DNA of 64,000 nucleotides from Candidatus Omnitrophota bacterium (GTDB lineage Bacteria > Omnitrophota > Gorgyraeia > Zapsychrales > Zapsychraceae). This document shows positions 1-64,000 of the stretch, in pieces. How positions within the stretch are numbered: the stretch's first letter is position 1; each line of letters starts with the position of its first letter. The position numbers and the translations under genes were made by a program. The DNA is taken from the NCBI GenBank assembly GCA_029261055.1, contig JAJDCA010000051.1, forward strand, positions 9,082 to 73,081. The letters are read 5' to 3'. Below the pieces are notes generated by a model, which was given only the letters and a program-made list of their open reading frames with translations, searched no databases and was not told the origin of the DNA.

Positions 1-371
1 TGAGCACATTCTGCTATCCGTTCCGGAGACGCCTGATCTGTTAGACGATCAAACTCACGCGACTTACTAATATTCCAATTCTGACAAAACTTGCATCCTA
101 AATTACATCCGGCCGTCCCAAATGACAACACACTCGTCCCTGGATAAAAATGATTTAAGGGTTTTTTCTCAATGGGATCAATACAAAATCCACTGCTACG
201 TCCATACGTCGTCAAGACCATACGCCCACCAACATTTTGCCGTACAAAACAAAATCCCCGCTGTCCTTCTTTCAAAGAACAATAGCGGGGACATAATAGG
301 CAGCGAATCTTGCTGCCATCCGACTTCTCCCAAAAACGTCCGGGAAACTCATGATCATTGTGAGCCAACAT
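1..371 (-). CDS. Radical SAM enzyme, 5' part only (AmmeMemoRadiSam-system / PFL-activase-like); the 3' end runs off the window's left edge
   Basis: Reverse-complement translation from the ATG at 371..369 gives MLAHNDHEFPGRFWEKSDGSKIRCLLCPRYCSLKEGQRGFCFVRQNVGGRMVLTTYGRSSGFCIDPIEKKPLNHFYPGTSVLSFGTAGCNLGCKFCQNWNIS. This contains the CxxxCxxC radical-SAM cluster motif and N-terminal features typical of AmrS-type enzymes. It is absent from the ORF track because its stop lies outside the window. Confidence 0.55.
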   Translation of the reverse strand, partial: MLAHNDHEFPGRFWEKSDGSKIRCLLCPRYCSLKEGQRGFCFVRQNVGGRMVLTTYGRSSGFCIDPIEKKPLNHFYPGTSVLSFGTAGCNLGCKFCQNWNISKSREFDRLTDQASPERIAECA

Positions 372-373
372 TT

Positions 374-1762
374 TTATTCCAAAACGGATAACATCTCGTC
401 TAAACTGACAAATTTTTCTCGCGACTTTCCGGATTCTTGACCACGTGCGATTTCAGCCGCATCGATTTTTTTCCATTCTTCGAAAGAGATAAAACGAACA
501 TTTAACTCTTTCAAAAGACCAATAATGGCTTCGTCGCTTGGATTTTTGCAAGGGTTAAGATCGCTCATATCTTCCAGGAGGTGCTTAACCGTTTCTTCAC
601 TATCCGGCTTGTTGGTACCGATCACACCCGACGGGCCACGCTTGATCCAACCAGCCGTGTACAAACCCGGAAAAATATGTTCACTGTCGGCGACACGCCC
701 TTCTTGATTAGGAATGATGCCCCATTGATCATGAAATGGCAGGCCTTTGATAGGAATACCGCGATAACCGATACTACGAAATAAAAGACCACATTTAAGC
801 TCTTCTTTCTCGCCGGTGCCGCGGGATTTCTGCTGGCCAGGCTCACCGATCAATTCATTACGCTCTAAATAAACTTTCCCTAATTTATTGGAAGACTTCT
901 CCAGCGGATACATCGCCGCAGGACTTCTACGGAATTGAACAAAAAGTTTCTTTTGTTTATTGCCTTGCGGCACGCTAACAAAACCTTTAAGAATATCAAA
1001 ATTTTTCTTTTTTGCGGCATTGCTTGTATCTTCCAATTCTGTCTGACTTGCATAATTTAATTCCAATTCTTTAGGATCCACAGCTGGCACACAATCCTCC
1101 AACTCACCAAACTCCTTAATTTCTGATGACGAAAAAGCGGCTTGCGCAGGACCTCGCCGTCCAATAATGTGCACTTCTTTAATTTTACTCTCCGCCAAGG
1201 CATCCAAGGCATGCTGAGCAATGTCTGTCTTCTTTAATTCATCAATCGTTTTACACAAAATACGCGCCACATCCATCGCCACATTTCCCTGACCGATCAC
1301 CGCAACGGATTCACATGACAAATCAAATTGACGATCCCGATAATCTGGATGCCCATTGTACCAGGCCACAAACTCCGTCGCTGTATGGCTACCGACTAAA
1401 TCTTCACCTTCAATACCTAATTTACGATCTGCTTCTGCACCGGAAGTAAAAATAACAGCATCATAAAATTTACGTAATTGATGAATGGTTAAATCTTTAC
1501 CGATTTCAACATTTCCAAAAAATGAAAACCCTTCTCTGGCTGCTATCTTTTCATACACCTTTGTAACATTTTTAATTTTATCATGATCCGGGGCAACACC
1601 GTAACGTACCAGGCCGTAAGGGGCTGGTAGACGTTCAAACATCCCGACAATAACATTATTTTCAGATTTAAATAAAGATTCGGCCGCATAAAATCCACTC
1701 GGGCCGCTGCCGACAATGGCAACTCTTAAAGGTCTTTGGTTGGTTCCTAATTCATTAGGCAT
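374..1762 (-). CDS. fprA: FprA-type NADPH:ferredoxin (adrenodoxin) reductase, FAD/NAD(P)-binding
   Basis: GSGPSGFY dinucleotide-binding motif; GVAPDH, WYNGHP and GWIKRGPSGVIGTNK blocks match the mycobacterial FprA / adrenodoxin-reductase family. The start was moved to the MPNELG ATG (1762), which is preceded by AAGGAG. The annotated longer ORF start at 1813 is unlikely. Confidence 0.75.
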   Translation of the reverse strand: MPNELGTNQRPLRVAIVGSGPSGFYAAESLFKSENNVIVGMFERLPAPYGLVRYGVAPDHDKIKNVTKVYEKIAAREGFSFFGNVEIGKDLTIHQLRKFYDAVIFTSGAEADRKLGIEGEDLVGSHTATEFVAWYNGHPDYRDRQFDLSCESVAVIGQGNVAMDVARILCKTIDELKKTDIAQHALDALAESKIKEVHIIGRRGPAQAAFSSSEIKEFGELEDCVPAVDPKELELNYASQTELEDTSNAAKKKNFDILKGFVSVPQGNKQKKLFVQFRRSPAAMYPLEKSSNKLGKVYLERNELIGEPGQQKSRGTGEKEELKCGLLFRSIGYRGIPIKGLPFHDQWGIIPNQEGRVADSEHIFPGLYTAGWIKRGPSGVIGTNKPDSEETVKHLLEDMSDLNPCKNPSDEAIIGLLKELNVRFISFEEWKKIDAAEIARGQESGKSREKFVSLDEMLSVLE

Positions 1763-1904
1763 GAAATAATTCTCCTTAATATTTGTACATAAAATTTCAA
1801 AATTTACTCTCAAGCGGCGTTTATGATTACATCAGTTAATATTATTGTCAAGATTTTTCCTCAATTATCCTTGACTTTAGACAATGTTTTGTTAACCTGT
1901 TTTT

Positions 1905-3041
1905 ATGATTATCGGCGTCCCCAAAGAAATCCATCCCGGTGAAACACGCACGGCTTTCATCCCCGCTTCTATTGAACGATTAGTAAAAAAAGGTGCAGAA
2001 ATTTCTGTTGAATCCGGCCTTGGATCAACAATCGGCATCTCCGATGAGGAATACACAAAGGTCGGAGCAAAAATTTGTGACCGCAGCACCATTTTATCTT
2101 CTTCTGATATTGTCTTACGTCTGCGAAAACCTCCCCAAGAAGAAATTGCTCAACTTAAAAAAGGTGCTATCCACGTCAGTTTTCTTGATCCGTTTAACGA
2201 ATCTTCCCTAATAGAGGAATTTGCAAAAAATCAAATCAGCGCTATCAGTATGGAAATGATTCCACGTTCGACGATTGCCCAAAAAATGGATGCCCTAAGC
2301 TCTCAAGCTAATTTAGCCGGATATGTCACGGTTATCCTGGCGGCAGAACGTATTAATAAAATTTTACCCATGATGATGACACCATCCGGAACTATTGCGC
2401 CAGCGCACGTATTTATTATCGGTGTCGGTGTGGCTGGTCTTCAGGCCATTGCCACGGCTAAACGTCTCGGTGCCCGTGTAGAAGCCTTTGATACACGCCC
2501 GGTCGTAGAAGAACAAGTCCAATCTCTCGGTGCTAAATTTATCAAGATTGATCTTGGCGAAACCGGTCAAACCAAAGACGGTTATGCCAAAGCCTTAACG
2601 CCAGAACAAATCAAAATACAGCAAGACGGTATGGCTAAGGTGTGTGCTAAGGCAGATATTGTCATTACAACCGCTCAATTATTCGGCCGCAAGGCTCCGG
2701 TTATTGTCACACACGATATGATCGCCCAAATGAAACCGGGCAGCGTAATTGTCGACATGGCTGTTGAATCCGGTGGTAATGTGGAAGGCTCTAAGGTTAA
2801 TGAAGAAGTTGATGTTAATGGTGTTAAAATTCTCGGCCTGGGCAACTTACCCGGTCATGTGGCTGCCCCGGCGAGCCAGATGTATTCCAGCAATCTAACG
2901 AACTTTATTGAATCATTCTGGGATGCCGAAGCCAAAACATTTAACCTCAAACTTGAAGATGACATCATCAAAGGCTGCCTCATCACTCATAATGGGGAAG
3001 TCGTGAATGAAACTATTAAGAATTTAGCACAAAAAGGATAA
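1905..3041 (+). CDS. pntAA: NAD(P) transhydrogenase subunit alpha part 1 (dI, NAD(H)-binding)
   Basis: Alanine-dehydrogenase/PNT N- and C-domains with a GVGVAGLQA Rossmann motif. First gene of a three-gene split pnt operon. Confidence 0.85.
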   Translation: MIIGVPKEIHPGETRTAFIPASIERLVKKGAEISVESGLGSTIGISDEEYTKVGAKICDRSTILSSSDIVLRLRKPPQEEIAQLKKGAIHVSFLDPFNESSLIEEFAKNQISAISMEMIPRSTIAQKMDALSSQANLAGYVTVILAAERINKILPMMMTPSGTIAPAHVFIIGVGVAGLQAIATAKRLGARVEAFDTRPVVEEQVQSLGAKFIKIDLGETGQTKDGYAKALTPEQIKIQQDGMAKVCAKADIVITTAQLFGRKAPVIVTHDMIAQMKPGSVIVDMAVESGGNVEGSKVNEEVDVNGVKILGLGNLPGHVAAPASQMYSSNLTNFIESFWDAEAKTFNLKLEDDIIKGCLITHNGEVVNETIKNLAQKG

Positions 3042-3045
3042 ACTG

Positions 3046-3348
3046 ATGGATCCTCAAATACTCGTCTTTCTCTTCTTTATTTTAGCCCTTTCTATTTTTC
3101 TCGGTTTTGAACTTATTTCTAAAGTACCGGCAACGCTTCACACGCCCCTTATGTCCGGGGCTAACGCCATATCCGGCATTACACTTGTAGGAGCCATACT
3201 TTCTGCTGGTGGCAAAGGAAATAATATCAGCATTTTACTCGGAACTCTTGCCGTGGGTTTTGCCACAATTAATGTTATTGGAGGTTATTTGGTAACGGAC
3301 CGGATGTTAGCTATGTTTAAGAAAAAAGAAAGTGGAGATAAAAAGTGA
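3046..3348 (+). CDS. pntAB: NAD(P) transhydrogenase subunit alpha part 2 (membrane dII segment)
   Basis: 100-aa hydrophobic protein with three TM helices between pntAA and pntB. AAGGA ribosome-binding site upstream; its stop overlaps the pntB GTG start (GTGA). Confidence 0.8.
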   Translation: MDPQILVFLFFILALSIFLGFELISKVPATLHTPLMSGANAISGITLVGAILSAGGKGNNISILLGTLAVGFATINVIGGYLVTDRMLAMFKKKESGDKK

Positions 3349-4715
3349 ATTTAGAATTAATCATTAACCTTTCCTACATTGTTTCAGCCGCTTTATTTAT
3401 TTTCGGTTTAAAAATGCTCAGCTCCCCAGCTTCTGCGCGTAAAGGTAACATGCTTTCCGCCTTAGGCATGCTTTTAGCTGTTGTTGCGACACTTCTCACA
3501 CAGGGATTGGCCTTTAAATGGATCATCATCGGTGTGGCTGTGGGTGGTATTTTAGGTATTCTTTCGGCACGATTAATCGCCATGACCGCGATGCCTGAAA
3601 TGGTGGCGCTCTTAAACGGCTCCGGTGGTATTGCGAGTTTACTTGTCGGCTGGGCGGTGTACCATTTTCAACCAGCATCTTCGGTTCTCACAACTTTCAC
3701 TATTTTTCTTTCTGTCCTCATCGGCGGCGTCACATTTACCGGAAGTCTTATTGCCTGGGCTAAATTAAGTGAAAAATTACCTGGTAAGCCGATTATGTAT
3801 CCCGGCCAAAAGATTGTTAATGTTCTCATTTTAGTGGCCATTATTGCCGGCGGCATCATCTATTGCATGAATCCAGCCGCTAATTATTCCATATTTCTTG
3901 GCATTGTCGGATTATCCTTAATTTTAGGCATCCTTGTCGTCATTCCTATTGGGGGCGCAGATATGCCGGTGGTCATCTCTCTGTTAAATAGTTATTCCGG
4001 TTTAGCTGCATGTGCTGCAGGGTTTGTTATTCAAAATAATATCCTCATTGTCGCCGGTTCTCTTGTAGGCGCCAGTGGCATTATCCTAACTCAAATCATG
4101 TGTAAAGCCATGAACCGTTCTTTAGGCAATGTACTTTTCAGTGGATTTGGTTCTACCGTGCAAAAACAATCTGCAGATGTTGAAGGCGAAGTCAAACCGA
4201 TTGTTGTGGCAGATGCCTACTTCATATTAGAAGCTGCACGCTCTGTTACATTTGTCCCAGGTTACGGTATGGCCGTGGCCCAAGCCCAACACGCCGTACG
4301 CGAGTTAGGTGAAATCTTAGAAGCTAACGGCGCTGAAGTTACTTACGCTATTCATCCTGTGGCTGGACGTATGCCCGGACATATGAATGTTCTTCTGGCT
4401 GAAGCAAACGTTCCTTATGACCAATTGATTGAAATGGATGACATTAATCCTATCATTGAAACTGTAGATGTGGCCGTTGTGATCGGCGCCAACGATGTCG
4501 TCAACCCTGCTGCCCGTCATGATGAAGCCAGCCCTATTTACGGCATGCCCATCATCAATGTCGACAAAGCCAAAACCGTCTTTGTCCTCAAACGCTCCAT
4601 GAACACCGGCTTTGCTGGCGTTCAGAATGAACTCTTCTACTACGACAACACCCGCATGCTCTTCGGCGATGCCAAACAATCCATCCAAGGATTGGTCGCT
4701 GAATTCAAAAACTAA
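3345..4715 (+). CDS. pntB: NAD(P) transhydrogenase subunit beta
   Basis: N-terminal multi-TM region followed by a C-terminal NADP(H)-binding dIII domain (GYGMAVAQAQH...PVAGRMPGHMNVLLAEA). GTG start with a GGAGA ribosome-binding site. Confidence 0.85.
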   Translation: MNLELIINLSYIVSAALFIFGLKMLSSPASARKGNMLSALGMLLAVVATLLTQGLAFKWIIIGVAVGGILGILSARLIAMTAMPEMVALLNGSGGIASLLVGWAVYHFQPASSVLTTFTIFLSVLIGGVTFTGSLIAWAKLSEKLPGKPIMYPGQKIVNVLILVAIIAGGIIYCMNPAANYSIFLGIVGLSLILGILVVIPIGGADMPVVISLLNSYSGLAACAAGFVIQNNILIVAGSLVGASGIILTQIMCKAMNRSLGNVLFSGFGSTVQKQSADVEGEVKPIVVADAYFILEAARSVTFVPGYGMAVAQAQHAVRELGEILEANGAEVTYAIHPVAGRMPGHMNVLLAEANVPYDQLIEMDDINPIIETVDVAVVIGANDVVNPAARHDEASPIYGMPIINVDKAKTVFVLKRSMNTGFAGVQNELFYYDNTRMLFGDAKQSIQGLVAEFKN

Positions 4716-4768
4716 CCCATAAATAATACTACTTTCACTAAATAATTTACTCAGCCAGATAATTCTGT

Positions 4769-4818
4769 AAAAAATCCAGGCTCACAGGCTCCGCGGAGCC
4801 TGTGAGCCTGGATTTTTT
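4769..4818. terminator. Bidirectional intrinsic terminator between convergent pntB and the PilZ gene
   Basis: Perfect 16-bp stem CCAGGCTCACAGGCTC / GAGCCTGTGAGCCTGG with a CGCG loop, flanked by an A7 run on one side and a T6 run on the other. Confidence 0.65.
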
Positions 4819-4865
4819 ACAGAAAAACCCCTTGATAAAATTTTCTTATCAAAAGCTCACAAACT

Positions 4866-5246
4866 TCAATACTTTTTACGCGAAGATATTTTTTTGATGG
4901 TACGTTTGATACTACGCTTGACGGTAATGGGGCGGGATTTCTTTTCGATGAATTTAACAGCAACGACACAAGGAGAACCTGTTCGTTTACGGTCAATGCG
5001 GACAACTTGAGTGTATCCCTTAAATATTTCTAATATGCCGGACATCACCACGCGGATTTCTAACTTATCCTTAATTTTGAACTCAAGATCAGTATGAAAA
5101 GTCAAACCACTAACACTCATGTCTTGCGTAGTGGATAAATACCAGGCGACATCGGCCTTTCGCGTATCGCATAACCGATACTGCACACTTAATACACGCT
5201 TGGCTCTTGGAAATTCTCGTTGATCTTTACTAACTTTTTTAATCAT
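4866..5246 (-). CDS. PilZ-domain protein (c-di-GMP receptor)
   Basis: RxxxR (REFPRAKR) and D/NxSxxG (DMSVSGL) signature spacing of PilZ domains; small stand-alone protein. Confidence 0.55.
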   Translation of the reverse strand: MIKKVSKDQREFPRAKRVLSVQYRLCDTRKADVAWYLSTTQDMSVSGLTFHTDLEFKIKDKLEIRVVMSGILEIFKGYTQVVRIDRKRTGSPCVVAVKFIEKKSRPITVKRSIKRTIKKISSRKKY

Positions 5247-5261
5247 GATATTTCTTAAATT

Positions 5262-5357
5262 AAACCGCCTTCGGCGGCGATTTTTGCTTCAGTCATCAGC
5301 CATCAGTCACCAGTAAAAAAATACTGAAGGCTGATAGCTGACGTCTGATGACTAACA
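5262..5357. repeat. Intergenic hairpin repeat element, copy A (GC hairpin plus long imperfect CAGTCATCAG / CTGATGACTG hairpin)
   Basis: CCGCCTTCGGCGG stem-loop followed by a T-run, then a roughly 70-nt imperfect inverted repeat around an A7 loop. About 85% identical to copy B at 29768..29876; related hairpins occur at 17095..17147 and 39356..39384. Confidence 0.6.
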
Positions 5358-6458
5358 TTAAATTTCTTTCCAAGGAAGATCAAAAGTTTCCGCCACTTCT
5401 TTGATCATTAAATCTCCCTCAAACATATTAAGCGCTCGCCTTAATGGCTCAATATCTTTGATCGATTTCTCATACCCGTTATTAGCTAACAAAAGAATAT
5501 ACGGAAGCGTGGCATTCGTCAAGGCATAAGTACTGGTTCTCGCTACTGCTCCAGGCATATTCGTCACACAATAATGAACCACATCATCAATCACATACGT
5601 CGGTTCTTCATGAGTCGTGGGACGGCTGGTTTCAAGGGATCCCCCCTGATCAATCGCCACATCTACAATAACCGCACCGTGTTTCATTTGAGAAATAAGA
5701 TTACGATCAATCAAACACGGTGCCTTAGCCCCCCGGATAAGCACGCTACTGATGACTAAATCCGCTTTTAAAACAGCCTCACGAATCGTATGCGTATTAC
5801 TCATTAACGTATGAACATTCGGCGGCATAATTTCGTCCAAATAACGCAAACGATTTAAATTCACATCCATTACCGTAATATTAGCTCCAAGCCCGGCGGC
5901 CATTTTACAGGCATTAGACCCCACCACACCAGCGCCCAATATGACGACGTCTGCAGGTGTTACGCCTGGCACACCACCCAAAATAATACCTCGGCCTTTC
6001 ATAGGCTCTTCTAAATATTTTGCCCCCTCCTGGACGGCCATACGCCCAGCCACTTCACTCATTGGGATGAGACACGGCAACTCGCCATTATCCAATTGAA
6101 GCGTTTCGTAAGCAAAGGCAATGACCTTTTTTTCCAACATCGCCTCAGTCAATTCCCGACTGGCGGCAAAATGAAAATACGTAAAAATAATTTGACCCGG
6201 TTTTAAGAAATCATACTCTTGAGGCTGCGGCTCTTTAATCTTAATGATCATCTCAGCTTGCGCATAAATATCCGTAGCCGCATCTAAAAGCTCTGCCCCA
6301 GCGGATTCAAATTCTGTATCTGTGATTCCACTTCCCTGACCTGCGCTTTTTTCAATTAAAACACGATGCCCTGCCTCTTTCAGCATCTCAACACCCACAG
6401 GAAGAAGCCCTACACGGAACTCATTATTTTTAATTTCTTTGGGAATACCAATAATCAT
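5358..6458 (-). CDS. ald: Alanine dehydrogenase
   Basis: MIIGIPKEIKNNEFRVGLLPVGV... is near-collinear with B. subtilis Ald; Rossmann motif GAGVVGSNA. The start was moved to the MIIGIP ATG at 6458; the annotated N-terminal extension has no homology. Confidence 0.85.
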   Translation of the reverse strand: MIIGIPKEIKNNEFRVGLLPVGVEMLKEAGHRVLIEKSAGQGSGITDTEFESAGAELLDAATDIYAQAEMIIKIKEPQPQEYDFLKPGQIIFTYFHFAASRELTEAMLEKKVIAFAYETLQLDNGELPCLIPMSEVAGRMAVQEGAKYLEEPMKGRGIILGGVPGVTPADVVILGAGVVGSNACKMAAGLGANITVMDVNLNRLRYLDEIMPPNVHTLMSNTHTIREAVLKADLVISSVLIRGAKAPCLIDRNLISQMKHGAVIVDVAIDQGGSLETSRPTTHEEPTYVIDDVVHYCVTNMPGAVARTSTYALTNATLPYILLLANNGYEKSIKDIEPLRRALNMFEGDLMIKEVAETFDLPWKEI

Positions 6459-6465
6459 ATTTTTA

Positions 6466-6520
6466 TCGCTCGTCGCACGTAACACGTGACTCGCGTTTTG
6501 CGAGCGACGCGCCACAAGCG
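6466..6520. terminator. Stem-loop between fumC and ald, a putative terminator or processing site
   Basis: TCGCTCGTCGC...GCGAGCGACG inverted repeat with an internal CACGTAACACGTG palindrome, in the 78-nt gap between two co-directional genes. Confidence 0.3.
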
Positions 6521-6536
6521 ACGAACCACTTTACAA

Positions 6537-7931
6537 TTAATTACTTCGTGGCCCCACCATATTTTCTGGCCGGACAATTTCATTAAACTCATCTTCACTT
6601 AAAAACCCAAGAGAGATGGCAGCTTCCTTTAATGTCGAATTCTCTACATGTGCTTTCTTGGCCACTTTCGCAGCATTGTCATATCCAATATGTGGATTAA
6701 GCGCAGTGACAAGCATTAAAGAATTCTGCAAATTACTTTCAATATTTTTTTGATTCGCTTCGATACCTTCCACACAGTGATCGGTAAAACTCACACATGC
6801 ATCAGAAATCAAACGTATCGACTGCAAAAGATTGTAAATCATCACCGGCTTAAAAACATTCAATTCAAAATTTCCGCTCGCCCCGGAGAAATTAATCGTC
6901 GTATCATTACCCATCACCTGCGCACACACCATAGTCATGGCTTCACACTGTGTGGGATTAACCTTACCCGGCATAATCGAACTACCCGGTTCATTCGCCG
7001 GTAAATTAATTTCACCGATACCACAGCGCGGACCAGAACCGAGCCAACGCACATCATTAGCAATTTTCATCAACGAAGCTGCAATGGTTTTTAATACACC
7101 ACTAAACTCCACAATCGCATCATGCGCAGCAAGCGATTCAAATTTATTTGGGTTAGTAACAAAACTTTGGCCGGATACTTCCGAAATCTTAGCCGCCACT
7201 CTTTCAGCAAATTCCGGATGAGTGTTTAACCCCGTCCCCACAGCTGTTCCCCCTAAAGCTAACTCACGCAACCGAGGCAAAGCGGCTTGAATACGATCCA
7301 AACCATTACTCAATTGCTGCATGTACCCGGAGAATTCATCACCGAGTGTGAGCGGCGTTGCATCCATCAAATGCGTACGACCAATTTTAATAATTTCTCT
7401 AAATTCAGCCGCCTTTCGAGCCAACGCATCTCTTAATTTTTCGATAGAAGGAATTAATGTTCGATGCACTTCTTCAACACTTGCAACATGCATGGCCGTC
7501 GGAAACACATCATTAGACGATTGCGCCTTATTCACATCATCATTCGGATGAATCGGTTCTTTACTCCCCATAGTACCGCCAGTAATCTCGATAGCCCGAT
7601 TAGAAATTACCTCATTCGCATTCATATTCGTCTGCGTGCCACTTCCGGTTTGCCAAACAACCAAAGGAAAATGATTATTGAGTTTTCCTTCAATCACTTC
7701 ATCCGCGGCTTGCACAATCAAATCTGCTTTTTCTTTTGGCAAAGTTTCTAATTCCATGTTTACCAAAGCTGCCGCTTTTTTAATAATCCCTAAAGCCCGC
7801 ACAATTTCCGGAGGAAAGTGTTCGCTCCCAATTTTAAAATTAATCAAAGACCGCGCCGTCTGCGCCCCATAATATTTATTCGTCGGCACTTCAATCTGCC
7901 CCATACTATCTGTTTCTACACGGTGATCCAT
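6537..7931 (-). CDS. fumC: Fumarate hydratase class II
   Basis: [17 protein letters not shown] signature of the class II fumarase/aspartase family; full-length 464 aa. Confidence 0.9.
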
Positions 7932-7953
7932 TGCTCTAACTCCTTGTTAATTT

Positions 7954-8229
7954 TTATTGTCCAAATTTCGGCACTAATTCACCCTCAATGTAACTATGAA
8001 TGATTCCTGAAATTAAAGTTTGATACGGCAGCCCCATTTCCATTGCCTTTTTCTGAATACCAGTGTAATCATGATCATAAAGACGAAGGGTCACCCTTTT
8101 GTCTTTCTTAAACGTATTTCCTGCCGTACTTTTAATATTACGTAGCTCTTTTGCAGAAGGAGCCTGAAACTTTATTTTTCCTTTTTCATAGGCTCCTAGA
8201 ATTTCTTTTTCTTCCTTATCAAATTTCAT
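7954..8229 (-). CDS. brnA: BrnA-family antitoxin (ribbon-helix-helix, COG3514)
   Basis: C-terminal KRVTLRL...GLPYQTLISGIIHSY matches the BrnA RHH pattern (KRVTIRLD...GYQTLIN). Sits 2 nt downstream of brnT in the canonical toxin-first order. Confidence 0.6.
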   Translation of the reverse strand: MKFDKEEKEILGAYEKGKIKFQAPSAKELRNIKSTAGNTFKKDKRVTLRLYDHDYTGIQKKAMEMGLPYQTLISGIIHSYIEGELVPKFGQ

Positions 8230-8230
8230 A

Positions 8231-8509
8231 TTATCCCTCCGTTTCTTTTTTATATTCTTTCGTTGCTTTCCTGCTAGGAATAATTGTTTTCAAAAAAACA
8301 TATTCTTTTTCTTTTTTACACGGCACCAAATAAACATAGTCCGATACTATGACAAAATATATTTTTTGTTTTGGATATCTCTTTTGGTCCGGATGATCTG
8401 CTACCTTCCACACATCGCCTTGCGATAAATGAAAAATTACTTCTTCAAATGAAACTCCTCTTTCATTTTTCAACCATTCATTTTTTTCTGAACTCCATTC
8501 ATACTTCAT
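8231..8509 (-). CDS. brnT: BrnT-family toxin (DUF497 ribonuclease)
   Basis: MKYEWSSEKNEWLKNERGVSFEEV...IIPSRKATKEYKKE matches the DUF497/BrnT consensus (FEWDEEKN..HGVSFEEA...ISARKATKKE). Confidence 0.7.
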   Translation of the reverse strand: MKYEWSSEKNEWLKNERGVSFEEVIFHLSQGDVWKVADHPDQKRYPKQKIYFVIVSDYVYLVPCKKEKEYVFLKTIIPSRKATKEYKKETEG

Positions 8510-8517
8510 ATTTAAGT

Positions 8518-8536
8518 GTACATCATTTGTACATAC
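8518..8536. promoter_or_regulatory. Putative brnTA operator: paired TGTACA palindromes
   Basis: GTGTACATCATTTGTACATAC lies immediately upstream of the brnT start, where antitoxin autoregulatory sites usually sit. Confidence 0.35.
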
Positions 8537-8581
8537 ATTTCAAGGGGTTTGATTTTACGAAAATTTTTTCAATGAATACAA

Positions 8582-9325
8582 CTATTTCCTCTCTGCCATA
8601 GCCTTAAAAATATCAATCGGAATGGGGAATAGCGTGGTGGTATTGTTTTCGCTGCCGATTTCAACCAGGGTTTGGAGATAACGTAATTGAAGAGACATCG
8701 GGCTTTTTTGCATCAAATCAGCCGCCTGGCAAATTTTCTCAGCTGCTTGAAATTCACCCTCGGCCGCAATAATTTTGGCACGACGTTCACGTTCAGCCTC
8801 AGCTTGACGGGCCATGGCCCGGCGGAGATCCTCAGTAATATCTACATGTTTAAGTTCCACATTAGACACCTTAATCCCCCATGGATCTGTTTGTTTATCT
8901 AAAATAGTCTGCAAACTTTCATTAATTTTTTCCCGTTGACTCAAAAGCTCATCTAATTCCATCTCGCCAAGTACACTTCGTAAAGTAGTCTGGGCCATTT
9001 GAGATGTCGCGTATTGATAATTTTGAACTTCAATCGTGGCCTTTACCGGATCCATCACTCTAAAATAAGCTACCGCATTAACCTTCGCTGAAACATTATC
9101 TTTAGTAATAACGTCTTGCGGCGGCACATCGAGTGTTACCACACGCAAACTCACAATAACCGCCCGATCAATGGGCCAGAGGGCTAAAATGATGCCCGGT
9201 CCTTTTGTTGCAGGCAACACACGCCCTAAACGAAAAATAACAGCACGCTCATATTCATTCAGAATTTTTACACTCTGAAATAACCATACTACAAAAAATC
9301 CGAAAACTATCATTCCAATATGCAT
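8582..9325 (-). CDS. SPFH/band-7 (stomatin-like) membrane protein
   Basis: N-terminal TM helix, SPFH core and a C-terminal coiled coil ([17 protein letters not shown]). AAAGGAGAAAT ribosome-binding site. Downstream partner of NfeD. Confidence 0.8.
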
Positions 9326-9357
9326 TTTATTTCTCCTTTATCTTTGCCAATTCGTAC

Positions 9358-9377
9358 GGGCGGTTCGCGAACCGCCC
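9358..9377. other. Perfect 20-nt palindrome (GGGCGGTTCG/CGAACCGCCC) in the nfeD-stomatin intergenic gap
   Basis: Seen directly in the sequence. It is not followed by a U-run on the transcribed strand, so it is more likely an intra-operon RNA structure than a terminator. Confidence 0.4.
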
Positions 9378-9382
9378 CTACA

Positions 9383-10966
9383 TTATTCCCTTTTTTTAAC
9401 CTTAATCATTAATCCTTGCACACTCACAACTTCAACTTCTTCACCTTTTTTAATATCCTGATCACTGCACGCCGTCCATAACTCACCATGCACATACACC
9501 TTCCCTTTTTGAGAAGGACTAATCATTTTTTGTACTTCTCCAATTTCACCAACTAAACCTTCTTTGCCACCTAATATGCGCGAACGATGCGAACGAATCA
9601 CTGACCGCACCAAAAACAAAGTAAGCCCCGCCGTTGTCAATGAAAAAGCAAAAATAGAAGATTTTGAAACTCGCATAATCGGATCTACCGTGTCAAAAAG
9701 AAGCATAGAACCTAAAATCAGACACACCAATCCCCCTAATGTTAACATACCAAACGTCGGGGTGTACGCCTCGGCAATGAGTAAAATAAGTCCTAATATG
9801 ATTAAAGCTAAACCGGCGTAATTCGTTGGCAAGGTCTGCATACTGTAAAAGGCTAAAATTAAAAATATGGCGCCCAAAATACCAGGCACACCGATACCAG
9901 GATGTGTGACTTCAAATAACAATCCATAAAATCCAAGAATCATCAAAAAGTACGCAATATTGGGGTTGGCCAAAATATTAAAAAATTTCTGGCTGAAATC
10001 CATGGCGATGTGTTCAACATAAGATTTTTTTGTTTCTAAAGTAATATCTTGCCCATTAATATTAATCACTCGCCCATCAAGCTTTTCCAATAAATCATTT
10101 TCATTCTTCGCAATAATTTCGATGACACCCTTCTCTAAAGCCTCATCATTAGTAATGGAATCGCTTTTGACCACACTTTGTACCGCCCACTCAACATTAC
10201 GCCCTCGCTCTTTCGCAATACTCTTAATAAAGGCTACAGTGTCATTTAAAATTTTGCTTTCCATCGGCGACGCATCAGGTTCAATCTCTTCGACCCCCTG
10301 AACATCCCCCTCTTCCTTCTCTGCCTCTTGATTCTCTACTTCTTGCCTCTCCACTTCTTGACTCTCTGCTTCTTGATTCTCAGTCTCTTCCCCCTCAACT
10401 CGCCCTTTTCTCAATTCATCAATCAACTCCTTCAACTCATCCCAGCGTTCAAGCTTTCGCCGCGGTGCTTGCCCAGGCCCCATCTGTACAGGATGTGCGG
10501 CTCCGATATTAGTCGACGGCGCCATGGCCGCGAGATGACTAGCATAAGTAATAAACACTCCAGCTGAACCGGCCCGCGATCCGCCTGGGGCAATGTACAC
10601 CACAATCGGCACTTTCGACGTGAGCATCTTTTTAACAATCAGTCGCGTTGAATTCAAAAGTCCGCCAGGTGTATCTAATTTAATAATTAAACATTGAGCA
10701 TTTTCTTCGACAGCCCGATCGATTGATCCCACAATGTAATCCGCTGTTACCGGATTAATCGTATCGTCGTTGAGTTGGATAATGTGGACTTTATTGGAAG
10801 GTGAAGCTTTTACTGGATTGAGATTAGCTGAGAACATCCATAAAAAAAAACCTAAAACAAAAATAAATATAAAAAACAAAGGGGTAACCCTTGCGGTTGC
10901 CCGGTTAAAACTTTGTTTGAGGACAGACCCAAGGCCAGCCCCCACAGTATTTCTTTTCTGATCCAT
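9383..10966 (-). CDS. NfeD-family membrane-bound ClpP-class serine protease (stomatin operon partner protein)
   Basis: ClpP-like N-domain (DTPGGLLNS...GSRAGSAGVFI), multi-TM middle region and a C-terminal OB-fold. Contains an inserted acidic E/Q-rich low-complexity segment encoded by a CTTCTTG microsatellite. Confidence 0.8.
   Translation of the reverse strand: MDQKRNTVGAGLGSVLKQSFNRATARVTPLFFIFIFVLGFFLWMFSANLNPVKASPSNKVHIIQLNDDTINPVTADYIVGSIDRAVEENAQCLIIKLDTPGGLLNSTRLIVKKMLTSKVPIVVYIAPGGSRAGSAGVFITYASHLAAMAPSTNIGAAHPVQMGPGQAPRRKLERWDELKELIDELRKGRVEGEETENQEAESQEVERQEVENQEAEKEEGDVQGVEEIEPDASPMESKILNDTVAFIKSIAKERGRNVEWAVQSVVKSDSITNDEALEKGVIEIIAKNENDLLEKLDGRVININGQDITLETKKSYVEHIAMDFSQKFFNILANPNIAYFLMILGFYGLLFEVTHPGIGVPGILGAIFLILAFYSMQTLPTNYAGLALIILGLILLIAEAYTPTFGMLTLGGLVCLILGSMLLFDTVDPIMRVSKSSIFAFSLTTAGLTLFLVRSVIRSHRSRILGGKEGLVGEIGEVQKMISPSQKGKVYVHGELWTACSDQDIKKGEEVEVVSVQGLMIKVKKRE
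10300..10400. repeat. CTTCTTGAYTCTC-type microsatellite (coding, within nfeD)
   Basis: Roughly 12-13-bp imperfect tandem units. They encode the E/Q-rich acidic insert ETENQEAESQEVERQEVENQEAEKEE on the coding strand. Confidence 0.6.
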
Positions 10967-10979
10967 GTTTGGATAATTC

Positions 10980-12431
10980 TTAATTATTCTGTAAATAATG
11001 CGTCAGCAATCTTACACTGGAACCTGTAGCACCGTGGGCGAAGTACATGCGACTAGTGCCTTCGACAAAGGCCGTACCGGCGATATCGAGATGCACCCAT
11101 TTGGTACCCTCTGTAAATTGGCGTAGAAATTCTGCGGCTGTAATTGTTCCTCCAGCTCCCTTGGGAGAACCCAAATTGCAAATGTCAGCTATTTTTGATT
11201 TAACAGAATCTTTGAGCTCCGGATAAATAGGAAGACGCCAAGCGCGATCATCGGTGGTTTCAGCACTTTTGAGGATTTGTGCGGCAAAGGCATCATCATT
11301 GCTGACTAAGCCCGTGTAATCTAATCCCAAAGCCACAATACAGGCTCCTGTCAGCGTCGCGATATCAACCAAATGTGACGGCTTATAATTTTTTACTACA
11401 TACGAAATGGCGTCGGCCAAAACTAAACGCCCTTCGGCGTCTGTATTAGCAATCTCAACCGTTTTCCCGGCATAACCACGAATCACATCACCCGGCTTGT
11501 AGGCTTTAGACCCAATGGCATTTTCAGCCAAACCACATACAAAAAGAATGTTCTTTTTTAATTTCAGATTAATCACGTTTTTTAAAATGCCAACCACGGA
11601 TGCGGCGCCACTCATATCCATGCGCATCGCCTCAATATGTCCGGACGGTTTCAAATTAATCCCGCCGGTATCAAACGTAACCCCTTTTCCAACAAGGGCC
11701 GTGTAATTGTCTTTTGTCGAAGCGCCGTTGTATTTAACAATAATCAACTTCGGTGGTTTATTGCTCCCTTGATTCACGGCCAAATGTAACCCTAAACCCT
11801 TGGCTTTCATTTCCTTTTCATTCAACACTTCCAAAGAAATATTTTTCTTTCCCTTAATTAAACCACGTACCACCTTCCCAACATGGACAGACGTCACCGT
11901 GTCGGCATTATCATTAATCAAATCCCGCGTTAAATTTGCACCTAAACAGACCTTAATTGCATCCTCATAAATTTTCTTTTTGGAAGCAATAATAACGACT
12001 TGTTTATCATCAACAGATTTATCATTTTTATCTTTTGTATGATATTTTTTCCAAGTGTAGGTCCCTATCAACACGGCTTCAATAACAGCCTGTATGACAT
12101 TGTCTTTTTGTTCGTGAACAATCAGTTCCAGACTTTTTATCTCCCGAAGGTAAGGAGACAACAGTGCCCTGCGAACAGATATGCGTAAAGCGGTTAATGA
12201 CAAAGATTTCTTTTGGCCAACACCCACGCAAAGAACAACCTGATTATTTACGACAACCGGAAACAGCTGTCCATCTTTGCCGGAAAACTGTTTGGAATTA
12301 ATAATAGAATTTAATTCTTTTTTTAGTGAAGCATTGGAGAATGAAAAACTTTTTTGTTTCACCTGTTCTTCATCACATAAAACGATGGTCGCCTGCTTAT
12401 CAAACTTTGTTAAAGGACGAAATGTAATCAC
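10980..12431 (-). CDS. pepA: Leucyl aminopeptidase (M17)
   Basis: NTDAEGRLVLADAISY signature and the catalytic-domain metal-ligand blocks of the M17 family. Confidence 0.85.
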   Translation of the reverse strand: MITFRPLTKFDKQATIVLCDEEQVKQKSFSFSNASLKKELNSIINSKQFSGKDGQLFPVVVNNQVVLCVGVGQKKSLSLTALRISVRRALLSPYLREIKSLELIVHEQKDNVIQAVIEAVLIGTYTWKKYHTKDKNDKSVDDKQVVIIASKKKIYEDAIKVCLGANLTRDLINDNADTVTSVHVGKVVRGLIKGKKNISLEVLNEKEMKAKGLGLHLAVNQGSNKPPKLIIVKYNGASTKDNYTALVGKGVTFDTGGINLKPSGHIEAMRMDMSGAASVVGILKNVINLKLKKNILFVCGLAENAIGSKAYKPGDVIRGYAGKTVEIANTDAEGRLVLADAISYVVKNYKPSHLVDIATLTGACIVALGLDYTGLVSNDDAFAAQILKSAETTDDRAWRLPIYPELKDSVKSKIADICNLGSPKGAGGTITAAEFLRQFTEGTKWVHLDIAGTAFVEGTSRMYFAHGATGSSVRLLTHYLQNN

Positions 12432-12443
12432 GTTATCTCCTTT

Positions 12444-13733
12444 TTATCGCCCTTCCATAGGGACATAATCTCTTTCGGTATGACCTGTATAAATTTGACG
12501 CGGGCGGCCAATTTTTGAGGCAGGGTTTTCACGCATTTCTTTCCAATGGGCTATCCATCCCGGCATACGGCCGATAGCAAACATGACAGGAAACATCACC
12601 GTCGGAATACCGATGGCTTTGTAAATCAAACCACTGTAAAAATCAACATTCGGATACAACTTACGTTCCGCAAAATAATCATCTTTAAGAACCGCTTCTT
12701 CTAACTTAACGGCAATATCTAAAAGCGGATCATGAATACCCATTTTATCAAATAGATCATGGGCCTTCTGTTTAATAATCGTAGCACGTGGGTCAAAATT
12801 CTTGTAAACCCGATGCCCAAATCCCATCAACCGGTAATGGTCATCCGGGTCTTTGGCCTTATCGATAAATTTTTGAATATTCCCACCGTCGACTTGAATT
12901 TGCTCGAGCATCTCCACAACTTTTTGATTAGCGCCGCCATGCAACGGCCCCCATAGGGCACACACACCAGCAGAAATTGATGCAAATAAATTGGCCCAGG
13001 AACTCCCGACCAAACGTACCGTTGAAGTACTACAATTTTGCTCATGATCCGCGTGCAAAATAAGAAGTGCCCGTAAAGCACTCACAACGGTCTCGTCGAT
13101 CTTGTATTCTTTTTCTTTCGTCGAAAACATCATATTTAAAAAATTAGAAATATATCTTAAATCATCTCGAGGTGGAATAAAAGATTCGCCGATAGATGTT
13201 TTGTAGGTGTAAGCAGAAATCGTGCGCACTTTGGATAAAAGCTGTGCAGATGTGAATTTGACTTCTTCTTCGCTGGGCTCCGGCTTAAGCAATTCCGGAT
13301 AATAACCGGCGAGTGAACAAACCATGGCCGATAATAATGCCATAGGATGTCCTGCGGTTGGATAGCCCTCAAAAAAACCAAGCATATCCGGATGAAGCGG
13401 CGCTTGTTTCGTAAACGAAAGGGCAAATTTATCTAATTCATCTTGATGGGGAAGCTCACCATAAATAAGCAAATAAGATGCTTCGACAAAAGAAGATTTC
13501 TCAGCAATTTGCTCAATCGGAATACCACGATAACGTAAAATACCTTTTTCACCATCTAAAAATGTAATGCCGCTCGTGCAGGATCCGGTATTTCCAAAAC
13601 CATTGTCTAATGTAATGTACGACGTCTGCCCGCGCAGTTTGGAAATATCAATACCTTTTTCATTCTCTGTTCCTGTGATCACAGGAAATTCATGCGTTTG
13701 CCCTTCAATAATCATTTTTACTTTTTCGTCCAC
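12444..13733 (-). CDS. gltA: Citrate synthase
   Basis: Full-length type II citrate synthase with conserved His/Asp catalytic blocks (GFGHRVYKNFDPRA). Confidence 0.9.
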   Translation of the reverse strand: MDEKVKMIIEGQTHEFPVITGTENEKGIDISKLRGQTSYITLDNGFGNTGSCTSGITFLDGEKGILRYRGIPIEQIAEKSSFVEASYLLIYGELPHQDELDKFALSFTKQAPLHPDMLGFFEGYPTAGHPMALLSAMVCSLAGYYPELLKPEPSEEEVKFTSAQLLSKVRTISAYTYKTSIGESFIPPRDDLRYISNFLNMMFSTKEKEYKIDETVVSALRALLILHADHEQNCSTSTVRLVGSSWANLFASISAGVCALWGPLHGGANQKVVEMLEQIQVDGGNIQKFIDKAKDPDDHYRLMGFGHRVYKNFDPRATIIKQKAHDLFDKMGIHDPLLDIAVKLEEAVLKDDYFAERKLYPNVDFYSGLIYKAIGIPTVMFPVMFAIGRMPGWIAHWKEMRENPASKIGRPRQIYTGHTERDYVPMEGR

Positions 13734-13839
13734 AAAGCCCTCCAGGGTTCAATTAGGGATTAATATTAATTAAAATTGAAAATGTGCGGTTATTATATTA
13801 TGAAGAAGCCGTATTGCAAAGGCTTTTCTGGCTCTAAAG

Positions 13840-15078
13840 TTATTTCCGAATCGCTTCAATTCGTTTGAGAACCGGAGGATGGCTGTAACTGAGGAAGACT
13901 TTGAGGGGGTGTGGCGTGAGGTTGGATAGATTATCTACGCTTAACTTTTTAAGCGCTGTGATCATTTCTTTGGGTTTTTTGTAAGTGGTTACAGCAAAGG
14001 CATCAGCCTCGTATTCATGTTTTCGGGAGAGTACATTGCCAAAAATGGATAGTAGCATACTTATCGGAGAATATAAAAAACCAAAAAAGAATAAACTGGC
14101 ATAAATGGATGTTTGTTCCATTTTAAAAGCTGCAAACAAAGCCTCATTATGGAGAAAAAATGACAGTAGAAAAAACATCAAGCCTGTTGTCAAAACAGAT
14201 AAAAACATACCTTTAACGATATGCTTCTTTTTGTAATGCCCAATTTCATGCGCAAGAACAGAAACCAATTCATCCGTTGTATGTTTTTCAATCAATGTAT
14301 CAAACAAAGCAATACGTCGGAAGCGGCCAAATCCTGTAAAAAAGGCATTCGACTTGGTCGAACGTCGTGAGCCATCCATCGTGAAGACACCCTGTAATTG
14401 AAAATTCTGTTCCTTCGCATAAGCTTCAATTTTATCCTTCAACTCTCCATCTTCTAACGGTGTAAATTTATTAAACAATGGCAAAATGACCACCGGGGCA
14501 ATAAATGTTAGAAACAACTGAATACCTGTCAGCCCCAGCCAACAGTACAACCAGGCCCACGGCCCTGCGACAGCAAAGAACCACAACACCGCCAAAAAAA
14601 TAGGTACTCCAATAACACCCCCCAATAATAATCCTTTCACCATATCCAAAATAAATGTTTTCGGGGTTGTTTTATTAAATCCATATTTTTCCTCGATAAC
14701 AAAGGTGCTGTAAATAGAAAAAGGTAATCCTAAAATCTGGCTTGCCAACAGAAAAATACCGGCAAAAATCAAACCCGTCACATACGGACCATAATGAAAT
14801 CCTCTGGCTAACTGGTCCGCCCAATTAAATCCACCTAATAAAATAACCAATAAAATAAAACCCAAACCAAGCGTTTCCTCGATGAGTTTAAATGATGTCG
14901 TTTCCCGAAGATAATTTTGTGACCGTTTGTATTTCGCCGTATCATAATATTCATGAAACTCTTTAGGCAAGTCACTCGAAAGATGTTTCAAATTCAGCTG
15001 CTCAACAATAAGGCCCAGCACATATTCGCCGATTAAAATACATAAAATAATAATCAAGTAAGTATTCATGTTAAACAT
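13840..15078 (-). CDS. M48-family zinc metalloprotease (Ste24/HtpX-like)
   Basis: HEIGHYKKKH HExxH motif embedded in a polytopic membrane protein. The start was moved to the internal MFNMNTY methionine; the annotated N-terminal 30 aa looks non-coding. Confidence 0.7.
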   Translation of the reverse strand: MFNMNTYLIIILCILIGEYVLGLIVEQLNLKHLSSDLPKEFHEYYDTAKYKRSQNYLRETTSFKLIEETLGLGFILLVILLGGFNWADQLARGFHYGPYVTGLIFAGIFLLASQILGLPFSIYSTFVIEEKYGFNKTTPKTFILDMVKGLLLGGVIGVPIFLAVLWFFAVAGPWAWLYCWLGLTGIQLFLTFIAPVVILPLFNKFTPLEDGELKDKIEAYAKEQNFQLQGVFTMDGSRRSTKSNAFFTGFGRFRRIALFDTLIEKHTTDELVSVLAHEIGHYKKKHIVKGMFLSVLTTGLMFFLLSFFLHNEALFAAFKMEQTSIYASLFFFGFLYSPISMLLSIFGNVLSRKHEYEADAFAVTTYKKPKEMITALKKLSVDNLSNLTPHPLKVFLSYSHPPVLKRIEAIRK

Positions 15079-15392
15079 TTCACAATACGGTTTATATCCC
15101 GATCTTTCAAAGAAAGATAAATAGGGATAGAAAGAGCCTCCTGGGTAAGCCTTGCTGAAACAGAACATCCCTTCTGTTTCAAATAATAATGCAGCGGTTT
15201 GTAAACTGGATCTGCCGCTGTAATACTCTGCTGTTTTAATTGACGCATCAATTGTGCTTTTCGTTGACTCTTAATAACATAACGAAAATAAATATGCTCC
15301 CGACCTGATTTTTATTTATCAATATAAAATTATATTATAGAAAAATTTATTCTGCGCGGAAAGTTCTTTATCAAAAATAATATACCCAAGTG

Positions 15393-17036
<1,644 letters not shown>

Positions 17037-17094
17037 TTAAAAAAGGCAAGGATCATTTAAGCCTAGCTAACGCTCGGCAATTAAAATGATCAGG

Positions 17095-17147
17095 TTTCAG
17101 TGATCAGCAATCTGTTTTTTTAACCACAGATCACTGACCACTGACCA
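17095..17147. repeat. Hairpin repeat (CAGTGATCAG ... CTGATCACTG type) in the thiC leader / groEL trailer
   Basis: TCAGTGATCAGCAATCTGT / ACAGATCACTGACCACTGA imperfect inverted repeat around a T7 loop. Same motif family as the 5262 and 29768 elements. Confidence 0.5.
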
Positions 17148-17160
17148 ATTACAACGATAC

Positions 17161-18858
<1,698 letters not shown>

Positions 18859-18878
18859 TTACCACTATCATTTAATGC

Positions 18879-19170
18879 TTATTTAACAATCGCGAGAATA
18901 TCATCTTCTCTCATAATAAGAAGATCTTCACCTTCTTTAGAAGCAATCTCTGTCCCGCTGTATTTACCATAAAGTACACGGTCACCAGATTTTACTTCCA
19001 TTTCCTGAATACTACCGCTGTCTAATTTCTTTCCTTCTCCAACAGCAACAATTTTACCTTCTTGTGGCTTTTCTTTCGCTGTATCTGGAAGAACGATACC
19101 ACCCTTCGTCTTTTCTTCAGCATCTAAAGGTTTGACGATAACCCTGTCTGCTAATGGTTTAATGTTCACG
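18879..19170 (-). CDS. groS: Co-chaperonin GroES
   Basis: [13 protein letters not shown]... GroES fold. The start was moved to a GTG preceded by AAGGAGGT; the annotated 12-aa N-terminal extension is unlikely. Confidence 0.9.
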
Positions 19171-19201
19171 GTACAACCTCCTTTTTTTGTTAAAATCAAT
19201 G

Positions 19202-19228
19202 TTAGCACTTGCCCTAATGGAGTGCTAA
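19202..19228. promoter_or_regulatory. CIRCE operator (HrcA binding site) upstream of groES-groEL
   Basis: TTAGCACTT-GCCCTAATG-GAGTGCTAA is a perfect 9-N9-9 inverted repeat matching the CIRCE consensus TTAGCACTC-N9-GAGTGCTAA. Confidence 0.85.
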
Positions 19229-19264
19229 TTTAACAAAAAAAATTTTTTTGTCAAGGGAATTTTT

Positions 19265-22200
19265 TTAAATACGACTTAATTCTTTGGCTACATCTTCTTC
19301 TGAAACGCCAAGTAGCAAAGGTAGATTATGTACCGGTGTCATCTGAATAATCACCGGTGTCAGGCCGTTAATATTGAAGTTGAGGTTCTCTAATTCACTC
19401 TCACTGCAGTCTGGATTTTCATCAGAAAAACAAGGGACGAGGATATTAGGAAAATCAAAATCAATCTTATCGCCATTTGTTTGAAGATCAAAATTGCCAG
19501 GATTAAAATCAATCCCACCAAGATTGTTATCCTGACCTAACAAACTTTTATCGTGTAACACTTCCTCGACCATCTGCTTTATCTCTTCCATTAACAGACC
19601 TTTTACTTCCTCATCATTAATACCTCCCTGCATTACTTTAAGCTCATATTTTTCTATTAAGTTTTCAGAGAACACCTTTAATAAAAATTTATTTACAATA
19701 TCCACCAGAATTTCTTTATTTGAAAACTTTTTTAGATTAAATACAACAATAGACTTTTTAATCAAAATTTGAAAAATTCCAAATATTCTTTTAAAATTCT
19801 CGACACTAGCTTCATTTTCACCCATATCATCTAAAACACGTTTCATAAAACGAGATCTTTCTTTTTCAAATAAAGACGTAGAAAAAAAATTTTTATCTCC
19901 AATTTTTTGATTTACAATATTTTCCAAGAAATCATAACGTTTACCCATTCTATCTTTCAATAAAGTAAGATCACCTGTCTCATACAAAGCCATCATGAAA
20001 TCTTCACCATATTTATTAATAATCTTTTTTACAACTCGCAACTCATTTCCGTAATGTAATAACGGAGAAATTATTTTGTTTTCTATCTCCTCCTCAGATA
20101 ATTCTCTATCGTACTTCGGACTCAAGAATTCAAATGCTTCCGGATTTTTTCTAAATACCTCCTTCAGTGTTTTTTCCTGTAAATACGTAGCGAATCCTTC
20201 TCCTAAATAATTCCCCAACAAACCTGTTAAACTCAAATAATCCTTACTATGCCATTGTTCATGTATTACTGCAGCAAGAAAATCTAACGGAGTCTCTATT
20301 GATGAAATCAAACTTATTCCTTGTCTTTCTTTCCCTCCTATTATCTCAATAAATTCCCCGATAGAATCGGAATCATGAAATTCAAAAATATCATCCAGCA
20401 ATGACCCCGGCTTAATCATGAATACTAAATTTTCATCAAAATCAGGCATATTTTCTTTTACTATTTTAAATATTTTCTTTTGCTGAGAAGATAATTTTAT
20501 CTTGTTGTATTTTCTAAGAACTTTTACTCGAGATTGAAAACTATTTGCAAAGCTAAATTCTTTCCTTAAAAGCATTGCCTTTTTCACTTTTTTAAAATTT
20601 CCATGTATAATCCTTACTTTCTCCTTTTGATTATTAATTTCATCTCTTGATGTATCTAGTTCTATTAAAATATTCAAAACATTCTTTTCCTTTTGTAATT
20701 TTTCCGGACTCCATTCTTTTATATATCGATCCATATTTCTTATTATTTCTTCTCCAGAAAAATCTTCAAAATCACTATCATTACCTACGCCGATCATCAT
20801 AGCTCTATCCAAACCACTCTCGACAGAATACCCCTTATGCCCTCGCTTTTTGGATTTAAAAGAAACACCCTGAACATCATTCCGAAACCTTTTCGCTAAT
20901 AAAATAGCGGCGAGAAGTTTCATAAAATTACCAAATTCCCCTCTGGACTGATGCCCGATGGTGGAATCATTTGAAAAATTTAGTATCAAGTTTTCCCTGT
21001 TTGAACTTCTTTTGAGTACTTGCATAAAATGAGCTAATTCATGCACCAAAGTATTCGTCAGCGGATGTAAATCACGGCTCTGCGGATTAACAGTCTCAAA
21101 GGATGAAACACTGTCTGTTCTAAAATATATCGTTACCTTTCCTCTCTTCAGCTCAAATCTTCCTGATACAGGAAAATCTTCATTCAATAACTTCACATTC
21201 GTAAATCCAATCAACCCAACGGTATTTTTGACCCATTCAAAGAAGCTAACTTGTTGTTCATTAAAATATTCAGGAGAAATAACATAATCCTCTGCATCAT
21301 ATTTCGCGGCTTCCACAGATTTTTCCGCCTTTTCTTTCCGTTCTTTAAAATAAGGATCGGAAATATAATCTAATTCATTCTCATCAATACCATGCTCTGC
21401 CGCCACCCGAAGTGCTTCCTTTGGATTAACGCTCATTTGTGTCTTAATACGTCTTTTCAACAAACTGTCTCTTTTTCCATTTTCTGTATCAACATCCAAC
21501 TGCACCATAAACAGAATAAAAGATTCCTGCCATTGCTCTTTCTGCTGTCTAACCCCAATTTTCCCATCAAAGGCCTTCCCAATTTTTTTCAAATCAGATA
21601 ACGCTATCACATCAATCTGCCCTTTATTAATGTTCTTAACCACATCAAACAAATGCGTATTTCTTTCTTGATTGATCTTTAAATGAGGACTCTCTTTCTG
21701 TGTTAATCCTTTCCAATACGATGGATTCCTTCCTGTTTCCCACTCCGAATCAAAACGCTTCAGCCGGAATATTTCATCCGTGAGCGCCTTATGCGCCAAT
21801 GCCTTATAAAATTCCACCGCCACATACTTTTGAATCTTCGAAAGATAATCCTTTTCATGCCGAAACGTATCCCGCGTTTCCATAAGCGGCAGAGGAATTT
21901 GAATGATCAACCCTAATTCATCAAAATAACCCCTTAAGAATTCCGGAATAAATTCCAGAAACTCCTCTTTAACCTTGATATCAGAAACCCTTATTCCATC
22001 GCGATCAATAATCTGACTTTTCACATCCGGATCATTAGTCATGTAAATACGAAATTTTCCAAAATTAGTTGTTGCGCCAGTATCCAAAGATTTTGTGATA
22101 AAATCTGTTTCCGCCAAAACCTTTTTCCCCCTCACCTCAAGCGGAACCAACGTTCTTTTTCCATCCTTGTACCGGACAAACGAAATGGTAAATCCCTCTC

Positions 22201-25200
22201 TCTGCGCCATCCCGGCAAACAGCTTCCACGATGATTCAGACAACATTTGATCCAAAGCAGCAATACCATTGCCTTTCTTTTTAATCCGCCGTATCATGAC
22301 CCCATTTTTTAAACCTTGCCGCGCTAACTTACGGACACGTACCAACCTGATCTGCTGCCCGGATGGGTCGACATCAATCGTAAACATATACGCTTCCCCG
22401 TCATTTTTGGCAATAATCTCCAACCGATCTATCCCGGCATACAAAGCAAATTTCCCTTTGCCAAAATAACCGGAGACATCTCCCATCTGCCCCCCTTTTT
22501 CCTTATTCGACTTGGGGATGAGCATGGCTAATATCTTACCGATGGGAGGCCCTTTGCCGTCATCGGTTATTTCTTCAACAAAATCTCCTGTCTCTTCATC
22601 TTCATAATGTTCAACAACAAGATTTACGGCCTTGGCATCGGAGGAATTTTGCGCGGCTTCCGCCGCATGCCGCCCTGCTTCCTGTGCCTTCATAAGATCA
22701 GCAATACTTTGACTAGATTTTTCATTGTCCGGCTGAGCCATAATTTGTTCAATCGCGGCCATCATTTCTTCAATCGTATAAAGATCACTCTCCTCTTCCG
22801 CACTCCTCTTTTTATCTTGGTTCCAGGCTGCAATCTTTTCTACAGGCACACCGCCTTTTGTCATCACAATATCTTCTTCAGCCACGGGGTCTATTTTTCT
22901 CCTAGTATGAACCAAAGGCACATCACTTGTAAAAAACACAATAAACTTTTTGGCCTCTCCTAAATTTAAATCCTGATCCGCGCCTGGATACTTAAATTCC
23001 CTTAAAATATCTATATACTCCACCGATTCAAACGAAGAGGCCCATTGGTCCAAATAATTTTGCCGTACATCTTTGTTTTCATGATTCAAAATTTGTTTCA
23101 GCTGCCGGGTCATGACATCCAGCCCATTTTTGTCTTGAGAAATTCTTGATAAAAATCGAACCATTTTCCGAATAGTGACCACGTCCGTGCTATCTTTCAT
23201 CTCTTTTACCAGTTTATAAATTAAAGGCATAGCCTCAAGATGTTCATCTATTTCAATATTCCACCCAAACAAAAGCGCCTCCATAAATTTAATATCAATA
23301 TTGTTCGCTTGAATATCAACATCCTGATTCGACGCTAAAGAAAACAATTTTTCATAAAATGCTACCCATATCTCATTTAGATCCAGAAGCGAAGACACAC
23401 CATTGACCAGCTTCATAATCTTTTCTTGATCCTTCTTAAGTGCCTTAATAATAAATTCCATCCTTTCAGCAAAAGTATCCAAAGGAAGCCGCTGAAAAAG
23501 ACGATTCCAGTCAGGCGAACCTTCTTGAAAGAGCAAATCAAAGGCCTTGTCATATTTTTCTGTTACAGCTTCGTCCTGCTTCCTGAATAAAGCTCTTATT
23601 TCGCCATTCAAATCATTTCTAAGATCTTCCGGCACAAGATCCAAAAATGGTTTATACGCCTCTTCGGCCTGCTGCACCCACTGCTCCTGTCGACTCAACA
23701 CTTCTTTTTCCCATAAATCCTTAGCTTGATTCATAATGTCCTGTTGTTCCGAAGTGCCCTTACTCAACGGACTTTCCATAAATGCTTTAGGATCAAATAT
23801 CTTTACTTGACCCTCCTCACTGTTGTAAAACACAAAAACAGAACCGGATACGCCGACCAATTCATAATTCAAATAACCCTCCATAACAATTTCAACATGA
23901 TTCCCTTGATCATTAACAATCCTGTAATTACCTTGTGCGTATTGCTCCAAAATAAACGTGCGGTCTTCTGTTATAAAAATAACCCCCTCTCTTCCAGCCA
24001 TTATTGCATCCCCTGTTTTATAAAAGTAATCAACAATTTCTCCTCCTGGTAAAACAGCATACACTACTTTATTATCCCTGGATGATTCCAGACGCATACC
24101 TGTTTTGTGGGTTAATGGAACGTCAAAATTTGAAGCAGATATTATTTCTAAATTTTTATCATAAACCAAAAGCTGATCTTCCAAACGGATAAGCTGAGTA
24201 TCCGACTGGTTTGGCAAATTTTCATAGGATTGAAATTGATCCGGATCAACCGCCTCCATCCCATTCTCCGTGATCCTGGAAATGCCGACAGAATCTTTGC
24301 CATACGTTGTCCAGTATTTGGGTAAATTATATTTCTTTATAATTTCATTTAATTCATGTAGGTTATCAAAGCTTTCAAGCCAACCATTTGAATTATCATG
24401 CTTCTCACCTTTTAGAACAACTCCGAAATAACCATGATTTTCTCCTTTAAATGTTAAAGAAAAAGTTTCCTTTTCATTTGAAGTCATATGAATTTGTTTT
24501 GAATTCGCTACGGAACCATACGGGCTTTGAAAAACAAGCCCTTCGGACTTACTAAGATAAATAAAAATTTCCCCATCCTGATCACTAAAAAAATAGTCTA
24601 TGTTATCAATGCGTCTTTTCTTTTCCAACCTGTACAAATGTTTCCCGGATACATCCTCATACACCACCACATCCGCCTTTGGGTCGATGTAAAAAGACCT
24701 TACATCAGCTGCAATCTGAATTTTAAGGATTTGAATATCTTGATACAAAGGGTCTAAAACAAAAAGATCATTCCTTGAATTCAAAATAATAACGTACCGT
24801 CCTGAGGGGGACAGATTAGCCATCTTTAAATCGTTCAGTATAAAATTATCAGAAGTGTTAAAATAATTTTCCTTCAAGGGTAAAATCATGTACGCACCAG
24901 TTGATTTAGACTTCAAAAGAACCTGCCGCTGATTATACTCAATCAAGAAAAAGCCTTCTGCTGAATTATCCCATGTTCGGGATAGTAACTTCCCTTTACT
25001 ATACGTAGATGCGGCCAATAAAAATTTCCGTGTTATATCCGAGCCGGCCTCCTGCACTTTAAAAATTAAAAACATATTTTCATCCACTTGAAGAATCTCC
25101 GCCCCTTTTTTGATATCTGCAATCCCCTTTCCATTTTCATTTATTAATTGTTGCGTATCCCCATTATTCTTAATAAATATATATCCCTTTTCTAGATTTT

Positions 25201-28200
25201 TCTCTGCAAGAAATTTTTCTGAAGAAATTTTTATCTCAGGGGTTTCGGCCTGACTGGGCATGATGGACAAAAATTCCCTAAATTTCACCTCTTCATTTGC
25301 CCCCTCCGCATTTGTCTTTTTAACAGATGTGTGGGATGGTTGAAATTTAACCGTCTTCTTTTGATTCACAATCTCATACGAGGTATCGATTGTTTCATCG
25401 GCTTTAAGTTTAATCAACTCTGCAAAGAACAAAAAATCAACCTGTTCTTCCTGAGTTAATTCTTCTGTCTGTTGTTTTTCCGCTAAGGCAAAAAACGGTT
25501 CGGCAAACTGCAAAGGAATCGCAATAAAACTATCGGCATCGATGATCGGTAAAGATATCGGATTGTAAAAATCATAAGTGGCTAATGAAAAACTCGTTAA
25601 CGTACCGATCGCTTCTTCGGTAAAGGGCACAGCCACTAAAGGAATATCTTTGTCCTCGCCATTACGCTTACGGGTAAACTTAAAGGTTTGTTTATCCATA
25701 ATACGCGCCCCCATTTTTTTAAGGCTAAACTCCCCGTTCCAGTCAAATAACATAGGGTCTAAATAAACAGCTTTTTGCGCAATTTGGGCATACATCTTTT
25801 GATGCGGCAGAAAAACATACGCCCCCTTTGACTTTATGCCAGCGACCGTTCCGGCGATTTGTTGACGGATGGCCAGTTTAATATCTCGAACAACGGCCTG
25901 ACTCTTCTTATTATCTCCGGCCAGATTATCCAGCCCGGCCGCAATGGTGTTCACATATTTTAACTTTTCTATATCGCTTAACCCCAACTGCTCATTGTTT
26001 AAAATCCCTTCCACCATATGCTCAACGGCCACCTGCATGGGCCACCGGCCGTCATTAGAATAACGTCGTTTTGGAAAATGAATATTGCTCCGGGACGGGG
26101 CAATATCCACAAATCCGTTAAACTCAAGCATCAAAGTCTCCTGGACAAGAGCCTCGGGATTAATATCATCATTATTCATATCTTTCTCAAGGGGGATCGT
26201 TCGCAATACCTCTTCATTTCGCACAAAGGCAACCTTCGCTTTGTTTTCACGGGCATCAGAAATAACCATAACATGTTTAAGAGCCGCTTTAATATCAGAT
26301 TCCTTGACAACTTTAGCTGTTTTATCTCCTTCTCCAGGCACAAACATACGTGATAACTTCACACCATTCATTCCTTTCCCATTATCAATAATTTTAATGG
26401 TGTTCTTTGAGACCAATAATTTAATATCCTTACCTTTTCTGTCCTCTTCCGTAGGGAGAGGTTCCCCTTCAGGAACAAGAATTGTGCGATATTCCCATCC
26501 ATTAACCCGTTTTTCTTCACCCCCTTTTTGTGTGACAATACGCTGCTTCTTGTTATAAGCAAATCTTTCGCGTGCATTATCAATTAATTCACTTTGTGTA
26601 ATTTTGCTTTCTTCATATTCATCCATCTCTTCCGGGATATTACGGCCGGTTTGAATTTCAACAATGGTGCCGTGTTCTAATTCTTGCCCCTCAGCCGCCT
26701 CCCAAAATTGCTCGTGGGTTATTACTTTAATTTGAATGTACACCTGGCCGACGGAGTCTTTGAGCATAGTCAACTGATAAGCCGTATCACCCCCCTCGGC
26801 CAAGGTATACACATCAATACGTCCTTTTATTCCCGTCTCAAGCCAATCCGCGATTTGTTTAATTCCGCGCCCGAATTTTCCAATATCCCCACCCCAAGCA
26901 TCTATACTATTGGCGATAGCTTCCATAATGCCCTGCCCTTTTGGATCCCCGCTCTGAGAATCAACCTCATCCGTAAGGTTTGGTTTGGTATAATGCCCAT
27001 TCAGAATCCAGCCGATACTCTCTTCGGTATATCCATCTTTTACTAATTGCTGCACAATGGCATCATAATAAAATTCTTTTAAGCTCAAGTTAAAATCTTT
27101 TTCTTCTTTTAAAATACCCAAATTACTCAGCAACGATTTTAATTCCAATTCATCCAGCTGATCATCAGCCAGACGCCTTTGAGCCGCGGCAAAATGCTCC
27201 CAATCTATCCCTTTAAAATTTTCTTCCGGTAAGGCATATTCTGTTGCCTGAATTCGATTTTTTATTTTATCCAGTTTTTCCTGATCACCCTGACGGGTAA
27301 TCATGGCGGCATCGGAAAACTTTTCCGGTGGTAAGACTGATACTTTGGCGGATTCATAATCCTTTTGCCCGGTATTTTTAACTTGAGCTTGTATGTTAAC
27401 AAACATAGCCCCATCATCATAAATTCCCTGGATAACATGGAATGGCATCTTCTGTGCCACCAGTAAAATATCTTCCACTTCCTCTCCCATATCCATCCCG
27501 CCAGAAAAATACTTCCGTGGAACAATTGTTTCTGTAACAAAATCATAATCTTCTTTGATGTAGTCATAAACACCTACTTTAAAGGCCTCGAGGTATTGAT
27601 CATAAATTTTCTGTTTGGCCTGTTTGTCTTCAATGTCCACGCCGTCAACTTTGTTCTGGCCGATGTATATTGAGGACAAGGCATGCCTTGTCCCTACAGA
27701 ATTTTTCAATTTTCGTTTGAACCATGTGGCGAGGATCAAGGAATGATAAATCTGGCGGAGCTGGGCGAAATTGGCGCCCTCGTTGACTTCGCGTTCAATT
27801 TCGGGAATGAGGATTTCGCGGATGATGGATGTCGTAGGGGCAACCCTTGTGGTTGCCCTTTCTTTTTTGGCGGGTACAAAGCCCGCCCCTACGTTATGCC
27901 CCATCGCAACATAATCCGCCTCCAACATCACCTTCAACCGCGACTCCACCACAAACGCTGTATTGGTTTCCACATTCTCATACACCACAGCCTCAGACGG
28001 CACAATCCACACCTTGTTAAAGGTATCCACCGGAACATCCATGACGCCATATTCTTCATACGCCCGCTCATGCACCCGATCCCAAAACTCTGCCCCCAAC
28101 TCATCCCCCGGATACATCAATGAGGCAGTAATTTGTTTGAGCAAATAATCTTGGGCCAAAAGATCTCGGCCCATTTCCGTTACTCCAAACTTCTCAGGAA

Positions 28201-28582
28201 TAATACGGTCACTTTCGTACGGACTAAGGTTCACCCACAAATCCTTTTCCGGCACCGTCAGTGAGGCTAAAAAATATTTAATAAGCTTCGAACTCTCCAC
28301 TCTTAAATCTTCACCCTCAGCCTGCCCCTCCCCAGTGTCCACAATAAAATCAAACCGAAACGGTTCCTCCGGAAAAACCTTCAATCCCTTAATCAACACC
28401 GGTGCATACGGCTTACTCAACGATACCATTGCCCCCACTGCAGGAAGATTAACTACTGTTTGCGACTGTGCATTAGCAACTTGTGTCGGATGAATCACAC
28501 TCATCGTAAAAACCGTGATTACCGTAACAGCCACAAAACGAAAAAATAAAGAAAATCGTGTGTTTGTAAAATTAATATTCAT
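19265..28582 (-). CDS. Giant secreted multidomain protein (3105 aa): conserved N-terminal module, two GHKL-like ATPase motif sets, two HExxH zincin-like motifs, putative beta-propeller region
   Basis: Uninterrupted 9.3-kb ORF with a signal peptide (cleavage site ..VANA|QS). N-terminal roughly 370 aa are about 60% identical to the N-terminus of the 51381..54800 protein. Bergerat-fold motifs: EAIANSIDA ... IIDNGKGM, and QNSSDAKA ... ITDDGKGP ... GYFGKGKF. HExxH motifs: LVHELAHFMQ and VIHEQWHS. Confidence 0.8.
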   Translation of the reverse strand: MNINFTNTRFSLFFRFVAVTVITVFTMSVIHPTQVANAQSQTVVNLPAVGAMVSLSKPYAPVLIKGLKVFPEEPFRFDFIVDTGEGQAEGEDLRVESSKLIKYFLASLTVPEKDLWVNLSPYESDRIIPEKFGVTEMGRDLLAQDYLLKQITASLMYPGDELGAEFWDRVHERAYEEYGVMDVPVDTFNKVWIVPSEAVVYENVETNTAFVVESRLKVMLEADYVAMGHNVGAGFVPAKKERATTRVAPTTSIIREILIPEIEREVNEGANFAQLRQIYHSLILATWFKRKLKNSVGTRHALSSIYIGQNKVDGVDIEDKQAKQKIYDQYLEAFKVGVYDYIKEDYDFVTETIVPRKYFSGGMDMGEEVEDILLVAQKMPFHVIQGIYDDGAMFVNIQAQVKNTGQKDYESAKVSVLPPEKFSDAAMITRQGDQEKLDKIKNRIQATEYALPEENFKGIDWEHFAAAQRRLADDQLDELELKSLLSNLGILKEEKDFNLSLKEFYYDAIVQQLVKDGYTEESIGWILNGHYTKPNLTDEVDSQSGDPKGQGIMEAIANSIDAWGGDIGKFGRGIKQIADWLETGIKGRIDVYTLAEGGDTAYQLTMLKDSVGQVYIQIKVITHEQFWEAAEGQELEHGTIVEIQTGRNIPEEMDEYEESKITQSELIDNARERFAYNKKQRIVTQKGGEEKRVNGWEYRTILVPEGEPLPTEEDRKGKDIKLLVSKNTIKIIDNGKGMNGVKLSRMFVPGEGDKTAKVVKESDIKAALKHVMVISDARENKAKVAFVRNEEVLRTIPLEKDMNNDDINPEALVQETLMLEFNGFVDIAPSRSNIHFPKRRYSNDGRWPMQVAVEHMVEGILNNEQLGLSDIEKLKYVNTIAAGLDNLAGDNKKSQAVVRDIKLAIRQQIAGTVAGIKSKGAYVFLPHQKMYAQIAQKAVYLDPMLFDWNGEFSLKKMGARIMDKQTFKFTRKRNGEDKDIPLVAVPFTEEAIGTLTSFSLATYDFYNPISLPIIDADSFIAIPLQFAEPFFALAEKQQTEELTQEEQVDFLFFAELIKLKADETIDTSYEIVNQKKTVKFQPSHTSVKKTNAEGANEEVKFREFLSIMPSQAETPEIKISSEKFLAEKNLEKGYIFIKNNGDTQQLINENGKGIADIKKGAEILQVDENMFLIFKVQEAGSDITRKFLLAASTYSKGKLLSRTWDNSAEGFFLIEYNQRQVLLKSKSTGAYMILPLKENYFNTSDNFILNDLKMANLSPSGRYVIILNSRNDLFVLDPLYQDIQILKIQIAADVRSFYIDPKADVVVYEDVSGKHLYRLEKKRRIDNIDYFFSDQDGEIFIYLSKSEGLVFQSPYGSVANSKQIHMTSNEKETFSLTFKGENHGYFGVVLKGEKHDNSNGWLESFDNLHELNEIIKKYNLPKYWTTYGKDSVGISRITENGMEAVDPDQFQSYENLPNQSDTQLIRLEDQLLVYDKNLEIISASNFDVPLTHKTGMRLESSRDNKVVYAVLPGGEIVDYFYKTGDAIMAGREGVIFITEDRTFILEQYAQGNYRIVNDQGNHVEIVMEGYLNYELVGVSGSVFVFYNSEEGQVKIFDPKAFMESPLSKGTSEQQDIMNQAKDLWEKEVLSRQEQWVQQAEEAYKPFLDLVPEDLRNDLNGEIRALFRKQDEAVTEKYDKAFDLLFQEGSPDWNRLFQRLPLDTFAERMEFIIKALKKDQEKIMKLVNGVSSLLDLNEIWVAFYEKLFSLASNQDVDIQANNIDIKFMEALLFGWNIEIDEHLEAMPLIYKLVKEMKDSTDVVTIRKMVRFLSRISQDKNGLDVMTRQLKQILNHENKDVRQNYLDQWASSFESVEYIDILREFKYPGADQDLNLGEAKKFIVFFTSDVPLVHTRRKIDPVAEEDIVMTKGGVPVEKIAAWNQDKKRSAEEESDLYTIEEMMAAIEQIMAQPDNEKSSQSIADLMKAQEAGRHAAEAAQNSSDAKAVNLVVEHYEDEETGDFVEEITDDGKGPPIGKILAMLIPKSNKEKGGQMGDVSGYFGKGKFALYAGIDRLEIIAKNDGEAYMFTIDVDPSGQQIRLVRVRKLARQGLKNGVMIRRIKKKGNGIAALDQMLSESSWKLFAGMAQREGFTISFVRYKDGKRTLVPLEVRGKKVLAETDFITKSLDTGATTNFGKFRIYMTNDPDVKSQIIDRDGIRVSDIKVKEEFLEFIPEFLRGYFDELGLIIQIPLPLMETRDTFRHEKDYLSKIQKYVAVEFYKALAHKALTDEIFRLKRFDSEWETGRNPSYWKGLTQKESPHLKINQERNTHLFDVVKNINKGQIDVIALSDLKKIGKAFDGKIGVRQQKEQWQESFILFMVQLDVDTENGKRDSLLKRRIKTQMSVNPKEALRVAAEHGIDENELDYISDPYFKERKEKAEKSVEAAKYDAEDYVISPEYFNEQQVSFFEWVKNTVGLIGFTNVKLLNEDFPVSGRFELKRGKVTIYFRTDSVSSFETVNPQSRDLHPLTNTLVHELAHFMQVLKRSSNRENLILNFSNDSTIGHQSRGEFGNFMKLLAAILLAKRFRNDVQGVSFKSKKRGHKGYSVESGLDRAMMIGVGNDSDFEDFSGEEIIRNMDRYIKEWSPEKLQKEKNVLNILIELDTSRDEINNQKEKVRIIHGNFKKVKKAMLLRKEFSFANSFQSRVKVLRKYNKIKLSSQQKKIFKIVKENMPDFDENLVFMIKPGSLLDDIFEFHDSDSIGEFIEIIGGKERQGISLISSIETPLDFLAAVIHEQWHSKDYLSLTGLLGNYLGEGFATYLQEKTLKEVFRKNPEAFEFLSPKYDRELSEEEIENKIISPLLHYGNELRVVKKIINKYGEDFMMALYETGDLTLLKDRMGKRYDFLENIVNQKIGDKNFFSTSLFEKERSRFMKRVLDDMGENEASVENFKRIFGIFQILIKKSIVVFNLKKFSNKEILVDIVNKFLLKVFSENLIEKYELKVMQGGINDEEVKGLLMEEIKQMVEEVLHDKSLLGQDNNLGGIDFNPGNFDLQTNGDKIDFDFPNILVPCFSDENPDCSESELENLNFNINGLTPVIIQMTPVHNLPLLLGVSEEDVAKELSRI

Positions 28583-28807
28583 ACATAATAAGTATAAAAC
28601 ATATTAATACTACAAACTACCTGATCAGCTAACTATTTCACCTATTTTTACCTTTTAAAAAGAATGTAAGTCAAGTAATATCAATAATTTAGTAGGATTT
28701 TAAGAAAACGATTGCTTTCGATGGGAATTTCTTCACAGGAGCAGCTTCTTACATAAAAATACGACAGACTCTTTTTTTGAAATCCAAAAAAATTCCTGTC
28801 GTATTTC

Positions 28808-29743
28808 TTAATATTCTGTTAAATAACGCTCAGCTTGGAGGGCGGCCATGCAGCCGGAGCCGGCGGCGGTCACGGCTTGACGGTAATGTTTATCTTGCAC
28901 ATCACCACAGGCAAAAACACCTGCAACGCTTGTACAAGGGGTGCCGGGGGTAGTTTGAATGTAACCAGTTTCGTCTAATACTAACTGGCCTTTAAGAAAG
29001 GATGTATTCGGTTGATGGCCGATAGCATAAAATAGCCCGCTGGCCTCAACAATGGATTCTTCTCCGGTCTTCGCATGGCGAACTTTAATACTGGAAAGAG
29101 CCTTTTCGCCTAAAACTTCAACGGCACCGGTATGCCATTTAATTTCAATTTTCTCATTACTAAGCGCCCGCTCTTGCATCACTTTGGAAGCACGTAAAAC
29201 ATCGCGGCGCACCAGCATAATGACTTTACTGGCAAATTTGGTTAAATATGTAGCCTCTTCTACGGCTGAATCACCACCACCTATGACCACTAAAATTTTA
29301 TTACGAAATATCGGCAACCCCCCATCACATACTGCACAGGCAGAAATTCCTTTTTGCCATAGACGGTCTTCGCCTTCAATGTGCATCCGTTTAGCCGTCG
29401 CACCGGTAGCAACAATAATAGTTTTTGCTTCAACAACCTTGCTCCCGACCGTGACTTTAAACACGCGTGAACTAAGATCAACCTTATCCACCGTGACCGT
29501 TTCAATACGTGTTCCGCATTTTAATGATTGCTCTCGCATCTTGGCCATTAAATCCGGCCCTGAAATACCTTCAGGAAACCCGGGAAAATTCTCGACGTCC
29601 GTAGTCGTGGTCAGCTGACCACCCGCCGCAATACCGGCAGCCATCATACCTTCAAACATCAAAGGTTTAAGTTTTGCTCGTCCTGCATAAATCGCTGCCG
29701 TATGGGCTGCAGGCCCTGATCCAATAATAATAACATTTTCCAT
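28808..29743 (-). CDS. trxB: Thioredoxin reductase
   Basis: CAVCDG redox-active disulfide plus GSGPAA and GGGDSA dinucleotide-binding motifs. Confidence 0.9.
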
Positions 29744-29767
29744 TTATATAAATCCTTTAATATTAAA

Positions 29768-29876
29768 TTAGGCCACCTTCGGTGGCGATTTTGGCTTTTA
29801 GTCATCAGTCGTCAGACATCAGTAAAAATACTGAAATCTGATAGCTGACGTCTGATAGCTAACATTGAATTTCCTT
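29768..29876. repeat. Intergenic hairpin repeat element, copy B
   Basis: CCACCTTCGGTGG stem-loop followed by TAGTCATCAGTCGTCAGACATCAGTAAAAATACTGAAATCTGATAGCTGACGTCTGATAGCTAACATT. About 85% identical to copy A at 5262..5357 and in the same relative position (downstream of one minus-strand gene, upstream of the next). Confidence 0.6.
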
Positions 29877-29880
29877 AACA

Positions 29881-30777
29881 TTAAATTTCAAACTTGTCTA
29901 GAATAGTTGATCGATCTTGCGGTTTGGCATTCTTAAGTTGCGCCTGGAGAATTTCATCATAACGTGGTTTATCAGGATTACGATAAAACAGACCGAAATA
30001 AAATCGATCGCTGTGTGCATACTTAAAGGCCTGGTCTCTATCACTAGGATCGTGAACAATAACTTCAGATTTGTCCTTCAAGCGTTTATCGGCAGGAACA
30101 CCTTTTTCATGTGTTAAAAATGAAAACCACTCAGCAGATTTTGTATCAAAATTACCCGGATAAAAATGCGGGCAACGTTGCGTCACATGAACAAATGAAA
30201 ATCCTTTATGCGCATAGGCCGCTTTTAATGTTTGAGTCAAATGGTCGGGCATCCAATCTGCGGTGCTGGCTGCAAACGAAGCCCCTATTCCTAAAGCAAA
30301 TGCCATGGGAATAATGGGATCAAGATACGTCCCTGTAGGCTGTGTATTCGTTTTATGCCCTTTTTTTGTTGTCGGGGATGTTTGGTTCTTCGTCAAGGCA
30401 TAAAGTTCATTGTCATACATCACAAATACACAATTAAAATTTTTATTAATGCCGTGTAATAAATGATTACCGCCAATACTCAAAGCATCGCCGTCACCGG
30501 AATGAATAAAAAGATTGAGTTCCGGCCTGGCTAAAGCCACTCCTAAAGCAACAGGAATCGCCCGCCCATGAATAGCATGCACTCCATACGTATTAAAATA
30601 AAATGACGCGCGCCCAGAACATCCTATGCCTGAAATATTAACCGTCTCATGTGGCGGCAACTGCTCGTCTACCAAAAAACGTTTTACTCCAGCAATAATA
30701 CCAAAATCACCACACCCTGGACACCAACGCGGATTTTCGGTTTGTAAATCTTTCATTGTTATGGGTTGATCTGACAT
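29881..30777 (-). CDS. korB: 2-oxoacid:ferredoxin oxidoreductase beta subunit (TPP-binding)
   Basis: N-terminal CPGCGDFG motif and TPP-binding GDG...N block typical of OFOR beta subunits. Confidence 0.8.
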   Translation of the reverse strand: MSDQPITMKDLQTENPRWCPGCGDFGIIAGVKRFLVDEQLPPHETVNISGIGCSGRASFYFNTYGVHAIHGRAIPVALGVALARPELNLFIHSGDGDALSIGGNHLLHGINKNFNCVFVMYDNELYALTKNQTSPTTKKGHKTNTQPTGTYLDPIIPMAFALGIGASFAASTADWMPDHLTQTLKAAYAHKGFSFVHVTQRCPHFYPGNFDTKSAEWFSFLTHEKGVPADKRLKDKSEVIVHDPSDRDQAFKYAHSDRFYFGLFYRNPDKPRYDEILQAQLKNAKPQDRSTILDKFEI

Positions 30778-30780
30778 AAA

Positions 30781-32607
30781 TTAACTCTTCATTTCTTTCA
30801 AAGTTTTCTTAATATTTGTTTCAATCGTCATCGGTGAAATCGGCCGACCCGTAGCACGAGATACCATAGGATTAATATCTACCAACGTCTTTGAACGGAG
30901 AAACATCGCTAGTGGCGTGCGCTTTAGTTCATCCCCATAAGCCATTTCAACCGTAACGACTTTTTTAAATTTAGAGAAAATTTCTTTTAACATCAAGGGT
31001 AACGGATAAACAATACGAAAACACATTCCTCCGACGGACAGTCCTTGATCTTGACAAGAATGCACTGCTTCAGTAATCGGCCCACGTGTGGGTCCCCAAC
31101 CAACGACTAAAAGATCGCCTTCTTTAACTGTACCGAATAACTCCGGCTGCTTTAATGCCCGCTGAACATGATGTACTTTTTCATTACGTACCGCATGTGA
31201 ACGTTGATTAGTCCCGGCAAAATAATTCACCTTCCCTTCGTTATCCGTGTTTAACCCTGTCACGCGTCGCATCTTCCCCGGAGTTCCAGGATCAGATTGC
31301 TCCGTCCGCACCATTTCGATATCATCAGGCAACCGATCAATCCAAAAATGTTCTAAAATAAAATCTTTAATATCCTCACCTTTTTCCATAACATTCACTT
31401 TGGGTTTATCCAAAATTTTATAACTATTAGCCATTTGAAAATCACTCATGATAAATACCGGAAGGCGTAATTTTTCTGTTAAATAACGCGCTAACTGCGG
31501 GGCATAAAAACAATCAACTACATTACCGACGCTGATAACAATTTTTGTATGATCTCCATGGCTGCCAAAAATTACAGCCGGCATGTCTGACTGCTCTGTT
31601 TTTGTAGGCATGCCTGTTGAAGGTCCTGAACGCTGAACATCAATAACAATTAAAGGAATTTCTGCCACCGTGGCATAGCCAATAAACTCTTGTTTCAACG
31701 AGAGCCCAGGACCTGAAGTTGCCGTTATGGCCGGAACACCTCCATAATAAGCGCCAATGGCTGTCCCAATGGCTGAAATTTCATCTTCAGCTTGGTGAAC
31801 CAAACCACCATAAGAAGGCAAAATTTTAGCTAAATTATGCATAATGCTCGTCGCCGGTGTAATAGGATACCCACTAAAAATCTTGATGCCAGCATCAATA
31901 ATTCCCATAGCTAAAGCAGTATTACCATCAATAAGAATTTTCTTTGCTGTTCCGTTTGATGAGCTGGGAACCTCATAAGAAAATTGAAAACCCTCACTAA
32001 CATGCTGGTGACCATACCGAAATATTTCGATATTTTTTTCTAAAACATCTGCGCTAAGTTTCTTACCAAAAGCATCCTTAATTTCCTCAATCATGGTTTC
32101 CTCAGGCACATTGTAAATAGCACTGAGCATCCCCAGATAATACATATTCTTCCCTCTACCTTGCAAATCCTTAATAATTATTTTTGCTTCTTGAGCCACC
32201 TCAAAAGGATAAATACTCAAACCTAATTTGGTAACACGCTTGCAGACATTTTCATATGATTCTTCATTGGCTTTTTTATCACCCATATCGAGGAGGACGC
32301 GGCAATTCGGATTATGCTCATTATCATCAAGACGACGATCTAAAACAATTTCTTGGGAAGCTAAAATAATATCGGTATCATTACCGATATTTTTAAGATC
32401 AAAATCTGCTACACGAATAATCACTCCGGAAAGGGCTGGACGTGTTCTCGGGGGAGGGCTGATCTCGGCGGGAATCATAGGTTCTATGTAAACATAGCGA
32501 CCTGTATGGGCAAAGGCCTTAATTAAAATATCTCCAGCCTTTTGTGCACCAAAGCCGGCGTCCATTAAAAGCTCAAAACGCGCGACACTTATTTTTTCTA
32601 CAGACAT
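30781..32607 (-). CDS. korA: 2-oxoacid:ferredoxin oxidoreductase alpha subunit (fused alpha/gamma type)
   Basis: 608-aa protein with an N-terminal gamma-like domain and a pyruvate-flavodoxin/ferredoxin oxidoreductase alpha core. 3 nt upstream of korB. Confidence 0.8.
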   Translation of the reverse strand: MSVEKISVARFELLMDAGFGAQKAGDILIKAFAHTGRYVYIEPMIPAEISPPPRTRPALSGVIIRVADFDLKNIGNDTDIILASQEIVLDRRLDDNEHNPNCRVLLDMGDKKANEESYENVCKRVTKLGLSIYPFEVAQEAKIIIKDLQGRGKNMYYLGMLSAIYNVPEETMIEEIKDAFGKKLSADVLEKNIEIFRYGHQHVSEGFQFSYEVPSSSNGTAKKILIDGNTALAMGIIDAGIKIFSGYPITPATSIMHNLAKILPSYGGLVHQAEDEISAIGTAIGAYYGGVPAITATSGPGLSLKQEFIGYATVAEIPLIVIDVQRSGPSTGMPTKTEQSDMPAVIFGSHGDHTKIVISVGNVVDCFYAPQLARYLTEKLRLPVFIMSDFQMANSYKILDKPKVNVMEKGEDIKDFILEHFWIDRLPDDIEMVRTEQSDPGTPGKMRRVTGLNTDNEGKVNYFAGTNQRSHAVRNEKVHHVQRALKQPELFGTVKEGDLLVVGWGPTRGPITEAVHSCQDQGLSVGGMCFRIVYPLPLMLKEIFSKFKKVVTVEMAYGDELKRTPLAMFLRSKTLVDINPMVSRATGRPISPMTIETNIKKTLKEMKS

Positions 32608-32819
32608 GATAACCTCAAACAGAAAACTTTATTTTTAACTTTATAAATATCATGATATCAGGTTAAGAATGCTTGGCAATAAATAATCTAAAAATTATTT
32701 TTTTGCTAAATGAGAAAGTTTATGGTATTATTTCGTTCAAATAATTTTAGTAATGAAAGTTTTGGAGAGTCCGCCAGCATAGCTGGCGAGACTTCTCCGA
32801 AATTTTCTTTGCAAATTTC

Positions 32820-32909
32820 GGAGAGGTGGCAGAGTGGTTGAATGCAACTGACTGCTAATCAGTTGACCTGGCAACGGGTCCTCGGGTTCGAATCCCGGCC
32901 TCTCCGCCA
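32820..32909 (+). tRNA. tRNA-Ser (anticodon GCU), class II with long variable arm, CCA encoded
   Basis: Cloverleaf folded by hand: acceptor stem GGAGAGG/CCTCTCC, anticodon stem ACTGA/TCAGT with loop CTGCTAA, T-loop TTCGAAT, 3' GCCA. Confidence 0.85.
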
Positions 32910-32948
32910 CTTTTTGCTCCGCAAAAAGTGGCGAGATCTCGCCATTTT
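32908..32948. terminator. Tandem hairpins after tRNA-Ser(GCU), facing the crcB 3' end (bidirectional terminator region)
   Basis: First hairpin CCACTTTTT-GCTCCGC-AAAAAGTGG, then GGCGAGATCTCGCC followed by ATTTT. Confidence 0.5.
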
Positions 32949-32997
32949 AAAAAATAAAATGGCGGATCCACCAGGCTTCGCAGGAGCATTCCCCACT

Positions 32998-33372
32998 TCA
33001 AATCATCTTACCAAATAAAATACCGGCCCATACAACGATAAGCCCGATGACAATACTGCTGGTCACATTAATAATAGCCTTTAATATTTCTCCATCGTCA
33101 AGTAAATAAGCTGTCTCTAAAATGAATGTCGAAAAAGTTGTAAACGCGCCTAAAAAACCAATCATAAGAAAGACGCGCATATTAATATCTAACAACGCTT
33201 TCTCATCGGATAAAGTTGCAAGAAATCCTATCAAAAAGCAGCCCAGCATATTAATAACTAATGTTCCGTAAGGAAAATTTATACCCATCAGACGATGAAC
33301 AAAACCAGATAAAGCATATCGAGCTACAGCCCCTGCACCACCGCCAATAAGGAGAAGTAATAATTTATTCAA
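32998..33372 (-). CDS. crcB: Fluoride ion channel CrcB/Fluc
   Basis: 124-aa four-TM protein with the conserved CrcB N-terminal GGxxGAxxRY block. Confidence 0.85.
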   Translation of the reverse strand: MNKLLLLLIGGGAGAVARYALSGFVHRLMGINFPYGTLVINMLGCFLIGFLATLSDEKALLDINMRVFLMIGFLGAFTTFSTFILETAYLLDDGEILKAIINVTSSIVIGLIVVWAGILFGKMI

Positions 33373-33386
33373 AAGAATTTTCCTCT

Positions 33387-33869
33387 TTAATTTTCATGCC
33401 CAAAAGAATCACGTCCTTGCTTTCGTTTTTTTTGAAAAAATTCACTTATCATAAAACCACATTCATCGGCCAATAAACCTTTATGCACTTCAATTTTATG
33501 ATTTAAATGATTATGCTGAGCAATGTTTAACACAGTACCACAAGCCCCCGTTTTTGGATCTTCTGCACCAAAATAAATATTTTGAATACGAGAAAGGACA
33601 AGAGCCCCGGCACACATACTGCAGGGTTCAATAGTCACATAAAGTGAACATTCGTGAAGCCATTTACAAGACAATGTATTAGTCGCCTGCGTAATCGCAA
33701 TCATCTCGGCGTGGGCGGTAGGATCTTTGAGCATTTCAACCTGATTATGCGCTTTAGCAATCATTTGATTTTGATGTACAATGACCGCTCCAACAGGAAC
33801 CTCATCCTTATCCGTAGCTATCTTGGCCTGACGGATGGCTTCGCGCATAAAAATTTCATGTGTGTCCAT
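33387..33869 (-). CDS. tadA: tRNA-specific adenosine deaminase
   Basis: HAEMIAI ... PCSMCAGAL zinc-binding CDA motifs; typical TadA size. Confidence 0.85.
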   Translation of the reverse strand: MDTHEIFMREAIRQAKIATDKDEVPVGAVIVHQNQMIAKAHNQVEMLKDPTAHAEMIAITQATNTLSCKWLHECSLYVTIEPCSMCAGALVLSRIQNIYFGAEDPKTGACGTVLNIAQHNHLNHKIEVHKGLLADECGFMISEFFQKKRKQGRDSFGHEN

Positions 33870-33871
33870 AA

Positions 33872-35038
33872 TTATACTTTATGATTTTTTTTATAAACAG
33901 GCAGGATAATTTCTACGGTTGTCCCCTTTTTGAGGTGACTTTTAACATGTACTTTCCCGCGAAAAGCTTTAACGATGGAATAAACAATTGTGAGCCCTAA
34001 TCCCGAACTCTTTTCTAAACCTCGATGTTTTGTTGTGAAAAATGGCTCAAAAATACGTGAAAGCGTTTCTTGAGGAATACCAACTCCATCGTCTTTGATA
34101 AGAATACGGACCATTTTATCATGCGCGTGATATGTTGATTTAACCTGCAATACCCCACCACCATGAATGGCCTGAATCGCGTTCGTAAGCACACTACTCA
34201 TAATTTGATTAAACTCGAGTTCACCAATAGCGGCCGAAGGCAATTGAGCGTTAAGCGTAAGCTTTACCTTAATATCTGCCACTTCAAAATGATGCCCACT
34301 AGTTTTGACTGCCTGACGTATGATACTGTTGACATCACAACATTTATTTTTTAACCCTACCTTGCGTTTATTCAAGTTAAGTAATCGGTCGGTCGTATCA
34401 AAACAATACCGCGCCTGATCCCTCATCGCTTCCAAGGTTTGCATAATATCTTTAAATTCTTTGTATCCAATGTACTCAAAATGTCTATCTTTGTAGTTCT
34501 CAATCAAATCCTCAGCATGATCTAAAAGCCCCTTTAACGGATGTTGAATCTCTTGCGTTGTCCCTGCAATAAGATGCTGAACAGCACGCATTTTTTCAGT
34601 TTCCTTCAACTGATCTTGATGAGATAAGCGCTCAGTAACATCCCTCGACACACAAATGACATACTCTTCAGATTTATGCCGCATGTAAACAGCCGTAATA
34701 TCTATCGTTTGGGAAGCCCCTTCCTTAGATTTTCTACCAATAGTATACGAAATGGCTATTTTCTTTTTTTTCACCTCAGAAAAAAATTCTTTCTGCCACT
34801 GTTTGAGACTCATTTTCTCTTCAAAAAAATCCATCACATGCTTTCGCAATAATACTGTTTTGGAAAAACCTAATCCACGCACAGTAGCTTCATTAACAAA
34901 AACAATCCGTCCGTCATGCTGAACCAGCATCACCTCATCACCAATATGATCCACCATACGATGAAATAAATCTAAATCTTTTTCTGGAGTAAATTTTAAT
35001 GAAGATTTTTGTTTATGCGAGGAAGATTTTGTAGGCAT
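33872..35038 (-). CDS. Soluble PAS-domain sensor histidine kinase (orphan, no adjacent response regulator)
   Basis: N-terminal PAS domain, HisKA block around the conserved His, and HATPase_c motifs (GLGLTIVYSIV). No TM segment. Confidence 0.7.
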   Translation of the reverse strand: MPTKSSSHKQKSSLKFTPEKDLDLFHRMVDHIGDEVMLVQHDGRIVFVNEATVRGLGFSKTVLLRKHVMDFFEEKMSLKQWQKEFFSEVKKKKIAISYTIGRKSKEGASQTIDITAVYMRHKSEEYVICVSRDVTERLSHQDQLKETEKMRAVQHLIAGTTQEIQHPLKGLLDHAEDLIENYKDRHFEYIGYKEFKDIMQTLEAMRDQARYCFDTTDRLLNLNKRKVGLKNKCCDVNSIIRQAVKTSGHHFEVADIKVKLTLNAQLPSAAIGELEFNQIMSSVLTNAIQAIHGGGVLQVKSTYHAHDKMVRILIKDDGVGIPQETLSRIFEPFFTTKHRGLEKSSGLGLTIVYSIVKAFRGKVHVKSHLKKGTTVEIILPVYKKNHKV

Positions 35039-35099
35039 AATTATGAAATTCTTTGACTGTCTGGCGAAGTAGGCAAAAAGAGTTTACTCTTTTTGCTCA

Positions 35100-35173
35100 C
35101 GCGCCCGGCACGATTCGAACGTGCGACTTCCACTTCCGTAGAGTGGCGCTCTATCCAGCTGAGCTACGGGCGC
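35100..35173 (-). tRNA. tRNA-Arg (anticodon ACG), no encoded CCA
   Basis: Reverse complement is GCGCCCGTAGCTCAGCTGGATAGAGCGCCACTCTACGGAAGTGGAAGTCGCACGTTCGAATCGTGCCGGGCGCG. Clean cloverleaf with anticodon loop CTACGGA. Confidence 0.85.
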
Positions 35174-35281
35174 AATTTCTGAAATCTTTTTAAAAATAAG
35201 CATCACACGACGCTATTCAAAAAAAGAAATCATACCACTTAAAAATCCATATGGAAAGTAAAATTTTTTACCGTAGGCGAA

Positions 35282-36634
35282 TCAAAATGCTTTAAGAAGT
35301 GCCTGGCGGTCTAAACCTAGGCTGGCGACGGCTTTATTTGGAGTTTTGGAGTAAGCGCGACAAAAAACCCCCAATTCTTTCATGGTGGTCATATCCTTTT
35401 TGTCTAATTCTTGAAGAAGAAGAGCCCTCAATAAATGCTCTTGCATAATTTCTTTGGAAGTAAGTCCGGATTGTTGGGATAAACGGTCACGATATACTGT
35501 ACTGGGGCTTACTTGAACATGCTTATGCATATCGTAATTATATTTGTATACTTCGGAAAGTAGAATTTTGACTTGTTCCATACCGCTGGTTTCACTCACA
35601 CCATCGACAACACGAATTATCTTATCTTGTACATGATAACGTTTGAGAACAATAAATACGTCGATCAAACTCACTAAGGCTTCAGGAATGTTCATCGGTT
35701 CATTCTGAAGACGAATAATAGCTTCACGCGAAGTTAAGGCGTGAATTGTTCCAATACAATGTTTTCCTACATTACAGGCCGTCACCATATCTGTTGCCTC
35801 ATGACCCCGAACCTCTCCGACAATGATTCTCTCCGGCCGCATACGTAAACTATTTTTCACTAAATCGGCCAGTGTAATGTCTTCCGTACTTTCTAGTCGT
35901 GAACAACTATCCTCTAAAAAGGTATTTAATTCTAAGGTATCCTCAATCACCACCATACGATCCGATTCAGGAATAAAACTAAACAAGGCATTTAAAAGTG
36001 TTGTTTTTCCCACACCAGGACCACCGGCAATCATAATATTAGCCGGCCGTATGGACATCCCGTCGACATACATCCATAACTGGGCGGCCACCTCATACGT
36101 TAAACTACCAGCCCGAATAAGGTCGATAATACTTAGGGGTGTCACTTTAGATTTGGTAATCGTAAGCTGCGGACCAAAAGGCGACATGGCAATATTGACT
36201 CTTCCTCCTAAATTAGGTAATTCCAAATTTACAATCTTTTCCAAACGTGTTCTACCGGAAAAAAGTAAAAGCTTTTTTATAAAAATATCCAATTCCTTTT
36301 GACTCGTAAATCTTTTATCTGTTCGGATAAACCCTTTTTGGCAATGATGAATATAAATGGGCTTTAAATTATTAATAATAAGGTCTTCAACTTTTAAATC
36401 GCATAAAAGTTCTGTTACAATGCCGTAAGAAAGAAAACTTCGCAAAAATTCTGCCCTATTTTCCGGCGAGTCAAATTCTTGTTTTAGACTTGGAAATTCA
36501 TTATTATTTAAGACTTCTGAAAGTGTTTTTCCCACCAATTCTTCGCGCTCTTCCTGCGGCTGCAACAAATTCATCTTGCCAGACATCAACTCGACCAATC
36601 GAAATTCTAATTCCATTATTTGTTGCATATCCAT
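35282..36634 (-). CDS. Type II/IV secretion-family ATPase (CpaF/VirB11/FlaI-like)
   Basis: Walker A GGPGVGKTT and the family-specific Walker B/Asp box RPERIIVGEVRG. No pilus or secretion partner genes within 10 kb. Confidence 0.7.
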   Translation of the reverse strand: MDMQQIMELEFRLVELMSGKMNLLQPQEEREELVGKTLSEVLNNNEFPSLKQEFDSPENRAEFLRSFLSYGIVTELLCDLKVEDLIINNLKPIYIHHCQKGFIRTDKRFTSQKELDIFIKKLLLFSGRTRLEKIVNLELPNLGGRVNIAMSPFGPQLTITKSKVTPLSIIDLIRAGSLTYEVAAQLWMYVDGMSIRPANIMIAGGPGVGKTTLLNALFSFIPESDRMVVIEDTLELNTFLEDSCSRLESTEDITLADLVKNSLRMRPERIIVGEVRGHEATDMVTACNVGKHCIGTIHALTSREAIIRLQNEPMNIPEALVSLIDVFIVLKRYHVQDKIIRVVDGVSETSGMEQVKILLSEVYKYNYDMHKHVQVSPSTVYRDRLSQQSGLTSKEIMQEHLLRALLLQELDKKDMTTMKELGVFCRAYSKTPNKAVASLGLDRQALLKAF

Positions 36635-36720
36635 CAGTATCCTTTTTTAAGAAAAGTAGAGATGCAAGGTATAAGATGCAGAGAAAAAGCATCCCTCGCT
36701 GCTTCTTACCTCTTTGCCTC

Positions 36721-39355
36721 TTACTTCTGTACCTCTTGCTTCCTTACCTCTTGCTTCTCTACAACAGGCCTTGTGACAACTATGGCAGATTTATTGAGAT
36801 CTAAGTATTCATTTGCCAAACGCTTAATATCTTCTTTAGTTACCCTGTCGATTAAGGTATCATATTCTTGATGATGATTAAACCCTAAACCATACAATTC
36901 ATTCAAACTGCTTGTAAAATTTAAAGCAGAATTTGTCTGGTGGGATGTCTTAAATATTCCCTTAAGATACGCCTTAATATCCTTCAGTTCTTCGTCTGAA
37001 ACATATTCGCGTTGAATTCTCTCAATCTCATTTTTTAAAGCCTTCTTTGCATCAGGAACTTTTTCCGCTGTGGTCAAAACATAAAAATAAATCAAACCAG
37101 CATCAATACCAGGAGCAGAATATCCTCCCAAGGTGTAAGCTTGCCCCAACTCTTCCCGAATACGCGTAAATAACCGACCACTGAATGATGATCCTAAAAT
37201 AGATGTTAAAACCTCAAGGCCATAACGATCTTTATGTTGCATGGTTATGCCATGAAAACCCATAGCCAACATAGCCTGCTGTTTTTTCATGGTTAATGAT
37301 TTTTCTCGCGATTTTTCAATAGGCGTTTCCTTATGTATCGCCAGTTGGACTTCATTCTTCTTAAGATCGCCTAAGGCCTTCTTCACCTTAGACAAAATAT
37401 CTTCAGATGTAATATTTCCAAAAATCGATAAAACCATATTATTCGGAACAACCAATTTTTCATAAAAGGCCATAATATTTTCCCGTGTAATACGATCGAT
37501 AGATTCTTCTGTCCCCTCTTCTTCGAGACGAAAAGGATGCTTTTCAAAAGTTAATTCTTTTAACGCATGGCCGGTAAACTGTGCAATGTTATCGTCTCTT
37601 TGCTTAATATCCGCCTTCAAGTCCCGCTTTCGCTTAACAATTTCAGCCTCGGGAAAATTGGGATTAATAATAATATCTTTTACCAATCGCAAGGCTTCAT
37701 CCATATCTTCCGATAAAAAATCCAAACTTAGACCAAAACTATTTTTCCCTGAATAACTACCAAGCTGCATACCTAATGACTCAGCCTTATTGGCAATCTG
37801 ATCGGCAGATAATGCCTTAGTCCCTTTTAACCACACCATAGATGTCAATTTAGAAATGCCATTCAGCATGACATTTTCCTGACGTGTTCCACCATTAACG
37901 ACAATACGCAAAGCCGTGGAAGGAAATGTTGCATCCTTACGTAAAAGTAATGTTAATCCATTTTTAAGAACATGTTTCTGAATTTTGTCCTCTTGAAAAT
38001 GCTGCGCCTCTTCATCTTTATGAAGAACGTCCTTTTGTCCTTTGGGTTTTAAAACAACAACCGTCGATGATTGCTTACGGAGATATTTATGGGCTACCCG
38101 CTTGATAGCATCCATTTCGACATCGGCAATGGCATCGACATATTTTTGCGAAAATTGATAATCTCCGGTAAAAGCCTCATCAACGGCCTGGGCATAAGCT
38201 ACTTGCGATGTTGTTTGATGCCCTAAAATGTGTTCACTCAAAACCTGCTTTTTAGCTTTTTCCAACTCAACTTTTTTGACACCTGCCGTCTTTATATTTT
38301 CGATTTGCTTCCATGTGATATCCATGATGGCATCCAAATATTCCGGTTCCAAAAGCCCTACAATTTCAAATAAACCTTTATCAATAGGCGTATAATTTCC
38401 TGCTGAAATAGAACGAAACGCTACCCCTTCCCTATCTAAAGCCCGATAAAGTCGCGACGTTTTCCCTTGCCCCAAAATTTTGGCTAAAACATCTAAAGCA
38501 AATAAGTCCTCATTAAGAAGACTCATGCTATTGAAAGACAATGTAAAGCGCGTCAAATTTGTGGCAAATTCCTCCTCATAATAACGCGGACTGATTTGTT
38601 GCGGTTCTTCCGGAAGATTGCGCGGAATATCTGTCTGCCGTCGGAATGATTCAAAAGCATCTTTGATCTTGGGCAGCACCTCTTGTGTATTCACATTTCC
38701 AGCTATCGATACGATCGTATTATTCGGGATATAAAAATCGCGATAATATTGCATGATATCATCACGTGTTAAATCGATGAATAGCGGTTTGTATCCAATG
38801 ATAGGATGACGATAAGGATGGCGAATGTAAACATTTTGAAATGTAAGCTGACTTAAATGCCGTGAGGGTCGGTCTTCATGCAATCGCATCTCCCCAAAAA
38901 CAACATCCCGCTCTTTTTCGATTTCTTCGGCATCCATCGTAGCAAACTGCATCATATCCGCTTGAATAGCTAAGGCCATGTCAAAGGCATCGGAAGGAAC
39001 CGTGATCGTATAAATCGTGTAGTCCATACTTGTCGCCGCATTTATGCTACCACCGACGGCTTGAACTTGGGCGGCAATTTCTCCTAACTTTCTATTTTCT
39101 GTCCCCTTAAAAAGCAGATGTTCCAGAAAATGAGAAACACCACTTCCCAAAAGATCCCCCTCGGTAGCTGAACCCGTTTTAACAAGGGCATAGACCGATA
39201 CCGACGGATTAGACGGCATTTCGCTGATTAAAACCGTTAATCCATTATCTAAAATATATTTTGATGATTTTCCCTGGAAAGCTTGGGATGAAGAAATTTG
39301 CAAAAAAATTAGAACCGCAGCAATAAACGAAATTATGATTTTTTTAGACATAGCT
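36721..39355 (-). CDS. Secreted tandem M16-family zinc peptidase (pitrilysin/insulinase-like, two M16+M16_C units)
   Basis: HFLEHLLFKGT inverted-zincin HxxEH motif and duplicated halves. The start was moved to the MSKKIIISFIAAVLIFLQISSSQA signal-peptide ATG; the annotated start is an upstream GTG. The C-terminus ends in an EKQEV repeat encoded by a microsatellite. Confidence 0.8.
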
Positions 39356-39384
39356 GAACACTGACGACTGATCACTGATCCCTA

Positions 39385-39927
39385 TTAATTATTATTTCCT
39401 TCTTGCTTCTTAAACTCTTCCAACAACCTTTTAATATCCTGGTCTGCATTGCGCGCGACCTGAGTGCAAATAAAAATCAAAAGAGAAAACTGCCAACAAT
39501 CTTCAGGCCCCTTGATAAGACCTGTCTGCACATTTTCTTCTTTTTGTAAAATATTTTCGTAATGCTTAATAGCGCCTGAGAGCTTACCTTCATGAATATC
39601 CAAAGACATTGTTTTATTATCATAGCGCAATGATGGCATACGTACACCACGAACAAGGAGAAAATTAATCAAAGAATTTTCATCAATTCTTTCCTCTTCA
39701 CCAAATTCAAAACCTTGAAACTGTGGATGATTGGGCGGAACAATAATGGAAGGTTTCTCGACAACAACCTCTCCTTTACGTACAATCGTATCTCCCACAT
39801 TAATAGTCGATTCTGATAATAAAATATACGGTACGTGCGTATCGCCCAACGTCAAAAGAGCCTGAATACGCGACCGGATAATTTCCGTACTTTTTAAAGC
39901 TTTATACCAAGATTTCTCAAAACTCAT
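39385..39927 (-). CDS. Hypothetical protein (180 aa)
   Basis: ORF with gene-like codon periodicity and spacing; no recognizable motifs. Confidence 0.4.
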   Translation of the reverse strand: MSFEKSWYKALKSTEIIRSRIQALLTLGDTHVPYILLSESTINVGDTIVRKGEVVVEKPSIIVPPNHPQFQGFEFGEEERIDENSLINFLLVRGVRMPSLRYDNKTMSLDIHEGKLSGAIKHYENILQKEENVQTGLIKGPEDCWQFSLLIFICTQVARNADQDIKRLLEEFKKQEGNNN

Positions 39928-40016
39928 CTAATAATCCTTTTTCTAAATTCCACAAAACCCAACAAACCATCGGGCGAAGCCAGGCGAAGCTAAACACGAA
40001 AGTAATTTAGCGAAGA

Positions 40017-40109
40017 CTGGCGGAGGAGGAGAGATTCGAACTCTCGAGCCATCTTACGACAGCCACACGCTTTCCAAGCGTGCGCCTTCAACCACTCGGC
40101 CACCCCTCC
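40017..40109 (-). tRNA. tRNA-Ser (anticodon GGA), class II, CCA encoded
   Basis: Reverse complement is GGAGGGGTGGCCGAGTGGTTGAAGGCGCACGCTTGGAAAGCGTGTGG...GAGAGTTCGAATCTCTCCTCCTCCGCCA. Anticodon stem CACGC/GCGTG, loop TTGGAAA. Confidence 0.85.
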
Positions 40110-40228
40110 AAAATTTGTCCATCAATGAAAAGGCAGTATACTAGGGACTTTACGAAATATCAAGAATTTTGAATGTATTAAGAAATAATATTAAAGGACA
40201 TCCTTAACTCGTGTGCTTGGGTATAATT

Positions 40229-41242
40229 CTACTCCCCATTTTTCTTCCCCGTAATCCGCCTTATTTCTTTATCAAAGTCGGAAATGTAATCTTTATCCTG
40301 TTGAATACGATACGCTTCATATTCCTTATGCGCCAAAGCTAAAGCCACTTCATGACTGATTGAACCCGCATTAGTCAAAATTTCATATTCGCTGAATTTT
40401 AAAAAAGCATTCAACTTTTTAATCCAATCTTTCATATACATTGGAATATTACGAATAGCCTGTAATTCCGCAAAATCTAAATACATCGTAACAATACGGT
40501 TTAGATGATCGAGTTCCGGTTTGTTTAAATAATTCTTGGCCGTGGCAACGTCACTTGGCAGAACTTTACCCTTGGGCTCTTTTCGCCATGCCGTTAACCC
40601 CATATTAGGTTTGGCACTATTGGCCCGTTTGGCAACAATTTCAGCGGCAGTTTTTCCGGTAATGGCAAAATGCAGTTTATTTTGAACGGTCGCAAAAAAC
40701 TTTTTTGTATCTTCAGCCTTAGCAGAATAATCCATCGAAGTGGCATAAATATCTGTAATTTTTTGATACATCATCCTTTCGCTTGAACGAATATCTCTTA
40801 TTTCTTCAAGCAAATCATCGAAAAATCGGGTGCTGAAGCGAGAACCATATTTAAAACGGTTACTATCAATAGCGAAGCCTTTATGTATATATTTCTGGAG
40901 AATTGTAATAGCCCATTGCCTAAATTGTGTACCCCGCTGAGAATTAACTCTATACCCTACAGCAATAATGGCCTCTAAAGAATAGAATTTTGTTTGATAT
41001 TTTTTACCATCTTCGGCAGTATGTGCAAATTTTGCACATACTGTATTTTCTTCTAATTCTTGCTCTAGAAAAATATTTTTAAGATGTTTAGTAATAACCG
41101 TTCTATCCACATCAAATAATTCCGCTATTCGTTTTTGAGGCAACCAAATATTCTCCTTAGCATACAACACCTCAATATTAACACCCCCCTCACCGGTTTG
41201 ATATACAGCAATCTGATCATCTGGTATTTTCTTTCTTTTCAT
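40229..41242 (-). CDS. RhuM-family (virulence/defense-island associated) protein
   Basis: IAVYQTGEGGVNIEVLYAKENIWLPQKRIAELFDVDRTVITKHLKNIF...YRVNSQRGTQFRQWA is collinear with the RhuM family N-terminal consensus. Confidence 0.7.
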   Translation of the reverse strand: MKRKKIPDDQIAVYQTGEGGVNIEVLYAKENIWLPQKRIAELFDVDRTVITKHLKNIFLEQELEENTVCAKFAHTAEDGKKYQTKFYSLEAIIAVGYRVNSQRGTQFRQWAITILQKYIHKGFAIDSNRFKYGSRFSTRFFDDLLEEIRDIRSSERMMYQKITDIYATSMDYSAKAEDTKKFFATVQNKLHFAITGKTAAEIVAKRANSAKPNMGLTAWRKEPKGKVLPSDVATAKNYLNKPELDHLNRIVTMYLDFAELQAIRNIPMYMKDWIKKLNAFLKFSEYEILTNAGSISHEVALALAHKEYEAYRIQQDKDYISDFDKEIRRITGKKNGE

Positions 41243-41326
41243 CTAAATATTTTCTTTTTGAACTGTTAGGAACCTATCAAAAAACCTTCCTGATCCGTGT
41301 AAGTTGCTTTGGCAATAGCCGACTTT

Positions 41327-41977
41327 TCAGCGAATTTCTGTTGATTTCAATTTCTTCACCCTATCATCAATCATACTTTTAAATTTACTATTTTTAAGAT
41401 TTTCTGAAACTTCTTCATACTTCATGTCTGCTAATTTAGCCAACTCTTTCCGACAAGAAAAACTAAATTTTTCTAAATTATCTCTTCTAATACTTAGTGA
41501 CTTATCAAAATCTGAAATCTCAGCAACAACCTTATAAAAAGCAAAAAGAATTTTCCTTGGAGCATAAATTATTAACTTACTACTCAATAAAACATCTAAT
41601 TCAAATAAAATATTTATTAACTTACTCACATAATTTATTTCTTCTTGATGAAAATCCGTATTTAATCCAGGTTTCTTTCCAGTTAACTCTAACCTAAGAA
41701 ATTCATGTGCTTTATTAAGAACCTCTTCAATTAGCTCATAATTCTTTTCTAAATTATAATGATGTTTTTTGACTTCCTTTTCTAAATTATGTTTAAGGGT
41801 CAACATAGACCATGCAGCAAAAAATGAAAAAATAACCTGTAAGTTCTCATCAGGAAGTAGCCATTTTATTAAATATAAAAGAATGCCAATAAAAAAAAGA
41901 AAAATAATTACTGATAACAATTTATTCTTTTTTTTAAAATCTTGCCATTTTTTATAAGTTTTATTTAGAATATCCAT
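41327..41977 (-). CDS. Hypothetical membrane protein (N-terminal TM helices, coiled-coil tail)
   Basis: Two predicted TM segments (LLSVIIFLFFIGILLYLIKWLL; FSFFAAWSMLTL). No known motifs. Very AT-rich compared with its neighbours. Confidence 0.4.
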   Translation of the reverse strand: MDILNKTYKKWQDFKKKNKLLSVIIFLFFIGILLYLIKWLLPDENLQVIFSFFAAWSMLTLKHNLEKEVKKHHYNLEKNYELIEEVLNKAHEFLRLELTGKKPGLNTDFHQEEINYVSKLINILFELDVLLSSKLIIYAPRKILFAFYKVVAEISDFDKSLSIRRDNLEKFSFSCRKELAKLADMKYEEVSENLKNSKFKSMIDDRVKKLKSTEIR

Positions 41978-42130
41978 ATTTTAAAGGACTACAAAAGTAC
42001 TACACTCGATTAATTTTTCTTATTTTTGAGCAGATACTTATTGACTATTTTTACGTTGTAAATATATGACATTGAAAAGGTTATGTCATAAGTTGGTGGG
42101 ATTTAAAATGTTGTAAAAGCTGCCAAGCAT

Positions 42131-42171
42131 TCTTTCCAAGCGTGCGTCTTCAACCACTCGGGCACCCCTCC
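42131..42171 (-). pseudogene. Truncated tRNA-Ser(GGA) copy: 5' half through the anticodon loop only
   Basis: GGAGGGGTGCCCGAGTGGTTGAAGACGCACGCTTGGAAAG is identical to the 40017..40109 tRNA over about 40 nt with 2 mismatches, then diverges. The upstream-flank motif ATATCAAGAATTTT is shared too. Confidence 0.7.
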
Positions 42172-42276
42172 CAAACTTTTTTCAAATTCATTAATCAGAA
42201 ATTGAACGAGCGATAAGCATACTAAAGCCTACCCAAAATATCAAGAATTTTAGACATGTTATCAGTTAATATTTTT

Positions 42277-44560
42277 TTATTTCACTTCTATATTATCAAG
42301 ATAGACATCTTGCTGACGCGCCTCAATTTCAAACGTACTGACATTAATTGCACTGCTATTACGACTCAACGTCACCTGGTCACCAAAGGCAGTTACTATA
42401 AATGTTGTTGGACTGAAATCGACGACTATAGAATATATATTTCCCTGAACAAACTCACTAGCAAAGAAAACACTTTCAACAACCCGACCTCCAACAATCT
42501 TTTCTACAGCCTTGGTTCCATAACCATCAGTATTTCTGATCCTGTAATAATTATTGGCATCTTGCTTTAAGTTTATCGTAATAATTCCTCCAAGAGGATG
42601 TTTTTTCACAGGTTCAAAATCCACCTTAAACGCTCCTGTATCCGTCGCGGATATATTCTGCCCAATTTTTAAACCAATATTATCTCCTGTTACCACCTTG
42701 GCCCTTTGCCCTACGCTATCATACACAAACCGACCGGTGCCTCCGGCTGTCCACGTATCCGTCACTGTATATGCACCGATCGTATCCGTGCTAAAATCAT
42801 CGAAAAATAACGATGCTGGTGGTGGCTGAACGTCAGACCGTACCTCGATGTTGTCATAATAGGCATCTTGTTGACTTGTCGTAATTTCAAACGCACTAAC
42901 GTTAATGGCACTACCATTACCACTCAAGGTCACCTGATCACCAAAGGCCCTCACCGTCATCGTTGTAGGACTAAAATTAACAACTATAGAATATTTAGTC
43001 CCCTGTATATACTCACTGGCAAAAAAGACTCTTTCAACAACCCGTCTTCCAACTACTTTTTCAACACTCCTTGGACCATAACCGTCAGTATTACTAATTC
43101 TGTAATAATTACCAGCATCTTGATTTAAACTTATCATAAGACCGCCACCAGCCGGATATTTCTTCACAGGTTCAAAATCCATTTTAAACGTTCCTGTATC
43201 CGTCGCGGGTATACTCTGCCCGATTTTTAAACCAATATTATCTCCTGTTACCACTTTGGCCCTTTGCCCGGTGCTATCATACACAAACCGACCGGTGCCT
43301 CCGGCTGTCCACGTATCTGTCACTGTATATGCTCCGGTCGTGTCCGTACTGAAATCATCAAAGAACAATTGTGGATTACCGACCACATCATTAACCGTAA
43401 TGGTAATTTCTTCAAAAACCATATCCACACCATCACTCACCTCAAAACGCACTCCATCATACACCCCTGACTGATCAAAATTTGGCGTCCAACTAAATAT
43501 CTGCGTAGCGGAATTAAAACTTGCTCCATCGGGAAGAGACAATGCTGCATACGTCAATGGTTCGCCATCATCATCCGTGGCGGTTACCGTAAAACTTAAT
43601 GTTTCCCCTTCATCCACCACCTTATTGCCAATAGTATTTAATACAGGAGGATTATTAGGCTGAATGTCAGATCGCACCTCGATATTATCATAATAAGCAT
43701 CTTGCTGACTTGTCGTAATTTCAAACGCACTAACATTAATGGCGCTGCCATTACCACTCAAGGTCACCTGATCACCAAAGGCCCTCACCGTCATCGTTGT
43801 AGGATTAAAATTGACAACTATAGAATATTTAGCCCCCTGTATATACTCACTAGCAAAAAAGACTCTTTCAACAACCCGTCTTCCAACTACTTTTTCAACA
43901 CTCCTTGGACCATACCCGTCGGTATTACTAATCCTGTAATAATGATCGGCATCTTGCCTTAAATTTATCATAAGGCCTCCACCAGCCGGATATTTCTTCA
44001 CAGGTTCAAAATCCACCTTAAACGTTCCTGTATCCGTCGCGGGTATACTCTGCCCGATTCTTAAACCAATATTATCCCCTGTTAACACTTGACTTCTTTG
44101 CCCTGCACCATCATACACAAATCGACCGGTTCCTCCTGATGTCCACGTATCCGTCACCGTGTACGATCCTGTCGTATCCGTACTAAAGTCATCAAAGAAC
44201 AATTGTGGATTACCGACCACATCATTAACCGTAATGGTGATTTCTTTAAAATCTATATCCTTTCCATCACTCACCTCAAAACGTACTCCATCATACACCC
44301 CTGACTGATCAAAACCTGGCGTCCAACTAAATATCTGCGTAGCGGAATTAAAACTTGCTCCATCGGGAAGAGACAAAGCTGTATACGTTAATGGCTCTCC
44401 ATCAACATCGGTGGCTGTTACTATAAAACTTAGTGTTTGTCCTTCATCCACCGATTTATTTTCAATAGGATTTACTACCGGGGAATTATTTGGGAGCTCA
44501 TAAACAAAAATATCAGCATTCCCGTTTCTAAAATCTTCCCACACAATACGTCTTGTGTCG
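42277..44560 (-). repeat. Tandem 834-bp coding repeats (three copies, two nearly identical) at the 3' end of the S8 protease gene
   Basis: The antisense ORFs at 42868..43128 and 43702..43962 are near-identical, which marks the period. The protein shows (Ig-like + X domain) x2 followed by a third X domain. Confidence 0.8.
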
Positions 44561-47169
44561 ATGGCCGGATTCTGTTGTAATGAAGGTTCCGTCGTCACAA
44601 ATTGAGTTGTGTCATTGGCTATATTGTAAACATAAATATCTCCATTTCCATTTCGGAAATCTTTCCAAACAACATAATTCTTGGCGACAACAGGTCTAAG
44701 CCCTTTTTGACCATTGGATAAAATGGTCTTTTCAACACCCGTTGTAATGTCGTAAAGAATAATACTAGATGTCTCATTAAGCGTCCTTTCCCACACAATC
44801 CAATCACCGGAAATATCCGCATTCCAATCCACCAGGCTGTTCTGTGTAATTCGCTTTTCTCCACCCGTTGAAATAGCATACATATAAATATCCGAATTTC
44901 CGTTTCGAGAATCTTCCCAAACGATTTTATCGCCCGATATAGCCGGTCTTAATTGATTTACCAAAGAATTCGTAATTTTCTTCTCTATACCAATTGTGAC
45001 ATCATAAAGGTAAATATCCCAATTGCTATCACGCAGATCTTGCCAAACAATTTTATTACCTGAAATATCTGGTTTAGTTTGAACGGCTGAATTGCTTGTA
45101 ATTTGCTGTTCCACACCCGTGGTTATATCATACAGAAAAATATCTGCATCCACGTTGCGCCAATCTTCCCAAACAATCAAATCACCTGAAATAGAAACAT
45201 TAACTTGTTCTTTAAGATCTGTTGTAATTTGCTTTTCCTGGCCTGTAGAAAAATCATAAAGAAAAACATTCGCATTAAAATTTCTAAAATCAATCCACGC
45301 AACTCTTTGCCCCGAAATCACGGGAAACTCTTGAGTAAAAATATTTGTTGTAATTTGCTGAACACCCGGGTTGCGTATCCAGGTCTTTACTTCAACAATA
45401 TCTTCAAACTCTCTCGCAGTTGAATCTGTGGCAACCAGCCGCAGTAAAAATTGCCCCACACCTACTTCATTTAAACCCCACGCACCTAAAGAACCATCAT
45501 CTATGGGAGTGGTCACCACCGGCCCAATTGGAAACCAATTCCCCAACTTATTTAAATTTCTATAAGATAATTGATAGTGTTGAAATGCATCTCCTGTGGC
45601 TGCCCCATCGATAAGTATTGAACTATTTTCATTTGATATTTCTATTTGAACCCCAGAATTAGGATAATTAATTTTAGCTTTAAGCACAGAGTTAATATTA
45701 AGAGCTTGTTCCGCATTAATGCGGCCATAACCGGAATTAAAATCAAAACCCGGACTATCAATGTCATCCGCTGAAACACGAAGAACCTGGCTAATATCAT
45801 CATTTGTAAAAGTTGGTTGATGTGCTGCAATCAAGGCTGCAAGTCCGGTAACATGAGGTGCTGCCATTGATGTTCCGGATTTAAATCCATACTTATCTGC
45901 CAGGGTTGTTGACAAAACGCTTCTTCCAGGAGCTGCTACGATGACCGATCCTCCAAAATTTGAAAAACTGGCTTTATTATCATTTGAATCTGAAGCCGCT
46001 ACCGTTATGGTTTCACTCATATTTTGAGGACTCTTTAAAGATACGTCTACCGCCTCATTTCCAGCTGAAAAAACGACCACCACACCTGAATTATATGCAG
46101 CCTTTACAGCAGCTTCCGCCACAGGGTTGCTGGGGCATATTTCTTTGCATCCCCAGCTATTATTAATTACCTCTGCTCCATTCTTTACGGCATAAAAAAT
46201 ACCCTCAGCTAAATCGGAAGTGAACCCTGTTCCTGCATCAGAAAACCCCTTAACCGGCATAATCGTAGCCTGTGGCGCGACACCAATCACACCTATACCA
46301 TTATTACCAACAGCGGCAATTGTTCCTGCGACATGACTCCCATGAGAATGCTTATCCATAGGATCGTTATCATCATTTCCAAAATCCCATCCGTGAACAT
46401 CATCGATATGCCCATTCTCATCATCATCAATACCATTCGTTTCTTTGTCATTATCATCGCTGTCTATTCCCGTCTCACCTGTATTCGTCCAAATATTTGC
46501 AGCTAAATCTTCGTGCAAATAATTTACCCCTGTATCCACTACAGCGACAAAGACACCCTGCCCCTGATTAACATCCCAAGCCATTTCGGTCTGAATCTTT
46601 TCCAATCCCCATAAATTCCTGTCAAGAAACCTTGGATCATTAGGAAGAAAGGCTGGCGTCATCAGATAATCCGGCTGAGCATATTCGACATGCGGATCGC
46701 TTTGATAATGCTGACAAATTTTTTCAATATCACTCTCTTCAGGTACTTCAAAAACATACACGTTAGATAAATCCGGCAGGGCAGGGCCATCGACAGCGCC
46801 TAACAAATGGGGTTGAATCTTAAAATTTGCTTTTTGTAACTGACTTTCTATTTTGTTTTTAGCCTGGCTGGTTGACAGCTTGTCCCGTTTGACAAATAAA
46901 CTTCGTGCATTCTTTACTTTATAATGTTGATTAAGATTATCGATAGAAGTACTGTGATCGTTGAAAGCATTTTGAAATTTTTGGCGGTTACTTAAAAGAC
47001 AATGGGCACAGGTTCGCAAAGCCTCCCTTCCATCACTTTTAAATTTTACAATAAAGCGACCTTTAGCAAAATTTGTGTCAGGCTTTTTTGATATTGCTTG
47101 CTGTGCGTTTAATGTCGTAATAAACAATAATCCCAAAGCAATCCCCAACACGGTAAATACTTTTTTCAT
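42277..47169 (-). CDS. Secreted giant subtilisin-like serine protease (S8) with I9 propeptide, Ca-binding Asp-rich insert, 7 TolB/PD40-like beta-propeller repeats and a triplicated C-terminal module
   Basis: Signal peptide; catalytic triad motifs VAVVDTGV / HGSHVAGT / GTSMAAPHV; seven DIYLYD..TG..KIT repeats; C-terminal Ig-like plus roughly 200-aa unknown domain in tandem copies. Confidence 0.85.
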   Translation of the reverse strand: MKKVFTVLGIALGLLFITTLNAQQAISKKPDTNFAKGRFIVKFKSDGREALRTCAHCLLSNRQKFQNAFNDHSTSIDNLNQHYKVKNARSLFVKRDKLSTSQAKNKIESQLQKANFKIQPHLLGAVDGPALPDLSNVYVFEVPEESDIEKICQHYQSDPHVEYAQPDYLMTPAFLPNDPRFLDRNLWGLEKIQTEMAWDVNQGQGVFVAVVDTGVNYLHEDLAANIWTNTGETGIDSDDNDKETNGIDDDENGHIDDVHGWDFGNDDNDPMDKHSHGSHVAGTIAAVGNNGIGVIGVAPQATIMPVKGFSDAGTGFTSDLAEGIFYAVKNGAEVINNSWGCKEICPSNPVAEAAVKAAYNSGVVVVFSAGNEAVDVSLKSPQNMSETITVAASDSNDNKASFSNFGGSVIVAAPGRSVLSTTLADKYGFKSGTSMAAPHVTGLAALIAAHQPTFTNDDISQVLRVSADDIDSPGFDFNSGYGRINAEQALNINSVLKAKINYPNSGVQIEISNENSSILIDGAATGDAFQHYQLSYRNLNKLGNWFPIGPVVTTPIDDGSLGAWGLNEVGVGQFLLRLVATDSTAREFEDIVEVKTWIRNPGVQQITTNIFTQEFPVISGQRVAWIDFRNFNANVFLYDFSTGQEKQITTDLKEQVNVSISGDLIVWEDWRNVDADIFLYDITTGVEQQITSNSAVQTKPDISGNKIVWQDLRDSNWDIYLYDVTIGIEKKITNSLVNQLRPAISGDKIVWEDSRNGNSDIYMYAISTGGEKRITQNSLVDWNADISGDWIVWERTLNETSSIILYDITTGVEKTILSNGQKGLRPVVAKNYVVWKDFRNGNGDIYVYNIANDTTQFVTTEPSLQQNPAIDTRRIVWEDFRNGNADIFVYELPNNSPVVNPIENKSVDEGQTLSFIVTATDVDGEPLTYTALSLPDGASFNSATQIFSWTPGFDQSGVYDGVRFEVSDGKDIDFKEITITVNDVVGNPQLFFDDFSTDTTGSYTVTDTWTSGGTGRFVYDGAGQRSQVLTGDNIGLRIGQSIPATDTGTFKVDFEPVKKYPAGGGLMINLRQDADHYYRISNTDGYGPRSVEKVVGRRVVERVFFASEYIQGAKYSIVVNFNPTTMTVRAFGDQVTLSGNGSAINVSAFEITTSQQDAYYDNIEVRSDIQPNNPPVLNTIGNKVVDEGETLSFTVTATDDDGEPLTYAALSLPDGASFNSATQIFSWTPNFDQSGVYDGVRFEVSDGVDMVFEEITITVNDVVGNPQLFFDDFSTDTTGAYTVTDTWTAGGTGRFVYDSTGQRAKVVTGDNIGLKIGQSIPATDTGTFKMDFEPVKKYPAGGGLMISLNQDAGNYYRISNTDGYGPRSVEKVVGRRVVERVFFASEYIQGTKYSIVVNFSPTTMTVRAFGDQVTLSGNGSAINVSAFEITTSQQDAYYDNIEVRSDVQPPPASLFFDDFSTDTIGAYTVTDTWTAGGTGRFVYDSVGQRAKVVTGDNIGLKIGQNISATDTGAFKVDFEPVKKHPLGGIITINLKQDANNYYRIRNTDGYGTKAVEKIVGGRVVESVFFASEFVQGNIYSIVVDFSPTTFIVTAFGDQVTLSRNSSAINVSTFEIEARQQDVYLDNIEVK

Positions 47170-47315
47170 GACTATTCTCCTTCTTTATATTTGAGTATAT
47201 TCTGGAAATGATTTTAACTGCTTAGTACACAGGAATATACACGCCTAAAAGAAAATGTCAACAAGACATACCCTCTCTTACACCCCCAAACATAGACATC
47301 AACTAATTTAATAAA

Positions 47316-48533
47316 TTAAGGTAGATCCAATTGTTTCAAAACCAACTTCATGGACTGCAGAAATTCTGCGGGAGGGACATAACCGGTGACGCGGGCTTCA
47401 TCGACTTCTTGGCCGTTGGCATCTAGAAATACAATAATCGGCAGACCGAAGATACCATATTGTTCGAGCACTTTCTGGACTTCCGGGGCCATCATATCTG
47501 TAGCATCAACGCGTAAACGTACAAAATTTTCCAATTCCTTAGCCACTGTGGGGTGTGTAAGGACAAAGTTTTCTAATTCATGACAGGTAATGCACCAATC
47601 GGCATAAAAATCAATGACAACAGGTTCATTATTCTTTTGAGCCTTAGCTAATTCTTGAACCCGATAAGGCGCCCAAACAAGATGTTCTTTTTTAGTAAAA
47701 AATGAAGAAATAATCGAAATCCCAATAATCACCATGGCTAAACCAAACAACCATTTTAAACGAACGAATATAACTCTTTCTTTACCAGAAGCTTCCACAA
47801 ATCCAAGATATAAACCTCCAAGAATGAGAGAAACAGGAAGAACCCAGTCAATCCAGTCAGGCCGAAAGGCAATGGCCAGATAAAAACAACCAAAACCGAC
47901 TAAAAGTACTCCAAAAAGATGCTCTACCCATATCAACCATCCGCCGGCCTTAGGTAATTTTTGCAAAAGCCCGGAAAATGTGCCTAAAATAAGGTATGGA
48001 AGACCTAAGCCTATCGAAAATACAAAAAATGATAAAAATCCAAAAAGAATCTGTCCCCTACTCGCTACCGAAGCTAAAAGCGCAATGACGGGTGGGCCAA
48101 TGCAAGGGGCTGCAAATACACCAACAAACATGCCTGAAAAAAATAACCCCCAATAATTCGTTTTTCTCGCCTTCCCCAAACGCTGCAACAATGCCGATGG
48201 CACCTGCAATTGATAAACGCCAAACATCGAAAGAGCCAGTCCAAACATCAAAAATGATACCGCCACGACAACCCATTTATTCTGTAAAATCCCTCCGAAT
48301 AAAGCGCCCGTCATGGCAGCAATGACACCAAGAGAACTATACATCACGGCCATGCCTAAAACATAGACCAATGCTTTTTGAAAAGAGGCCGCCACCTTAT
48401 CTTCTTCGCCATCTTTCTTTTTAAAAAGTGAAGCTGTCACCGATAACATAGGATATACACAAGGCGTGAGATTTACAGCTAACCCGGCGAGAAAAAACGT
48501 GAGAAAATGAATAAAATAATTAAATAAATCCAA
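47316..48533 (-). CDS. Thiol:disulfide interchange protein (DsbD/CcdA TM core with C-terminal thioredoxin domain)
   Basis: CcdA-type LTPCVYPML motif in a multi-TM N-region; C-terminal thioredoxin-like domain with WCITC CxxC. Confidence 0.75.
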   Translation of the reverse strand: MDLFNYFIHFLTFFLAGLAVNLTPCVYPMLSVTASLFKKKDGEEDKVAASFQKALVYVLGMAVMYSSLGVIAAMTGALFGGILQNKWVVVAVSFLMFGLALSMFGVYQLQVPSALLQRLGKARKTNYWGLFFSGMFVGVFAAPCIGPPVIALLASVASRGQILFGFLSFFVFSIGLGLPYLILGTFSGLLQKLPKAGGWLIWVEHLFGVLLVGFGCFYLAIAFRPDWIDWVLPVSLILGGLYLGFVEASGKERVIFVRLKWLFGLAMVIIGISIISSFFTKKEHLVWAPYRVQELAKAQKNNEPVVIDFYADWCITCHELENFVLTHPTVAKELENFVRLRVDATDMMAPEVQKVLEQYGIFGLPIIVFLDANGQEVDEARVTGYVPPAEFLQSMKLVLKQLDLP

Positions 48534-48551
48534 CTACTGCTCCATAACTAA

Positions 48552-48854
48552 TTAATACGGACAATGTCGTCCGTGGTGACCATAGTGTCTTCGAGGATGA
48601 TAACTGTAATGCTGGCTGTGATAATAATGCCGCTGCTCTTCCTTAATATATTCTTGCCTGACCCGGTCAGCTTCAACCTTTAATTCCAACATCTTTTCTT
48701 TAGTAATATCTCTACTATCATGGGCCAATTCTATTTCTTGAATCCGCTCTTGATACCAATACTTAGAACCGACGCCTTTGTACTGAAGAGCCGCGCATCC
48801 GACTGTGAATAGACAGATTATCAAAAAGAAGAGTTTTTTCAACATAATTTCCAC
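48552..48854 (-). CDS. Small lipoprotein with His/Tyr-rich C-terminus
   Basis: Lipobox LFTVGC; C-terminal YYHSQHYSYHPRRHYGHHGRH. Confidence 0.4.
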   Translation of the reverse strand: MEIMLKKLFFLIICLFTVGCAALQYKGVGSKYWYQERIQEIELAHDSRDITKEKMLELKVEADRVRQEYIKEEQRHYYHSQHYSYHPRRHYGHHGRHCPY

Positions 48855-48928
48855 CTTAATTTCTATGAAACTCTACTTTATATAACACAAATAAAGCCTT
48901 ACATATTCACAAAGTCCTTAATGATTCG

Positions 48929-49789
48929 TTAATTTATCGTAATTGCCCCATCCCTCAACTGCTCTTCACTGAAAATACCATCCTTCAAACCCGAATTATA
49001 TCGCACATTCGTAAAACTCATCATGGTTTCACCACCGACCTTGAGATCCTTGATCAAAGAGCGTGTCACCGTGGCATATCCCTGTATGCGCCGAATTTCC
49101 TGAACTTCAATAAGACGCATTAATAAATTTTCGTCATCATAAAATTCAACCTTAACAGGGATAAGATCGCGTTCACGAATCCATGAAAGATAATATTTAA
49201 AATCAACACGGCCTGCGTCTTTCGGAATGCTCTTAATTAAATAATGTCCTGTTCCATTAAATTCCACCAACTCATGTTCATCCTCATCAACATCACGCCC
49301 CGAGATATCTTCATACGAAAAATGTGCCCCAAGAAAATTTAGACGTTTATCCCGAGGATCAATGCGGTGCACAAGGTCTAAAATCGGTACATACAACCAT
49401 CGTTCATCCTCGGCGTTTATATGTTTCCATACCATATAAGAAACACCGCTGAAAAATCTTGGCTCAGAAAATTGAATAAAAAATTTCTGATCCCCTCGAT
49501 CATTGACATTTTTTCTAAAGATTTTAAATTCAAAATCCTGGTCTATGGAATAAGGACCTAATGTCGTCATCTTGACATCACAAACTGCATCCTGTCCTCC
49601 ATAAAATACAACCACGTTAGACCTACGCATAATATCTTCAGCCTTTATTTCTAAACCATTAAGTTCTGTTATGAAAAAACATAAAAGCATCAATAATATG
49701 ACAAGAATTGCCCCAGGCAATTTTCGTAGTACCAATAAAAAATGATGCCCTTCAACAGAATGCCAATGCATGCTCATAATATTTTTCAT
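48929..49789 (-). CDS. LolA-like / outer-membrane lipoprotein-sorting family protein (putative)
   Basis: N-terminal TM or signal anchor; general beta-rich profile resembling the LolA_like superfamily. Weak call. Confidence 0.4.
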   Translation of the reverse strand: MKNIMSMHWHSVEGHHFLLVLRKLPGAILVILLMLLCFFITELNGLEIKAEDIMRRSNVVVFYGGQDAVCDVKMTTLGPYSIDQDFEFKIFRKNVNDRGDQKFFIQFSEPRFFSGVSYMVWKHINAEDERWLYVPILDLVHRIDPRDKRLNFLGAHFSYEDISGRDVDEDEHELVEFNGTGHYLIKSIPKDAGRVDFKYYLSWIRERDLIPVKVEFYDDENLLMRLIEVQEIRRIQGYATVTRSLIKDLKVGGETMMSFTNVRYNSGLKDGIFSEEQLRDGAITIN

Positions 49790-49859
49790 GTCACACCTCC
49801 TTTCTTATTTAGAGAAGTAAAGTTGTAGAGAATCAAGAGGCAAAAAAAAAGAAAAATCG

Positions 49860-49985
49860 ATTTACTTAAACTTCTTATTTCTCTACCTCTCTGCCTCTTG
49901 CCTCTTACTTCTTTGCATCTTGCTTCTTGCCTCTCTACTTCTTGATTCTCTGCTTCTTACCTCTCACTTCTCTCCTTCTCGCATC
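49860..49985. repeat. Intergenic CTCTTGCYTCT / purine-rich (GAGGCAAGAAG)n microsatellite
   Basis: Tandem imperfect units CTCTACCTCTCTGCCTCTTGCCTCTTACTTCTTTGCATCTTGCTTCTTGCCTCTCTACTTCTTGATTCTCTGCTTCTTACCTCTC. The same unit family occurs at 10300..10400 and 36690..36780. Confidence 0.6.
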
Positions 49986-50460
49986 AATACGACGGCACAA
50001 CAAACGTCAATTCCAAAAACCTTGGTCTAACCACATCGACAAAATCACTAAATCGCATCTTGATAATTTCTCTATGCGTACCGGCATTAAAGGCGATCTC
50101 GTCATGATCCTGAAGACTTTTGGCCACCACGACCTCCATGCTATACAAAGAACCAAACGGCGGCATAGCCCCAATTTCACAATCCGGAAACATCCGCGCA
50201 AAATCATCTTCCGTCGCCAACTCAATCCTATCAATGCCTGTACTCCTTCTTAGTAAACCAAAATCTACTCTGCATGCGGCCGGTAATACAACCATGGTAA
50301 GTTTATCGTCCATCTTCACCATGACCGTCTTTACAAATTCCTTACCAGATATATGAGTCGACTGCGCAATTTCCTGTGCCGTATAAGCCGTCGAGTGGCT
50401 CAACACGACATACTTGACGTAACGCTCATCCAAATAATGTTTTAATCGTTTAATAGGCAT
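49984..50460 (-). CDS. YbaK/ProX-type aminoacyl-tRNA deacylase domain protein
   Basis: 158 aa, the right size for this family, with a conserved central block (...HISGKEFVKTVMVK...MVVLPAACRVDF...). Confidence 0.65.
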   Translation of the reverse strand: MPIKRLKHYLDERYVKYVVLSHSTAYTAQEIAQSTHISGKEFVKTVMVKMDDKLTMVVLPAACRVDFGLLRRSTGIDRIELATEDDFARMFPDCEIGAMPPFGSLYSMEVVVAKSLQDHDEIAFNAGTHREIIKMRFSDFVDVVRPRFLELTFVVPSY

Positions 50461-50590
50461 GATGTCCTCCTTTCTTTTCTTTATCCATAACCCTAAACTA
50501 CATATATCAAGTGTGCGTAGTTAAGTAAATTGGATGGTGTACGCAGGTATGTAGGGGGAAGTACTTATGTGTGGTGTACCAGAATGATCT

Positions 50591-50917
50591 CTAAGCGTGA
50601 ACTTTAATTTTTCGAGGAATAAGTTGATAGCCCATAGCATGCATAATGGCATTAATACTTTCGAATCTTGGGTTTCCTTTTACTGAAAGTGCTTTTTGTA
50701 AACCATTACGAGTTAAATCTGTCTTTTTTGCAATAAGGCTTATGCCTTTTGCACGAATAACTCTACGTAGTGAAGAAAGCAATGCCCCTATATCACCATC
50801 TTTGGCGTACTCATCAAAAATGATAGTAATATATTCATCAATTTCTTCAGGGTGCTTGACGAAATATTCTTCTTCAATTTCTCCGAAAGTTCTGTATTGT
50901 CTTTTTTTCTTAATCAT
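50591..50917 (-). CDS. Addiction-module antidote protein (HigA-like, COG3636/TIGR02684 family)
   Basis: Sits downstream of the COG3657 killer gene with the classic ATGATTAA 8-nt overlap; HTH-containing C-terminal half. The start was moved to the MIKKK ATG at 50917. Confidence 0.65.
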   Translation of the reverse strand: MIKKKRQYRTFGEIEEEYFVKHPEEIDEYITIIFDEYAKDGDIGALLSSLRRVIRAKGISLIAKKTDLTRNGLQKALSVKGNPRFESINAIMHAMGYQLIPRKIKVHA

Positions 50918-51248
50918 TTTCTTTACAATCCTTCCAATATAATTTTGCTTTTTTAATATCACTCTTTTGGCTACCCTTATCTCCTCCGCATAATAAAATT
51001 ACGACATTTTCCGAATCTTCACCATAATAAACTCTATAACCAGGACCAAAAAATATCCTCAACTCACTTACGCCATTCCCAACAGTGGAATGGTCACCAA
51101 AATTCCCCTGCTCTACCCGTGCGATGCGAGCCAATATTCTCTTTCGCCCTACAGCATTCCGTAATCTGTTTACCCAAGTTGTAAAAGGCTCATATCCTTT
51201 TTCATCAGCATAAATAACTACATTTTTACATCTCAAATTCTTTACCAC
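50910..51248 (-). CDS. Addiction-module killer protein (RelE/ParE-superfamily, COG3657/TIGR02683 family)
   Basis: FTTWVNRLRN...RILARIARVEQGNFGDHSTVGNGVSELRIFFGPGYRVYY matches the COG3657 consensus. GTG start. Confidence 0.65.
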   Translation of the reverse strand: MVKNLRCKNVVIYADEKGYEPFTTWVNRLRNAVGRKRILARIARVEQGNFGDHSTVGNGVSELRIFFGPGYRVYYGEDSENVVILLCGGDKGSQKSDIKKAKLYWKDCKEND

Positions 51249-51280
51249 ACTACGACCCTTCTATTTAAATAATACCATAC

Positions 51281-51296
51281 GCATACTCTAGTATGC
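51281..51296. promoter_or_regulatory. Putative operator of the COG3657/COG3636 toxin-antitoxin operon
   Basis: GCATAC-TCTA-GTATGC 6-4-6 inverted repeat 33 nt upstream of the toxin start, adjacent to a TATTAT -10-like hexamer. Confidence 0.35.
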
Positions 51297-51380
51297 AATA
51301 TTTTATTTACACGATAAACTCTTTACTAATGAGGATAATATTTGGGGAATTTAGGGAATGGGGAAAATTTTGTAATGCAC

Positions 51381-54300
51381 CTAATTCAAACGCGACACAT
51401 TATACTCTTCATTTTCTTCATTACGAGGTACAAGGCCTAAGAGGGGTAAAATACTATTAATCGGCGTAAAATCCATAAACACCGGTGAAAACACAACACC
51501 ATCCTCGAGCAAGGGCTCCAACTGCGCAGGGTCAAATTGAATGTCCACCCCGCTACCCCCTCGATTGAGGTCGATTTCGTTCATGTCGATACCACCGACC
51601 ATTGAATCATCGACATCATCTTTATCTTCTTTGAAAATATGATTACTTAGCCAACTTTCCCTACCCTTCAAAACAGCATCAGCAAATTCCCGAGAAAATT
51701 CTGCAGGTTTTTTTGACTGGGTAATCGCGGCATTTACCAAAACAGCATTAAACCCCATTTCCATAGCTTCTTGCGCATGTTCAGGGGAACTTATGCCTGC
51801 CTCAGCAATTAATTGAATATCAGGTCGAATCCCTCTAGACCAAATCATAATATTTTTTATTAATTTTTTACCCTCTTCTGTTCCCAATCCACCACCTGAG
51901 CCTGGTTGTGTGCCTTCGATACGCAACCCAACGACTTGTTTTAATTCTAGTATTTCGTTTAACATTTTTTTAGACATTGTTTTTCCAATTAAGGGGAAAA
52001 TCTTAATATCCTTATTAAGATTAACCAACACTTTAACAGCATCAATGATGTCATTATTTTTTGTCATTAGATTGTCATCTCTAATTTCAAGTTTAAGGTA
52101 AGGCGTTTGTACTAATTGGACTCCTAGCGCTGCCATTATTATAGCTTCCTCTTGGTTTTGAACTCTACTAGTGTTAACCATCGTGATAAATTCTTTTGTT
52201 TCACCTAACCGCAACAATTCTTTATGCGTTGATTCTATATAAGGAACCCGCACATCTTCTGGCAATGTATTTAAACTCCCTGATTTACCTAACTTAGAAA
52301 ACCCTGCATTACTTTTAAATTTAGTATCTTGTAATATTTTTTTTGCCTCTTTAAAAGATGTTGTTTTTTTTAATTCTCTGACATCTCCTGGAAGAAAAAT
52401 AAATACTTGGGACCCAGATTCTAAAACAATATCGCGCGAAACGTTTGGAGAAAGTGTAGCAATACAAGTAGCATCAGAACAATTGTCATTACGCATATGC
52501 GTTATTGCCGTTGGAGAAATTAAAGGAAATAACTCCACCCCATTAATAACAAACCGAGTATAATTTTGAACTTCGACTACCTCTACATCAATAGTTTCCG
52601 CTGATTCAAGCTCAATTTCTCTCATGAGCCACTCTCTAATTTGGCCTTTATAATACTTAACTCCGTTATAATCACTAAAATTCCTCAAACCTCCCCAAAA
52701 ACCTCCAAACTTTAACCCGATAAATGTTTCACTTACAGATGCTTCTAACTTTACTACTTTAGAGAAAGCCTTAGCTATTTCTGTTGCAACATTTAGATAA
52801 TGCTTAAGAAGCTCTTTTTTCTTTTCCTTACTTACTCCCCCAAAAGGCAACATTTTCAAGGATATTGCCACGCCACCGTATAAATGAGATGTCCTATCTA
52901 ATTCATATACCATGTCTCGCATTATCGTTTCACGCAAAGACATCTCAGGCGCATTTTCCTCTTCCTTCTTTCTGACCATCGCCTTATCAAAATACTTTCC
53001 TAAATCATCCCAATCTATTTCTTCAGTATTGTTTATAATTAAATCTTTTCCTAATTGCGGAATCTCAGAATTTAATTTTTCATATGTTTTTGAAGAAAAT
53101 GTTGATCCTTCAACCATGAGGACCACTTTTCTATTTTGCTCAGCACGTTTACGCAGTCTTTCTTGCCTTGTCTCCTCATTGACATGAAATAATACTTCCA
53201 CGTCTGGTTCAATATTATTATTTAAATAAGCCGATGTCTCTACGCCTACGAAAAAAGCAATCTTTCTATCCCACATTTCTGTCTTCACAATTTTATTAAA
53301 AGGAGCATCCCGATCATTCAAAAATATTTCGTAACCCTCTCCAGCAACCGAGTTATCAGTAAGAGAATAGATAATATCTTTTTTAAAAAATCTTTTTAAC
53401 AATATATCTTCTACAAATGTCTTAATAAAAGTTTTCTTACCTGTACCGCTTAAACCTGCAATTCTAATAAATAACGCTCTTTTTTCATTATGCGAAGCTA
53501 ATTTTTTATCAATTATGTCCAAAAGCTCTTTGCTTCCCTCAAATACATTTTTGGATTTAACATACCCTTTTTTAATCTTTTCTTCAAAAGTCATCGTCGA
53601 AGCATCCACCTCATCTTTCTTCGGTGTTACACTCATCGCAAAGTCAAAGGTAGCGCCTACAATTGAATTTTCAATTTGTGTTGGATTAAAAGCTGGGGTG
53701 AATCGCATGGCAGCATCTTTGAATCCCCCTGAGAAATACTTCCTCGGGATGACTTCCTGGCTTAATGTATCGTACTCTTCCTTAATATAATCAAACACCC
53801 CTGTCTTAAACGCTTGCATGTATCGATCATAAATTTGATTGTTAACCGTCTTGTCTTCAATCGCAACACCAGCGACTTTGTTTTGGTCAACGTAGACTTG
53901 GAAAAGGATACTTCCTTTGATGGTTTCTTTGTACCATTTGGCGAGGATCAGGGAATGGTACATCTGTCGTAGTGATGCGAAATTTTGGCCTTCGTTGACT
54001 TCGCGTTCGATTTCGGGAAGGATGATTTCGCGAATGATTTCGGTGGAATCCCCTCGCAACTGATCTTCACCGAAGGTTGCTCGGGGCTCGGCGTTGGAAT
54101 TATTATTGTTCAACGCCTCGTAATCTTCCTCCAACATCACTTTCAGCCGACTGTTAACGATGTACACCGTATTCTCATGCTCATACACCGTTGCACTCTC
54201 CGGCATGATCCAAACTTTGTTAAAGGTGTTCACTGGGATTTCTGTCACCCCATATTCTTTCTCGGCTCGTTCATAGACCCTCGCCCAAAATTTTTCCCCC

Positions 54301-54800
54301 AACTCTTCCTCCGGATACATCAAACTCGCTGTGAGTTGTTTCAACAAATAATCTTGCGCTAATAAATCACGCCCCAAGGCGGTCTTGCCTAATTCTTCGG
54401 GAATAATTCGGTCTGGCTCATATGGCGATAAATTCACCCACAAATCATCCTTCGGCGTGGTCATGGCGGCTAGAAAATATCGGACAAGCTTTTCTGATTC
54501 TTTTTCAATTTCTTCCTGAGATTTATCCGAATGCCCACTATCAACAATAAAATTAAATCGAAACGGTTCATTTGGATGGATGGTCATGCCTTTAAGAAGT
54601 ACCGGAACAAACGCAGGACTGGGCGGCACCATAGCTCCTGGAACAGGCAGATTCAACAAACTTATACCTGCCTGTCCGGCAGGCAGGCTCTGAGAAAAGC
54701 TTGGTGGCAGAATCGTACAAAACGCAAAATATACAGACAAAATGCAAGAAAATACCGAATAACCAAAGCTTTTACGCTTTTTTTGATAATACGTCCACAT
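51381..54800 (-). CDS. Large signal-anchored multidomain protein (1139 aa): conserved N-terminal module (paralog of the 3105-aa protein N-terminus) + P-loop kinase-like domain + ThiG (thiazole synthase)-like TIM barrel
   Basis: N-terminal KKRK followed by a hydrophobic anchor. About 370 aa collinear with 27480..28500. Walker A AGLSGTGKKT, APS-kinase/uridine-kinase-like. The C-terminal roughly 300 aa align with ThiG through blocks SGSQ, NTS..EEAI, YLKLEI (catalytic Lys), GSGGGLG and GFNAVLVNAAI. Confidence 0.8.
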   Translation of the reverse strand: MWTYYQKKRKSFGYSVFSCILSVYFAFCTILPPSFSQSLPAGQAGISLLNLPVPGAMVPPSPAFVPVLLKGMTIHPNEPFRFNFIVDSGHSDKSQEEIEKESEKLVRYFLAAMTTPKDDLWVNLSPYEPDRIIPEELGKTALGRDLLAQDYLLKQLTASLMYPEEELGEKFWARVYERAEKEYGVTEIPVNTFNKVWIMPESATVYEHENTVYIVNSRLKVMLEEDYEALNNNNSNAEPRATFGEDQLRGDSTEIIREIILPEIEREVNEGQNFASLRQMYHSLILAKWYKETIKGSILFQVYVDQNKVAGVAIEDKTVNNQIYDRYMQAFKTGVFDYIKEEYDTLSQEVIPRKYFSGGFKDAAMRFTPAFNPTQIENSIVGATFDFAMSVTPKKDEVDASTMTFEEKIKKGYVKSKNVFEGSKELLDIIDKKLASHNEKRALFIRIAGLSGTGKKTFIKTFVEDILLKRFFKKDIIYSLTDNSVAGEGYEIFLNDRDAPFNKIVKTEMWDRKIAFFVGVETSAYLNNNIEPDVEVLFHVNEETRQERLRKRAEQNRKVVLMVEGSTFSSKTYEKLNSEIPQLGKDLIINNTEEIDWDDLGKYFDKAMVRKKEEENAPEMSLRETIMRDMVYELDRTSHLYGGVAISLKMLPFGGVSKEKKKELLKHYLNVATEIAKAFSKVVKLEASVSETFIGLKFGGFWGGLRNFSDYNGVKYYKGQIREWLMREIELESAETIDVEVVEVQNYTRFVINGVELFPLISPTAITHMRNDNCSDATCIATLSPNVSRDIVLESGSQVFIFLPGDVRELKKTTSFKEAKKILQDTKFKSNAGFSKLGKSGSLNTLPEDVRVPYIESTHKELLRLGETKEFITMVNTSRVQNQEEAIIMAALGVQLVQTPYLKLEIRDDNLMTKNNDIIDAVKVLVNLNKDIKIFPLIGKTMSKKMLNEILELKQVVGLRIEGTQPGSGGGLGTEEGKKLIKNIMIWSRGIRPDIQLIAEAGISSPEHAQEAMEMGFNAVLVNAAITQSKKPAEFSREFADAVLKGRESWLSNHIFKEDKDDVDDSMVGGIDMNEIDLNRGGSGVDIQFDPAQLEPLLEDGVVFSPVFMDFTPINSILPLLGLVPRNEENEEYNVSRLN

Positions 54801-55001
54801 AATAATAATCTTTTTCTATTAATTAATAAGGAAAAGCGGTTTCTTTAATAACTATAATGGAAGTATAACATGCAGGAAATAATCGGCAAGAATGTGTAAA
54901 ATTTAAATATTCTATAACTTAATTCATTTCAAATATTTACAGCTTAACCAAAAAAAAATCTAAAATTTTTCTTAATACTGCGCAATGACACATCAAAATT
55001 A

Positions 55002-56138
55002 CTAACAAATATCCACAAGGCTTTTATCAACAATATCCGTTCCCGGCTTACCTAATAGATAGCCCTGACCAGCATCGATGCCGAGTTCTATCAATTTTTT
55101 CAACTCTTCCTCTTTTTCAATCCCTTCAGCAATAGTGATGATACCATTCATTTCACTAAAATATTTTATAGCCTTAACAATACTTTGCCGCAATTCACTC
55201 GTATGAATATCACGCACCAAATGCATATCAATTTTGACAAATTCAGGATGAGATTCTGCAATGGTATCTAAACTCGCATAACCGGAACCCACATCATCAA
55301 TAGCAATCTGAAGACCTAATTTTTTATATTCATTAAGATTTTCAAAGAATACAGAATAATTTCTAATGGCTGTTCGTTCTGTAATTTCCAAGACCATACT
55401 TTTAAATGGAATAAGCCCTTTAGCTACATAGGTCTCGTTAAATTGTCCATTTTCGATAATATATGGCGTACAGTTAAGAAATAATTTTCCACCTTTCTGA
55501 GATTCCCTCCATCGTGTAATCGCCTTTTGCCAGCACACCATTTCCAAATCATAATACATCCCAAAATTTAGGGCCACCTTAAATAAAAATTCAGGATTGT
55601 TTAATCGGCCATCTTTTGGCGGCCGACTAAGCCCTTCCACACCTATCATCTCAGATGACTTTAATGAAAAAATAGGTTGAAAAAAAGGAGTAATCTTTTC
55701 TTCCTGAATAATTGCCCTTAACTCAGATAATAGAGCTTCCTTATCTTGGGGTTCATACCTTTCAAACTGCCCTCGCCTCAATACCGTATCAATACGCGCC
55801 AGCAATTCTTCATGCTCAAAAGGTTTGGTAATATAATCATCCGCCCCCACATATAAACCTTCAATCTTATCGGCAGGCTGTATCATGGCTGTCAAAAAAA
55901 TAATGGGTATATTGTATAGCTGCCTGTCCTCTCTGATTTTTCGACAAATTTCAATACCTTCCATATCCGGTAAATTCCGATCAAGCAAAATCAAATCCGG
56001 ATTTTCTCTCACCTTCACAAGGGCATCTGCCCCGGTATGAACCATATCCACTTCATATTGCCCCGCCTCTAACAGCATCGCGGTTAACCGCGCTGATTCC
56101 ACTTCATCTTCGACAATCAAAATACGTTTTTGATGCAT
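55002..56138 (-). CDS. Response regulator with EAL-domain c-di-GMP phosphodiesterase output
   Basis: REC domain (phospho-Asp in ILLDRNLPDMEG), then an EAL domain with EGLSR (an EAL variant), DDVGSGYASL, EGIEKEEE and QGY blocks. Confidence 0.75.
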   Translation of the reverse strand: MHQKRILIVEDEVESARLTAMLLEAGQYEVDMVHTGADALVKVRENPDLILLDRNLPDMEGIEICRKIREDRQLYNIPIIFLTAMIQPADKIEGLYVGADDYITKPFEHEELLARIDTVLRRGQFERYEPQDKEALLSELRAIIQEEKITPFFQPIFSLKSSEMIGVEGLSRPPKDGRLNNPEFLFKVALNFGMYYDLEMVCWQKAITRWRESQKGGKLFLNCTPYIIENGQFNETYVAKGLIPFKSMVLEITERTAIRNYSVFFENLNEYKKLGLQIAIDDVGSGYASLDTIAESHPEFVKIDMHLVRDIHTSELRQSIVKAIKYFSEMNGIITIAEGIEKEEELKKLIELGIDAGQGYLLGKPGTDIVDKSLVDIC

Positions 56139-56153
56139 AACAAACTCCTTGTA

Positions 56154-59030
56154 TTATGTTCTTTCTGAAATTTTTGACCTATCTAATTCAGCTTTGGGAA
56201 GCTCAAAAGAAAAGGTTGTCCCTTTCCCCAATTCACTTTCAACCTGCACGCTGCCCCCATGCAGTTCAATCAGGAATTTCGTAATGTTCAATCCCAACCC
56301 TGTGCCCCTCACACCAGGACCGTGCGTCCGATTTAATTGTTGAAATTTCTGAAAAAGTTTTGATATATCTTCCTTGGCAATACCCGGACCTGTGTCTCGG
56401 ACAGAAAAAACAACACTTTCTTGATTCTCTTGTCCCAATATAAAAATATCTTTATGCTCTGGCGTAAACTTGACAGCATTACTTATAAAATTAGATAAAA
56501 TTTGTGAAAACCGAAGACGATCGACGTGCATCATAATTATTGGACTTGAATACTGCATGTGTAATTGAATATTTTTCGTATGTGCCTTCAAAGCCCATCC
56601 CTTACATAATTCTTCAATAACCTGAACAATATTCACTTTTTCGGTATTCAGCGTAAACTTTCCAGCCTCATGTTTAGCGACATCAAGAATATCATTGATC
56701 AACAATGTAAGCCTATTAATATTATTATTGGCCGTCGTCATAATTTCTTTTTGTTTATCATTCATAGGGCCTGCCACTTCCGTTGAAAGCACTGTCAACG
56801 CTTGCTTAGTAATGGATAGAGGCGTTCGTAATTCATGGGATACCGTTGATGTAATTTCATCCTTCACAGCCAAAGCCCTCTTTAAATCATCCTCCGCTTT
56901 TTTGCGTTGTGTAATATCCCTCAAATAAGTCGTAAACATAATTTCGTCTTCTAATGGAATACGTACCACGACTAATTCTGCAGGAAATTCATACCCTCCT
57001 GCCCGCATCGCCTTAATTTCAATACGCTTCCCAAGGATATCTCCTTTACCGGTAGCCATATACTTTGTTAACTCTTTCTGAAAAAGTTCCCGTGACGTCT
57101 CTGGAAGTATGGTATGCGCCATATCTTGGTCAATAATTTCATCACGGTTGTACCCAAACGTTTTTTCAGCGGCAGGATTAAATTCTACAATCTTTCCCCT
57201 GTGATCCATTGTAATAATACAATCTAAAGAAGCTTCAAACATCGCATGCTTACGGGCTTCGCTTTCGGAAATCGCATGTTCAAATTGCTTTTTTTCGGTA
57301 ATATCATCTTTAACAGCAAGAAAATGAGTGATATTATTCTTGGCATCCCGAATAGGTGAAATCGTAGCAGACTCCCAAAAAAGCTCACCATTTTTCTTTT
57401 TATTATGAAATTCCCCTCGCCAATTATTACCTGCCAGAATGGTATCCCACAAATTCTGATATTGCTCCTGAGACATTTCACCAGATTTCAAAACCCGGGG
57501 ATTTTTACCCACCACTTCTTCCTCACGATATCCTGTTACTTGTGTAAAACGAGGATTGATATATTCAATCTTTCCATCCCGATCTGTAATCTGGACAATA
57601 CTCGAACTCTGTTCAATGGCACGTGAAAATTTACGCAGCTGCTCTTCCATCTTTTTCCGTTCTGTAATATCCTTAGCGCTAAATAGTATTCCTTCCAATT
57701 TCCCTTTTTTATCTTTTAAAATAGTGATAGAAGAAAGAACCGGTATCAAGACCCCATCCTTTGTTTTCAAATCTGTTTCTAATTCACGCATAGACTCCAA
57801 CTGCATTAATTTTTGCAACCGTGGGCCTTTAAAAATCAACATCTCATCTGAAAGAATTTTATAAATCGGTTGTCCCAACAACTCGTTTTCGGTATATCCT
57901 AATAATTCCCATGTTGAAGGATTAACCGTAAGCATTTTTCCATCGGCATCTAAAACAATCAATGCATCAATCATATTCTTTATAATGTTATCAATGTAAT
58001 CTCTGGATTTAATCAATTCATCGCGAAAAATTTTTAAATCTTTTGTCATCTTATTAAAAGAACTTGATAGCTCTCCAATCTCATCTTTAGATTTCACCTC
58101 AACCAATCGCGTAAGATCTCCTTCCGCAATTTTCTGAGTCGCCTCAACTAAAGAATTAATCGGACGCGTAATCCCCCGGCCAAGTAAAACACCAATCATA
58201 ATCGCAAACAAAATCGTAATGATCGCGACAACCAAAATGGCCTTGCGCACTAAATCCTGAGCAGCTCTCGTAGGTAGCGTTGAAATACTGACCATAAGCA
58301 TGGCAACCTTTTCTTTATCGAGGTTTAACAAAGGGATAGATTTCGTCACGACACTCCCCTTTGAGACATCAAGATTTTCCCTAAATGAAATTTTCTGGGG
58401 AAGCGTTGTTACACTTGAAGTATTATGCAAAAAGAGACTAACATCTACCCCGCTTATTTCTTTCATATTCAAAAGAAAGGAGCGGTCGATTGATCTGCAG
58501 AGCACAAGATATCCTAACCGTGTGCCATCTCCCATATCAATAGGCTGCATGACTTCAATCATCAGACGATTTTCCAACACTTCTAATTCAGTTACAGCTT
58601 GATTTGATTGTAGTATTGTTTGAAAAAAAGACGTCCGGGAAAAATCATCGCCTACTTTATATGCGGTATGTTGTTCTGCTTTCACAATCCCTGTACTATC
58701 AAAAATCAAAAGTCCATCTACCTTATAAAGCTCTTCTTTTCTAACTAACAGCGCGTTAATATTTTCAAAATCACCTAAACTCAAATCCACCTGCAAATCC
58801 GAATCGGACGCAAGAATTTTCCCAAAAGAAAAAAGACTCTCTTGAGAATCTTTAATTAACCGTTGAACCAAAGCAATAGAATGATCTGCTTTGGCCACAA
58901 GCTCAGATTCTAATCGTTTACTCATAATTTGAATCGCCAAGGCCGTTACAATCATAATAGGCACAAGGACCATCAAAACAAGAGTAGCAATAAACCTTCC
59001 TTGTAAACTTAATTTAAAGTGTCTAAACAT
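56154..59030 (-). CDS. Membrane sensor histidine kinase with HAMP, at least 3 PAS domains, HisKA and HATPase_c
   Basis: Two TM segments flanking a periplasmic region, then HAMP, repeated PAS blocks, H-box HELRTPL and G-boxes GTGLGL. 15 nt upstream of the REC-EAL gene. Confidence 0.8.
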   Translation of the reverse strand: MFRHFKLSLQGRFIATLVLMVLVPIMIVTALAIQIMSKRLESELVAKADHSIALVQRLIKDSQESLFSFGKILASDSDLQVDLSLGDFENINALLVRKEELYKVDGLLIFDSTGIVKAEQHTAYKVGDDFSRTSFFQTILQSNQAVTELEVLENRLMIEVMQPIDMGDGTRLGYLVLCRSIDRSFLLNMKEISGVDVSLFLHNTSSVTTLPQKISFRENLDVSKGSVVTKSIPLLNLDKEKVAMLMVSISTLPTRAAQDLVRKAILVVAIITILFAIMIGVLLGRGITRPINSLVEATQKIAEGDLTRLVEVKSKDEIGELSSSFNKMTKDLKIFRDELIKSRDYIDNIIKNMIDALIVLDADGKMLTVNPSTWELLGYTENELLGQPIYKILSDEMLIFKGPRLQKLMQLESMRELETDLKTKDGVLIPVLSSITILKDKKGKLEGILFSAKDITERKKMEEQLRKFSRAIEQSSSIVQITDRDGKIEYINPRFTQVTGYREEEVVGKNPRVLKSGEMSQEQYQNLWDTILAGNNWRGEFHNKKKNGELFWESATISPIRDAKNNITHFLAVKDDITEKKQFEHAISESEARKHAMFEASLDCIITMDHRGKIVEFNPAAEKTFGYNRDEIIDQDMAHTILPETSRELFQKELTKYMATGKGDILGKRIEIKAMRAGGYEFPAELVVVRIPLEDEIMFTTYLRDITQRKKAEDDLKRALAVKDEITSTVSHELRTPLSITKQALTVLSTEVAGPMNDKQKEIMTTANNNINRLTLLINDILDVAKHEAGKFTLNTEKVNIVQVIEELCKGWALKAHTKNIQLHMQYSSPIIMMHVDRLRFSQILSNFISNAVKFTPEHKDIFILGQENQESVVFSVRDTGPGIAKEDISKLFQKFQQLNRTHGPGVRGTGLGLNITKFLIELHGGSVQVESELGKGTTFSFELPKAELDRSKISERT

Positions 59031-59040
59031 TTTTTATTTT

Positions 59041-59184
59041 AGAAGTTATCCCAAAATCTCTATTTCTGATAGCGGGTGACGCGGCCAATTCAGCGAGCGG
59101 GAGGATCCACACTGGGCGGAGGGGCCCGCGAGCGATTGGACGCGACAGGACCCGCGACACCATAGAGGTTTTGGGATAACTTCT
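59041..59184. repeat. 144-bp element: GC-rich (about 67% GC) structured core bounded by 21-bp terminal inverted repeats. It fills the whole intergenic space upstream of the HK gene.
   Basis: Left arm AGAAGTTATCCCAAAATCTCT (59041..59061). Right arm AGAGGTTTTGGGATAACTTCT (59164..59184) is its reverse complement with 1 mismatch. The core GCGGGTGACGCGGCC...GACCCGCGACACC has internal complementarity and is sharply more GC-rich than the surrounding sequence. Confidence 0.6.
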
Positions 59185-59761
59185 AGTACTCTTCAAAAAA
59201 TATTGCCCTTAACACTACTTTTATGGCATCACGCGAGGTTTGAAATTCCTCAGAATTGACCCCTACCATATTATTAACTGCCCGAAAAAACATCTTTAAT
59301 TTTTTGGATACCTCAAAATCGATGGCCCGGACATACGGATCTAAGACGAGGTACTCGACATAGGCCTTTTTGATTTTCGGCACCATTTGTTGTCTATTCG
59401 ACACAGCGTCAAGACAAACACTTAAATGACTTTCAATGGAATAAACTATAAATTGCTGAATGATTCTTACAACATAAGTTTTATTGCCTTCAATAATCCC
59501 CTTATTTAAATCTGCATTAATATCTACACCATATATCTGATTAATCTCTGATGTTAGTGGAGACAATAATTGCATAGCATTGGTAATTTTTTCATATTTA
59601 TTTTTTTCAACGGCCATTAACATCCGTTCAAAAACCTTGGACACATCCACCTTCACAGCATCATGAATATCTGCACTACACGTCTTTAGCGGACATACAA
59701 ATCCCATAAACACAAAACATAAAACCGCGGCTTTAATGATAATCTGTCTGTATTTTTTCAA
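59183..59761 (-). CDS. Secreted hypothetical protein (192 aa)
   Basis: Signal peptide MKKYRQIIIKAAVLCFVFMGFVCPLKTCSA; no other motifs. Confidence 0.45.
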   Translation of the reverse strand: MKKYRQIIIKAAVLCFVFMGFVCPLKTCSADIHDAVKVDVSKVFERMLMAVEKNKYEKITNAMQLLSPLTSEINQIYGVDINADLNKGIIEGNKTYVVRIIQQFIVYSIESHLSVCLDAVSNRQQMVPKIKKAYVEYLVLDPYVRAIDFEVSKKLKMFFRAVNNMVGVNSEEFQTSRDAIKVVLRAIFFEEY

Positions 59762-59798
59762 ATGACCAACCTAATGAACTTTTTGGACAATCTCTTAA

Positions 59799-61304
59799 TC
59801 AAAACTCTACCGTTCCACTAAGGGTAAACCCATCATTATCCAGCTCTGTAATATCCTCTTCTTTTTGAATAAAATACTCTGCCTTCAAAAGAAAATGTTC
59901 ATGCGGCCTGGCATTGACGCCAAAACCGTATTGTGAACGACGGAAAGTCCCATCAGAAAGCGTAACGTCTGTAGCTGATGACGCCCTCAACTTAAGGATA
60001 ACCTCTTTAAACAATGGGGCATCTTTTGTTAAAGTGTACAAAACATCGATGGTTCCCCCATTGCGATCCAAAGATTCCAAAGAGGCCCCCCCATCTAAAT
60101 CTTCTTTGCTAAAATACCAATACGCCCTAAGATCAAGTTTTTTATACACATAACTCGTATCTACGCCATAAGCAGTAAGATCTGCATCATACCGACGAGC
60201 ATCCGTCGTGGCAAAACTTGTATCGGTATTCCGACGCAAAGCTCCTTTGGCAAAGCTAAAACCAAAATTCAAATTTTCTATCCAAGGGAAAACACCTAAA
60301 CGTGTTGTAAACATTCTATTGGAATCATGATCAAGGCTATTTGACCGCGATGCACCAACATTGTCACTCATTTCAAAACTCGTTGGGCCATTCCCAACGG
60401 AAAACAAATAATTAATACCAAAGTTCTCTGCGATGTCCCATTCTCCTTCAGCCATCACCCCAACCTCATTGACATGAGCCGGAACCACTTCCGCTGCTAC
60501 TGGGGATAAAAGATTAAAATTATTTAAAGCAGAAAACCATTCTTCATTATGAATACCAAATGGCCACCAATACCGGCCTCCTACAAAGCGTAAACTGGGG
60601 GCCTCATCTTTAACCTCTACGGGTGCCCACATAATTTTACTCTCTGTAATCACAGGGTCACGGGCATTACCAACAAAATGAACCTCAAACGACCCTGATA
60701 AATTTTGTGTCAATTCACTCCCGATAAAAAGAGCTGTGTCATTTTTAAACCCAGATTCATGTTTACCCGAACGGGTACTTGTACCAGAAATAAGAATTTG
60801 GGAAGTTTCTCCCGGAGCACTCCCCTGTTCCTTATCTAAATCGGCATATGTCACAGTTGAATACCCATGCAGAAAAAAGAAACTGGATTGATCGGCATAA
60901 TTACCGCTTGGGGTTTCTCGTTTAAGTTTATCTTTCGTCGTTGCCAGTTGAGCCCCCTTTTCAGGAAGATTAATCTTGGCCTTATGCAAAAAATCCTTAA
61001 GGAAACTTTTTTTTGCCTCAGAGGGCTCCTTTGCCATGACGTCTGTTTTTGATGCGTCTACGAATTCTTTTTTTACCGTCAAGACTTCAAATTTTTGTTG
61101 AAGATCCACAACCGTACTATTAAATTCGGTTTCTCGTGTTTTTGCCTCTTCACGAAGCCCTTGAATCTCCTGCTGTTGTTGCTGCACTAACTGTCGCAAG
61201 GATTGCATCTCAACCTTGAGATCACTTAAATCATCCGCTTTAAGTCCCATTGGGAACAAACACATCCCAATAGCGACAATAAAAAATACTTTCATTTTTC
61301 GCAT
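59799..61304 (-). CDS. Putative outer-membrane beta-barrel protein with N-terminal coiled coil
   Basis: Signal peptide, Q-rich coiled coil, amphipathic beta-strand pattern, and a C-terminal ...GTVEF with terminal Phe (OMP signature). Confidence 0.5.
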   Translation of the reverse strand: MRKMKVFFIVAIGMCLFPMGLKADDLSDLKVEMQSLRQLVQQQQQEIQGLREEAKTRETEFNSTVVDLQQKFEVLTVKKEFVDASKTDVMAKEPSEAKKSFLKDFLHKAKINLPEKGAQLATTKDKLKRETPSGNYADQSSFFFLHGYSTVTYADLDKEQGSAPGETSQILISGTSTRSGKHESGFKNDTALFIGSELTQNLSGSFEVHFVGNARDPVITESKIMWAPVEVKDEAPSLRFVGGRYWWPFGIHNEEWFSALNNFNLLSPVAAEVVPAHVNEVGVMAEGEWDIAENFGINYLFSVGNGPTSFEMSDNVGASRSNSLDHDSNRMFTTRLGVFPWIENLNFGFSFAKGALRRNTDTSFATTDARRYDADLTAYGVDTSYVYKKLDLRAYWYFSKEDLDGGASLESLDRNGGTIDVLYTLTKDAPLFKEVILKLRASSATDVTLSDGTFRRSQYGFGVNARPHEHFLLKAEYFIQKEEDITELDNDGFTLSGTVEF

Positions 61305-61374
61305 TTTTTCTCCTTGAGTTAGAAAAATGTTATTAGAAATAAATATAATTAGTATTCTATTTTAAATAAAAATA

Positions 61375-62034
61375 TTAAAGCATTTCCATAATCGCTTTAA
61401 CCAAATTTTCCGCACCTGTCGCGACATCGCTGATGGAGGCTGGGAGCATATAACATGGGGTGGTTACGAGTTTGTACTTTTGATCAACAACTATGCCGCC
61501 ATGGGACGTATTTTCTGTGCTTGCGCCCATCTTTTGAAAAACAGCATTTACCTTTTCATCCTGGCCAAAGGTAATTTTCACATCTCCTAATAATTTTCCA
61601 AGAATGACTGGAGCAATGCACAAAGCACCGATAGGTTTATTGTGTTCGACCATAGCCCGCACGGCACGCTCGACATCAGCATTAACGGACATATTTTCAC
61701 CATCCACGCCAAAGGTTGATAAATTTAACGCGGCTCCGAACCCTCCAGGAAGAATCAAGGCATCAAATTGCGTAGCATCATATTCACTTAATGGTTTGAT
61801 ATCCCCACGCGCAATACGCGCAGACTCGCGCAAAACATTGCGTGTTTCATCCATTTTTTCCCCGGTCAAAAAATCAATCACCTGATACTGATCAATATCC
61901 GGTGCAAAACACTGATACTTGCTGCCAGCTCGATCGATGGCCAAAAGTGTTAACACTGATTCATGAATCTCCGCCCCATCCTTATTGCCGCATCCTGATA
62001 AAACAATACCAAAGTTTAATATTTGTTTGCGCAT
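61375..62034 (-). CDS. DJ-1/PfpI-superfamily protein (ElbB-like glyoxalase / class I glutamine amidotransferase-like)
   Basis: GIVLSGCGNKDGAEIHE ... ALILPGGFGA ... nucleophile-elbow CIAP blocks typical of ElbB. Confidence 0.75.
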   Translation of the reverse strand: MRKQILNFGIVLSGCGNKDGAEIHESVLTLLAIDRAGSKYQCFAPDIDQYQVIDFLTGEKMDETRNVLRESARIARGDIKPLSEYDATQFDALILPGGFGAALNLSTFGVDGENMSVNADVERAVRAMVEHNKPIGALCIAPVILGKLLGDVKITFGQDEKVNAVFQKMGASTENTSHGGIVVDQKYKLVTTPCYMLPASISDVATGAENLVKAIMEML

Positions 62035-62046
62035 ATCTTTTTTTCC

Positions 62047-63969
62047 TTAATTTTTCTTATATGCCATAGGTACAAATTTAACGGGTAACTTATCTTCTTT
62101 ATCTTCTTTAACTTCTTTAATCAACTTCAAATACTTTGATGTTTTCAGGTATCCCATCTGAACTTTATTAACTCTTTCAAGCTTCACTTTAGCTTTTTGA
62201 TATTTTTTTTTCTGATACAATTCCACGGCTTGCTTGTACATAAAATGTAATTGTGTTTTGTTTTCTTTCGCTTGATCACGTCTTTTACGTTTCATCTCTT
62301 TTGTCTGCAACTTTTTAATACGCTTACGATATTCTTTGTAATCCTTCCTGAAGAGCTTAACGTCTTCCTTAATCTCACCCTCGATAATCTTCAAATATTT
62401 TTGTGCAATTTGTAAATCATTTTTTACGGATATAATTTCTTCATACTTTTCCTTAGCCAAAACATACAATTCTTTTTCATAAAATTCTTTTGCATCCTGA
62501 TCCGTTAGTTTTGTTTTTTCCCACAGTTTCTTTAATCGATTCAAGACTTCCCGATGTAGCTTTCGTTTGGACTGATGGGCCAATAATTTGGCTTTTAATT
62601 CTTTGATTTCGTCGGGATTTAGATCATACGCCTGAGCGGTTACCCGTAAATACGGGCCGTGGGCCGTGTAATCTAAATTTGCGAGATCATCTGTGAAATC
62701 TGTAAAATCGTACCCCGCCTCTACCTGGGCAAAGTCACCTACATCATGGGCTGCGCCCAACCGTAATCCTTGTTTATAATCTTTGGCTTCCTCTTGTCGC
62801 AACAGCCGGTACTCGCCTTTAATAATCCAATCATTGGCTACTTGATAACCTAATCCAGTGATCATCAGCCAGGTATTTGTTGTTGTGGCGTCCAGACCAC
62901 TAACGTCTTCCTTTTTGATGCGATATGCAAATTTTTCCATTATCTGCCATTTATCATTGAGGTCATAAATTCCTTCAAAACTAATCACATGCGCGCTTTC
63001 TTTTTCGACACTGGCAGTGTCAATCTGACTTGCCGGGCCATCATCTTCCAAATAAGTGTAGCGGCCAAGCATGTTGAATCGATCTAAAGAAATAGGACGA
63101 TACGCACCACCAAGTGCAATTTCTTTGTAACCAGCCTTTTTTGCGCTACTGTCTTCGTCGGTGGCCTTTGATATCTCTCCCTTAAAAAAGAGGGTGGTAT
63201 TTTCATTCGGATGACTTTCTATTTGATGGTACAGCAAATACTGATTTTCATCCGTATCGCCTTCGTCCACGCGATATTCGATCTTGCTGGTGGATTTGAG
63301 TTTGACTAATTTTGTTTTTTTATCTTGGTCAACATAATTTAGCCCCATATTGAATGATTGACGATTCAAATCGCTGCCGTCATGTTTTTGAACTTTTCCA
63401 CGCTCGTATCCGCCGCTGACTTCCAACTTTTCACCTAACCGGCCAATGAGATTGTAAATGTTGGATTGACTTGTTTCGTCAGCATCTTGCTTGGCTTGTT
63501 GTGTGAGGTTGGCTTCGATATTTTTTTGATCCTGGCCCATTGTGATTCCGTAAATTTGATCAATAATATTTTCCGTCTTATTATTCGTGAACATGCGCTG
63601 GCTGGTTAATGCTAATCGTTCATTAATTATTTCTTTGGCTCCGATTCTGAGAATACTGCTGAGCTCTCCACCGTGATCTTCCATGCCGATGCTGGTTTGA
63701 ATTTGCCTATTCTTATCAATTTCAAGTTCGGCACCGACATTCATGGATTGGCCGAAACCGCCTTCGTGTTTGTTCAGCAAACTATAATCACTTGTGAGGG
63801 TCACTTTTTCTTTGGCCTTCACGCTGGCCCCTACACTTGTCCCCCAACCTTCACTACCTACCGATTCCTTGACGTTGACTTTTACGTGATCATTCACTTG
63901 GGCCTCGATTTCAACGCTGGTCTGATGACTGATATCCCCATGCAATGTTATCTGTTGTTCGACAGCCAC
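62047..63969 (-). CDS. Hypothetical protein with beta-rich N-region and K-rich coiled-coil C-terminus; the true start may lie beyond the window edge
   Basis: 640-aa ORF. The N-terminal two-thirds show an alternating-residue beta pattern; the C-terminal 180 aa are lysine-rich coiled coil. Confidence 0.45.
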   Translation of the reverse strand: MAVEQQITLHGDISHQTSVEIEAQVNDHVKVNVKESVGSEGWGTSVGASVKAKEKVTLTSDYSLLNKHEGGFGQSMNVGAELEIDKNRQIQTSIGMEDHGGELSSILRIGAKEIINERLALTSQRMFTNNKTENIIDQIYGITMGQDQKNIEANLTQQAKQDADETSQSNIYNLIGRLGEKLEVSGGYERGKVQKHDGSDLNRQSFNMGLNYVDQDKKTKLVKLKSTSKIEYRVDEGDTDENQYLLYHQIESHPNENTTLFFKGEISKATDEDSSAKKAGYKEIALGGAYRPISLDRFNMLGRYTYLEDDGPASQIDTASVEKESAHVISFEGIYDLNDKWQIMEKFAYRIKKEDVSGLDATTTNTWLMITGLGYQVANDWIIKGEYRLLRQEEAKDYKQGLRLGAAHDVGDFAQVEAGYDFTDFTDDLANLDYTAHGPYLRVTAQAYDLNPDEIKELKAKLLAHQSKRKLHREVLNRLKKLWEKTKLTDQDAKEFYEKELYVLAKEKYEEIISVKNDLQIAQKYLKIIEGEIKEDVKLFRKDYKEYRKRIKKLQTKEMKRKRRDQAKENKTQLHFMYKQAVELYQKKKYQKAKVKLERVNKVQMGYLKTSKYLKLIKEVKEDKEDKLPVKFVPMAYKKN

Positions 63970-64000
63970 ATCGACTTTTTTATTTAAAGGATACTCGGCA

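Follow-up and report, generated by a model that had tools for sequence, protein, structure and literature searches.

The window analysed here, a stretch of 64,000 nucleotides from an Omnitrophota bacterium, carries almost all of its genes on the minus strand, and four of its sites, all of them intergenic, hold tandem arrays of a seven-nucleotide unit. Two of these sites are long composite modules, which we call copies A and B, a third is a hairpin located behind groEL, and the fourth is a simple array in front of the probable start codon of an M16 peptidase gene. A first-pass annotation of the same DNA had drawn attention to repeats at these four sites, and all four are indeed present at or near the positions it gave. 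The features are as follows:

5255–5366, minus strand: composite module, copy A (alignment to copy B, ORFs, Pfam)
5286–5355, minus strand: long hairpin of copy A (unit table and fold)
5264–5278, minus strand: GC stem-loop of copy A, GCCGCC GAA GGCGGU (fold and terminator scan)
29762–29889, minus strand: composite module, copy B (alignment to copy A, ORFs, Pfam)
29798–29862, minus strand: long hairpin of copy B (fold and consensus structure with copy A)
29772–29786, minus strand: GC stem-loop of copy B, GCCACC GAA GGUGGC (alignment and consensus structure)
17090–17147, minus strand: third heptamer-type hairpin, 21 contiguous pairs (fold)
39352–39378, minus strand: direct array only, four units (TCAGTGA TCAGTCG TCAGTGT TCAGCT), no inverted arm

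Copies A and B are two old copies of a single intergenic module of about 110–125 nt. Their mean column identity is 85% over about 120 alignment columns, in agreement with the roughly 85% reported at first, and both copies show the make-up then described, namely CCGCCGAAGGCGG or CCACCGAAGGTGG, a linker and a long hairpin with a T/A-rich loop. The limits originally drawn (5262–5357 and 29768–29876) are too narrow, since the modules extend to about 5255–5366 and 29762–29889. Read on the minus, transcribed strand, the elements follow one another as long hairpin, A-rich linker, GC stem-loop and U-rich tail. The homology spans from GAAATTTAA, which comprises the last two codons and the stop of both upstream genes, to AATTTAA. 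Both modules thus begin at or beside a stop codon, that of ald in copy A and that of the 2-oxoacid:ferredoxin oxidoreductase beta gene in copy B, and both host genes end in ‘EI-stop’ encoded by the module. We considered whether the module truncates the C-termini of Ald or KorB and rejected this, as alignments to PDB entries put both protein ends within the normal range.

In copy A, GAA ATT TAA closes the alanine dehydrogenase gene (Pfam AlaDh_PNT) and is followed by TGTTAG, with GAAATTTAA supplying the last two ald codons and the stop (5358–5360). The 5′ arm of the long hairpin, TCATCAGACGTCAGCTATCAGCCTTCAGTAT, consists of the units TTAGTCA TCAGACG TCAGCTA TCAGCCT TCAGTAT; the loop is U-rich and contains U7; and the 3′ arm, ACTGGTGACTGATGGCTGATGACTGAAG, is an inverted array that reads TCAGTCA TCAGCCA TCAGTCA CCAGTAA on the plus strand. 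The GC stem-loop CGCCGCCGAAGGCGGT is preceded by the linker CAAAAAT (CAAAAAU) and followed by UUAAUUUAAG, with the tail TTAATTTAAG. The module ends at AATTTAA, and the ATG of a PilZ-domain gene (5246) lies 8 nt further on. A small plus-strand ORF within copy A was discarded because copy B does not preserve it. The parts of copy B follow one another as in copy A, and the copy is situated between the stop codon of the 2-oxoacid:ferredoxin oxidoreductase beta gene (29881–29883) and the ATG of a thioredoxin-reductase-like gene (29743). Its 5′ arm reads TTAGCTA TCAGACG TCAGCTA TCAGATT TCAGTAT, its 3′ arm reads TTAGTCA TCAGTCG TCAGACA TCAGTAA on the plus strand, and its left end is duplicated in tandem, adding 16 nt (GAAATTTAATGTTAAG / GAAATTCAATGTTAG). 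The single-stranded linker is as well conserved between the copies as the stems are. A search of metagenome contigs with the GC-head pattern returned 111 loci, none with heptamer arrays and all unrelated coding sequences or generic hairpins, indicating that the head is no marker of the family. BLAST of copy A against plasmids and phages gave no match.

The other two sites share the heptamer type with copies A and B and do so without their linker and head. The hairpin at 17090–17147 starts 13 nt past the groEL stop (17161) and lies 74 nt ahead of the thiC ATG, so what had been annotated as a thiC leader (17095–17147) is a groEL 3′ element. Its arms are TCAGTGG TCAGTGA TCTGTGG and, inverted, TCAGGTT TCAGTGA TCAGCAA TCTGTTT. 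It is followed by UUUUAAUU and then by a promoter-like TTGCCT-16-TATAAT ahead of thiC, an arrangement that fits the end of an operon. At the M16 site the array occupies the whole gap from TAA-TAGGGA, the upstream stop with an SD-like AGGGA, to the probable M16 peptidase ATG (39349–39351). The relative reported in the M16 leader (39356–39384) therefore does abut the M16 start, but it is a direct array with no inverted arm, and the region 39340–39395 shows no significant fold (z = −1.9).

What unites the four sites is their repeat unit. A 10-mer half-site had been proposed; the unit is instead the heptamer TCAGNNN, and the hairpin arms are inverted heptamer arrays, (TCAGNNN)n and (NNNCTGA)n. Tandem Repeats Finder gave a period of 7 at all four sites. 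The pattern TCAG-N3-TCAG-N3-TCAG occurs nine times in the window against 0.00 expected from 100 shuffles, with every one of the nine matches falling in the four sites, and CTGA/TCAG at period 7 is the sole enriched pair in the window among all tetramers and periods from 5 to 11. A stretch of 834 kb of unrelated DNA contained no such array. We placed 29 units from seven arms or arrays in register and compared their positions. Within the core, 110 of 116 positions agree with TCAG (95%; six mismatches), the few deviations (TTAG, CCAG, TCTG) sitting at array ends, whereas the three spacer positions match their consensus in only 44 of 87 cases (about 50%; 43 mismatches; Fisher p = 1e-13 for core versus spacer). 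Complementarity of the spacers between arms proved a measure over-sensitive to the choice of register. Three of the four sites are opposite-strand pairs with the TCAG array 5′ of the CTGA array. Copies A and B, the groEL hairpin and the M16 array are all part of an expansion of CTGA-core heptanucleotide arrays that is local to this Omnitrophota genome. The window also contains a second, unrelated heptamer family, made of purine-rich AAGAGGN arrays with a pyrimidine-rich inverted copy, which forms hairpins at two other co-directional junctions (49800–49990 and 36640–36770).

We next turned to the folding of these sites. The fold z-scores are −7.1 for copy A, −6.2 for copy B and −5.8 for the groEL site (17070–17165), and together with the nine-to-0.00 excess of the unit pattern they substantiate the original proposal of a structured intergenic repeat family on the transcribed strand between co-directional genes. 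The minimum free energy of the long hairpin in copy A is −33.3 kcal/mol in sense (z = −6.2) versus −28.6 in antisense, and that of the groEL hairpin is −30.0 kcal/mol versus −19.9; in copy B it is −24.2 kcal/mol (z = −5.2) versus −25.8 (z = −6.0). The sense RNA is thus the more stable at two of the three hairpins, A and groEL, and not at B. In the sense consensus of A and B, all 22 pairs of the long stem are kept in both copies. The stem is built of 6-bp segments separated by a single mismatch at each seventh nucleotide, each segment comprising the TCAG:CTGA core and two spacer pairs. All four one-sided changes in paired columns interconvert G-U with A-U or G-C, and the GC stem-loop carries one double compensatory change, from G-C to A-U. 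As a comparison of two sequences, this substitution pattern is modest evidence of selection on pairing; the antisense consensus of A and B is comparable in another register, and the repeat units permit several registers.

The GC stem-loop of copy A, flanked by its A-tract and U-tract, was recognised by the terminator scan on both strands. That of copy B was recognised on the plus, antisense strand only, as its minus-strand tail CUAAUUUA (CUAAUUUAAU) falls short of a U-tract and the T-run is better in antisense. The terminator-like elements end 17–28 nt short of the next start codon, which leaves no space for a separate promoter, and a search of the minus strand upstream of copies A and B revealed no promoter-like site. 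A scan of the window with Rfam 15 returned tRNAs only, the best E-value at copy A being 0.16, far below the gathering score. A likeness to C/D boxes (CUGAUGA...CUGA) was rejected as a by-product of the repeat unit, with only weak snoRNA matches (E > 3).

We then examined how far the arrays extend beyond the window. The best matches of GroEL, at 85–88% identity, all come from Candidatus Omnitrophota/Omnitrophica MAGs, and exact window proteins were recovered on two short Logan contigs of run SRR15505515, which match the window exactly over the stretches compared. Around groESL, five Omnitrophota relatives with GroEL of that identity (about 105 kb) lack any TCAG array with a period of 7 and at least three units, and none occurs in a further 730 kb of unrelated metagenome DNA. 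From these comparisons the array expansion looks local to the host's lineage within Omnitrophota.

The building block itself is far more widespread. We scanned one genome per GTDB species for four TCAG units at period 7, which yielded at least 120 loci in an unspecified scan order. Among the matches listed, at least 45 loci have arrays of five or more units and at least 23 are accompanied by an inverted array no more than 150 nt away. By record title, the matches listed include at least about 33 from Acidobacteriota, at least 23 from PVC phyla, at least 12 each from Chloroflexota and Bacteroidota and at least eight from Cyanobacteria, proportions that are indicative only. The TCAG array lies 5′ of the CTGA array in 22 of the 24 inverted pairs scored among the matches listed, an order that reads alike on both strands and is distinct from CTGA...TCAG. 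The same inverted arrays occur in IMG/VR viral contigs, again with TCAG...CTGA preferred (21:1), so that 43 of 46 pairs outside the window, from the genomes listed and the viral contigs, have this orientation (about 20:1). The TCAG/CTGA building block is therefore not lineage-specific, being found in Acidobacteriota, PVC phyla, Cyanobacteria and viral contigs. The suggestion that the family is lineage-specific is borne out for the expansion and the A/B module, with no such array in the ~105 kb from the five relatives, but not for the heptamer class, which spans many phyla as well as viral contigs.

Several of these loci closely resemble copy A, among them TCAGCTATCAGCTTTCAGCCGTCAGTAAAAACAAAAATCTGATAACTGATGGCTGACGGCTGA (L086) and another in which a stop codon, the hairpin and the rpmI start follow one another (L085). 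In Geothrix alkalitolerans a GC hairpin with a T-run is nested between the arms. Many TCAG...CTGA hairpins elsewhere begin 0–25 nt past a stop codon, all 57 hairpins examined lie outside long ORFs, and the arms are spaced 1 to 140 nt apart. Of 47 hairpins whose gene context was classified by crude ORF calls, eight lie between divergent genes and only four between convergent ones. Class-wide, sense was more stable than antisense in 19 cases versus 11 (p = 0.14), and the median upstream gap was 22 nt versus 58 nt downstream (p = 0.19); both differences run in the direction expected of an RNA-level role, neither is significant, and both rely on crude ORF calls. Rfam scanning of 18 hairpin-bearing loci from other phyla gave no overlapping family. 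Additionally, a control scan with GACT recovered AGTC...GACT inverted heptamer arrays; we consequently dropped the idea that the TCAG core is globally unique, and heptamer-array hairpins are a broader phenomenon.

Reports of heptanucleotide arrays in cyanobacteria, Beggiatoaceae and Geobacter go back decades, with no function established, and CTGA-core arrays are already described, in Geobacter metallireducens (PMC2700814) and, as TAACTGA repeats, in Beggiatoaceae, Cyanobacteria and Bacteroidetes (PMC4679880). In G. metallireducens, Aklujkar et al. 2009 (PMC2700814) reported eight pairs of ‘class 3 predicted global regulator binding sites’, each site comprising about five tandem heptanucleotides of consensus MTYCTGA and the two members of a pair lying on opposite strands 70–110 bp apart, for example between proB and proA; binding of IHF/HU or of a global regulator was suggested. 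The alignment in Additional file 9 of that study shows the sites in the TCAG...CTGA arrangement. The window sites are alike in being intergenic, in comprising three or more tandem 7-nt units with a CTGA/TCAG core, in forming, at three of the four, opposite-strand pairs with TCAG 5′ of CTGA and, as at proB-proA, in occurring between cistrons. The Geobacter sites are multicopy in their genome. Their arms stand 70–110 bp apart rather than 8–17 nt; their units are near-uniform (CTGAATT/CTGACTC), in contrast to the heterogeneous spacers of the window; and they lack a fused GC terminator hairpin and belong to a phylum other than Omnitrophota. The units CTGAATT and CTGACTC recur at a Nostoc locus of our genome scan (L077).

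The TAACTGA direct repeats described by MacGregor 2015 (PMC4679880) in marine Beggiatoaceae, some Cyanobacteria and Bacteroidetes mostly lie just ahead of start codons, where a translational role via S1, Csp or CsrA-like proteins was proposed. They share with the window arrays a CTGA-core heptamer, an intergenic position and a patchy phylogenetic distribution, and they often abut start codons without normal Shine-Dalgarno spacing, as the array at 39352–39378 does. They differ in that almost all are direct repeats of a single exact unit (the 170 sets include one indirect repeat; PMC4679880), whereas only one of the four window sites is direct-only and the other three are hairpins at gene 3′ ends. 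The exact unit TAACTGA/TCAGTTA is absent among the window units, and the sense orientation ahead of the M16 ATG is TCAG, not CTGA. The genome scan did recover a Parabeggiatoa locus with (TCAGTTA)n (L031). Heptanucleotides are, according to Mrazek 2007 as quoted in PMC4679880, the commonest class of long simple-sequence repeats in prokaryotes, and a Nostoc preprint describes how other heptamer repeats affect regulation when close to promoters and start codons, with no binding factor named.

Other known families are more distant. Enterobacteria and pseudomonads carry REP/BIME elements, imperfect palindromes that lie outside genes, either between cistrons or at gene 3′ ends, and that are cotranscribed with the upstream gene, stabilise its mRNA and attenuate read-through. 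The window modules resemble them in 3′-end or intercistronic placement, but unlike REP/BIME their arms are heptamer arrays, beginning TTAG/TCAG with no GTAG or GTGG. The REP/BIME-like label first given to the family is thus a reasonable functional analogy for a 3′-end hairpin, and it does not extend to membership of the REP/RAYT family, the GT[AG]G head being absent. A search for a cognate REP-associated transposase had been suggested; Pfam revealed no RAYT/Y1 or other transposase among the 39 larger window ORFs scanned, a set that leaves out a 3105-aa ORF (19265–28582) and several smaller ones. Cyanobacterial STRR tandem heptamer repeats, reportedly described by Mazel in 1990, form homogeneous direct arrays of the units CCCCAGT, TTGGTCA and CAACAGT. 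These and other long simple-sequence repeats share with the window the tandem 7-nt, intergenic layout, the lineage-specific expansion and the presence of several families per genome; the window units differ from the STRR units and build hairpins of core and variable spacer.

Taken together, the reading that we prefer, and put forward tentatively as somewhat short of an even chance, is that the window module is a transcribed 3′-end or intercistronic hairpin-plus-terminator acting at the RNA level. The module would be transcribed as the tail of the upstream mRNA, its long hairpin would fold in 6-bp segments straight after the stop codon, and the long hairpin, the GC stem-loop and the U-rich tail would together define and protect the 3′ end of the message, while the same structure may attenuate read-through into the next co-directional gene. 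We infer transcription, termination and stabilisation from several lines of evidence: three hairpins begin 0–25 nt past a stop on the coding strand between co-directional genes, they fold into highly stable structures well beyond chance (z from −5.8 to −7.1), the GC stem-loop is flanked by an A-tract and a U-tract and shows a compensatory change between A and B, the pairs of the long A/B stem are unbroken, and a sense-strand advantage at two of three hairpins and a promoter-like site after the groEL hairpin point in the same direction. The stop-proximal TCAG...CTGA hairpins elsewhere are consistent with this, as are the AAGAGGN hairpins at two junctions, which make array-built hairpins seem this genome's general way of filling gene 3′ ends. 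By analogy, the role would be that of a REP/BIME-like or clustered-hairpin terminator. As to origin, slippage during replication or template switching probably creates the 7-nt arrays and alters their length, and the A/B module may have been copied by recombination or some form of mobilisation rather than by a transposase visible in the window. Against a terminator role stand the eight divergent versus four convergent contexts among 47, a trend opposite to that expected of terminators, the copy B tail that falls short of a U-tract, the mere 17–28 nt between the terminator-like elements and the next start codon, and the non-significant class-wide strand and gap tests. In addition, pairing alone fails to explain the 95% core versus about 50% spacer conservation or the preference of about 20:1 for TCAG...CTGA over CTGA...TCAG, and a 3′-end model leaves the M16 direct array, with neither partner nor fold, unexplained.

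These very features are what the main rival accounts for. Here the arrays are heptad sites for a sequence-specific putative protein, one protomer contacting each 7-nt unit through its TCAG/CTGA core, with duplex DNA or a single strand of RNA or DNA as the target; they would serve as operators, nucleoid sites or translational control sites, and their ability to form hairpins would simply follow from the inverted pairing of sites. We consider this possible though rather less than likely. A 7-nt register has precedents in the omega repressor of pSM19035, which binds WATCACW heptads with an affinity that depends on their orientation, and in HutP, which binds NAG-N4 repeats on RNA. The combination of a conserved 4-nt core and free 3-nt spacers is what one would expect of iterons; the arrays are both direct-only, beside a start codon (39352–39378), and inverted, with arms 1–140 nt apart elsewhere; the orientation bias is at least 22 versus 2 among the genome matches listed and 21 versus 1 in viral contigs; and the arrays are intergenic whatever the orientation of the neighbouring genes. 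The idea also echoes the proposals made for Geobacter class 3 sites (PMC2700814) and TAACTGA repeats (PMC4679880). Yet Pfam scans of the 39 larger window ORFs gave no HutP and no candidate protein obviously linked to the arrays, two of the three spacer positions also pair in A and B with substitutions that keep the pairing, which independent sites would not need, and a single TCAG-specific factor is insufficient for AGTC/GACT cores that also form inverted arrays. A broader form of this idea, which we regard as doubtful, sees TCAG/CTGA arrays as cis-sites of a cross-phylum putative nucleic-acid-binding system with one protomer per 7-nt unit, in which inverted arrays and direct arrays would specify distinct regulatory outputs at the ends and starts of genes. 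Such a system would account for the core, the free spacers, the ~20:1 bias and the distribution, including Geobacter, Beggiatoaceae and viral contigs.

The remaining explanations give these regularities less of a role. The arrays might be neutral simple-sequence DNA, that is, functionless heptanucleotide microsatellites made by slippage and tolerated between genes, as suggested by the rank of heptanucleotides among long prokaryotic repeats (Mrazek 2007, as quoted in PMC4679880), by the two unrelated heptamer families in the window and by the absence of arrays at the groEL locus of five relatives. Decay would hit all seven positions alike, in contrast to the 6/116 core and 43/87 spacer mismatches observed, heterogeneous units are poor at slippage, and both the preserved A/B pairing and the strict TCAG...CTGA orientation demand a cause; we consider neutrality improbable. 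We also think it improbable, and if anything more so, that the module is a non-autonomous MITE- or REPIN-like element whose arms are terminal inverted repeats for a transposase encoded elsewhere, with A and B being two insertions at gene 3′ ends and any function incidental. Two 85% identical copies do lie 24.5 kb apart between unrelated gene pairs, the module has AATTTAAT and AATTTAA as the boundaries of its two ends in A as well as in B, the left end of copy B carries its 16-nt duplication, and the class is patchy, cross-phylum and viral in distribution, with identical CTGAATT/CTGACTC units in Nostoc and Geobacter. However, no transposase or RAYT is among the scanned ORFs of the 64 kb, and the 8-mers flanking A and B, AATTTAA(T), are the same and hence part of the element rather than copy-specific target-site duplications. 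Moreover, only two copies are known, with none in the metagenome contigs, plasmids or phages searched, and the groEL and M16 arrays have the heptamer type in common rather than the module. Least probable of all, in our judgement, is a pair of paralogous small RNAs, in which A and B would stem from 3′ UTRs or have transcription of their own, with the linker AAGCNAAAAUCGCC as seed. A stable hairpin followed by a terminator is the usual 3′ architecture of small RNAs and the unpaired linker equals the stems in its conservation between the two copies, but there is no promoter-like site upstream of either copy on the minus strand and no Rfam match, only two sequences represent the class, and the groEL and M16 arrays lack both linker and head.

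Returning to the 3′-end hairpin-plus-terminator reading, RNA modules of this kind would bear on how operons are annotated and expression is modelled in many uncultured lineages, whereas protein-binding heptads would point to an undiscovered regulator. New here are an Omnitrophota example of CTGA-core heptamer arrays, their anatomy of a 4-nt core, free 3-nt spacers and periodic hairpins with a terminator-like hairpin fused after stop codons, and the recurrence of the TCAG...CTGA inverted architecture and its orientation bias across distant phyla and viral contigs, uncurated in Rfam. A single window is insufficient to assign a function, and this cross-phylum recurrence and bias merit systematic study. 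Among the carriers, Geothrix and G. metallireducens are cultivable, which would make the question of what the arrays do experimentally accessible.

The inverted arrays of Nostoc sp. ChiQUE01b (L077:925-1038, a locus matched by the four-unit period-7 TCAG pattern) are built of the units CTGAATT and CTGACTC, both identical to the two units of the class 3 sites of G. metallireducens, which are predicted global regulator binding sites (PMC2700814). This identity across two phyla, represented by Nostoc and Geobacter, suggests either transfer or a common recognition constraint. In another locus, L100 of the Omnitrophota MAG contig CAWDSS010000010.1, (TCAGCTG)4-5 lies at positions 1173-1197, inside the beginning of an ORF, where a signal peptide is encoded (MKITSLVMVLAVSCQLSAVSC...). 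Gain or loss of a 7-nt unit by slippage at this position would change the frame, so this array could be a phase-variation switch.

In the control scan, heptamer arrays with AGTC...GACT as their core came up as inverted pairs in the viral loci L378, L383, L391 and L394 and in others, (AGTCAAG)n...(CTTGACT)n being one example. Hairpins made of arrays therefore occur with other cores as well, and these inverted pairs are also biased in orientation (7 vs 1). The window itself holds a second heptamer family, unrelated to the TCAG arrays, in which (AAGAGGN)n arrays, rich in purines, precede an inverted copy rich in pyrimidines:

49800-49990, minus strand, hairpin at the co-directional junction from a tRNA_edit-domain gene to a LolA-like gene (-42.1 kcal/mol, z = -3.7)
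[quoted passage not shown]
10309-10408, in-frame 15-nt version within the linker of the NfeD gene

PDB alanine dehydrogenases align to the ald ORF (5358-6515) from MIIGIPKEI, whose ATG lies near 6458, and the listed GTG start is probably 19 codons too far upstream. For thiC (15393-17015; region ahead of it 17016-17160), no TPP riboswitch was matched at the Rfam gathering score. A strong promoter-like TTGCCT-16-TATAAT at 17049-17022 has its 3' end just 6 nt upstream of the annotated ATG, and the thiC mRNA may be leaderless or its start mis-set.

Between two convergent genes lies a 62-nt perfect palindrome (4763-4824) with 31-nt arms, no loop, and A6 and T6 on its flanks, which looks like a bidirectional terminator. 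Its neighbours are:

3345-4715, plus strand, pntB
4866-5246, minus strand, PilZ-domain gene

A further region, 40018-42273, resembles a small island that has integrated at tRNA-Ser(gga). Its repeats, listed here, enclose a gene of the RhuM family and one hypothetical gene:

40018-40109, tRNA-Ser(gga), whose 3' half recurs in part at 42132-42178 (47 nt, 91% identity)
40135-40192 and 42216-42273, second direct repeat

Large ORFs also contain internal repeats. Within 42266-45320, the 1630-aa subtilase-family ORF carries three 300-nt repeats (42266-43957) and at least seven tandem repeats of 126 nt (42 aa) at 44498-45320. Another two ORFs have a common segment in their 5' parts:

19265-28582, 3105-aa ORF
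51381-54800, 1139-aa ORF with a ThiG-like domain

The segments at 27716-28288 and 53928-54491 are 70-83% identical, and this sequence comparison suggests that the two proteins would have a common N-terminal module.

Follow-up and report, generated by a model that had tools for sequence, protein, structure and literature searches.

GHL ATPases (Hsp90/GRP94/TRAP1/HtpG, MORC, MutL and type II topoisomerase) combine a Bergerat fold, with its motifs in a set order, and a transducer-like domain, and sacsin (SR1) carries several Hsp90-like modules on one giant chain. Minimal zincins are represented by WLM/Wss1-SprT, M48 (HtpX, BepA), the minigluzincins (projannalysin) and CapP. Proteins of two-partner secretion (TpsA/CdiA/FHA) are large and exported, with a conserved post-signal domain and differing downstream parts, and the C-terminal sorting signals (T9SS CTD, PEP-CTERM, LPXTG, GlyGly-CTERM) are strictly terminal elements on signal-peptide proteins. 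Giant multi-enzyme proteins with signal peptides are typical of Omnitrophota (10.64898/2026.06.07.730766; 10.1101/2023.11.21.568195). The published giants ('Archaeovorins', dockerin type, multi-enzyme clusters) have at least 10 kaa or ORFs of more than 20 kb, and are classed by dockerin, TSP3, C39 and SecA-like domains and by many transmembrane helices.

The window analysed here, a 64,000-nucleotide stretch of DNA from an uncultivated Omnitrophota bacterium, encodes a Sec-exported modular protein of 3105 aa. One block of this protein, R2, resembles the GHL ATPases in motif order, Bergerat fold and transducer-like domain, and the multi-module arrangement of sacsin may hold for it too. In contrast to the GHL ATPases, the protein is exported with a signal peptide, has a zincin fused downstream, and lacks the Hsp90 dimerisation, MutL endonuclease, topoisomerase and CW/zinc-finger partner domains; identity of R2 to the listed GHL structural matches is 9-18%, and NCBIfam HtpG and MutL give no match. 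The zincin differs from the minimal zincins in its third ligand, apparently a histidine (H2544) 25 residues past the second His of the motif, in having no family-level sequence match, and in its position at the end of a GHL-ATPase block.

The protein belongs to a family that is defined by a conserved N-terminal domain (head) and a conserved C-terminal tail. Unlike TpsA/CdiA/FHA, this family has no TPS domain, beta-helix repeats, linked TpsB-type transporter or immunity gene; its head is an alpha/beta domain, its C-terminus is conserved too, and its cargoes are ordinary enzymes. With the published Omnitrophota giants it shares the phylum, the paradox of cytoplasm-type enzymes on chains whose predicted location is outside or in a membrane, and HATPase_c, methyltransferase, PGM, PPDK_N, GNAT and HEAT domains; it is set apart by the head and the tail, which are unmentioned in those studies. 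The tail differs from PEP-CTERM/LPXTG-type signals in having no transmembrane helix and basic cluster, and matches no described signal. T9SS cargo was rejected, with no Por_Secre_tail or TIGR04183 match in the 3105-aa protein.

Gene and domain layout

The gene is a single uninterrupted ORF and the largest in the window, ahead of a runner-up of 1630 aa, as had been described in an earlier note made from the sequence. An identical protein (P0001) is encoded on a 78.6-kb NCBI contig. About 18 co-linear orthologues, 2282-3699 aa long and with an overall identity of merely 28-39%, are found in other, independent Omnitrophota genomes, with a common order of head, R1, spacer, R2 with zincin, and tail. 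Between head and tail, the cargo runs from a permuted GHKL-like block (R1) through a beta-rich spacer, a GHL ATPase, a helical connector and an HExxH...H zincin to an AT-rich insert. The features are as follows.

19265..28582, minus strand: complete ORF, 3105 aa and stop codon, ATG start; identical protein and orthologues
28469..28582, minus strand: Sec/SPase-I signal peptide, aa 1-38 (h-region 12-30, VANA↓QSQ); hydropathy scan and family pattern
27497..28447, minus strand: family-wide N-terminal domain (head), aa 46-362
27071..27496, minus strand: linker, aa 363-504, poorly conserved in the orthologue alignment, with two D-x-A-M junction motifs (DGAM 27404-27415, DAAM 27302-27313)
25367..27070, minus strand: cargo block R1, aa 505-1072, GHKL-like motifs in non-canonical order; conserved in 18 orthologues
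23666..25366, minus strand: beta-rich spacer, aa 1073-1639, of varying length among orthologues, whose alignments break here
22736..23665, minus strand: start of cargo block R2, aa 1640-1949, weakly conserved in the orthologue alignment
21773..22669, minus strand: GHL-type ATPase, aa 1972-2270, Bergerat fold and transducer-like domain; motifs, profile and structure model
21209..21772, minus strand: helical connector, aa 2271-2458, from AF2 secondary structure (model residues ~320-510); conserved in orthologues
20885..21208, minus strand: minimal zincin-like domain, aa 2459-2566; invariant H2514, E2515, H2518 and H2544
19553..20884, minus strand: lineage-specific AT-rich, Lys-rich insert, aa 2567-3010; absent from orthologues
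19268..19552, minus strand: family-wide C-terminal tail, aa 3011-3105 (GGIDFNP 3022 ... GLTPVIIQMTPVHNLPLLLG 3092 ... ELSRI); common to orthologues and members with unrelated cargo
51381..54800, minus strand: second family member, 1139 aa; same signal peptide, N-terminal domain and tail

Searches of the whole and tiled protein against Pfam, NCBIfam, PADLOC and PDB sequences returned PF13589 alone above cut-off. The view that the architecture as a whole maps to no described family was sound, and the adhesin class that had been named as the case against it (RTX or cadherin) does not apply, as the Pfam scan of the ORF found no such repeats.

A hydropathy scan identifies aa 12-30 as the sole hydrophobic segment of the protein, followed by the cleavage site VANA↓QSQ. 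The A-x-A↓Q site occurs in 177 of 212 family members, and the n-region has a net charge of +3. These features confirm the cleavable signal peptide proposed previously and support export of the product.

The AT-rich insert has no Pfam or PDB match and no detectable homologues. Its GC content is 0.30, compared with 0.37 in the tail and 0.47 in the N-terminal domain. The compositional shift reported before is thus real, but it spans the last ~17% of the protein and not a third.

Directly downstream of the gene lies groEL. The orthologue genes sit among unrelated housekeeping genes with no dedicated transporter or partner gene linked to them, and two orthologues compared for synteny have no neighbouring gene in common and no transporter nearby. 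Around the ORF, signals from promoter and terminator scans did not rise above those of shuffles. Separately, a hairpin followed by a T-run can be read 3' of the upstream gene, and the neighbouring 1630-aa subtilase has matches to He_PIG, PKD and cadherin-like domains, which are absent from the 3105-aa ORF.

Head and tail of the family

The signal peptide, a head of ~320 aa and a strictly terminal tail of ~70-90 aa bracket exchangeable cargo in a very large family. Head and tail as family-wide modules around ordinary enzyme cargoes are the chief result of this analysis and were absent from the earlier note. Members are defined by an A-x-A↓Q signal peptide, the ~320-aa head and a terminal GGIDLNP...PVIxxIxPVxNLPLLLG, and all three are present in both members encoded in the window.

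The head is marked by the motifs LPxPG ... LIKYFLASLT, WVNLSPYE, LAQDYLLKQ, NTFNKVWIVP, LKVMLEEDY and PEIEKEVNEG.NF..LRQIY ... PRKYFSGG. With a threshold of E<=1e-3, its profile retrieves 8,274 sequence-cluster representatives, and with E<=1e-30 it retrieves 6,659; the domain is N-terminal in every case, and heads of members with unrelated cargoes are 50-65% identical. No match was found in Pfam, NCBIfam or PDB. The structure model depicts an alpha/beta domain of moderate confidence (pLDDT 72.5), so that the statement 'no known fold' is provisional. ClyA, NheA, colicin and Cry6 helical toxins top the Foldseek list for this model and were rejected as noise (E 0.2-3, TM 0.1-0.15).

Behind the head, 107 of 234 members have the pattern D.A[ML], where 35 would be expected, and the enrichment is seen at either border of the cargo. 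The strict tail pattern is present in 168 of 241 members, once each time and at most 79 aa from the end; residues past LLG are acidic or Ser-rich. The members examined range from 0.6 to 6.7 kaa, mostly without internal transmembrane segments, and a 6718-aa protein adjoining an orthologue gene ends in the same tail.

According to precomputed Pfam annotation, the cargoes comprise UbiB kinases with M48 peptidase, PGM, PGK and PGI, SNF2 helicases, methyltransferases, Ser/Thr kinases and PP2C, as well as GNAT, isocitrate lyase/malate synthase, PPDK and AAA+. The second member in the window carries a P-loop kinase-like domain and a ThiG-like TIM barrel (Pfam ThiG E=2.6e-23). It had been taken for a paralog of the 3105-aa protein, which holds for the N-terminal ~360 aa (53% identity across aa 5-362) and the C-terminal tail, but for nothing else.

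At least 586 family loci were found in genomes, with as many as 4 per assembly. The family, with at least 8,274 sequence clusters, is apparently undescribed in the literature and so far apparently confined to Omnitrophota. That restriction is judged from how the records for the best 80 of the at least 586 loci are titled: these are MAGs titled Omnitrophota/Omnitrophica, except for binchicken MAGs, many in number, titled 'uncultured Planctomycetales' and one titled 'bacterium'. We infer that head and tail may serve in sorting, surface display or host delivery.

ATPase and zincin domains of the cargo

The earlier note had proposed two sets of Bergerat-fold motifs in canonical order. The second set, in R2, is borne out: N-box AEAAQNSSDA at 1974, G1 ITDDGKGP at 2005 (DDGKG 2007) and G2 GYFGKGKF at 2038 follow the canonical order, and E1975, N1979, D1982, D2007, G2011, G2038, G2041 and G2043 are invariant among 17 sequences. 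R2 matches Pfam PF13589 at 26.3 bits (cut-off 25), and the orthologue profile matches the Hsp82 N-domain in the PDB at E=1e-5, the match being confined to that N-domain. In the structure model, the block adopts an alpha/beta sandwich, and a second domain resembling a transducer follows, an arrangement typical of the GHL subgroup. Motifs, profile and model thereby confirm aa 1972-2126, at the level of sequence and predicted structure, as a genuine GHKL/Bergerat-superfamily module of the GHL type, a predicted ATPase. Membership in the Hsp90/HtpG family proper was rejected on account of the missing NCBIfam HtpG match and a helical post-transducer region that leads into the zincin; MutL and MORC were rejected since Pfam and NCBIfam gave no match, over all 3105 aa, to the C-terminal endonuclease/dimerisation domain of MutL or to the S5, CW and coiled-coil parts of MORC.

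In the first set, at aa 540-760 within R1, the motifs are present, and N-box, G2-like and G1 are invariant in the 18 orthologues, but their order is not canonical: N-box EAIANSIDA at 554, G2-like GKFGRG at 568, GT at 638 and G1 IIDNGKGM at 731 (DNGKGM 733). Matches are weak (Pfam HATPase_c 13 bits, HtpG E=0.003, GyrB E=0.04), and hhalign of R1 against R2 gives E=5.5e-4 with a probability of only 30%.

A propeller-like region of ~900 aa, as suggested previously, could not be confirmed. The spacer has ~570 aa (aa 1073-1639), with no Pfam match at E<=10, no PDB match and no internal repeats by self-BLAST; in the orthologues P0016 and P0010, the equivalent spacer contains WD40 or PQQ repeats.

Both HExxH motifs of the earlier reading exist, at aa 2514 and 2774, where chance predicts 0.056 and two or more arise in 30 of 20,000 shuffles. 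The first is retained in 17 of 17 complete orthologues, but the second (HEQWH, 20249-20263, with GEGFATY 15 residues downstream, a candidate gluzincin signature) lies in the lineage-specific insert without homologues. The fold test of aa 2459-2566 found the HExxH helix after a beta-sheet and a putative third metal ligand, conserved in relatives, and the fold resembles WLM/SprT/M48-type minimal zincins. The proposed likeness to DUF4157 fails: PF13699 matches neither the protein nor the 17 orthologues, which mostly read HELAHLLE and not ...Q. A full-text literature search returned no description of a fusion of a GHL ATPase with a minimal zincin. Because the signature residues and HExxH...H ligands are invariant despite 28-39% identity, we argue that R2 and the zincin have probably retained catalysis.

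Proposed mechanism

With moderate confidence, we favour an exported head-cargo-tail protein that shares a common destination with its family and acts there as an ATP-driven clamp with a zincin. Following Sec export, cleavage of the signal peptide would leave an N-terminal Gln. The common head and tail would route all members to one destination, which may be the envelope or surface of the cell, or else a host or prey to which the cell is attached. For this, they could bind a machinery shared by the family, or they could be cut off at the D-x-A-M junctions. Once there, the two GHKL-type modules may work within a single chain as an ATP-driven clamp, in the way that dimeric GHL ATPases do, and would hold or remodel a client protein for cutting by the adjacent zincin domain. 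Since R1 is unvalidated as a Bergerat fold, the clamp rests on one proven module, R2.

Purifying selection on the ATP-binding residues suggests that ATP should be available where the protein works. An ordinary periplasm is for this reason a less likely site than the cytoplasm of a host or prey, or than a predator-prey junction that is open. Delivery into a host or prey is plausible, given that domains dependent on ATP end up outside the cytoplasm. In the Omnitrophota predator V. archaeovorus, molecules pass into the prey, and open cytoplasmic contact is reported (PMC13153191).

A more far-reaching proposal, which we put forward tentatively and consider somewhat doubtful, is that head and tail constitute a new sorting route, so far observed in Omnitrophota alone, by which these very small bacteria, dependent on a host, export a 'second proteome' of cytoplasm-type chaperone-proteases, kinases, glycolytic enzymes and helicases, and that the 3105-aa protein is an exported ATP-driven unfoldase/protease acting on host proteins. 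These enzymes would end up on the bacterial surface or inside the cytoplasm of a host or prey attached to it, and the D-x-A-M junctions may be the points of release.

Alternative explanations

The enzyme-like domains could instead be binding modules or relics in a surface coat, adhesin or scaffold, with head and tail anchoring or polymerising the protein in the envelope (the 'velamen' coat that these cocci have) and no use of ATP. ATP is absent from the periplasm and the cell exterior, which would suit such a role, as would an exported chain with no further transmembrane segment, the beta-rich spacer and the WD40/PQQ repeats of orthologues. Adhesion or coat roles have also been proposed for Omnitrophota giant proteins (PMC10066038). 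We nevertheless regard a coat as unlikely: across these divergent orthologues, R2 keeps every one of its nucleotide-binding signature residues, and the zincin its HExxH...H ligands, without change, and Pfam detects no adhesin repeats.

The contact-dependent weapon put forward in the earlier note gains no specific support from trafficking or toxin domains (TPS, Rhs, LXG or PT type), immunity-like neighbours or synteny. Such a polymorphic toxin would use an N-terminal trafficking domain (TPS/CdiA, Rhs or LXG-like) to inject C-terminal toxins into a competitor. An exported giant with a conserved N-terminus and a variable downstream part does follow TpsA/CdiA-like logic, protease and ATPase domains are both present, and Omnitrophota predators exist. 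Against this, searches for TPS, FHA, Rhs, PT-TG and toxin domains in Pfam and NCBIfam, and PADLOC, gave no match, groEL occupies the downstream position instead of a small immunity-like gene, and the cargoes are of housekeeping type (PGK, PGI, PGM, methyltransferases), not toxins. Furthermore, the variation lies inside the chain and its C-terminus is conserved, the reverse of polymorphic toxins. We consider a weapon improbable. A defence system was likewise rejected.

It is similarly improbable that the protein is a membrane-tethered chaperone-protease facing the producer's own cytoplasm, where it would exert quality control over the many giant proteins of the cell. This would require that the hydrophobic segment escapes cleavage and stays as an anchor, or that the predicted topology is wrong. 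The cargo domains are ATP-dependent and of cytoplasm type throughout the family, and many Omnitrophota giant proteins have been read as inner-membrane-anchored (10.64898/2026.06.07.730766). However, a positive n-region and a c-region Pro followed by the family's A-x-A↓Q site make a textbook cleaved Sec signal with the C-terminus outside, and most members lack a second transmembrane segment that could return the chain.

An assembly or annotation artefact, in which frameshift or mis-assembly joined several genes, is suggested by the odd length and the sharp change in composition in the final ~1.7 kb, but this fusion, named in the earlier note as a refuting case, is extremely improbable and was rejected: the domain order is repeated in ~18 independent genomes, the tail closes all family members in frame at the very end of the ORF, and the AT-rich insert is free of stops (chance P ~8e-21).

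Significance

Omnitrophota are abundant uncultivated nanobacteria whose many giant exported proteins lack a functional explanation. A head and a terminal tail that mark thousands of sequence clusters provide a concrete handle on these exported proteins. Should head and tail prove to be a sorting device, the member list would be a catalogue of the extracytoplasmic proteins of these cells, and both the fold and the function of the head domain would be new. The ATP paradox, in which ATPases, kinases and glycolytic enzymes stand behind Sec signals, would then be testable in the sole available enrichment culture.

Coding status and setting of the giant ORF

The giant ORF is the longest reading frame in the window, with 3105 aa against 1630 aa for the runner-up, and is a single uninterrupted frame as first described. 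Its GC content is 0.47 over the first 360 codons, 0.30 over the segment encoding aa 2567-3010, and approximately 0.40 elsewhere. A compositional shift had been noted for the C-terminal third; the shift is present, but the deviating part is confined to the last ~1.7 kb. This segment is coding, because a stop-free stretch of this kind is highly improbable by chance (P ~8e-21). The features discussed below are as follows.

Features of the window and of one orthologue locus
19265..28582, minus strand: giant ORF, ATG start, 3105 codons, uninterrupted
27404-27415 and 27302-27313, within the giant ORF, and 53706-53717: D-x-A-[ML] sites
39385-39927: ORF without match, on the opposite side of the tRNA
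40018-40109: tRNA-Ser(GGA), beside a low-GC patch (0.33)
40229-41242: RhuM-family gene, within the low-GC patch
41327-41977: ORF without Pfam match, within the low-GC patch
42277-47169, minus strand: S8 subtilase protein, 1630 aa, signal peptide, assigned by Pfam/NCBIfam domain matches
51381..54800, minus strand: second family member, 1139 aa, with signal peptide, head (53% identity) and tail as in the giant protein
L081:1-7842 (GCA_023247795.1, JAHFFT010000008.1): 6718-aa gene next to the orthologue P0002

BLAST against the retrieved relatives identifies ~18 proteins, 2282-3699 aa long, whose blocks follow one another as in the giant protein. The first block comprises the N-terminal ~1100 aa (31-42% identity) and is followed by a break of variable length; the second corresponds to aa ~1600-2566 (24-33% identity) and leads into a short C-terminal tail. 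None of these co-linear orthologues has a counterpart of aa 2567-3010, an insert specific to this lineage that separates the tail from the conserved domain preceding it. The earlier note had asked whether the ORF might be a fusion artefact made of several genes; the block order kept by ~18 relatives and the stop-free insert exclude this.

A gap of 225 bp separates the giant ORF from the upstream TrxB-like (thioredoxin-reductase-like) gene. Directly after that gene and upstream of the giant ORF (28750-28805, minus strand) there is a hairpin, ATACGACAG...CTGTCGTAT, with a T-run behind it; it was read from the sequence and was not reported by the terminator scan. Because of this element and the gap, the giant ORF is probably its own transcription unit. 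The surrounding genes are of housekeeping type (groEL, thiC, an M48 peptidase, the TrxB-like gene and pyruvate:ferredoxin oxidoreductase subunits). Of the ORFs of at least 150 aa that were accepted as genes, all but two in the window (1-64000) lie on the minus strand, and the GC skew is negative throughout with a monotonic fall, as would fit one replichore in which the skew does not switch within the window. The low-GC patch next to the tRNA (region 40018-41977) looks like a small tRNA-adjacent island.

An exported head-and-tail family

The giant protein has one hydrophobic segment, aa 12-30, followed by Pro and VANA/QSQ. This textbook SPase-I arrangement is kept in 177 of the 212 family members with a complete N-terminus (n-region net charge +3; Ala at -1 in 148; Gln at +1 in 137), in line with the cleavable signal peptide and extracytoplasmic product predicted earlier. 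Half of the family members have no other hydrophobic segment, and most of the rest have just the C-terminal tail. With a single N-terminal signal-type segment, the entire chain including its cargo is predicted to cross the cytoplasmic membrane. As judged by its sequence, the giant protein is thus an exported modular protein.

Beyond the orthologues, the remaining matches of the first search share only the first ~360 aa (50-65% identity) and the last ~80 aa with the giant protein. The shared N-terminal domain, or head, begins ~6 residues after the cleavage site in family members and extends here from LPxPG (aa 46) to PRKYFSGG (aa 362), with long invariant stretches inside. Between paralogues whose cargoes are unrelated, the head is better conserved than the cargo is among orthologues. 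A head profile searched against 1.84 billion cluster representatives matches 8,274 proteins at E<=1e-3 and still 6,659 at E<=1e-30, and the head starts at residue ~40-50 in every one of the 150 matches listed. The head has no match in Pfam or NCBIfam, and none in the PDB by profile; its predicted structure model has moderate confidence. Scanning one genome per species yields at least 586 head loci, with up to four in one assembly. Judged from record titles, the best 80 belong to MAGs that bear the name Omnitrophota or Omnitrophica; the exceptions are binchicken MAGs titled 'uncultured Planctomycetales' and a single MAG called just 'bacterium'. The source of the giant ORF is itself an uncultivated Omnitrophota bacterium, and a 78.6-kb NCBI contig encodes an identical protein. 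All relatives carrying a taxon name are labelled Omnitrophota or Omnitrophica.

The tail follows the pattern GGIDLNP..L.LQ..G.G, ~25-45 residues, then I.GF.PVI..I.PV.NLPLLLG, and closes with a short, acidic or Ser-rich end, often ..LS.I. The strict pattern occurs in 168 of 241 family members, once in each and never further than 79 residues from the end; LLG is followed by a median of 19 residues. A short D-x-A-[ML] motif is enriched on both flanks of the cargo: in 107 of 234 members it follows the head at a distance of 0-30 aa (35 expected), and in 56 of 168 it precedes the tail by 5-25 aa (13 expected). Behind its head the giant protein carries DGAM and DAAM. The motif may mark a hinge or a processing/cleavage site.

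The gene at 51381..54800, previously listed as a paralog, shares signal peptide, head and tail with the giant protein, but its cargo is unrelated, consisting of a P-loop kinase-like segment (GLSGTGKKT, aa 449) and a ThiG-like TIM barrel (PF05690, E=2.6e-23). This places a thiamine-type enzyme domain behind a Sec signal peptide; thiC lies in the same window at 15393-17015. The head-coding segments are richer in GC (0.47 at 27497-28447; 0.45 at 53724-54668) than the remainder of the two genes (0.30-0.42 in the giant ORF; 0.36 in 51381-54800; window average ~0.40), which could reflect constraint, codon usage or gene conversion. The subtilase protein at 42277-47169 lacks both head and tail; it combines a fervidolysin-like prodomain, S8 subtilase, seven TIGR04275 beta-propeller repeats, He_PIG, PKD and cadherin-like domains. 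Directly upstream of the orthologue P0002, the 6718-aa gene ends in a family-type tail, PGGIDLDP...GFTPVITHTVPITNLPLFLG, so members can adjoin one another, and their length can be 6.7 kaa or more. Downstream at this locus (GCA_023247795.1) is a MoxR/BatA-D operon.

Precomputed Pfam matches of head-bearing proteins reveal a wide range of cargo, which includes UbiB/ABC1 kinases with M48 peptidases; phosphoglucomutase, phosphoglycerate kinase, glucose-6-phosphate isomerase and UDP-glucose pyrophosphorylase; PEP-utilising enzymes, isocitrate lyase and malate synthase; SNF2 helicases, methyltransferases, Ser/Thr kinases and PP2C; and GGDEF, receiver, GNAT and AAA+ domains together with HEAT and TPR repeats. 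In the source annotations these proteins take their names from the cargo ('phosphoglycerate kinase', 'AarF/UbiB family protein'), and the head has therefore been overlooked there. Similar kinds of domains are reported for giant Omnitrophota proteins (at least 10 kaa, or ORFs >20 kb), most of them predicted to have signal peptides or transmembrane helices; these accounts make no mention of a common head or tail (PMC10066038; 10.1101/2023.11.21.568195; 10.64898/2026.06.07.730766).

Cargo of the giant protein

The second cargo block, R2, is a GHL-type ATPase with a transducer-like second domain. Across 17 sequences, the N-box (E1975, N1979, D1982), G1 (D2007-G-K-G2010, with G2011) and G2 (G2038..G2041.G2043) are invariant. 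Pfam PF13589 scores above cut-off, the orthologue profile matches the Hsp82 N-domain (E=1e-5), and the AF2 model of aa 1950-2566 is confident (pLDDT 82.9, pTM 0.80). R2 falls outside Hsp90, MutL and MORC proper, since Pfam and NCBIfam show no trace of the additional domains by which these families are defined. Sequence conservation indicates purifying selection on both the GHL ATPase and the zincin domain.

Of the two canonical Bergerat motif sets proposed in the earlier note, that of R2 is borne out, while R1 (aa 505-1072; 25367-27070) is possibly a rearranged GHKL/Bergerat module. Its motifs E..N..DA, GQFG.G, GT and D.G.GM are invariant among orthologues, but they run N-box, G2, GT (G3-like), G1, and matches are weak: HATPase_c at 13 bits, HtpG at G1 only (E=0.003) and GyrB for the strands ahead of G1 (E=0.04). 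Aligned to R2 by hhalign, R1 gives E=5.5e-4 with a probability of only 30%. The arrangement appears as if the G1 hairpin had shifted behind the C-terminal half of the fold.

The spacer between them (aa 1073-1639) is beta-rich to the eye and yields no profile match, PDB match or internal repeats; at the equivalent position the orthologues P0016 and P0010 have WD40 or PQQ repeats. The spacer may plausibly be a beta-propeller, as suggested before. The second HExxH, HEQWH at aa 2774 with GEGFATY 15 residues on, looks like a gluzincin HExxH...E signature; it has no orthologous counterpart and no profile or structural support (Pfam, PDB). Two HExxH motifs are unlikely to arise by chance in a chain of this composition (0.056 expected; at least two in 30 of 20,000 shuffles).

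Proposed working of the protein

We infer that head and tail do the same job in thousands of proteins that otherwise have nothing in common; most simply, this would be to sort, anchor or release them at a shared destination, with the D-x-A-[ML] borders possibly acting as a hinge or processing site. GHL ATPases act as ATP-closed dimers. The giant protein joins the candidate GHKL-type module R1, a beta-rich domain, the GHKL-type module R2 and then a protease in a single chain, an architecture that suggests an intramolecular clamp that would hold a client protein for cleavage.

A tethered machine facing the cytoplasm would solve the problem of ATP supply, but is at odds with cleavable signal peptides as regular as these. 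The invariance of the catalytic signatures is left unexplained by a passive coat or adhesin. The contact-dependent weapon suggested earlier is unlikely in the form of a CDI/Rhs-like system: known trafficking or toxin domains are absent (Pfam, NCBIfam, PADLOC), as is an immunity gene at the locus, and the conserved C-terminus is the reverse of the layout of polymorphic toxins.

The catalytic modules are of known kinds, and exported multi-enzyme giants have been described for Omnitrophota. New are the head-and-tail bracket, detected by sequence in at least 8,274 clusters and without Pfam or NCBIfam match or solved structural relative, the fusion of a GHL ATPase with a minimal zincin, and the first GHKL block, which may be rearranged. 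The destination of the exported proteins should contain ATP, given the conserved ATP-binding residues and the wealth of kinases and glycolytic enzymes in the family. For an Omnitrophota cell, such a destination would be the cytoplasm of an attached host or prey, or an open junction with it; contact of this kind with transfer of molecules has been reported for V. archaeovorus (PMC13153191).

Follow-up and report, generated by a model that had tools for sequence, protein, structure and literature searches.

Two large exported proteins encoded in a 64,000-nucleotide stretch of Omnitrophota DNA, analysed here in full (hereafter, the window), are members of a so far undescribed, very large family of paralogous proteins. 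The family members share a Sec-type signal peptide, an N-terminal module of 320 aa under strong constraint (N-module), linkers with the motif D-x-A-M, an interchangeable payload comprising one to many enzyme domains, and a C-terminal tail (Table 1). On balance, it is likely that this Omnitrophota-only family consists of exported enzyme carriers in which the N-module and the tail, collectively the frame, are responsible for routing after Sec. Omnitrophota, a widespread phylum of uncultured and for the most part ultra-small bacteria, are presumed to be predators, parasites or epibionts. The family provides a concrete handle on how these bacteria act on their hosts, and perhaps the exported enzymes themselves act on host or prey cells.

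Table 1 Features of the two family members encoded in the window (all on the reverse strand)
Feature	Residues	Nucleotides	Strand	Details and basis
Member 1, 3105 aa		19265..28582	-	Signal peptide, N-module, ~2650-aa cargo, C-terminal tail; ORF list and translation
Member 1 Sec-type signal peptide	1-38	28469..28582	-	...VANA|QSQ; hydrophobic segment, predicted cleavage
Member 1 N-module	42-362	27497..28459	-	LNLPxPGxMV ... WVNLSPYE ... GRDLLAQDYLLKQ ... PRKYFSGG
Member 1 linker behind N-module	DGAM 390-393, DAAM 424-427	27302..27415	-	Motif positions
Member 1 variable cargo	363-3015	19538..27496	-	Pfam, motif scan
Member 1 GHKL-like region	~540-760		-	N-box EAIANSIDA at 554, DNGKGM at 733; motif scan
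Member 1 HATPase_c_3	1974-2074		-	Pfam, E 8e-6
Member 1 HExxH motifs	2514 and 2774		-	Motif scan
Member 1 DRAM linker motif	2592-2595	20798-20809	-	Motif scan
Member 1 C-terminal tail	3016-3101	19280..19537	-	GGIDFN ... TPVIIQMTPVHNLPLLLG; tail HMM E 5e-19, alignment
Member 2, 1139 aa		51381..54800	-	Signal peptide, N-module, ~700-aa cargo, C-terminal tail; ORF list and translation
Member 2 Sec-type signal peptide	1-37	54690..54800	-	KKRK n-region, hydrophobic core 12-30; predicted cleavage
Member 2 N-module	47-359	53724..54662	-	57.9% identity to member 1 over 321 residues
Member 2 D-x-A-M	362-365	53706-53717	-	
Member 2 D-x-A-M	386-389	53634-53645	-	
Member 2 variable cargo	360-1059	51624..53723	-	Pfam, PDB, motifs
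Member 2 P-loop-like LSGTGKKT	near 450		-	By eye; not retrieved by P-loop pattern search
Member 2 D-x-A-M	605-608	52977-52988	-	
Member 2 ThiG-like TIM barrel	857-1058	51627-52232	-	Pfam ThiG E 2.6e-23; PDB 2htm E 4.5e-12
Member 2 C-terminal tail	1060-1132	51405..51623	-	DDSM just before; GGIDMN ... SPVFMDFTPINSILPLLG; tail HMM E 1.5e-7, alignment

A constant frame of N-module and tail

Residues 5-362 of member 1 align to residues 5-359 of member 2 with 53% identity (BLASTP, E 3e-117), and the N-module core reaches 57.9% (E about 1e-121 to 1e-125), in agreement with the collinearity at roughly 60% identity that was noticed in the first-pass annotation of this DNA. The sequence blocks quoted there are all located in the BLASTP alignment, and the coordinates given there are correct, because 27480..28500 and 53700..54700 map to residues about 28-367 of member 1 and 33-367 of member 2, respectively. 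The module had been extended too far, to residues ~400 and ~420; it ends sharply at ...PRKYFSGG, that is, at residues 362 and 359. A six-frame search of the window detected these two copies of the N-module only.

No known domain family or fold was recognized in the N-module. Searches of Pfam and NCBIfam (both E<=0.01) with the complete members 1 and 2 yielded no match in the N-module or the tail, and isolated N-modules and tails retrieved nothing from Pfam even at E<=10. No match was produced by PDB sequence searches with a single N-module and with a 49-sequence profile. There was no significant structural similarity to the BPI/PLUNC (TULIP) lipid-binding fold or to ClyA-type alpha-pore-forming toxins, and all fold matches fell under any significance threshold. 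The domains that direct known toxins (RHS/YD, TPS, LXG, WXG, PAAR, MafB-N and similar) were not found in the N-module by Pfam or NCBIfam. The original impression that this is not a known trafficking domain thus held in the Pfam, NCBIfam, PDB and fold searches, and the profile and fold searches revealed no resemblance to a generic fold either. A role specifically in delivery or anchoring is a conjecture about a module for which we identified no partner machine.

Everything downstream of the N-module had been described as unrelated in the two proteins. This is contradicted by the D-x-A-M motifs common to both and by their C-termini, which close with a homologous tail, GGIDxN...PVIIxIxP..LPLLG (residues 3016-3101 of member 1 and 1060-1132 of member 2; ~60-70 aa across the family). 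The pairwise BLAST E-value of the two tails is only 0.004, and an HMM built from the tails of family members from other genomes recognizes both (Table 1). The tail, which invariably forms the extreme C-terminus, is carried by 51 of the 59 complete members from genome loci and by 111 of 144 representative proteins; within the window, it is confined to the ORFs of members 1 and 2. In the AF2 model, it is a mixture of short helices and strands, and the stretch behind it is acidic and Ser-rich, with a median length of 15 aa. When the tail by itself served as the query of a profile search, only fragments of 63-133 aa were retrieved. An S-x-L-N end at the extreme C-terminus, suggested by eye, was dropped because it is found in just 11 of 163 members; a pilin-type N-terminus on one tail-bearing protein (L074) was also dismissed, being a single case without Pfam support.

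The N-module and the tail are coupled and behave as one unit. Their divergences are correlated (r 0.61; Mantel, 0/300 permutations), and one tail subtype follows one N-module subclade. Furthermore, a cargo-less member of 438 aa (P0090), found on 5 contigs, consists of the N-module, a short linker and the tail. The correlated divergence together with this cargo-less member implies that the cargo is swapped within a constant frame.

Export and D-x-A-M linkers

All 95 complete N-termini in the family contain a hydrophobic core, with a net positive n-region in 97%, and an A-Q or A-x-A motif, at which the signal peptide is probably cleaved, immediately precedes the N-module across the family. Cysteine is nearly excluded: it amounts to 0.046% of the N-module and 0.07% of the cargo and is absent from 176 of 281 cargos, whereas 792 genes that neighbour the family in these genomes contain 1.07-1.25%. 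The depletion is roughly 15-fold over the whole mature chain of the family members, with 1.9% cysteine in the signal region itself; the mature chain of member 1 contains 2 cysteines, both within the tail. This exclusion is a mark of export. It does not speak to onward delivery, because the further signal-peptide proteins of the window, ordinary exported proteins, are likewise Cys-poor. The signal peptides and the exclusion of cysteine together bear out the early description of the two proteins as secreted.

The sole TM-like hydrophobic segment of member 1 comprises residues 9-27, and neither member 1 nor member 2 has an internal TM-like segment in addition to the N-terminal one. The hydrophobic core is long in both proteins (~19-21 residues), and the cargo domains are of cytoplasmic type, as would be expected if the segment were an uncleaved anchor that tethers cytoplasmic enzymes to the inner membrane, close to their cofactors. 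We disfavour this possibility, which we consider very unlikely: the positive charge lies N-terminal of the core in 97% of the members, which places the remainder of the protein outside, the core is followed by the cleavage-type motifs, and cysteine is depleted 15-fold in the cargo relative to the neighbouring genes, the other exported proteins of the window being Cys-poor as well.

The D-x-A-M motif occurs 424 times in the family compared with 34+/-6 in shuffled sequences, a 12-fold enrichment; the other ORFs of the window contain one copy, with 1.45 expected from shuffles. The sites, embedded in G/S/E/K-rich surroundings, directly follow the N-module, separate domains and precede the tail, and blocks of cargo homology end near them 3-4 times more often than at random. 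Thus, D-x-A-M is a boundary motif between modules.

Given that D-x-A-M is a short, family-specific motif situated in flexible linkers at module boundaries, these proteins might be self-processing polyproteins, in which the N-module would have an enzymatic activity of its own, such as that of a non-canonical hydrolase, and would recognize the D-x-A-M linkers and split the precursor into separate enzymes after export. MARTX toxins carry a built-in processing domain and so provide a precedent. The N-module has unusually numerous invariant polar residues (N83, E88, T100, D110, K114, Q115, E230, R241, Q242 and K254), which would be as fitting for a ligand-binding domain as for an enzyme, and its best-conserved motif, WVNLSPYE...GRD, lies in a low-confidence and probably exposed part of the predicted model. 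Against such an activity, no His or Cys of the N-module is invariant, and the conservation of Ser85 reaches only ~90% in one alignment; no peptidase family was matched in Pfam or NCBIfam, nor was a peptidase fold; and the cargo-less P0090 retains the N-module although it has nothing to process. We therefore consider self-processing improbable.

Cargo and distribution of the family

Between residue ~363 and the tail, members 1 and 2 are wholly different. The cargo assignments of the first-pass annotation fared unevenly. GHKL in member 1 and ThiG in member 2 are supported by Pfam and, for the latter, by PDB (Table 1). The zincin assignment has as its basis the two HExxH motifs, and the kinase assignment the single P-loop-like motif seen by eye. 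A propeller is not supported by either Pfam or PDB, and the cargo of member 1 gave no match in a PDB sequence search.

Across the family, the census of cargo includes ABC1 and Ser/Thr kinases, PP2C, SNF2/DEAD helicases, GGDEF, GT2, DnaJ, GNAT, GHKL ATPases, methyltransferases, radical SAM and others, mainly nucleotide- or cofactor-dependent enzymes of types that are usual in the cytoplasm. The census contains no adhesin, lectin or Ig-type domains and no typical toxin domains (nuclease, deaminase or ADP-ribosyltransferase). This composition bears on a somewhat unlikely alternative, namely, that the proteins form a surface coat or an enzyme scaffold of the envelope, being exported but kept by the producer, either in its periplasm or on its outside, with no transfer to another cell. 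The N-module would then attach the protein to a membrane, to lipid or to the cell wall, with the tail as a second anchor or an oligomerisation element. Most of the cargo domains require ATP, GTP, SAM or DNA, which is unexpected outside the cytoplasm; the absence of adhesin, lectin and Ig-type domains from the census contrasts with the classical secreted S8 protease encoded in the window, which has PKD/Ig domains; and no fold match of the N-module attained significance. The S8 protease has neither the N-module nor the tail, so the frame is not a general tag of exoproteins.

The family includes at least 8,012 protein clusters at 50% identity with E<=1e-3, 6,144 of them at E<=1e-30. With such numbers and the diverse cargo, the first-pass view of one constant N-terminal module with differing payloads was amply confirmed. 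The N-module always occupies residues ~30-390, in proteins of 600-4,770 aa; the lengths in the family range from 438 to over 4,700 aa, and at 14 or more of 80 loci, the members overrun the 10-kb flank, that is, exceed 3,600 aa. Species-representative genomes contain more than 583 copies of the N-module. All informatively named hits and all genome records that name a phylum belong to Omnitrophota, to which the family is, judging from the named hits, restricted; the remaining N-module records are MAGs deposited as 'uncultured Planctomycetales' or as unclassified 'bacterium'. Member 1 is identical to a protein of the public collection (P0121) that is encoded on a 78,639-bp NCBI contig, and member 2 was found there on the same contig.

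Genomes encode several family members (2-4 copies in nineteen assemblies, counting the best 80 hits alone), often in tandem. A phage origin of the family was rejected because the 2.9 million viral contigs of IMG/VR hold only 3 copies of the N-module. When 811 flanking ORFs from 80 loci were clustered, no recurrent small gene emerged, nor did a conserved immunity or secretion gene, the neighbour that the first-pass annotation had suggested looking for; apart from further paralogues and generic PAS kinases, no neighbour recurs. In the window, both genes are surrounded by housekeeping genes, groES/groEL and a HigB/HigA-like pair are located 3' of the family genes, no shared element was found in the upstream regions of the two genes, and an Rfam scan detected three tRNAs and nothing else.

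The family resembles polymorphic toxins in that one N-terminal unit recurs in front of numerous unrelated payloads, in several copies per genome and partly in tandem, and such a pattern would be produced by a classical system for interbacterial competition, in which a trafficking domain and a variable toxin are accompanied by a cognate immunity gene. Of the polymorphic-toxin analogy drawn at the outset, the constant carrier with a variable payload stands, and the toxin-immunity logic does not. No small downstream gene is conserved at the 80 loci, and the window genes are followed by the chaperonin genes and the HigB/HigA-like pair; the payloads are not typical toxins but enzymes of signalling and metabolism; and no known toxin-trafficking domain is present. 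Moreover, whereas polymorphic toxins end in a variable tip, a conserved tail closes nearly every complete family member, so the variable part is the middle of the protein and not, as initially thought, its C-terminus. In the absence of a conserved immunity or secretion neighbour, the family is not a classical polymorphic toxin system, a reading that is largely refuted and retains only a marginal probability.

Possible routing of the exported enzymes

Under the carrier interpretation that we favour, the preprotein would be exported via Sec and its signal peptide cut at the A-x-A / A-Q site. The N-module and the tail would be inherited jointly, with payloads exchanged between them, and would take charge after Sec: an envelope machine might recognize them, or they might hold the protein at the cell surface or pass it on to a partner cell. 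The D-x-A-M linkers, beyond marking the module boundaries, may serve for processing or docking. The payloads would act beyond the cytoplasm of the producer, most sensibly in or on the host or prey cell, because most of them require ATP, GTP or SAM. Such action would agree with the host-dependent lifestyle that has been proposed for Omnitrophota in published inferences (PMC10066038; bioRxiv 10.1101/2023.11.21.568195); these inferences and the type of cargo are what suggests delivery into another cell. A bolder version, which we deem unlikely, is that the N-module and the tail serve recognition and translocation in a novel, Omnitrophota-specific delivery route, whereby large strings of ATP-, GTP- or SAM-dependent enzymes are exported via Sec, subsequently enter host or prey cells and are cut at D-x-A-M into individual effectors, the 8,000 or more clusters being the effector repertoire of the phylum.

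By analogy, the layout recalls that of the MARTX toxins of Vibrio and relatives, in which conserved ends frame shuffled enzymatic effectors within one very large, linker-joined polypeptide. MARTX proteins differ in that they contain glycine-rich RTX repeats as well as a cysteine protease domain and leave the cell by type I secretion, with no Sec signal, whereas the family has a Sec-type signal peptide and frame modules that are unrelated in sequence; Pfam detected no RTX repeats and no C80 protease in members 1 and 2 or in 32 members. Type IX cargo similarly combines an N-terminal Sec signal with a short conserved C-terminal domain on otherwise unrelated exported proteins, but the family has an additional, obligatory 320-aa N-module and belongs to a different phylum. 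The tails matched no T9SS sorting domain in Pfam at E<=10, nor did the whole proteins in NCBIfam at E<=0.01, and no T9SS machinery was seen within the window. Autotransporters (type V) end in a beta-barrel translocator of ~250-300 aa, far larger than the family tail, and members 1 and 2 have no autotransporter match in Pfam. Unlike the signals of sortase, exosortase and rhombosortase, which consist of a motif, a TM helix and a basic C-terminal cluster, the C-termini of members 1 and 2 contain no TM-like segment.

A literature search for the family, its motifs and the exclusion of cysteine in Omnitrophota found no description. To the repertoire of bacterial protein-sorting signals, the family adds a linker motif specific to it and two undescribed conserved modules, for one of which no fold relative is detectable. 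The HMMs of the N-module and the tail single out thousands of exported proteins that carry enzymes for which a place outside the cytoplasm makes little sense. The frame could be used to list candidate effectors in each genome and to seek a co-occurring envelope machine, and the Velamenicoccus-Methanosaeta enrichment lends itself to direct experiments on export, on processing at D-x-A-M and on localisation in the host.

The giant proteins of Omnitrophota described in two previous reports (West-Roberts et al. 2023, bioRxiv 10.1101/2023.11.21.568195; bioRxiv 10.64898/2026.06.07.730766, 2026) come from the same phylum and likewise have signal peptides and cytoplasmic-type domains on exported or membrane proteins; neither report describes the N-module, the tail, D-x-A-M or the exclusion of cysteine. 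These giants ('Archaeovorins' and others) consist of >10,000-100,000 aa, contain numerous transmembrane helices and have T2SS or pilus genes as neighbours, in contrast to members 1 and 2, which are far shorter and lack internal TM segments, and to the family as a whole, which has no conserved secretion neighbours. The domains in common are HATPase_c, HEAT, HAD, GGDEF, PPDK_N, radical SAM, methyltransferase and GNAT, and the family may account for the odd domain content reported in the giants.

The N-terminal module and its distribution

The two family proteins encoded in the window, of 3105 and 1139 amino acids (hereafter, the large and the small protein), share an N-terminal module (N-module) at 53% identity (BLASTP E 3e-117, residues 5-362 of the large protein versus 5-359 of the small one), with 57.9% identity in the module core (42-362 versus 47-359). 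This bears out the shared module proposed in the first-pass annotation, which had placed it correctly and all of whose quoted sequence blocks are present in the alignment; its length, however, is not 370-380 but ~320 residues, with a sharp end at ...PRKYFSGG and a ~40-residue signal peptide in front. Only these two copies were detected in the 64 kb by a six-frame search. They are old paralogues; the module of the large protein is closer to proteins from elsewhere (72-75% identity) than to that of its neighbor (58%).

Coordinates of family proteins, motifs and neighboring genes in the window
Feature	Position	Strand	Remark
Large family ORF, 3105 aa	19265..28582	-	ORF translation; flanked by TrxB-like reductase and groES/groEL
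Small family ORF, 1139 aa	51381..54800	-	ORF translation; flanked by EAL response regulator with PAS kinase, and HigB/HigA-like pair
D-x-A-M, large protein	27302-27415, 20798-20809	-	
D-x-A-M, small protein	53706-53717, 53634-53645, 52977-52988, 51600-51611	-	
S8 subtilase, 1630 aa	42277-47169	-	signal peptide
Gp49/HigB-like toxin	50910-51248	-	directly downstream of small gene; overlaps antitoxin
HI1420/HigA-like antitoxin	50591-50962	-	overlaps HigB-like toxin
T2SS/T4P-type ATPase (T2SSE)	35282..36634	-	lone; no secretion genes adjoining
PilZ gene	4866-5246	-	stand-alone; 14 kb to nearest family gene

A HMMER search of 1.84 billion representative proteins matched the N-module to 8,012 clusters (E<=1e-3), of which 6,144 also pass E<=1e-30. 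Among the 150 best matches, it starts at residues ~1-79 and ends at 265-405 without exception, in proteins of 420-4,770 amino acids. Nearly all these relatives are named 'Candidatus Omnitrophica/Omnitrophota bacterium', and the few archaeal or RecJ labels, all on partial metagenomic entries, are probably binning or annotation noise. A pattern scan of GTDB species genomes yielded at least 586 stretches, at least 583 of them confirmed as family; among the matches listed, the records that name the phylum are Omnitrophota without exception, and the remaining ones are MAGs entered under 'uncultured Planctomycetales' or as unclassified 'bacterium'. This distribution points to an Omnitrophota source for the window itself. 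The number of copies per genome, which the first-pass annotation had thought worth counting, reaches 2-4 loci in each of 19 assemblies among the best 80 matches alone. Three copies were found in the 2.9 million IMG/VR contigs; on each of these viral-classified contigs (L081, L082 and L083) the N-module is complete, at 53-57% identity, and the contigs probably represent fragments of host DNA or sequence next to a prophage.

The N-module has no match in Pfam or NCBIfam, and neither sequence search nor profile search with the isolated module produced a PDB match, consistent with the earlier remark that it is not recognizable as a known trafficking domain. In the AF2 model built from 49 sequences (pLDDT 75, pTM 0.71), six long helices accompany two beta-hairpins on the N-terminal side, a long hairpin in the center and another at the C-terminus. 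As modeled, the segment that contains the most conserved motif, WVNLSPYE...GRD, has low confidence and is probably exposed. The invariant polar residues (N83, E88, T100, D110, K114, Q115, E230, R241, Q242 and K254, in module numbering) include no His, and the alignment contains no invariant Cys; this conservation suits either an active site of unconventional type or a conserved surface for interactions. A rival explanation of the family, a self-processing polyprotein, takes the N-module for the processing enzyme.

The C-terminal tail, the linkers and the payload

According to the first-pass annotation, everything downstream of the module is unrelated in the two proteins. This holds for the cargo, the part between the two ends, but not for the far C-termini, which are homologous, and the two proteins also have in common a short motif, D-x-A-M. 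The C-termini show a weak second BLASTP match (E 0.004), and a tail HMM built from the C-termini of 80 related genes from species-representative genomes, with the window proteins left out, matches the large protein at 3016-3101 (E 5e-19) and the small one at 1060-1132 (E 1.5e-7), with no other match across the window ORFs. The tail follows the pattern GGIDxN(about 20)F..d(about 10)GF.PVIIxIxP..NLPxLLG, with a short acidic, Ser-rich end, and is present, at the extreme C-terminus throughout, in 51 of the 59 genome-locus members whose reading frame runs to a stop codon and in 111 of 144 representative proteins; the tail-less genome-locus members are mostly those with assembly gaps or early stops.

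Among 196 distinct two-ended proteins, median pairwise identity is 58.5% for the N-module (range 45-100%) and 32% for the tail, and the two identities are correlated (Pearson 0.61, a value reached by none of 300 Mantel permutations). A tail subtype marked by 'LQNAPGF' pairs with one N-module subclade whose members are 70% identical to one another. In one representative protein (P0090, 438 aa, five contigs), the signal peptide and N-module are joined to the tail by a ~15-residue linker, with no cargo; its AF2 model reaches pLDDT 70 (55-83 in the tail) and pTM 0.73, and it offers a handy minimal construct for structural and localization studies. Given the correlated identities, the tail subtype that tracks a subclade and the cargo-less protein, the two ends are a single co-inherited frame within which the payload is exchanged. 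At one related locus (L074:15672-17267, + strand), a 531-aa protein without the N-module or any Pfam match has a DAAM motif together with a clear family tail, and its N-terminus, ..NLAFTIIELVIVISVL.., resembles a prepilin or pseudopilin signal; this single case hints that the tail can combine with another export signal.

The D-x-A-M motif occurs 424 times in 224 family proteins, compared to 34+/-6 in composition-preserving shuffles (12-fold), and once in the other window ORFs (1.45 expected). Its consensus is [ST]-D-x-A-M-[LVIM]-[VASGT], and G, S, E and K abound around it. Roughly 28% of the sites map to residues 350-450, and a second cluster lies no more than 20 residues from the tail; in both window proteins, the motif stands directly past the N-module, between cargo domains and directly ahead of the tail. 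Ends of cargo homology blocks lie within 10 residues of the motif in 6.5% of cases versus 1.8% for random positions, and within 40 residues in 22% versus 7.6%, figures that are supportive only, the HSPs being non-independent; blocks start downstream of the motif and end upstream of it. D-x-A-M therefore delimits the modules, and may be a cleavage site, a docking peptide or just a linker signature.

The payload is mostly composed of nucleotide- or cofactor-dependent enzymes. Two of the domains named in the first-pass annotation were recovered, namely, a GHKL ATPase in the large protein (Pfam HATPase_c_3, 1974-2074, E 8e-6) and a ThiG-like TIM barrel in the small one (Pfam E 2.6e-23; PDB 2htm, E 4.5e-12); the propeller assigned to the large protein finds no support in Pfam or PDB sequence searches. 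The large protein also contains a second GHKL-like motif set at ~554-740 and two HExxH motifs, and the small one, a P-loop-like stretch that was spotted by eye and missed by a P-loop pattern search. Across 32 complete members, Pfam identifies ABC1 and Ser/Thr kinases, PP2C, PPDK_N, REC and HATPase_c along with M48, GT2, GGDEF, SNF2/DEAD helicases, DnaJ, GNAT, several methyltransferases, metallophosphatase and radical SAM. Precomputed annotations of relatives contribute further domains, HEAT, HAD and Zeta-toxin-like ones among them. This cargo census contained no adhesin, lectin or Ig-type domains.

Export and cysteine exclusion

Each of the 95 representatives whose N-terminus is complete has a hydrophobic core ahead of the module; 97% carry a net positive charge in the n-region, and A-Q or A-x-A occurs 5-7 residues upstream of the invariant LP.PG.M. 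This is the pattern of a Sec signal peptide with predicted cleavage, which would leave the remainder of the chain beyond the cytoplasm. Avoidance of cysteine by exported proteins is established for bacteria with limited oxidative folding. In 281 family proteins (from the related loci L001-L080 and representative proteins P0121-P0344), Cys accounts for 0.046% of the N-module, 0.07% of the cargo (273,544 residues), 0.31% of the tail and 1.9% of the signal region, against 1.07-1.25% in 792 non-family ORFs beside the same genes; 176 of the 281 cargos, which average 973 aa, contain none. The large mature protein has two Cys in 3,067 residues, both within a tail insertion, and the small protein has two beyond the signal peptide. 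Other signal-peptide proteins of the window (an M16 peptidase, the S8 protease, a 501-aa ORF at 59799..61304 and an outer-membrane beta-barrel protein) are likewise Cys-poor; its cytoplasmic enzymes contain 0.5-3.75%.

This exclusion, which supports export independently of the signal peptides, shows that the 'cytoplasmic-type' cargo resides outside the producer's cytoplasm, although cysteine content alone does not extend to onward delivery. The topology signals and the cysteine exclusion both speak against tethering in the cytoplasm. In a rival explanation, the proteins remain on the producer as a surface or envelope scaffold; the cofactor needs of the payloads suggest that they may act in or on another cell, as does the dependence on hosts that has been proposed for Omnitrophota (PMC10066038; bioRxiv 10.1101/2023.11.21.568195). 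The frame is not a general secretion tag because the S8 subtilase, a conventional exoprotein in the same window with a fervidolysin-like prodomain, He_PIG, cadherin-like and PKD domains, has neither module nor tail. On the best-supported interpretation, the family consists of Sec-exported enzyme carriers specific to the phylum, in which a constant two-part frame encloses an exchangeable payload. The frame would most likely govern a post-Sec step (recognition, retention or transfer), since it is obligatory and fixed in position, is under strong constraint, is inherited jointly and is missing from ordinary exoproteins.

Genomic neighborhood and known systems

Clustering of 811 flanking ORFs from 80 loci yielded only two recurrent neighbor classes: sensor kinases of the generic PAS type, at 17 loci, and family paralogues, at 14. 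The latter, e.g., L051:1341-7895 and L048:16139-18694, are same-strand tandems, nine of them within two genes. No conserved immunity-like or secretion gene, of the kind the first-pass annotation suggested looking for, emerged across these loci, and a classical toxin-immunity system is largely refuted. The HigB/HigA-like pair next to the small gene is an ordinary addiction module rather than family-specific immunity. Elsewhere in the window, a gene for a RhuM-family 'virulence' protein (40229-41242, - strand) adjoins a tRNA gene (40021-40109), and this region (40021-41242) may mark the border of an integrated element. Several ORFs, at 59799-61304, 59183-59761, 39385-39927 and 41327-41977 (-), lack a Pfam match and have N-termini that resemble signal peptides or TM segments.

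The family resembles MARTX toxins in its conserved ends with variable effectors between them, polymorphic toxins in its constant carrier and variable payload, and T9SS cargo, which combines a Sec signal with a C-terminal sorting domain. Nevertheless, it belongs to none of these because defining features of each were tested for and not found; thus, of the likeness to polymorphic toxins drawn in the first-pass annotation, the carrier-payload layout stands, and the immunity gene and membership do not. The giant Omnitrophota proteins share the phylum and the domain repertoire with the family; the published accounts of them examined here contain neither the module, the tail, the motif nor the cysteine exclusion, and the family's signature peptides were not found in this sense in the literature searched. 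Framed carriers of variable payloads are already known as a type; what is new here is that two undescribed modules make up the frame. PilZ genes have been reported downstream of giant genes (West-Roberts et al.). Among the 80 related genes, no fewer than 14, including L004, L005, L008, L010, L012, L014, L015, L034 and L044, extend beyond the 10-kb flank and thus encode more than 3,600 aa; the family therefore reaches much longer proteins, and a link to the published giant proteins of the phylum is possible.

What the first reader, a model, noticed from the sequence alone, without database searches (positions are those of the whole stretch)
40017..42260. RhuM-containing mini-island flanked by tRNA-Ser(GGA) and a diverged direct repeat of the tRNA 5' half plus its upstream flank
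The roughly 40-nt 5' half of tRNA-Ser(GGA), through the anticodon loop, recurs at 42131..42171 with 2 mismatches. The roughly 75 nt upstream of each copy are also related; both contain ATATCAAGAATTTT and GYATACTARRG.

Between the copies lie a RhuM-family gene (typical cargo of defense and virulence islands) and an AT-rich membrane-protein gene. No integrase is present.

Most tRNA-targeting integrases duplicate the 3' part of the tRNA, so a 5'-half duplication is atypical. That suggests either an old, decayed insertion or a different mechanism. The RhuM protein plus the small membrane protein could form a two-gene defense module.
Basis: partly seen in the sequence, partly recalled or inferred. 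Interest (0 to 1): 0.6.

Follow-up and report, generated by a model that had tools for sequence, protein, structure and literature searches.

The report
Small integrase-less island at tRNA-Ser gene
A 2-kb piece of foreign DNA carrying a RhuM gene and an orphan membrane-protein gene sits in front of a serine tRNA gene of an Omnitrophota bacterium, bounded by a leftover copy of the tRNA's first 40 bases and its promoter; this is an uncommon but already known way for mobile DNA to insert.

Summary
tRNA-Ser(GGA) lies at 40018..40109 on the minus strand. Its nucleotides 1-40, through the anticodon loop, recur at 42132..42171 with 2 mismatches. About 100 nt of upstream flank is also repeated, with conservation concentrated on a TTGATA-17-TATRCT promoter.

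Between the copies lie an intact RhuM gene and a 216-aa ORF with one transmembrane helix, 25% GC and no homolog in 1.84 billion representative proteins.

The host is an Omnitrophota MAG. In 32 of 80 related genomes the tRNA abuts the same conserved 180-aa gene, so the insertion is on the tRNA's 5' side.

RhuM is 80-86% identical to proteins of archaea and other phyla, where it sits inside type I restriction-modification operons. It is therefore horizontally acquired.

Best reading (about 0.55): a remnant or non-autonomous island inserted by anticodon-loop site-specific recombination, using an attP that carries a promoter plus the tRNA 5' half. This '5'-fragment' configuration makes up 159 of 3919 Islander islands. 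No integrase is present, and no empty site could be found.

The proposed 'two-gene defence module' has no comparative support.

Five-prime tRNA-Ser fragments recur in related genomes, and a recombinase-like gene sits next to tRNA-Ser there. This adds modest interest.

The parts
40018..40109 (-). Intact tRNA-Ser(GGA) with encoded CCA. Under the integration model, nt 1-40 (40109..40070) come from the element and the 3' part is native.
   Evidence: ARAGORN. Rfam tRNA, 57 bits. The 3' half is 98% identical to that of the closest relative, L007.
40110..40192 (-). Proximal upstream flank with a promoter-like site: -35 TTGATA at 40163..40158, a 17-nt spacer, and -10 TATACT at 40140..40135. It lies 25 nt from the tRNA start.
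   Evidence: (D1).
40229..41242 (-). RhuM-family gene, 337 aa, full length, same direction as the tRNA.
   Evidence: PF13310, E=1.6e-105. PADLOC candidate PDC-S05, E=6e-142. 80-86% identity to homologs in archaea and other bacterial phyla.
41327..41977 (-). Orphan ORF of 216 aa with one N-terminal transmembrane helix. The rest is predicted helical. 25% GC.
   Evidence: no homolog. (low-confidence all-helical model). (hydropathy; chance of an open frame 2.5e-9).
41978..42131 (-). Junction region on the element side of the distal repeat. It contains TTTTACAACA (42118..42109), which is shared with the equivalent junction in locus L058. It also has an 8-bp inverted repeat and a promoter-like site at 42089..42061.
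42132..42171 (-). Displaced copy of tRNA-Ser(GGA) nt 1-40. Its 2 mismatches (G10C, G25A) both break D-stem pairs, so it is not a functional tRNA.
   Evidence: (D2). D-stem mapping was read from the sequence.
42172..42273 (-). Distal upstream flank, which fills the whole spacer after the S8 protease gene. It has a promoter-like site: -35 TTGATA at 42244..42239, a 17-nt spacer, and -10 TATGCT at 42221..42216. It points into the 5'-half copy and the two cargo genes.
   Evidence: (D1).
39385..39927 (-). Conserved 180-aa gene (no Pfam family) that marks the native 3' side of the tRNA.
   Evidence: Homologs at 53-74% identity across Omnitrophota. tRNA-Ser(GGA) lies within about 450 nt upstream of it, on the same strand, in 32 of 80 loci.
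42277..47169 (-). Upstream neighbour: a 1630-aa S8 subtilase with internal repeats. It is outside the island.
   Evidence: No counterpart at this position in the related loci.

Best explanation
This is a small island of about 2.06 kb, either non-autonomous or decayed. It entered tRNA-Ser(GGA) by conservative site-specific recombination in the anticodon loop.

The incoming DNA carried an attP made of a tRNA-Ser promoter region plus tRNA nt 1-40. After recombination this part was joined to the native 3' half, giving the working tRNA at 40018..40109. The native promoter and native 5' half were pushed about 2 kb upstream, to 42132..42273.

The cargo is an orphan RhuM gene, of a kind that normally rides inside type I restriction-modification loci, and a unique small membrane-protein gene. 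Both point the same way as the tRNA, downstream of the displaced native tRNA promoter, which may now drive them.

The recombinase is no longer in the island. It was either lost by internal deletion or acted in trans.

Shown:
- the repeat anatomy;
- the break at the anticodon loop;
- the foreign origin of RhuM;
- the conserved native 3' junction;
- the absence of an integrase.

Inferred:
- the recombinase mechanism;
- which copy is native;
- promoter co-option;
- any defence function.
For: 1. The configuration is exactly the one defined for tDNA islands with a 5' fragment. There is an intact tDNA and a terminal 5' fragment upstream of it in the same orientation. 159 of 3919 Islander islands are of this type, and 2083 have anticodon-centred attP sites.

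2. Identity runs from the tRNA 5' end through the anticodon loop and then stops dead. The two copies share an identical 15-nt core, CGCACGCTTGGAAAG, covering the anticodon stem strand and loop.

3. The tRNA-to-180-aa-gene junction is ancestral. It is found in 32 of 80 relatives, so the new DNA lies on the 5' side.

4. The cargo is foreign.
- RhuM is 80-86% identical to proteins from Methanoperedens, ANME-2, Spirochaetes and others. Host core proteins are at most about 77% identical to the nearest Omnitrophota.
- The ORFan is 25% GC against 39.6% for the window.

5. The flank is far more diverged than the tRNA half: 17/58 versus 2/41 mismatches, p=0.0035. Its conservation is concentrated on the promoter elements: 1/19 versus 7/17 mismatches in the spacer, p=0.016. 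This is expected if the two promoters diverged while both were working tRNA promoters in separate lineages.

6. The same locus is an insertion hotspot in relatives.
- L029 has a RhuM homolog in a classical 3'-fragment island abutting the 180-aa gene.
- L038 and L058 have Bro-N genes there.

7. Other Omnitrophota loci carry 5' tRNA-Ser fragments of at least 30 nt, all ending at tRNA nt 31-44. L023 encloses 3.8 kb of cargo. Such 5' fragments number 16 for 142 tRNA-Ser genes and 0 for 48 other tRNA genes.

8. In L058 the fragment looks like the usual GGA type, while the working tRNA's 5' half is only 64% identical to it. This is expected if the working half came from elsewhere. The window and L058 share the junction 10-mer TTTTACAACA. 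It occurs only 3 times in 2.3 Mb searched.

9. A tyrosine-recombinase-like gene family lies immediately 5' of tRNA-Ser genes, in the same direction. This holds in 8 of 80 genome loci and in about 30 of 36 metagenome loci.
Against: - There is no integrase gene in the island, within about 10 kb on either side, or (for the tRNA-Ser-linked family) anywhere in the 64-kb window.
- No empty site, circular junction or second copy of the element was found. Exact junction patterns gave 0 hits in viral and metagenome contigs, and no conspecific genome is available.
- In the relatives that have the recombinase-like gene, the 5' fragments lie between that gene and the tRNA rather than distal to it. No complete '5' fragment - cargo - integrase - tRNA' island was seen.
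- About half of that family lack the first catalytic arginine.
- Most 5' fragments in relatives enclose only 60-240 nt and no genes.
- In L058 and L128 the fragment continues past a short insertion in the anticodon loop. A simple crossover does not predict this.
- The two window copies resemble each other more than any relative's flank. This also fits an in-place duplication.
Confidence: 0.55

Rival explanations
1. In-place partial duplication followed by an unrelated insertion. A roughly 140-nt unit (tRNA promoter plus tRNA nt 1-40), or a whole tandem tRNA gene, was duplicated by slippage or unequal crossing-over. RhuM and the ORFan then landed between the copies by illegitimate or homologous recombination. 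No site-specific recombinase was involved.
For: - The two flanks are each other's closest match and resemble no relative's flank.
- Omnitrophota tRNA-Ser leaders are prone to duplication. L028 has four 100%-identical 71-nt units of flank plus tRNA nt 1-13.
- Short, cargo-less 5' fragments are common in relatives.
- No integrase is present.
Against: - It needs two independent events, and the cargo would have to land exactly at the duplication junction.
- No trace of a 3' half remains.
- Breakpoints cluster at the anticodon arm in all nine fragments of at least 30 nt.
- The flank is much more diverged than the tRNA half, and the divergence spares the promoter elements.
- The junction motif is shared with L058.
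Confidence: 0.25
2. The 5'-half copy is a functional RNA element rather than a scar. It would be a member of the tRNA-mimicking leader structures that precede tRNA-Ser genes in this phylum, here serving as a 5' leader for the RhuM operon.
For: - Acceptor-mimic hairpins with covariation precede many Omnitrophota tRNA-Ser genes, including the window's tRNA-Ser(GCT).
- The distal promoter is kept.
Against: - The distal copy has no complementary 3' arm and does not match the leader motif.
- Its two substitutions break D-stem pairs rather than compensate each other.
- It is a near-exact tRNA half, not a hairpin.
Confidence: 0.07
3. RhuM and the 216-aa membrane protein form a dedicated two-gene defence system. 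The island exists to carry it.
For: - The two genes are adjacent, co-directional and 84 nt apart.
- RhuM matches the PADLOC defence candidate PDC-S05.
- RhuM genes are enriched in type I R-M loci.
Against: - The partner has no homolog in 5.8 billion clustered proteins or in 1.84 billion representatives.
- The three nearest RhuM homologs examined have different neighbours (hsdM, hsdS, hsdR, DUF1016, AAA proteins).
- L029's RhuM is followed by unrelated ORFs.
- GC content differs strongly between the two genes, 36% versus 25%.
Confidence: 0.08
4. Assembly artefact: a chimeric join at a conserved tRNA sequence.
For: Logan contigs from the same run break inside the tRNA, at window 40081-40093. The tRNA core is identical in several Omnitrophota species.
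Against: One independent contig (40081..42694) contains the distal copy, both cargo genes, the proximal flank and the first 29 nt of the full tRNA. Only the join to the tRNA 3' part depends on the MAG assembly. That junction matches the order conserved across the phylum.
Confidence: 0.03

Closest known systems
tRNA-gene genomic islands with a displaced 5' tDNA fragment (Islander census: 159 of 3919 islands; anticodon-centred attP class)
   Same: There is an intact tRNA gene at one end and a cognate terminal 5' fragment upstream in the same orientation. The break is at the anticodon loop, the cargo between is foreign, and the length is just above Islander's 2-kb floor.
   Different: It has no integrase gene, which Islander requires. 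It is only 2 kb with two genes. The repeat extends about 100 nt into the promoter region, with diverged sequence.
Integrase-less, att-flanked elements mobilised in trans (cis-mobilisable elements, such as the CIMEs of Streptococcus thermophilus; named from my own knowledge, not tested here)
   Same: Short cargo is bounded by attL- and attR-like repeats, with no recombinase of its own. The two copies keep an identical 15-nt core, so excision by a recombinase acting in trans remains conceivable.
   Different: No cognate integrase-bearing partner element was identified in the window. Mobility is unproven.
RhuM-family genes embedded in type I restriction-modification operons
   Same: It is a full-length PF13310 protein, 80-86% identical to homologs lying between hsdS and hsdR or next to hsdS. 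RhuM is reported as enriched in, and embedded within, type I R-M loci.
   Different: Here the gene is alone: no hsdR, hsdM or hsdS was found among the genes scanned within about 10 kb on either side. The molecular function of RhuM is unknown. It has no solved relatives and no usable model.
Integron platforms (recombinase gene, attachment site and a resident promoter that expresses captured cassettes)
   Same: This is an analogy only. The cargo sits downstream of a resident strong promoter (the displaced tRNA promoter). In relatives, a recombinase-like gene sits next to the tRNA-Ser site.
   Different: There is no IntI-type integrase, no attC sites and no cassette array. The recombinase-like gene is absent from the window. 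This was not tested beyond anatomy.

Membership tests
tDNA-integrated genomic island (Islander/Williams criteria) | Intact tRNA gene at one end | tested here: met
   ARAGORN and Rfam call tRNA-Ser(GGA) at 40018..40109.
tDNA-integrated genomic island (Islander/Williams criteria) | Cognate terminal tDNA fragment, in the same orientation and on the correct side (a 5' fragment upstream of the tDNA) | tested here: met
   tRNA nt 1-40 are repeated at 42132..42171 on the same strand, upstream.
tDNA-integrated genomic island (Islander/Williams criteria) | Break at a canonical crossover sublocation (anticodon loop or T-loop/acceptor junction) | tested here: met
   Identity ends one base after the 7-nt anticodon loop. 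There is no 3'-half similarity.
tDNA-integrated genomic island (Islander/Williams criteria) | Tyrosine integrase gene inside the island | tested here: not met
   There are only two ORFs, RhuM and the ORFan. None of the neighbouring genes is an integrase. tblastn with the tRNA-Ser-linked recombinase found no hit in the window.
tDNA-integrated genomic island (Islander/Williams criteria) | Foreign origin of the enclosed DNA | tested here: met
   RhuM is 80-86% identical across phyla and domains. The ORFan is 25% GC against 39.6% for the window.
tDNA-integrated genomic island (Islander/Williams criteria) | Presence/absence polymorphism or an excision junction | not testable with these tools
   The species occurs in one sample only. 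The nearest relatives are at most 74% identical in the adjacent core protein. Junction patterns gave no hits.
RhuM family (Pfam PF13310; PADLOC candidate PDC-S05) | Full-length match above the curated threshold | tested here: met
   352 bits against a cut-off of 33.7, covering profile positions 2-249 of 252. PDC-S05, E=6e-142.
RhuM family (Pfam PF13310; PADLOC candidate PDC-S05) | Anti-phage or other demonstrated activity | not testable with these tools
   PDC-S05 is only a candidate. There is no solved structure, and the AF2 model has pLDDT 47.
Type I R-M-embedded RhuM | Location between or next to hsdM, hsdS and hsdR | tested here: not met
   The neighbours here are a tRNA, an ORFan and an S8 protease. 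The nearest homologs are embedded in R-M operons.
Two-gene defence module (RhuM + membrane partner) | Partner gene conserved next to RhuM in other genomes | tested here: not met
   The partner has zero homologs. RhuM has different neighbours elsewhere.
tRNA pseudogene from a whole-gene tandem duplication | Residual similarity over the whole tRNA length | tested here: not met
   3' half against the distal downstream sequence: score 10 versus 11.3 +/- 2.0 in shuffles. No match anywhere in the island.
Omnitrophota tRNA-Ser leader hairpin (acceptor mimic; described here) | A copy of the tRNA's 5' acceptor strand paired to a downstream CTTCTCC-type arm within about 100 nt upstream of the tRNA | tested here: not met
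   The motif searches find it before the window's tRNA-Ser(GCT) but not before tRNA-Ser(GGA) or at the distal copy.

The most novel reading that the evidence does not exclude
Omnitrophota may have a dedicated system that works on the 5' side of tRNA-Ser genes. Its parts would be:
- a recombinase-like gene that sits next to tRNA-Ser;
- elements that bring their own promoter plus tRNA 5' half and share a junction motif (TTTTACAACA);
- displaced native tRNA promoters that then express whatever cargo was inserted.

This would be a cassette-capture platform built on a tRNA gene, with the window's RhuM islet as one loaded example. The covarying acceptor-mimic leader hairpins before tRNA-Ser genes could be part of the same system.
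Probability: 0.12. Interest if true: 0.7.

Novelty: new member of a known kind. Interest (0 to 1): 0.35.

Why it matters
On its own this is a modest case. It is a clean, very small example of the minority 5'-fragment type of tRNA-gene island, in a poorly studied phylum. It is also an example that integrase-dependent island finders would miss.

It shows what such an element must carry: a promoter as well as the tRNA 5' half. It also shows a plausible side effect: the displaced native tRNA promoter ends up pointing into the cargo.

The wider pattern in relatives would matter more if it proves to be one system. That pattern consists of 5' fragments only at tRNA-Ser genes, a recombinase-like gene fixed next to tRNA-Ser(CGA), and structured tRNA-mimicking leaders. 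That part is not established here.

Tried and rejected
- **Remnant of a tRNA-Ser(CGA) or tRNA-Ser(TGA) gene.** Relatives have such genes upstream of tRNA-Ser(GGA). Rejected: the copy is GGA-type and closest to the window's own tRNA.
- **Decayed full-length tRNA copy.** Rejected: there is no 3'-half similarity.
- **Empty site or attP search.** Exact junction patterns gave 0 hits in viral and metagenome contigs.
- **tRNA-Ser(GGA) 5'-half pattern in viral contigs.** It returned 17 loci, all with complete tRNA genes, so nothing was learned about 5'-type attP sites.
- **Partner conservation for the 216-aa ORF.** There are no homologs in the word-indexed 5.8-billion set or in the exhaustive 1.84-billion HMMER search.
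- **Structure prediction.** The ORFan model (pLDDT 54.6) and the RhuM model (pLDDT 47.0, shallow alignment) were too poor for fold searches, so none were run.
- **PDB sequence and profile searches for RhuM.** Nothing was found.
- **Complete '5' fragment - cargo - integrase - tRNA' island.** Among 38 metagenome loci of the recombinase-like family none was found. Fragments lie between the gene and the tRNA.
- **Which 5' half is native.** Comparison with relatives was not decisive for the window. It was informative only for L058.
- **Literature searches for explicit descriptions of 5'-end tRNA integration.** These were hampered by prime characters. Only the Islander table gave numbers.
Full report
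**What is there**

The window carries three tRNA genes. tRNA-Ser(GGA) lies on the minus strand at 40018..40109 and scores 57 bits against the Rfam tRNA model.

Read in the tRNA's direction, the order is:
- a 1630-aa S8 protease gene (ends at 42277);
- about 100 nt of flank;
- a copy of tRNA nt 1-40 (42171..42132);
- 153 nt of spacer;
- a 216-aa ORF (41977..41327);
- a RhuM gene (41242..40229);
- about 120 nt of spacer;
- the complete tRNA;
- a conserved 180-aa gene (39927..39385).

**Checking the observation**

- The tRNA-half repeat is 91% identical over 47 nt, with 2 mismatches within the 40 tRNA positions (D2). A 28-nt pattern from it occurs only at these two places, and no shuffle of the window produced a match.
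- The flank repeat is 71% identical over 58 nt and is displaced by a 19-nt indel. It is far above shuffled expectation (score 35 versus 17.4 +/- 2.7).
- The copy is clearly of the GGA type.
- Similarity ends one base after the anticodon loop. The 3' half of the tRNA has no detectable counterpart beside the copy or anywhere in the island.
- Both mismatches (G10C and G25A) fall in the 3-bp D stem and break pairs, so the copy is not a working half (read).
- An independent Logan contig covers 40081..42694. It contains both copies and the cargo, so the arrangement does not depend on the MAG assembly.

**The organism and the native locus**

The 180-aa protein has hundreds of homologs in Omnitrophota, the best at only 74% identity. 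The species is therefore represented once.

I fetched 80 genome loci around this gene. The conserved order is tRNA-Ser(TGA), tRNA-Ser(CGA), tRNA-Ser(GGA), the 180-aa gene, an M16 peptidase, a T2SS-type ATPase, tRNA-Arg(ACG) and tRNA-Ser(GCT).

tRNA-Ser(GGA) lies within about 450 nt upstream of the 180-aa gene, on the same strand, in 32 of the 80 loci. In the window the gap is 91 nt. The 3' side of the tRNA is therefore ancestral, and the extra DNA is on its 5' side.

**The cargo**

*RhuM.* It is a full-length PF13310 protein and matches the PADLOC defence candidate PDC-S05. It is 80-86% identical to proteins annotated from Methanoperedens, ANME-2, Spirochaetes, Clostridiales and Thermodesulfobacteriota. 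By contrast, the neighbouring core proteins are at most about 77% identical to any Omnitrophota relative. That contrast shows horizontal acquisition.

In the three nearest contexts I looked up, RhuM lies just upstream of hsdR in two type I R-M operons and a few genes downstream of an hsdS gene in the third. This agrees with a published enrichment of RhuM genes in such loci. In the window it is alone.

*The 216-aa ORF.* It has no Pfam family. It has no homolog in the word-indexed search or in an exhaustive HMMER search of 1.84 billion representatives. It has one strong transmembrane segment and is 25.2% GC. An open frame of this length would arise by chance with probability about 2.5e-9, so it is probably a real gene.

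*Limits.* Neither protein gave a usable structure model, and RhuM has no solved relative. A dedicated RhuM-plus-partner module is therefore unsupported.

**The promoters**

Both flank copies contain a sigma-70-like site on the tRNA strand:
- TTGATA-17-TATACT at 40163..40135;
- TTGATA-17-TATGCT at 42244..42216.

The A-tract, the -35 and the -10 elements differ at 1 of 19 positions. The 17-nt spacer differs at 7 of 17 (p=0.016). The distance from the -10 to the tRNA start is 25 nt in one copy and 44 nt in the other.

Overall the flank is much more diverged than the tRNA half (17/58 versus 2/41 mismatches, p=0.0035).

This pattern fits two homologous tRNA promoters that diverged while both were under selection. 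It fits neutral decay of a fresh local duplicate less well.

No terminator-like site was found on the tRNA strand between the distal promoter and the cargo. The displaced promoter could therefore read through the half-tRNA into the ORFan and RhuM. That is an inference.

**Mechanism**

A tRNA gene plus a cognate terminal fragment in the same orientation is the signature of tyrosine-integrase islands. The Islander paper states that a 5' fragment upstream of the tDNA is a legitimate configuration. It counts 159 such islands among 3919, and 2083 islands with anticodon-centred attP sites.

In conservative recombination the displaced fragment is the native one, and the regenerated gene takes its corresponding part from the element. 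Applied here:
- the distal copy and its flank are native;
- the working tRNA carries an element-borne promoter and 5' half;
- the element spans roughly 42131 down to 40070.

The two copies keep an identical 15-nt core over the anticodon stem strand and loop.

The missing piece is the recombinase. There is none in the island, and none among the ten neighbouring genes scanned.

**Evidence from relatives**

*The locus is a hotspot.*
- L029 has a RhuM homolog (53% identity) followed by a 3' tRNA fragment abutting the 180-aa gene. This is a classical island at the same site.
- L038 and L058 have Bro-N genes between the tRNA and the 180-aa gene.

*5' fragments recur.*
- 5' tRNA-Ser fragments occur upstream of complete tRNA-Ser genes in L023, L014, L059, L058, L026, L015, L128 and others.
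- L023 encloses 3.8 kb with one 1155-aa gene.
- All nine fragments of at least 30 nt end at tRNA nt 31-44.
- As a control, 142 tRNA-Ser genes have 16 5'-type and 11 3'-type fragments. 48 other tRNA genes have no 5'-type and four 3'-type fragments.

*L058 fits the prediction.*
- Its fragment resembles the usual GGA type, but the working tRNA's 5' half is only 64% identical to it.
- The window and L058 share TTTTACAACA 10-13 nt beyond the anticodon arm. This 10-mer occurs three times in 2.3 Mb of sequence searched.

*A recombinase-like family is linked to tRNA-Ser.*
- A tyrosine-recombinase-like family (PF00589 plus PF13102) sits directly 5' of a tRNA-Ser gene, in the same direction. This holds in 8 of 80 genome loci and in about 30 of 36 metagenome loci.

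**Caveats**

- In those loci the 5' fragments lie between the recombinase-like gene and the tRNA, not beyond it. I found no complete island of the predicted form.
- About half of the family lack the first catalytic arginine, and the histidines are not conserved, although the second arginine and the tyrosine mostly are. Some members may be domesticated.
- Most fragments enclose only 60-240 nt.
- In L058 and L128 the tRNA similarity resumes after a short insertion in the anticodon loop.
- L028 has a 100%-identical tandem array of 71-nt units containing tRNA nt 1-13. This shows that local duplication also operates at these leaders.

For these reasons I keep an in-place duplication plus a separate insertion as a serious rival (0.25).

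**Comparison and verdict**

The feature matches a tDNA island on every structural criterion except the integrase, and the polymorphism test cannot be run. It works like a 5'-fragment tDNA island that has lost its recombinase or depends on one in trans.

I file it as a new member of a known kind. It is uncommon (about 4% of mapped tDNA islands), very small, and invisible to integrase-dependent finders. Interest is modest (0.35).

The more novel possibility is a tRNA-Ser-specific 5'-side capture system in Omnitrophota. The evidence does not exclude it but only hints at it (probability 0.12).

Noticed in passing
window 32764..32826 (+), upstream of tRNA-Ser(GCT) at 32820..32909: There is a two-hairpin leader. 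H1 is GGAGAGTCCGCCAGC-ATA-GCTGGCGAGACTTCTCC, and its 5' arm copies the tRNA acceptor 5' strand. H2 pairs CTTCTCCGAAATTT with AAATTTCGGAGAGG, and its 3' arm includes the first seven bases of the tRNA. The two hairpins and the acceptor stem are mutually exclusive.

A strict version of the motif precedes 13 of 129 distinct tRNA-Ser genes and 0 of 46 other tRNA genes in Omnitrophota loci. RNAalifold on 12 examples gives 27 pairs, 12 of them with compensatory changes. No Rfam family matches.
   Followed up: partly
L022:3405-4412, L025:2512-3621, L041:3478-4527, L015:826-1866, and L104-L139: A tyrosine-recombinase-like gene family with a very conserved N-terminus (MGxxxKIxxxYYIEFxARGLxYQQK) lies about 100-200 nt upstream of a tRNA-Ser gene, usually tRNA-Ser(CGA), and points the same way. 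This holds across distantly related Omnitrophota. The first catalytic arginine is lost in about half of the members, which suggests partial domestication. The family is absent from the window.
   Followed up: partly
L028:4110-4402: There is a tandem array of 71-nt units at 100% identity. Each unit is made of upstream flank, tRNA-Ser(GGA) nt 1-13, and a hairpin with a TTCGA loop that closes on an acceptor-like stem, like a tRNA minihelix.
   Followed up: no
L058:4169-4245 and L128:11100-11290: 5' tRNA-Ser fragments are interrupted in the anticodon loop by a short GC-rich insertion of 16 to about 30 nt. After it, the 3' strand of the anticodon stem resumes before the similarity ends. L128 has two such units in tandem.
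   Followed up: no
window 42162 and L023:2029: The displaced 5' fragments in the window and in L023 both carry the same G10-to-C change relative to their working tRNA. The chance of this is roughly 0.05. It could be coincidence, or conversion from the GTGCC-type D arm of the CGA and TGA isoacceptors.
   Followed up: no
L029:107-2440; L038:5019-5960; L058:4574-5410: The tRNA-Ser(GGA)-to-180-aa-gene junction has been invaded repeatedly. L029 has a RhuM homolog plus a ParB-N-like ORF, ending in a 3' tRNA fragment. L038 and L058 have Bro-N domain genes.
   Followed up: partly
window 40229..41242 and proteins P0123-P0241: This RhuM subfamily is unusually uniform: 79-86% identity among Omnitrophota, Methanoperedens, ANME-2, Spirochaetes, Clostridiales and Thermodesulfobacteriota. 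This points to very recent or very frequent transfer between domains.
   Followed up: no
window 42277..47169 (-): The 1630-aa S8 subtilase has three near-identical C-terminal modules of roughly 250-300 aa (FFDDFSTDT..YTVTDTWT.GGTGRFVYD ... YYDNIEV) and two He_PIG/cadherin-like repeats. The Logan contig breaks inside these repeats.
   Followed up: no
window 19265..28582 and 51381..54800; L023:2232-5699: A family of very large proteins (3105, 1139 and 1155 aa) shares a conserved stretch of about 360 aa at 55% identity. The L023 member is the sole cargo between a 5' tRNA-Ser fragment and its tRNA.
   Followed up: no
L025:2074-2483 versus 4171-4383; L135, L121: In some loci tRNA-Ser(TGA) and tRNA-Ser(CGA) flank the recombinase-like gene directly. 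In L025 the two tRNAs also share similar upstream and downstream flanks. The two anticodons differ by one base, so the CGA gene may have arisen by an element-associated duplication of the TGA gene.
   Followed up: no
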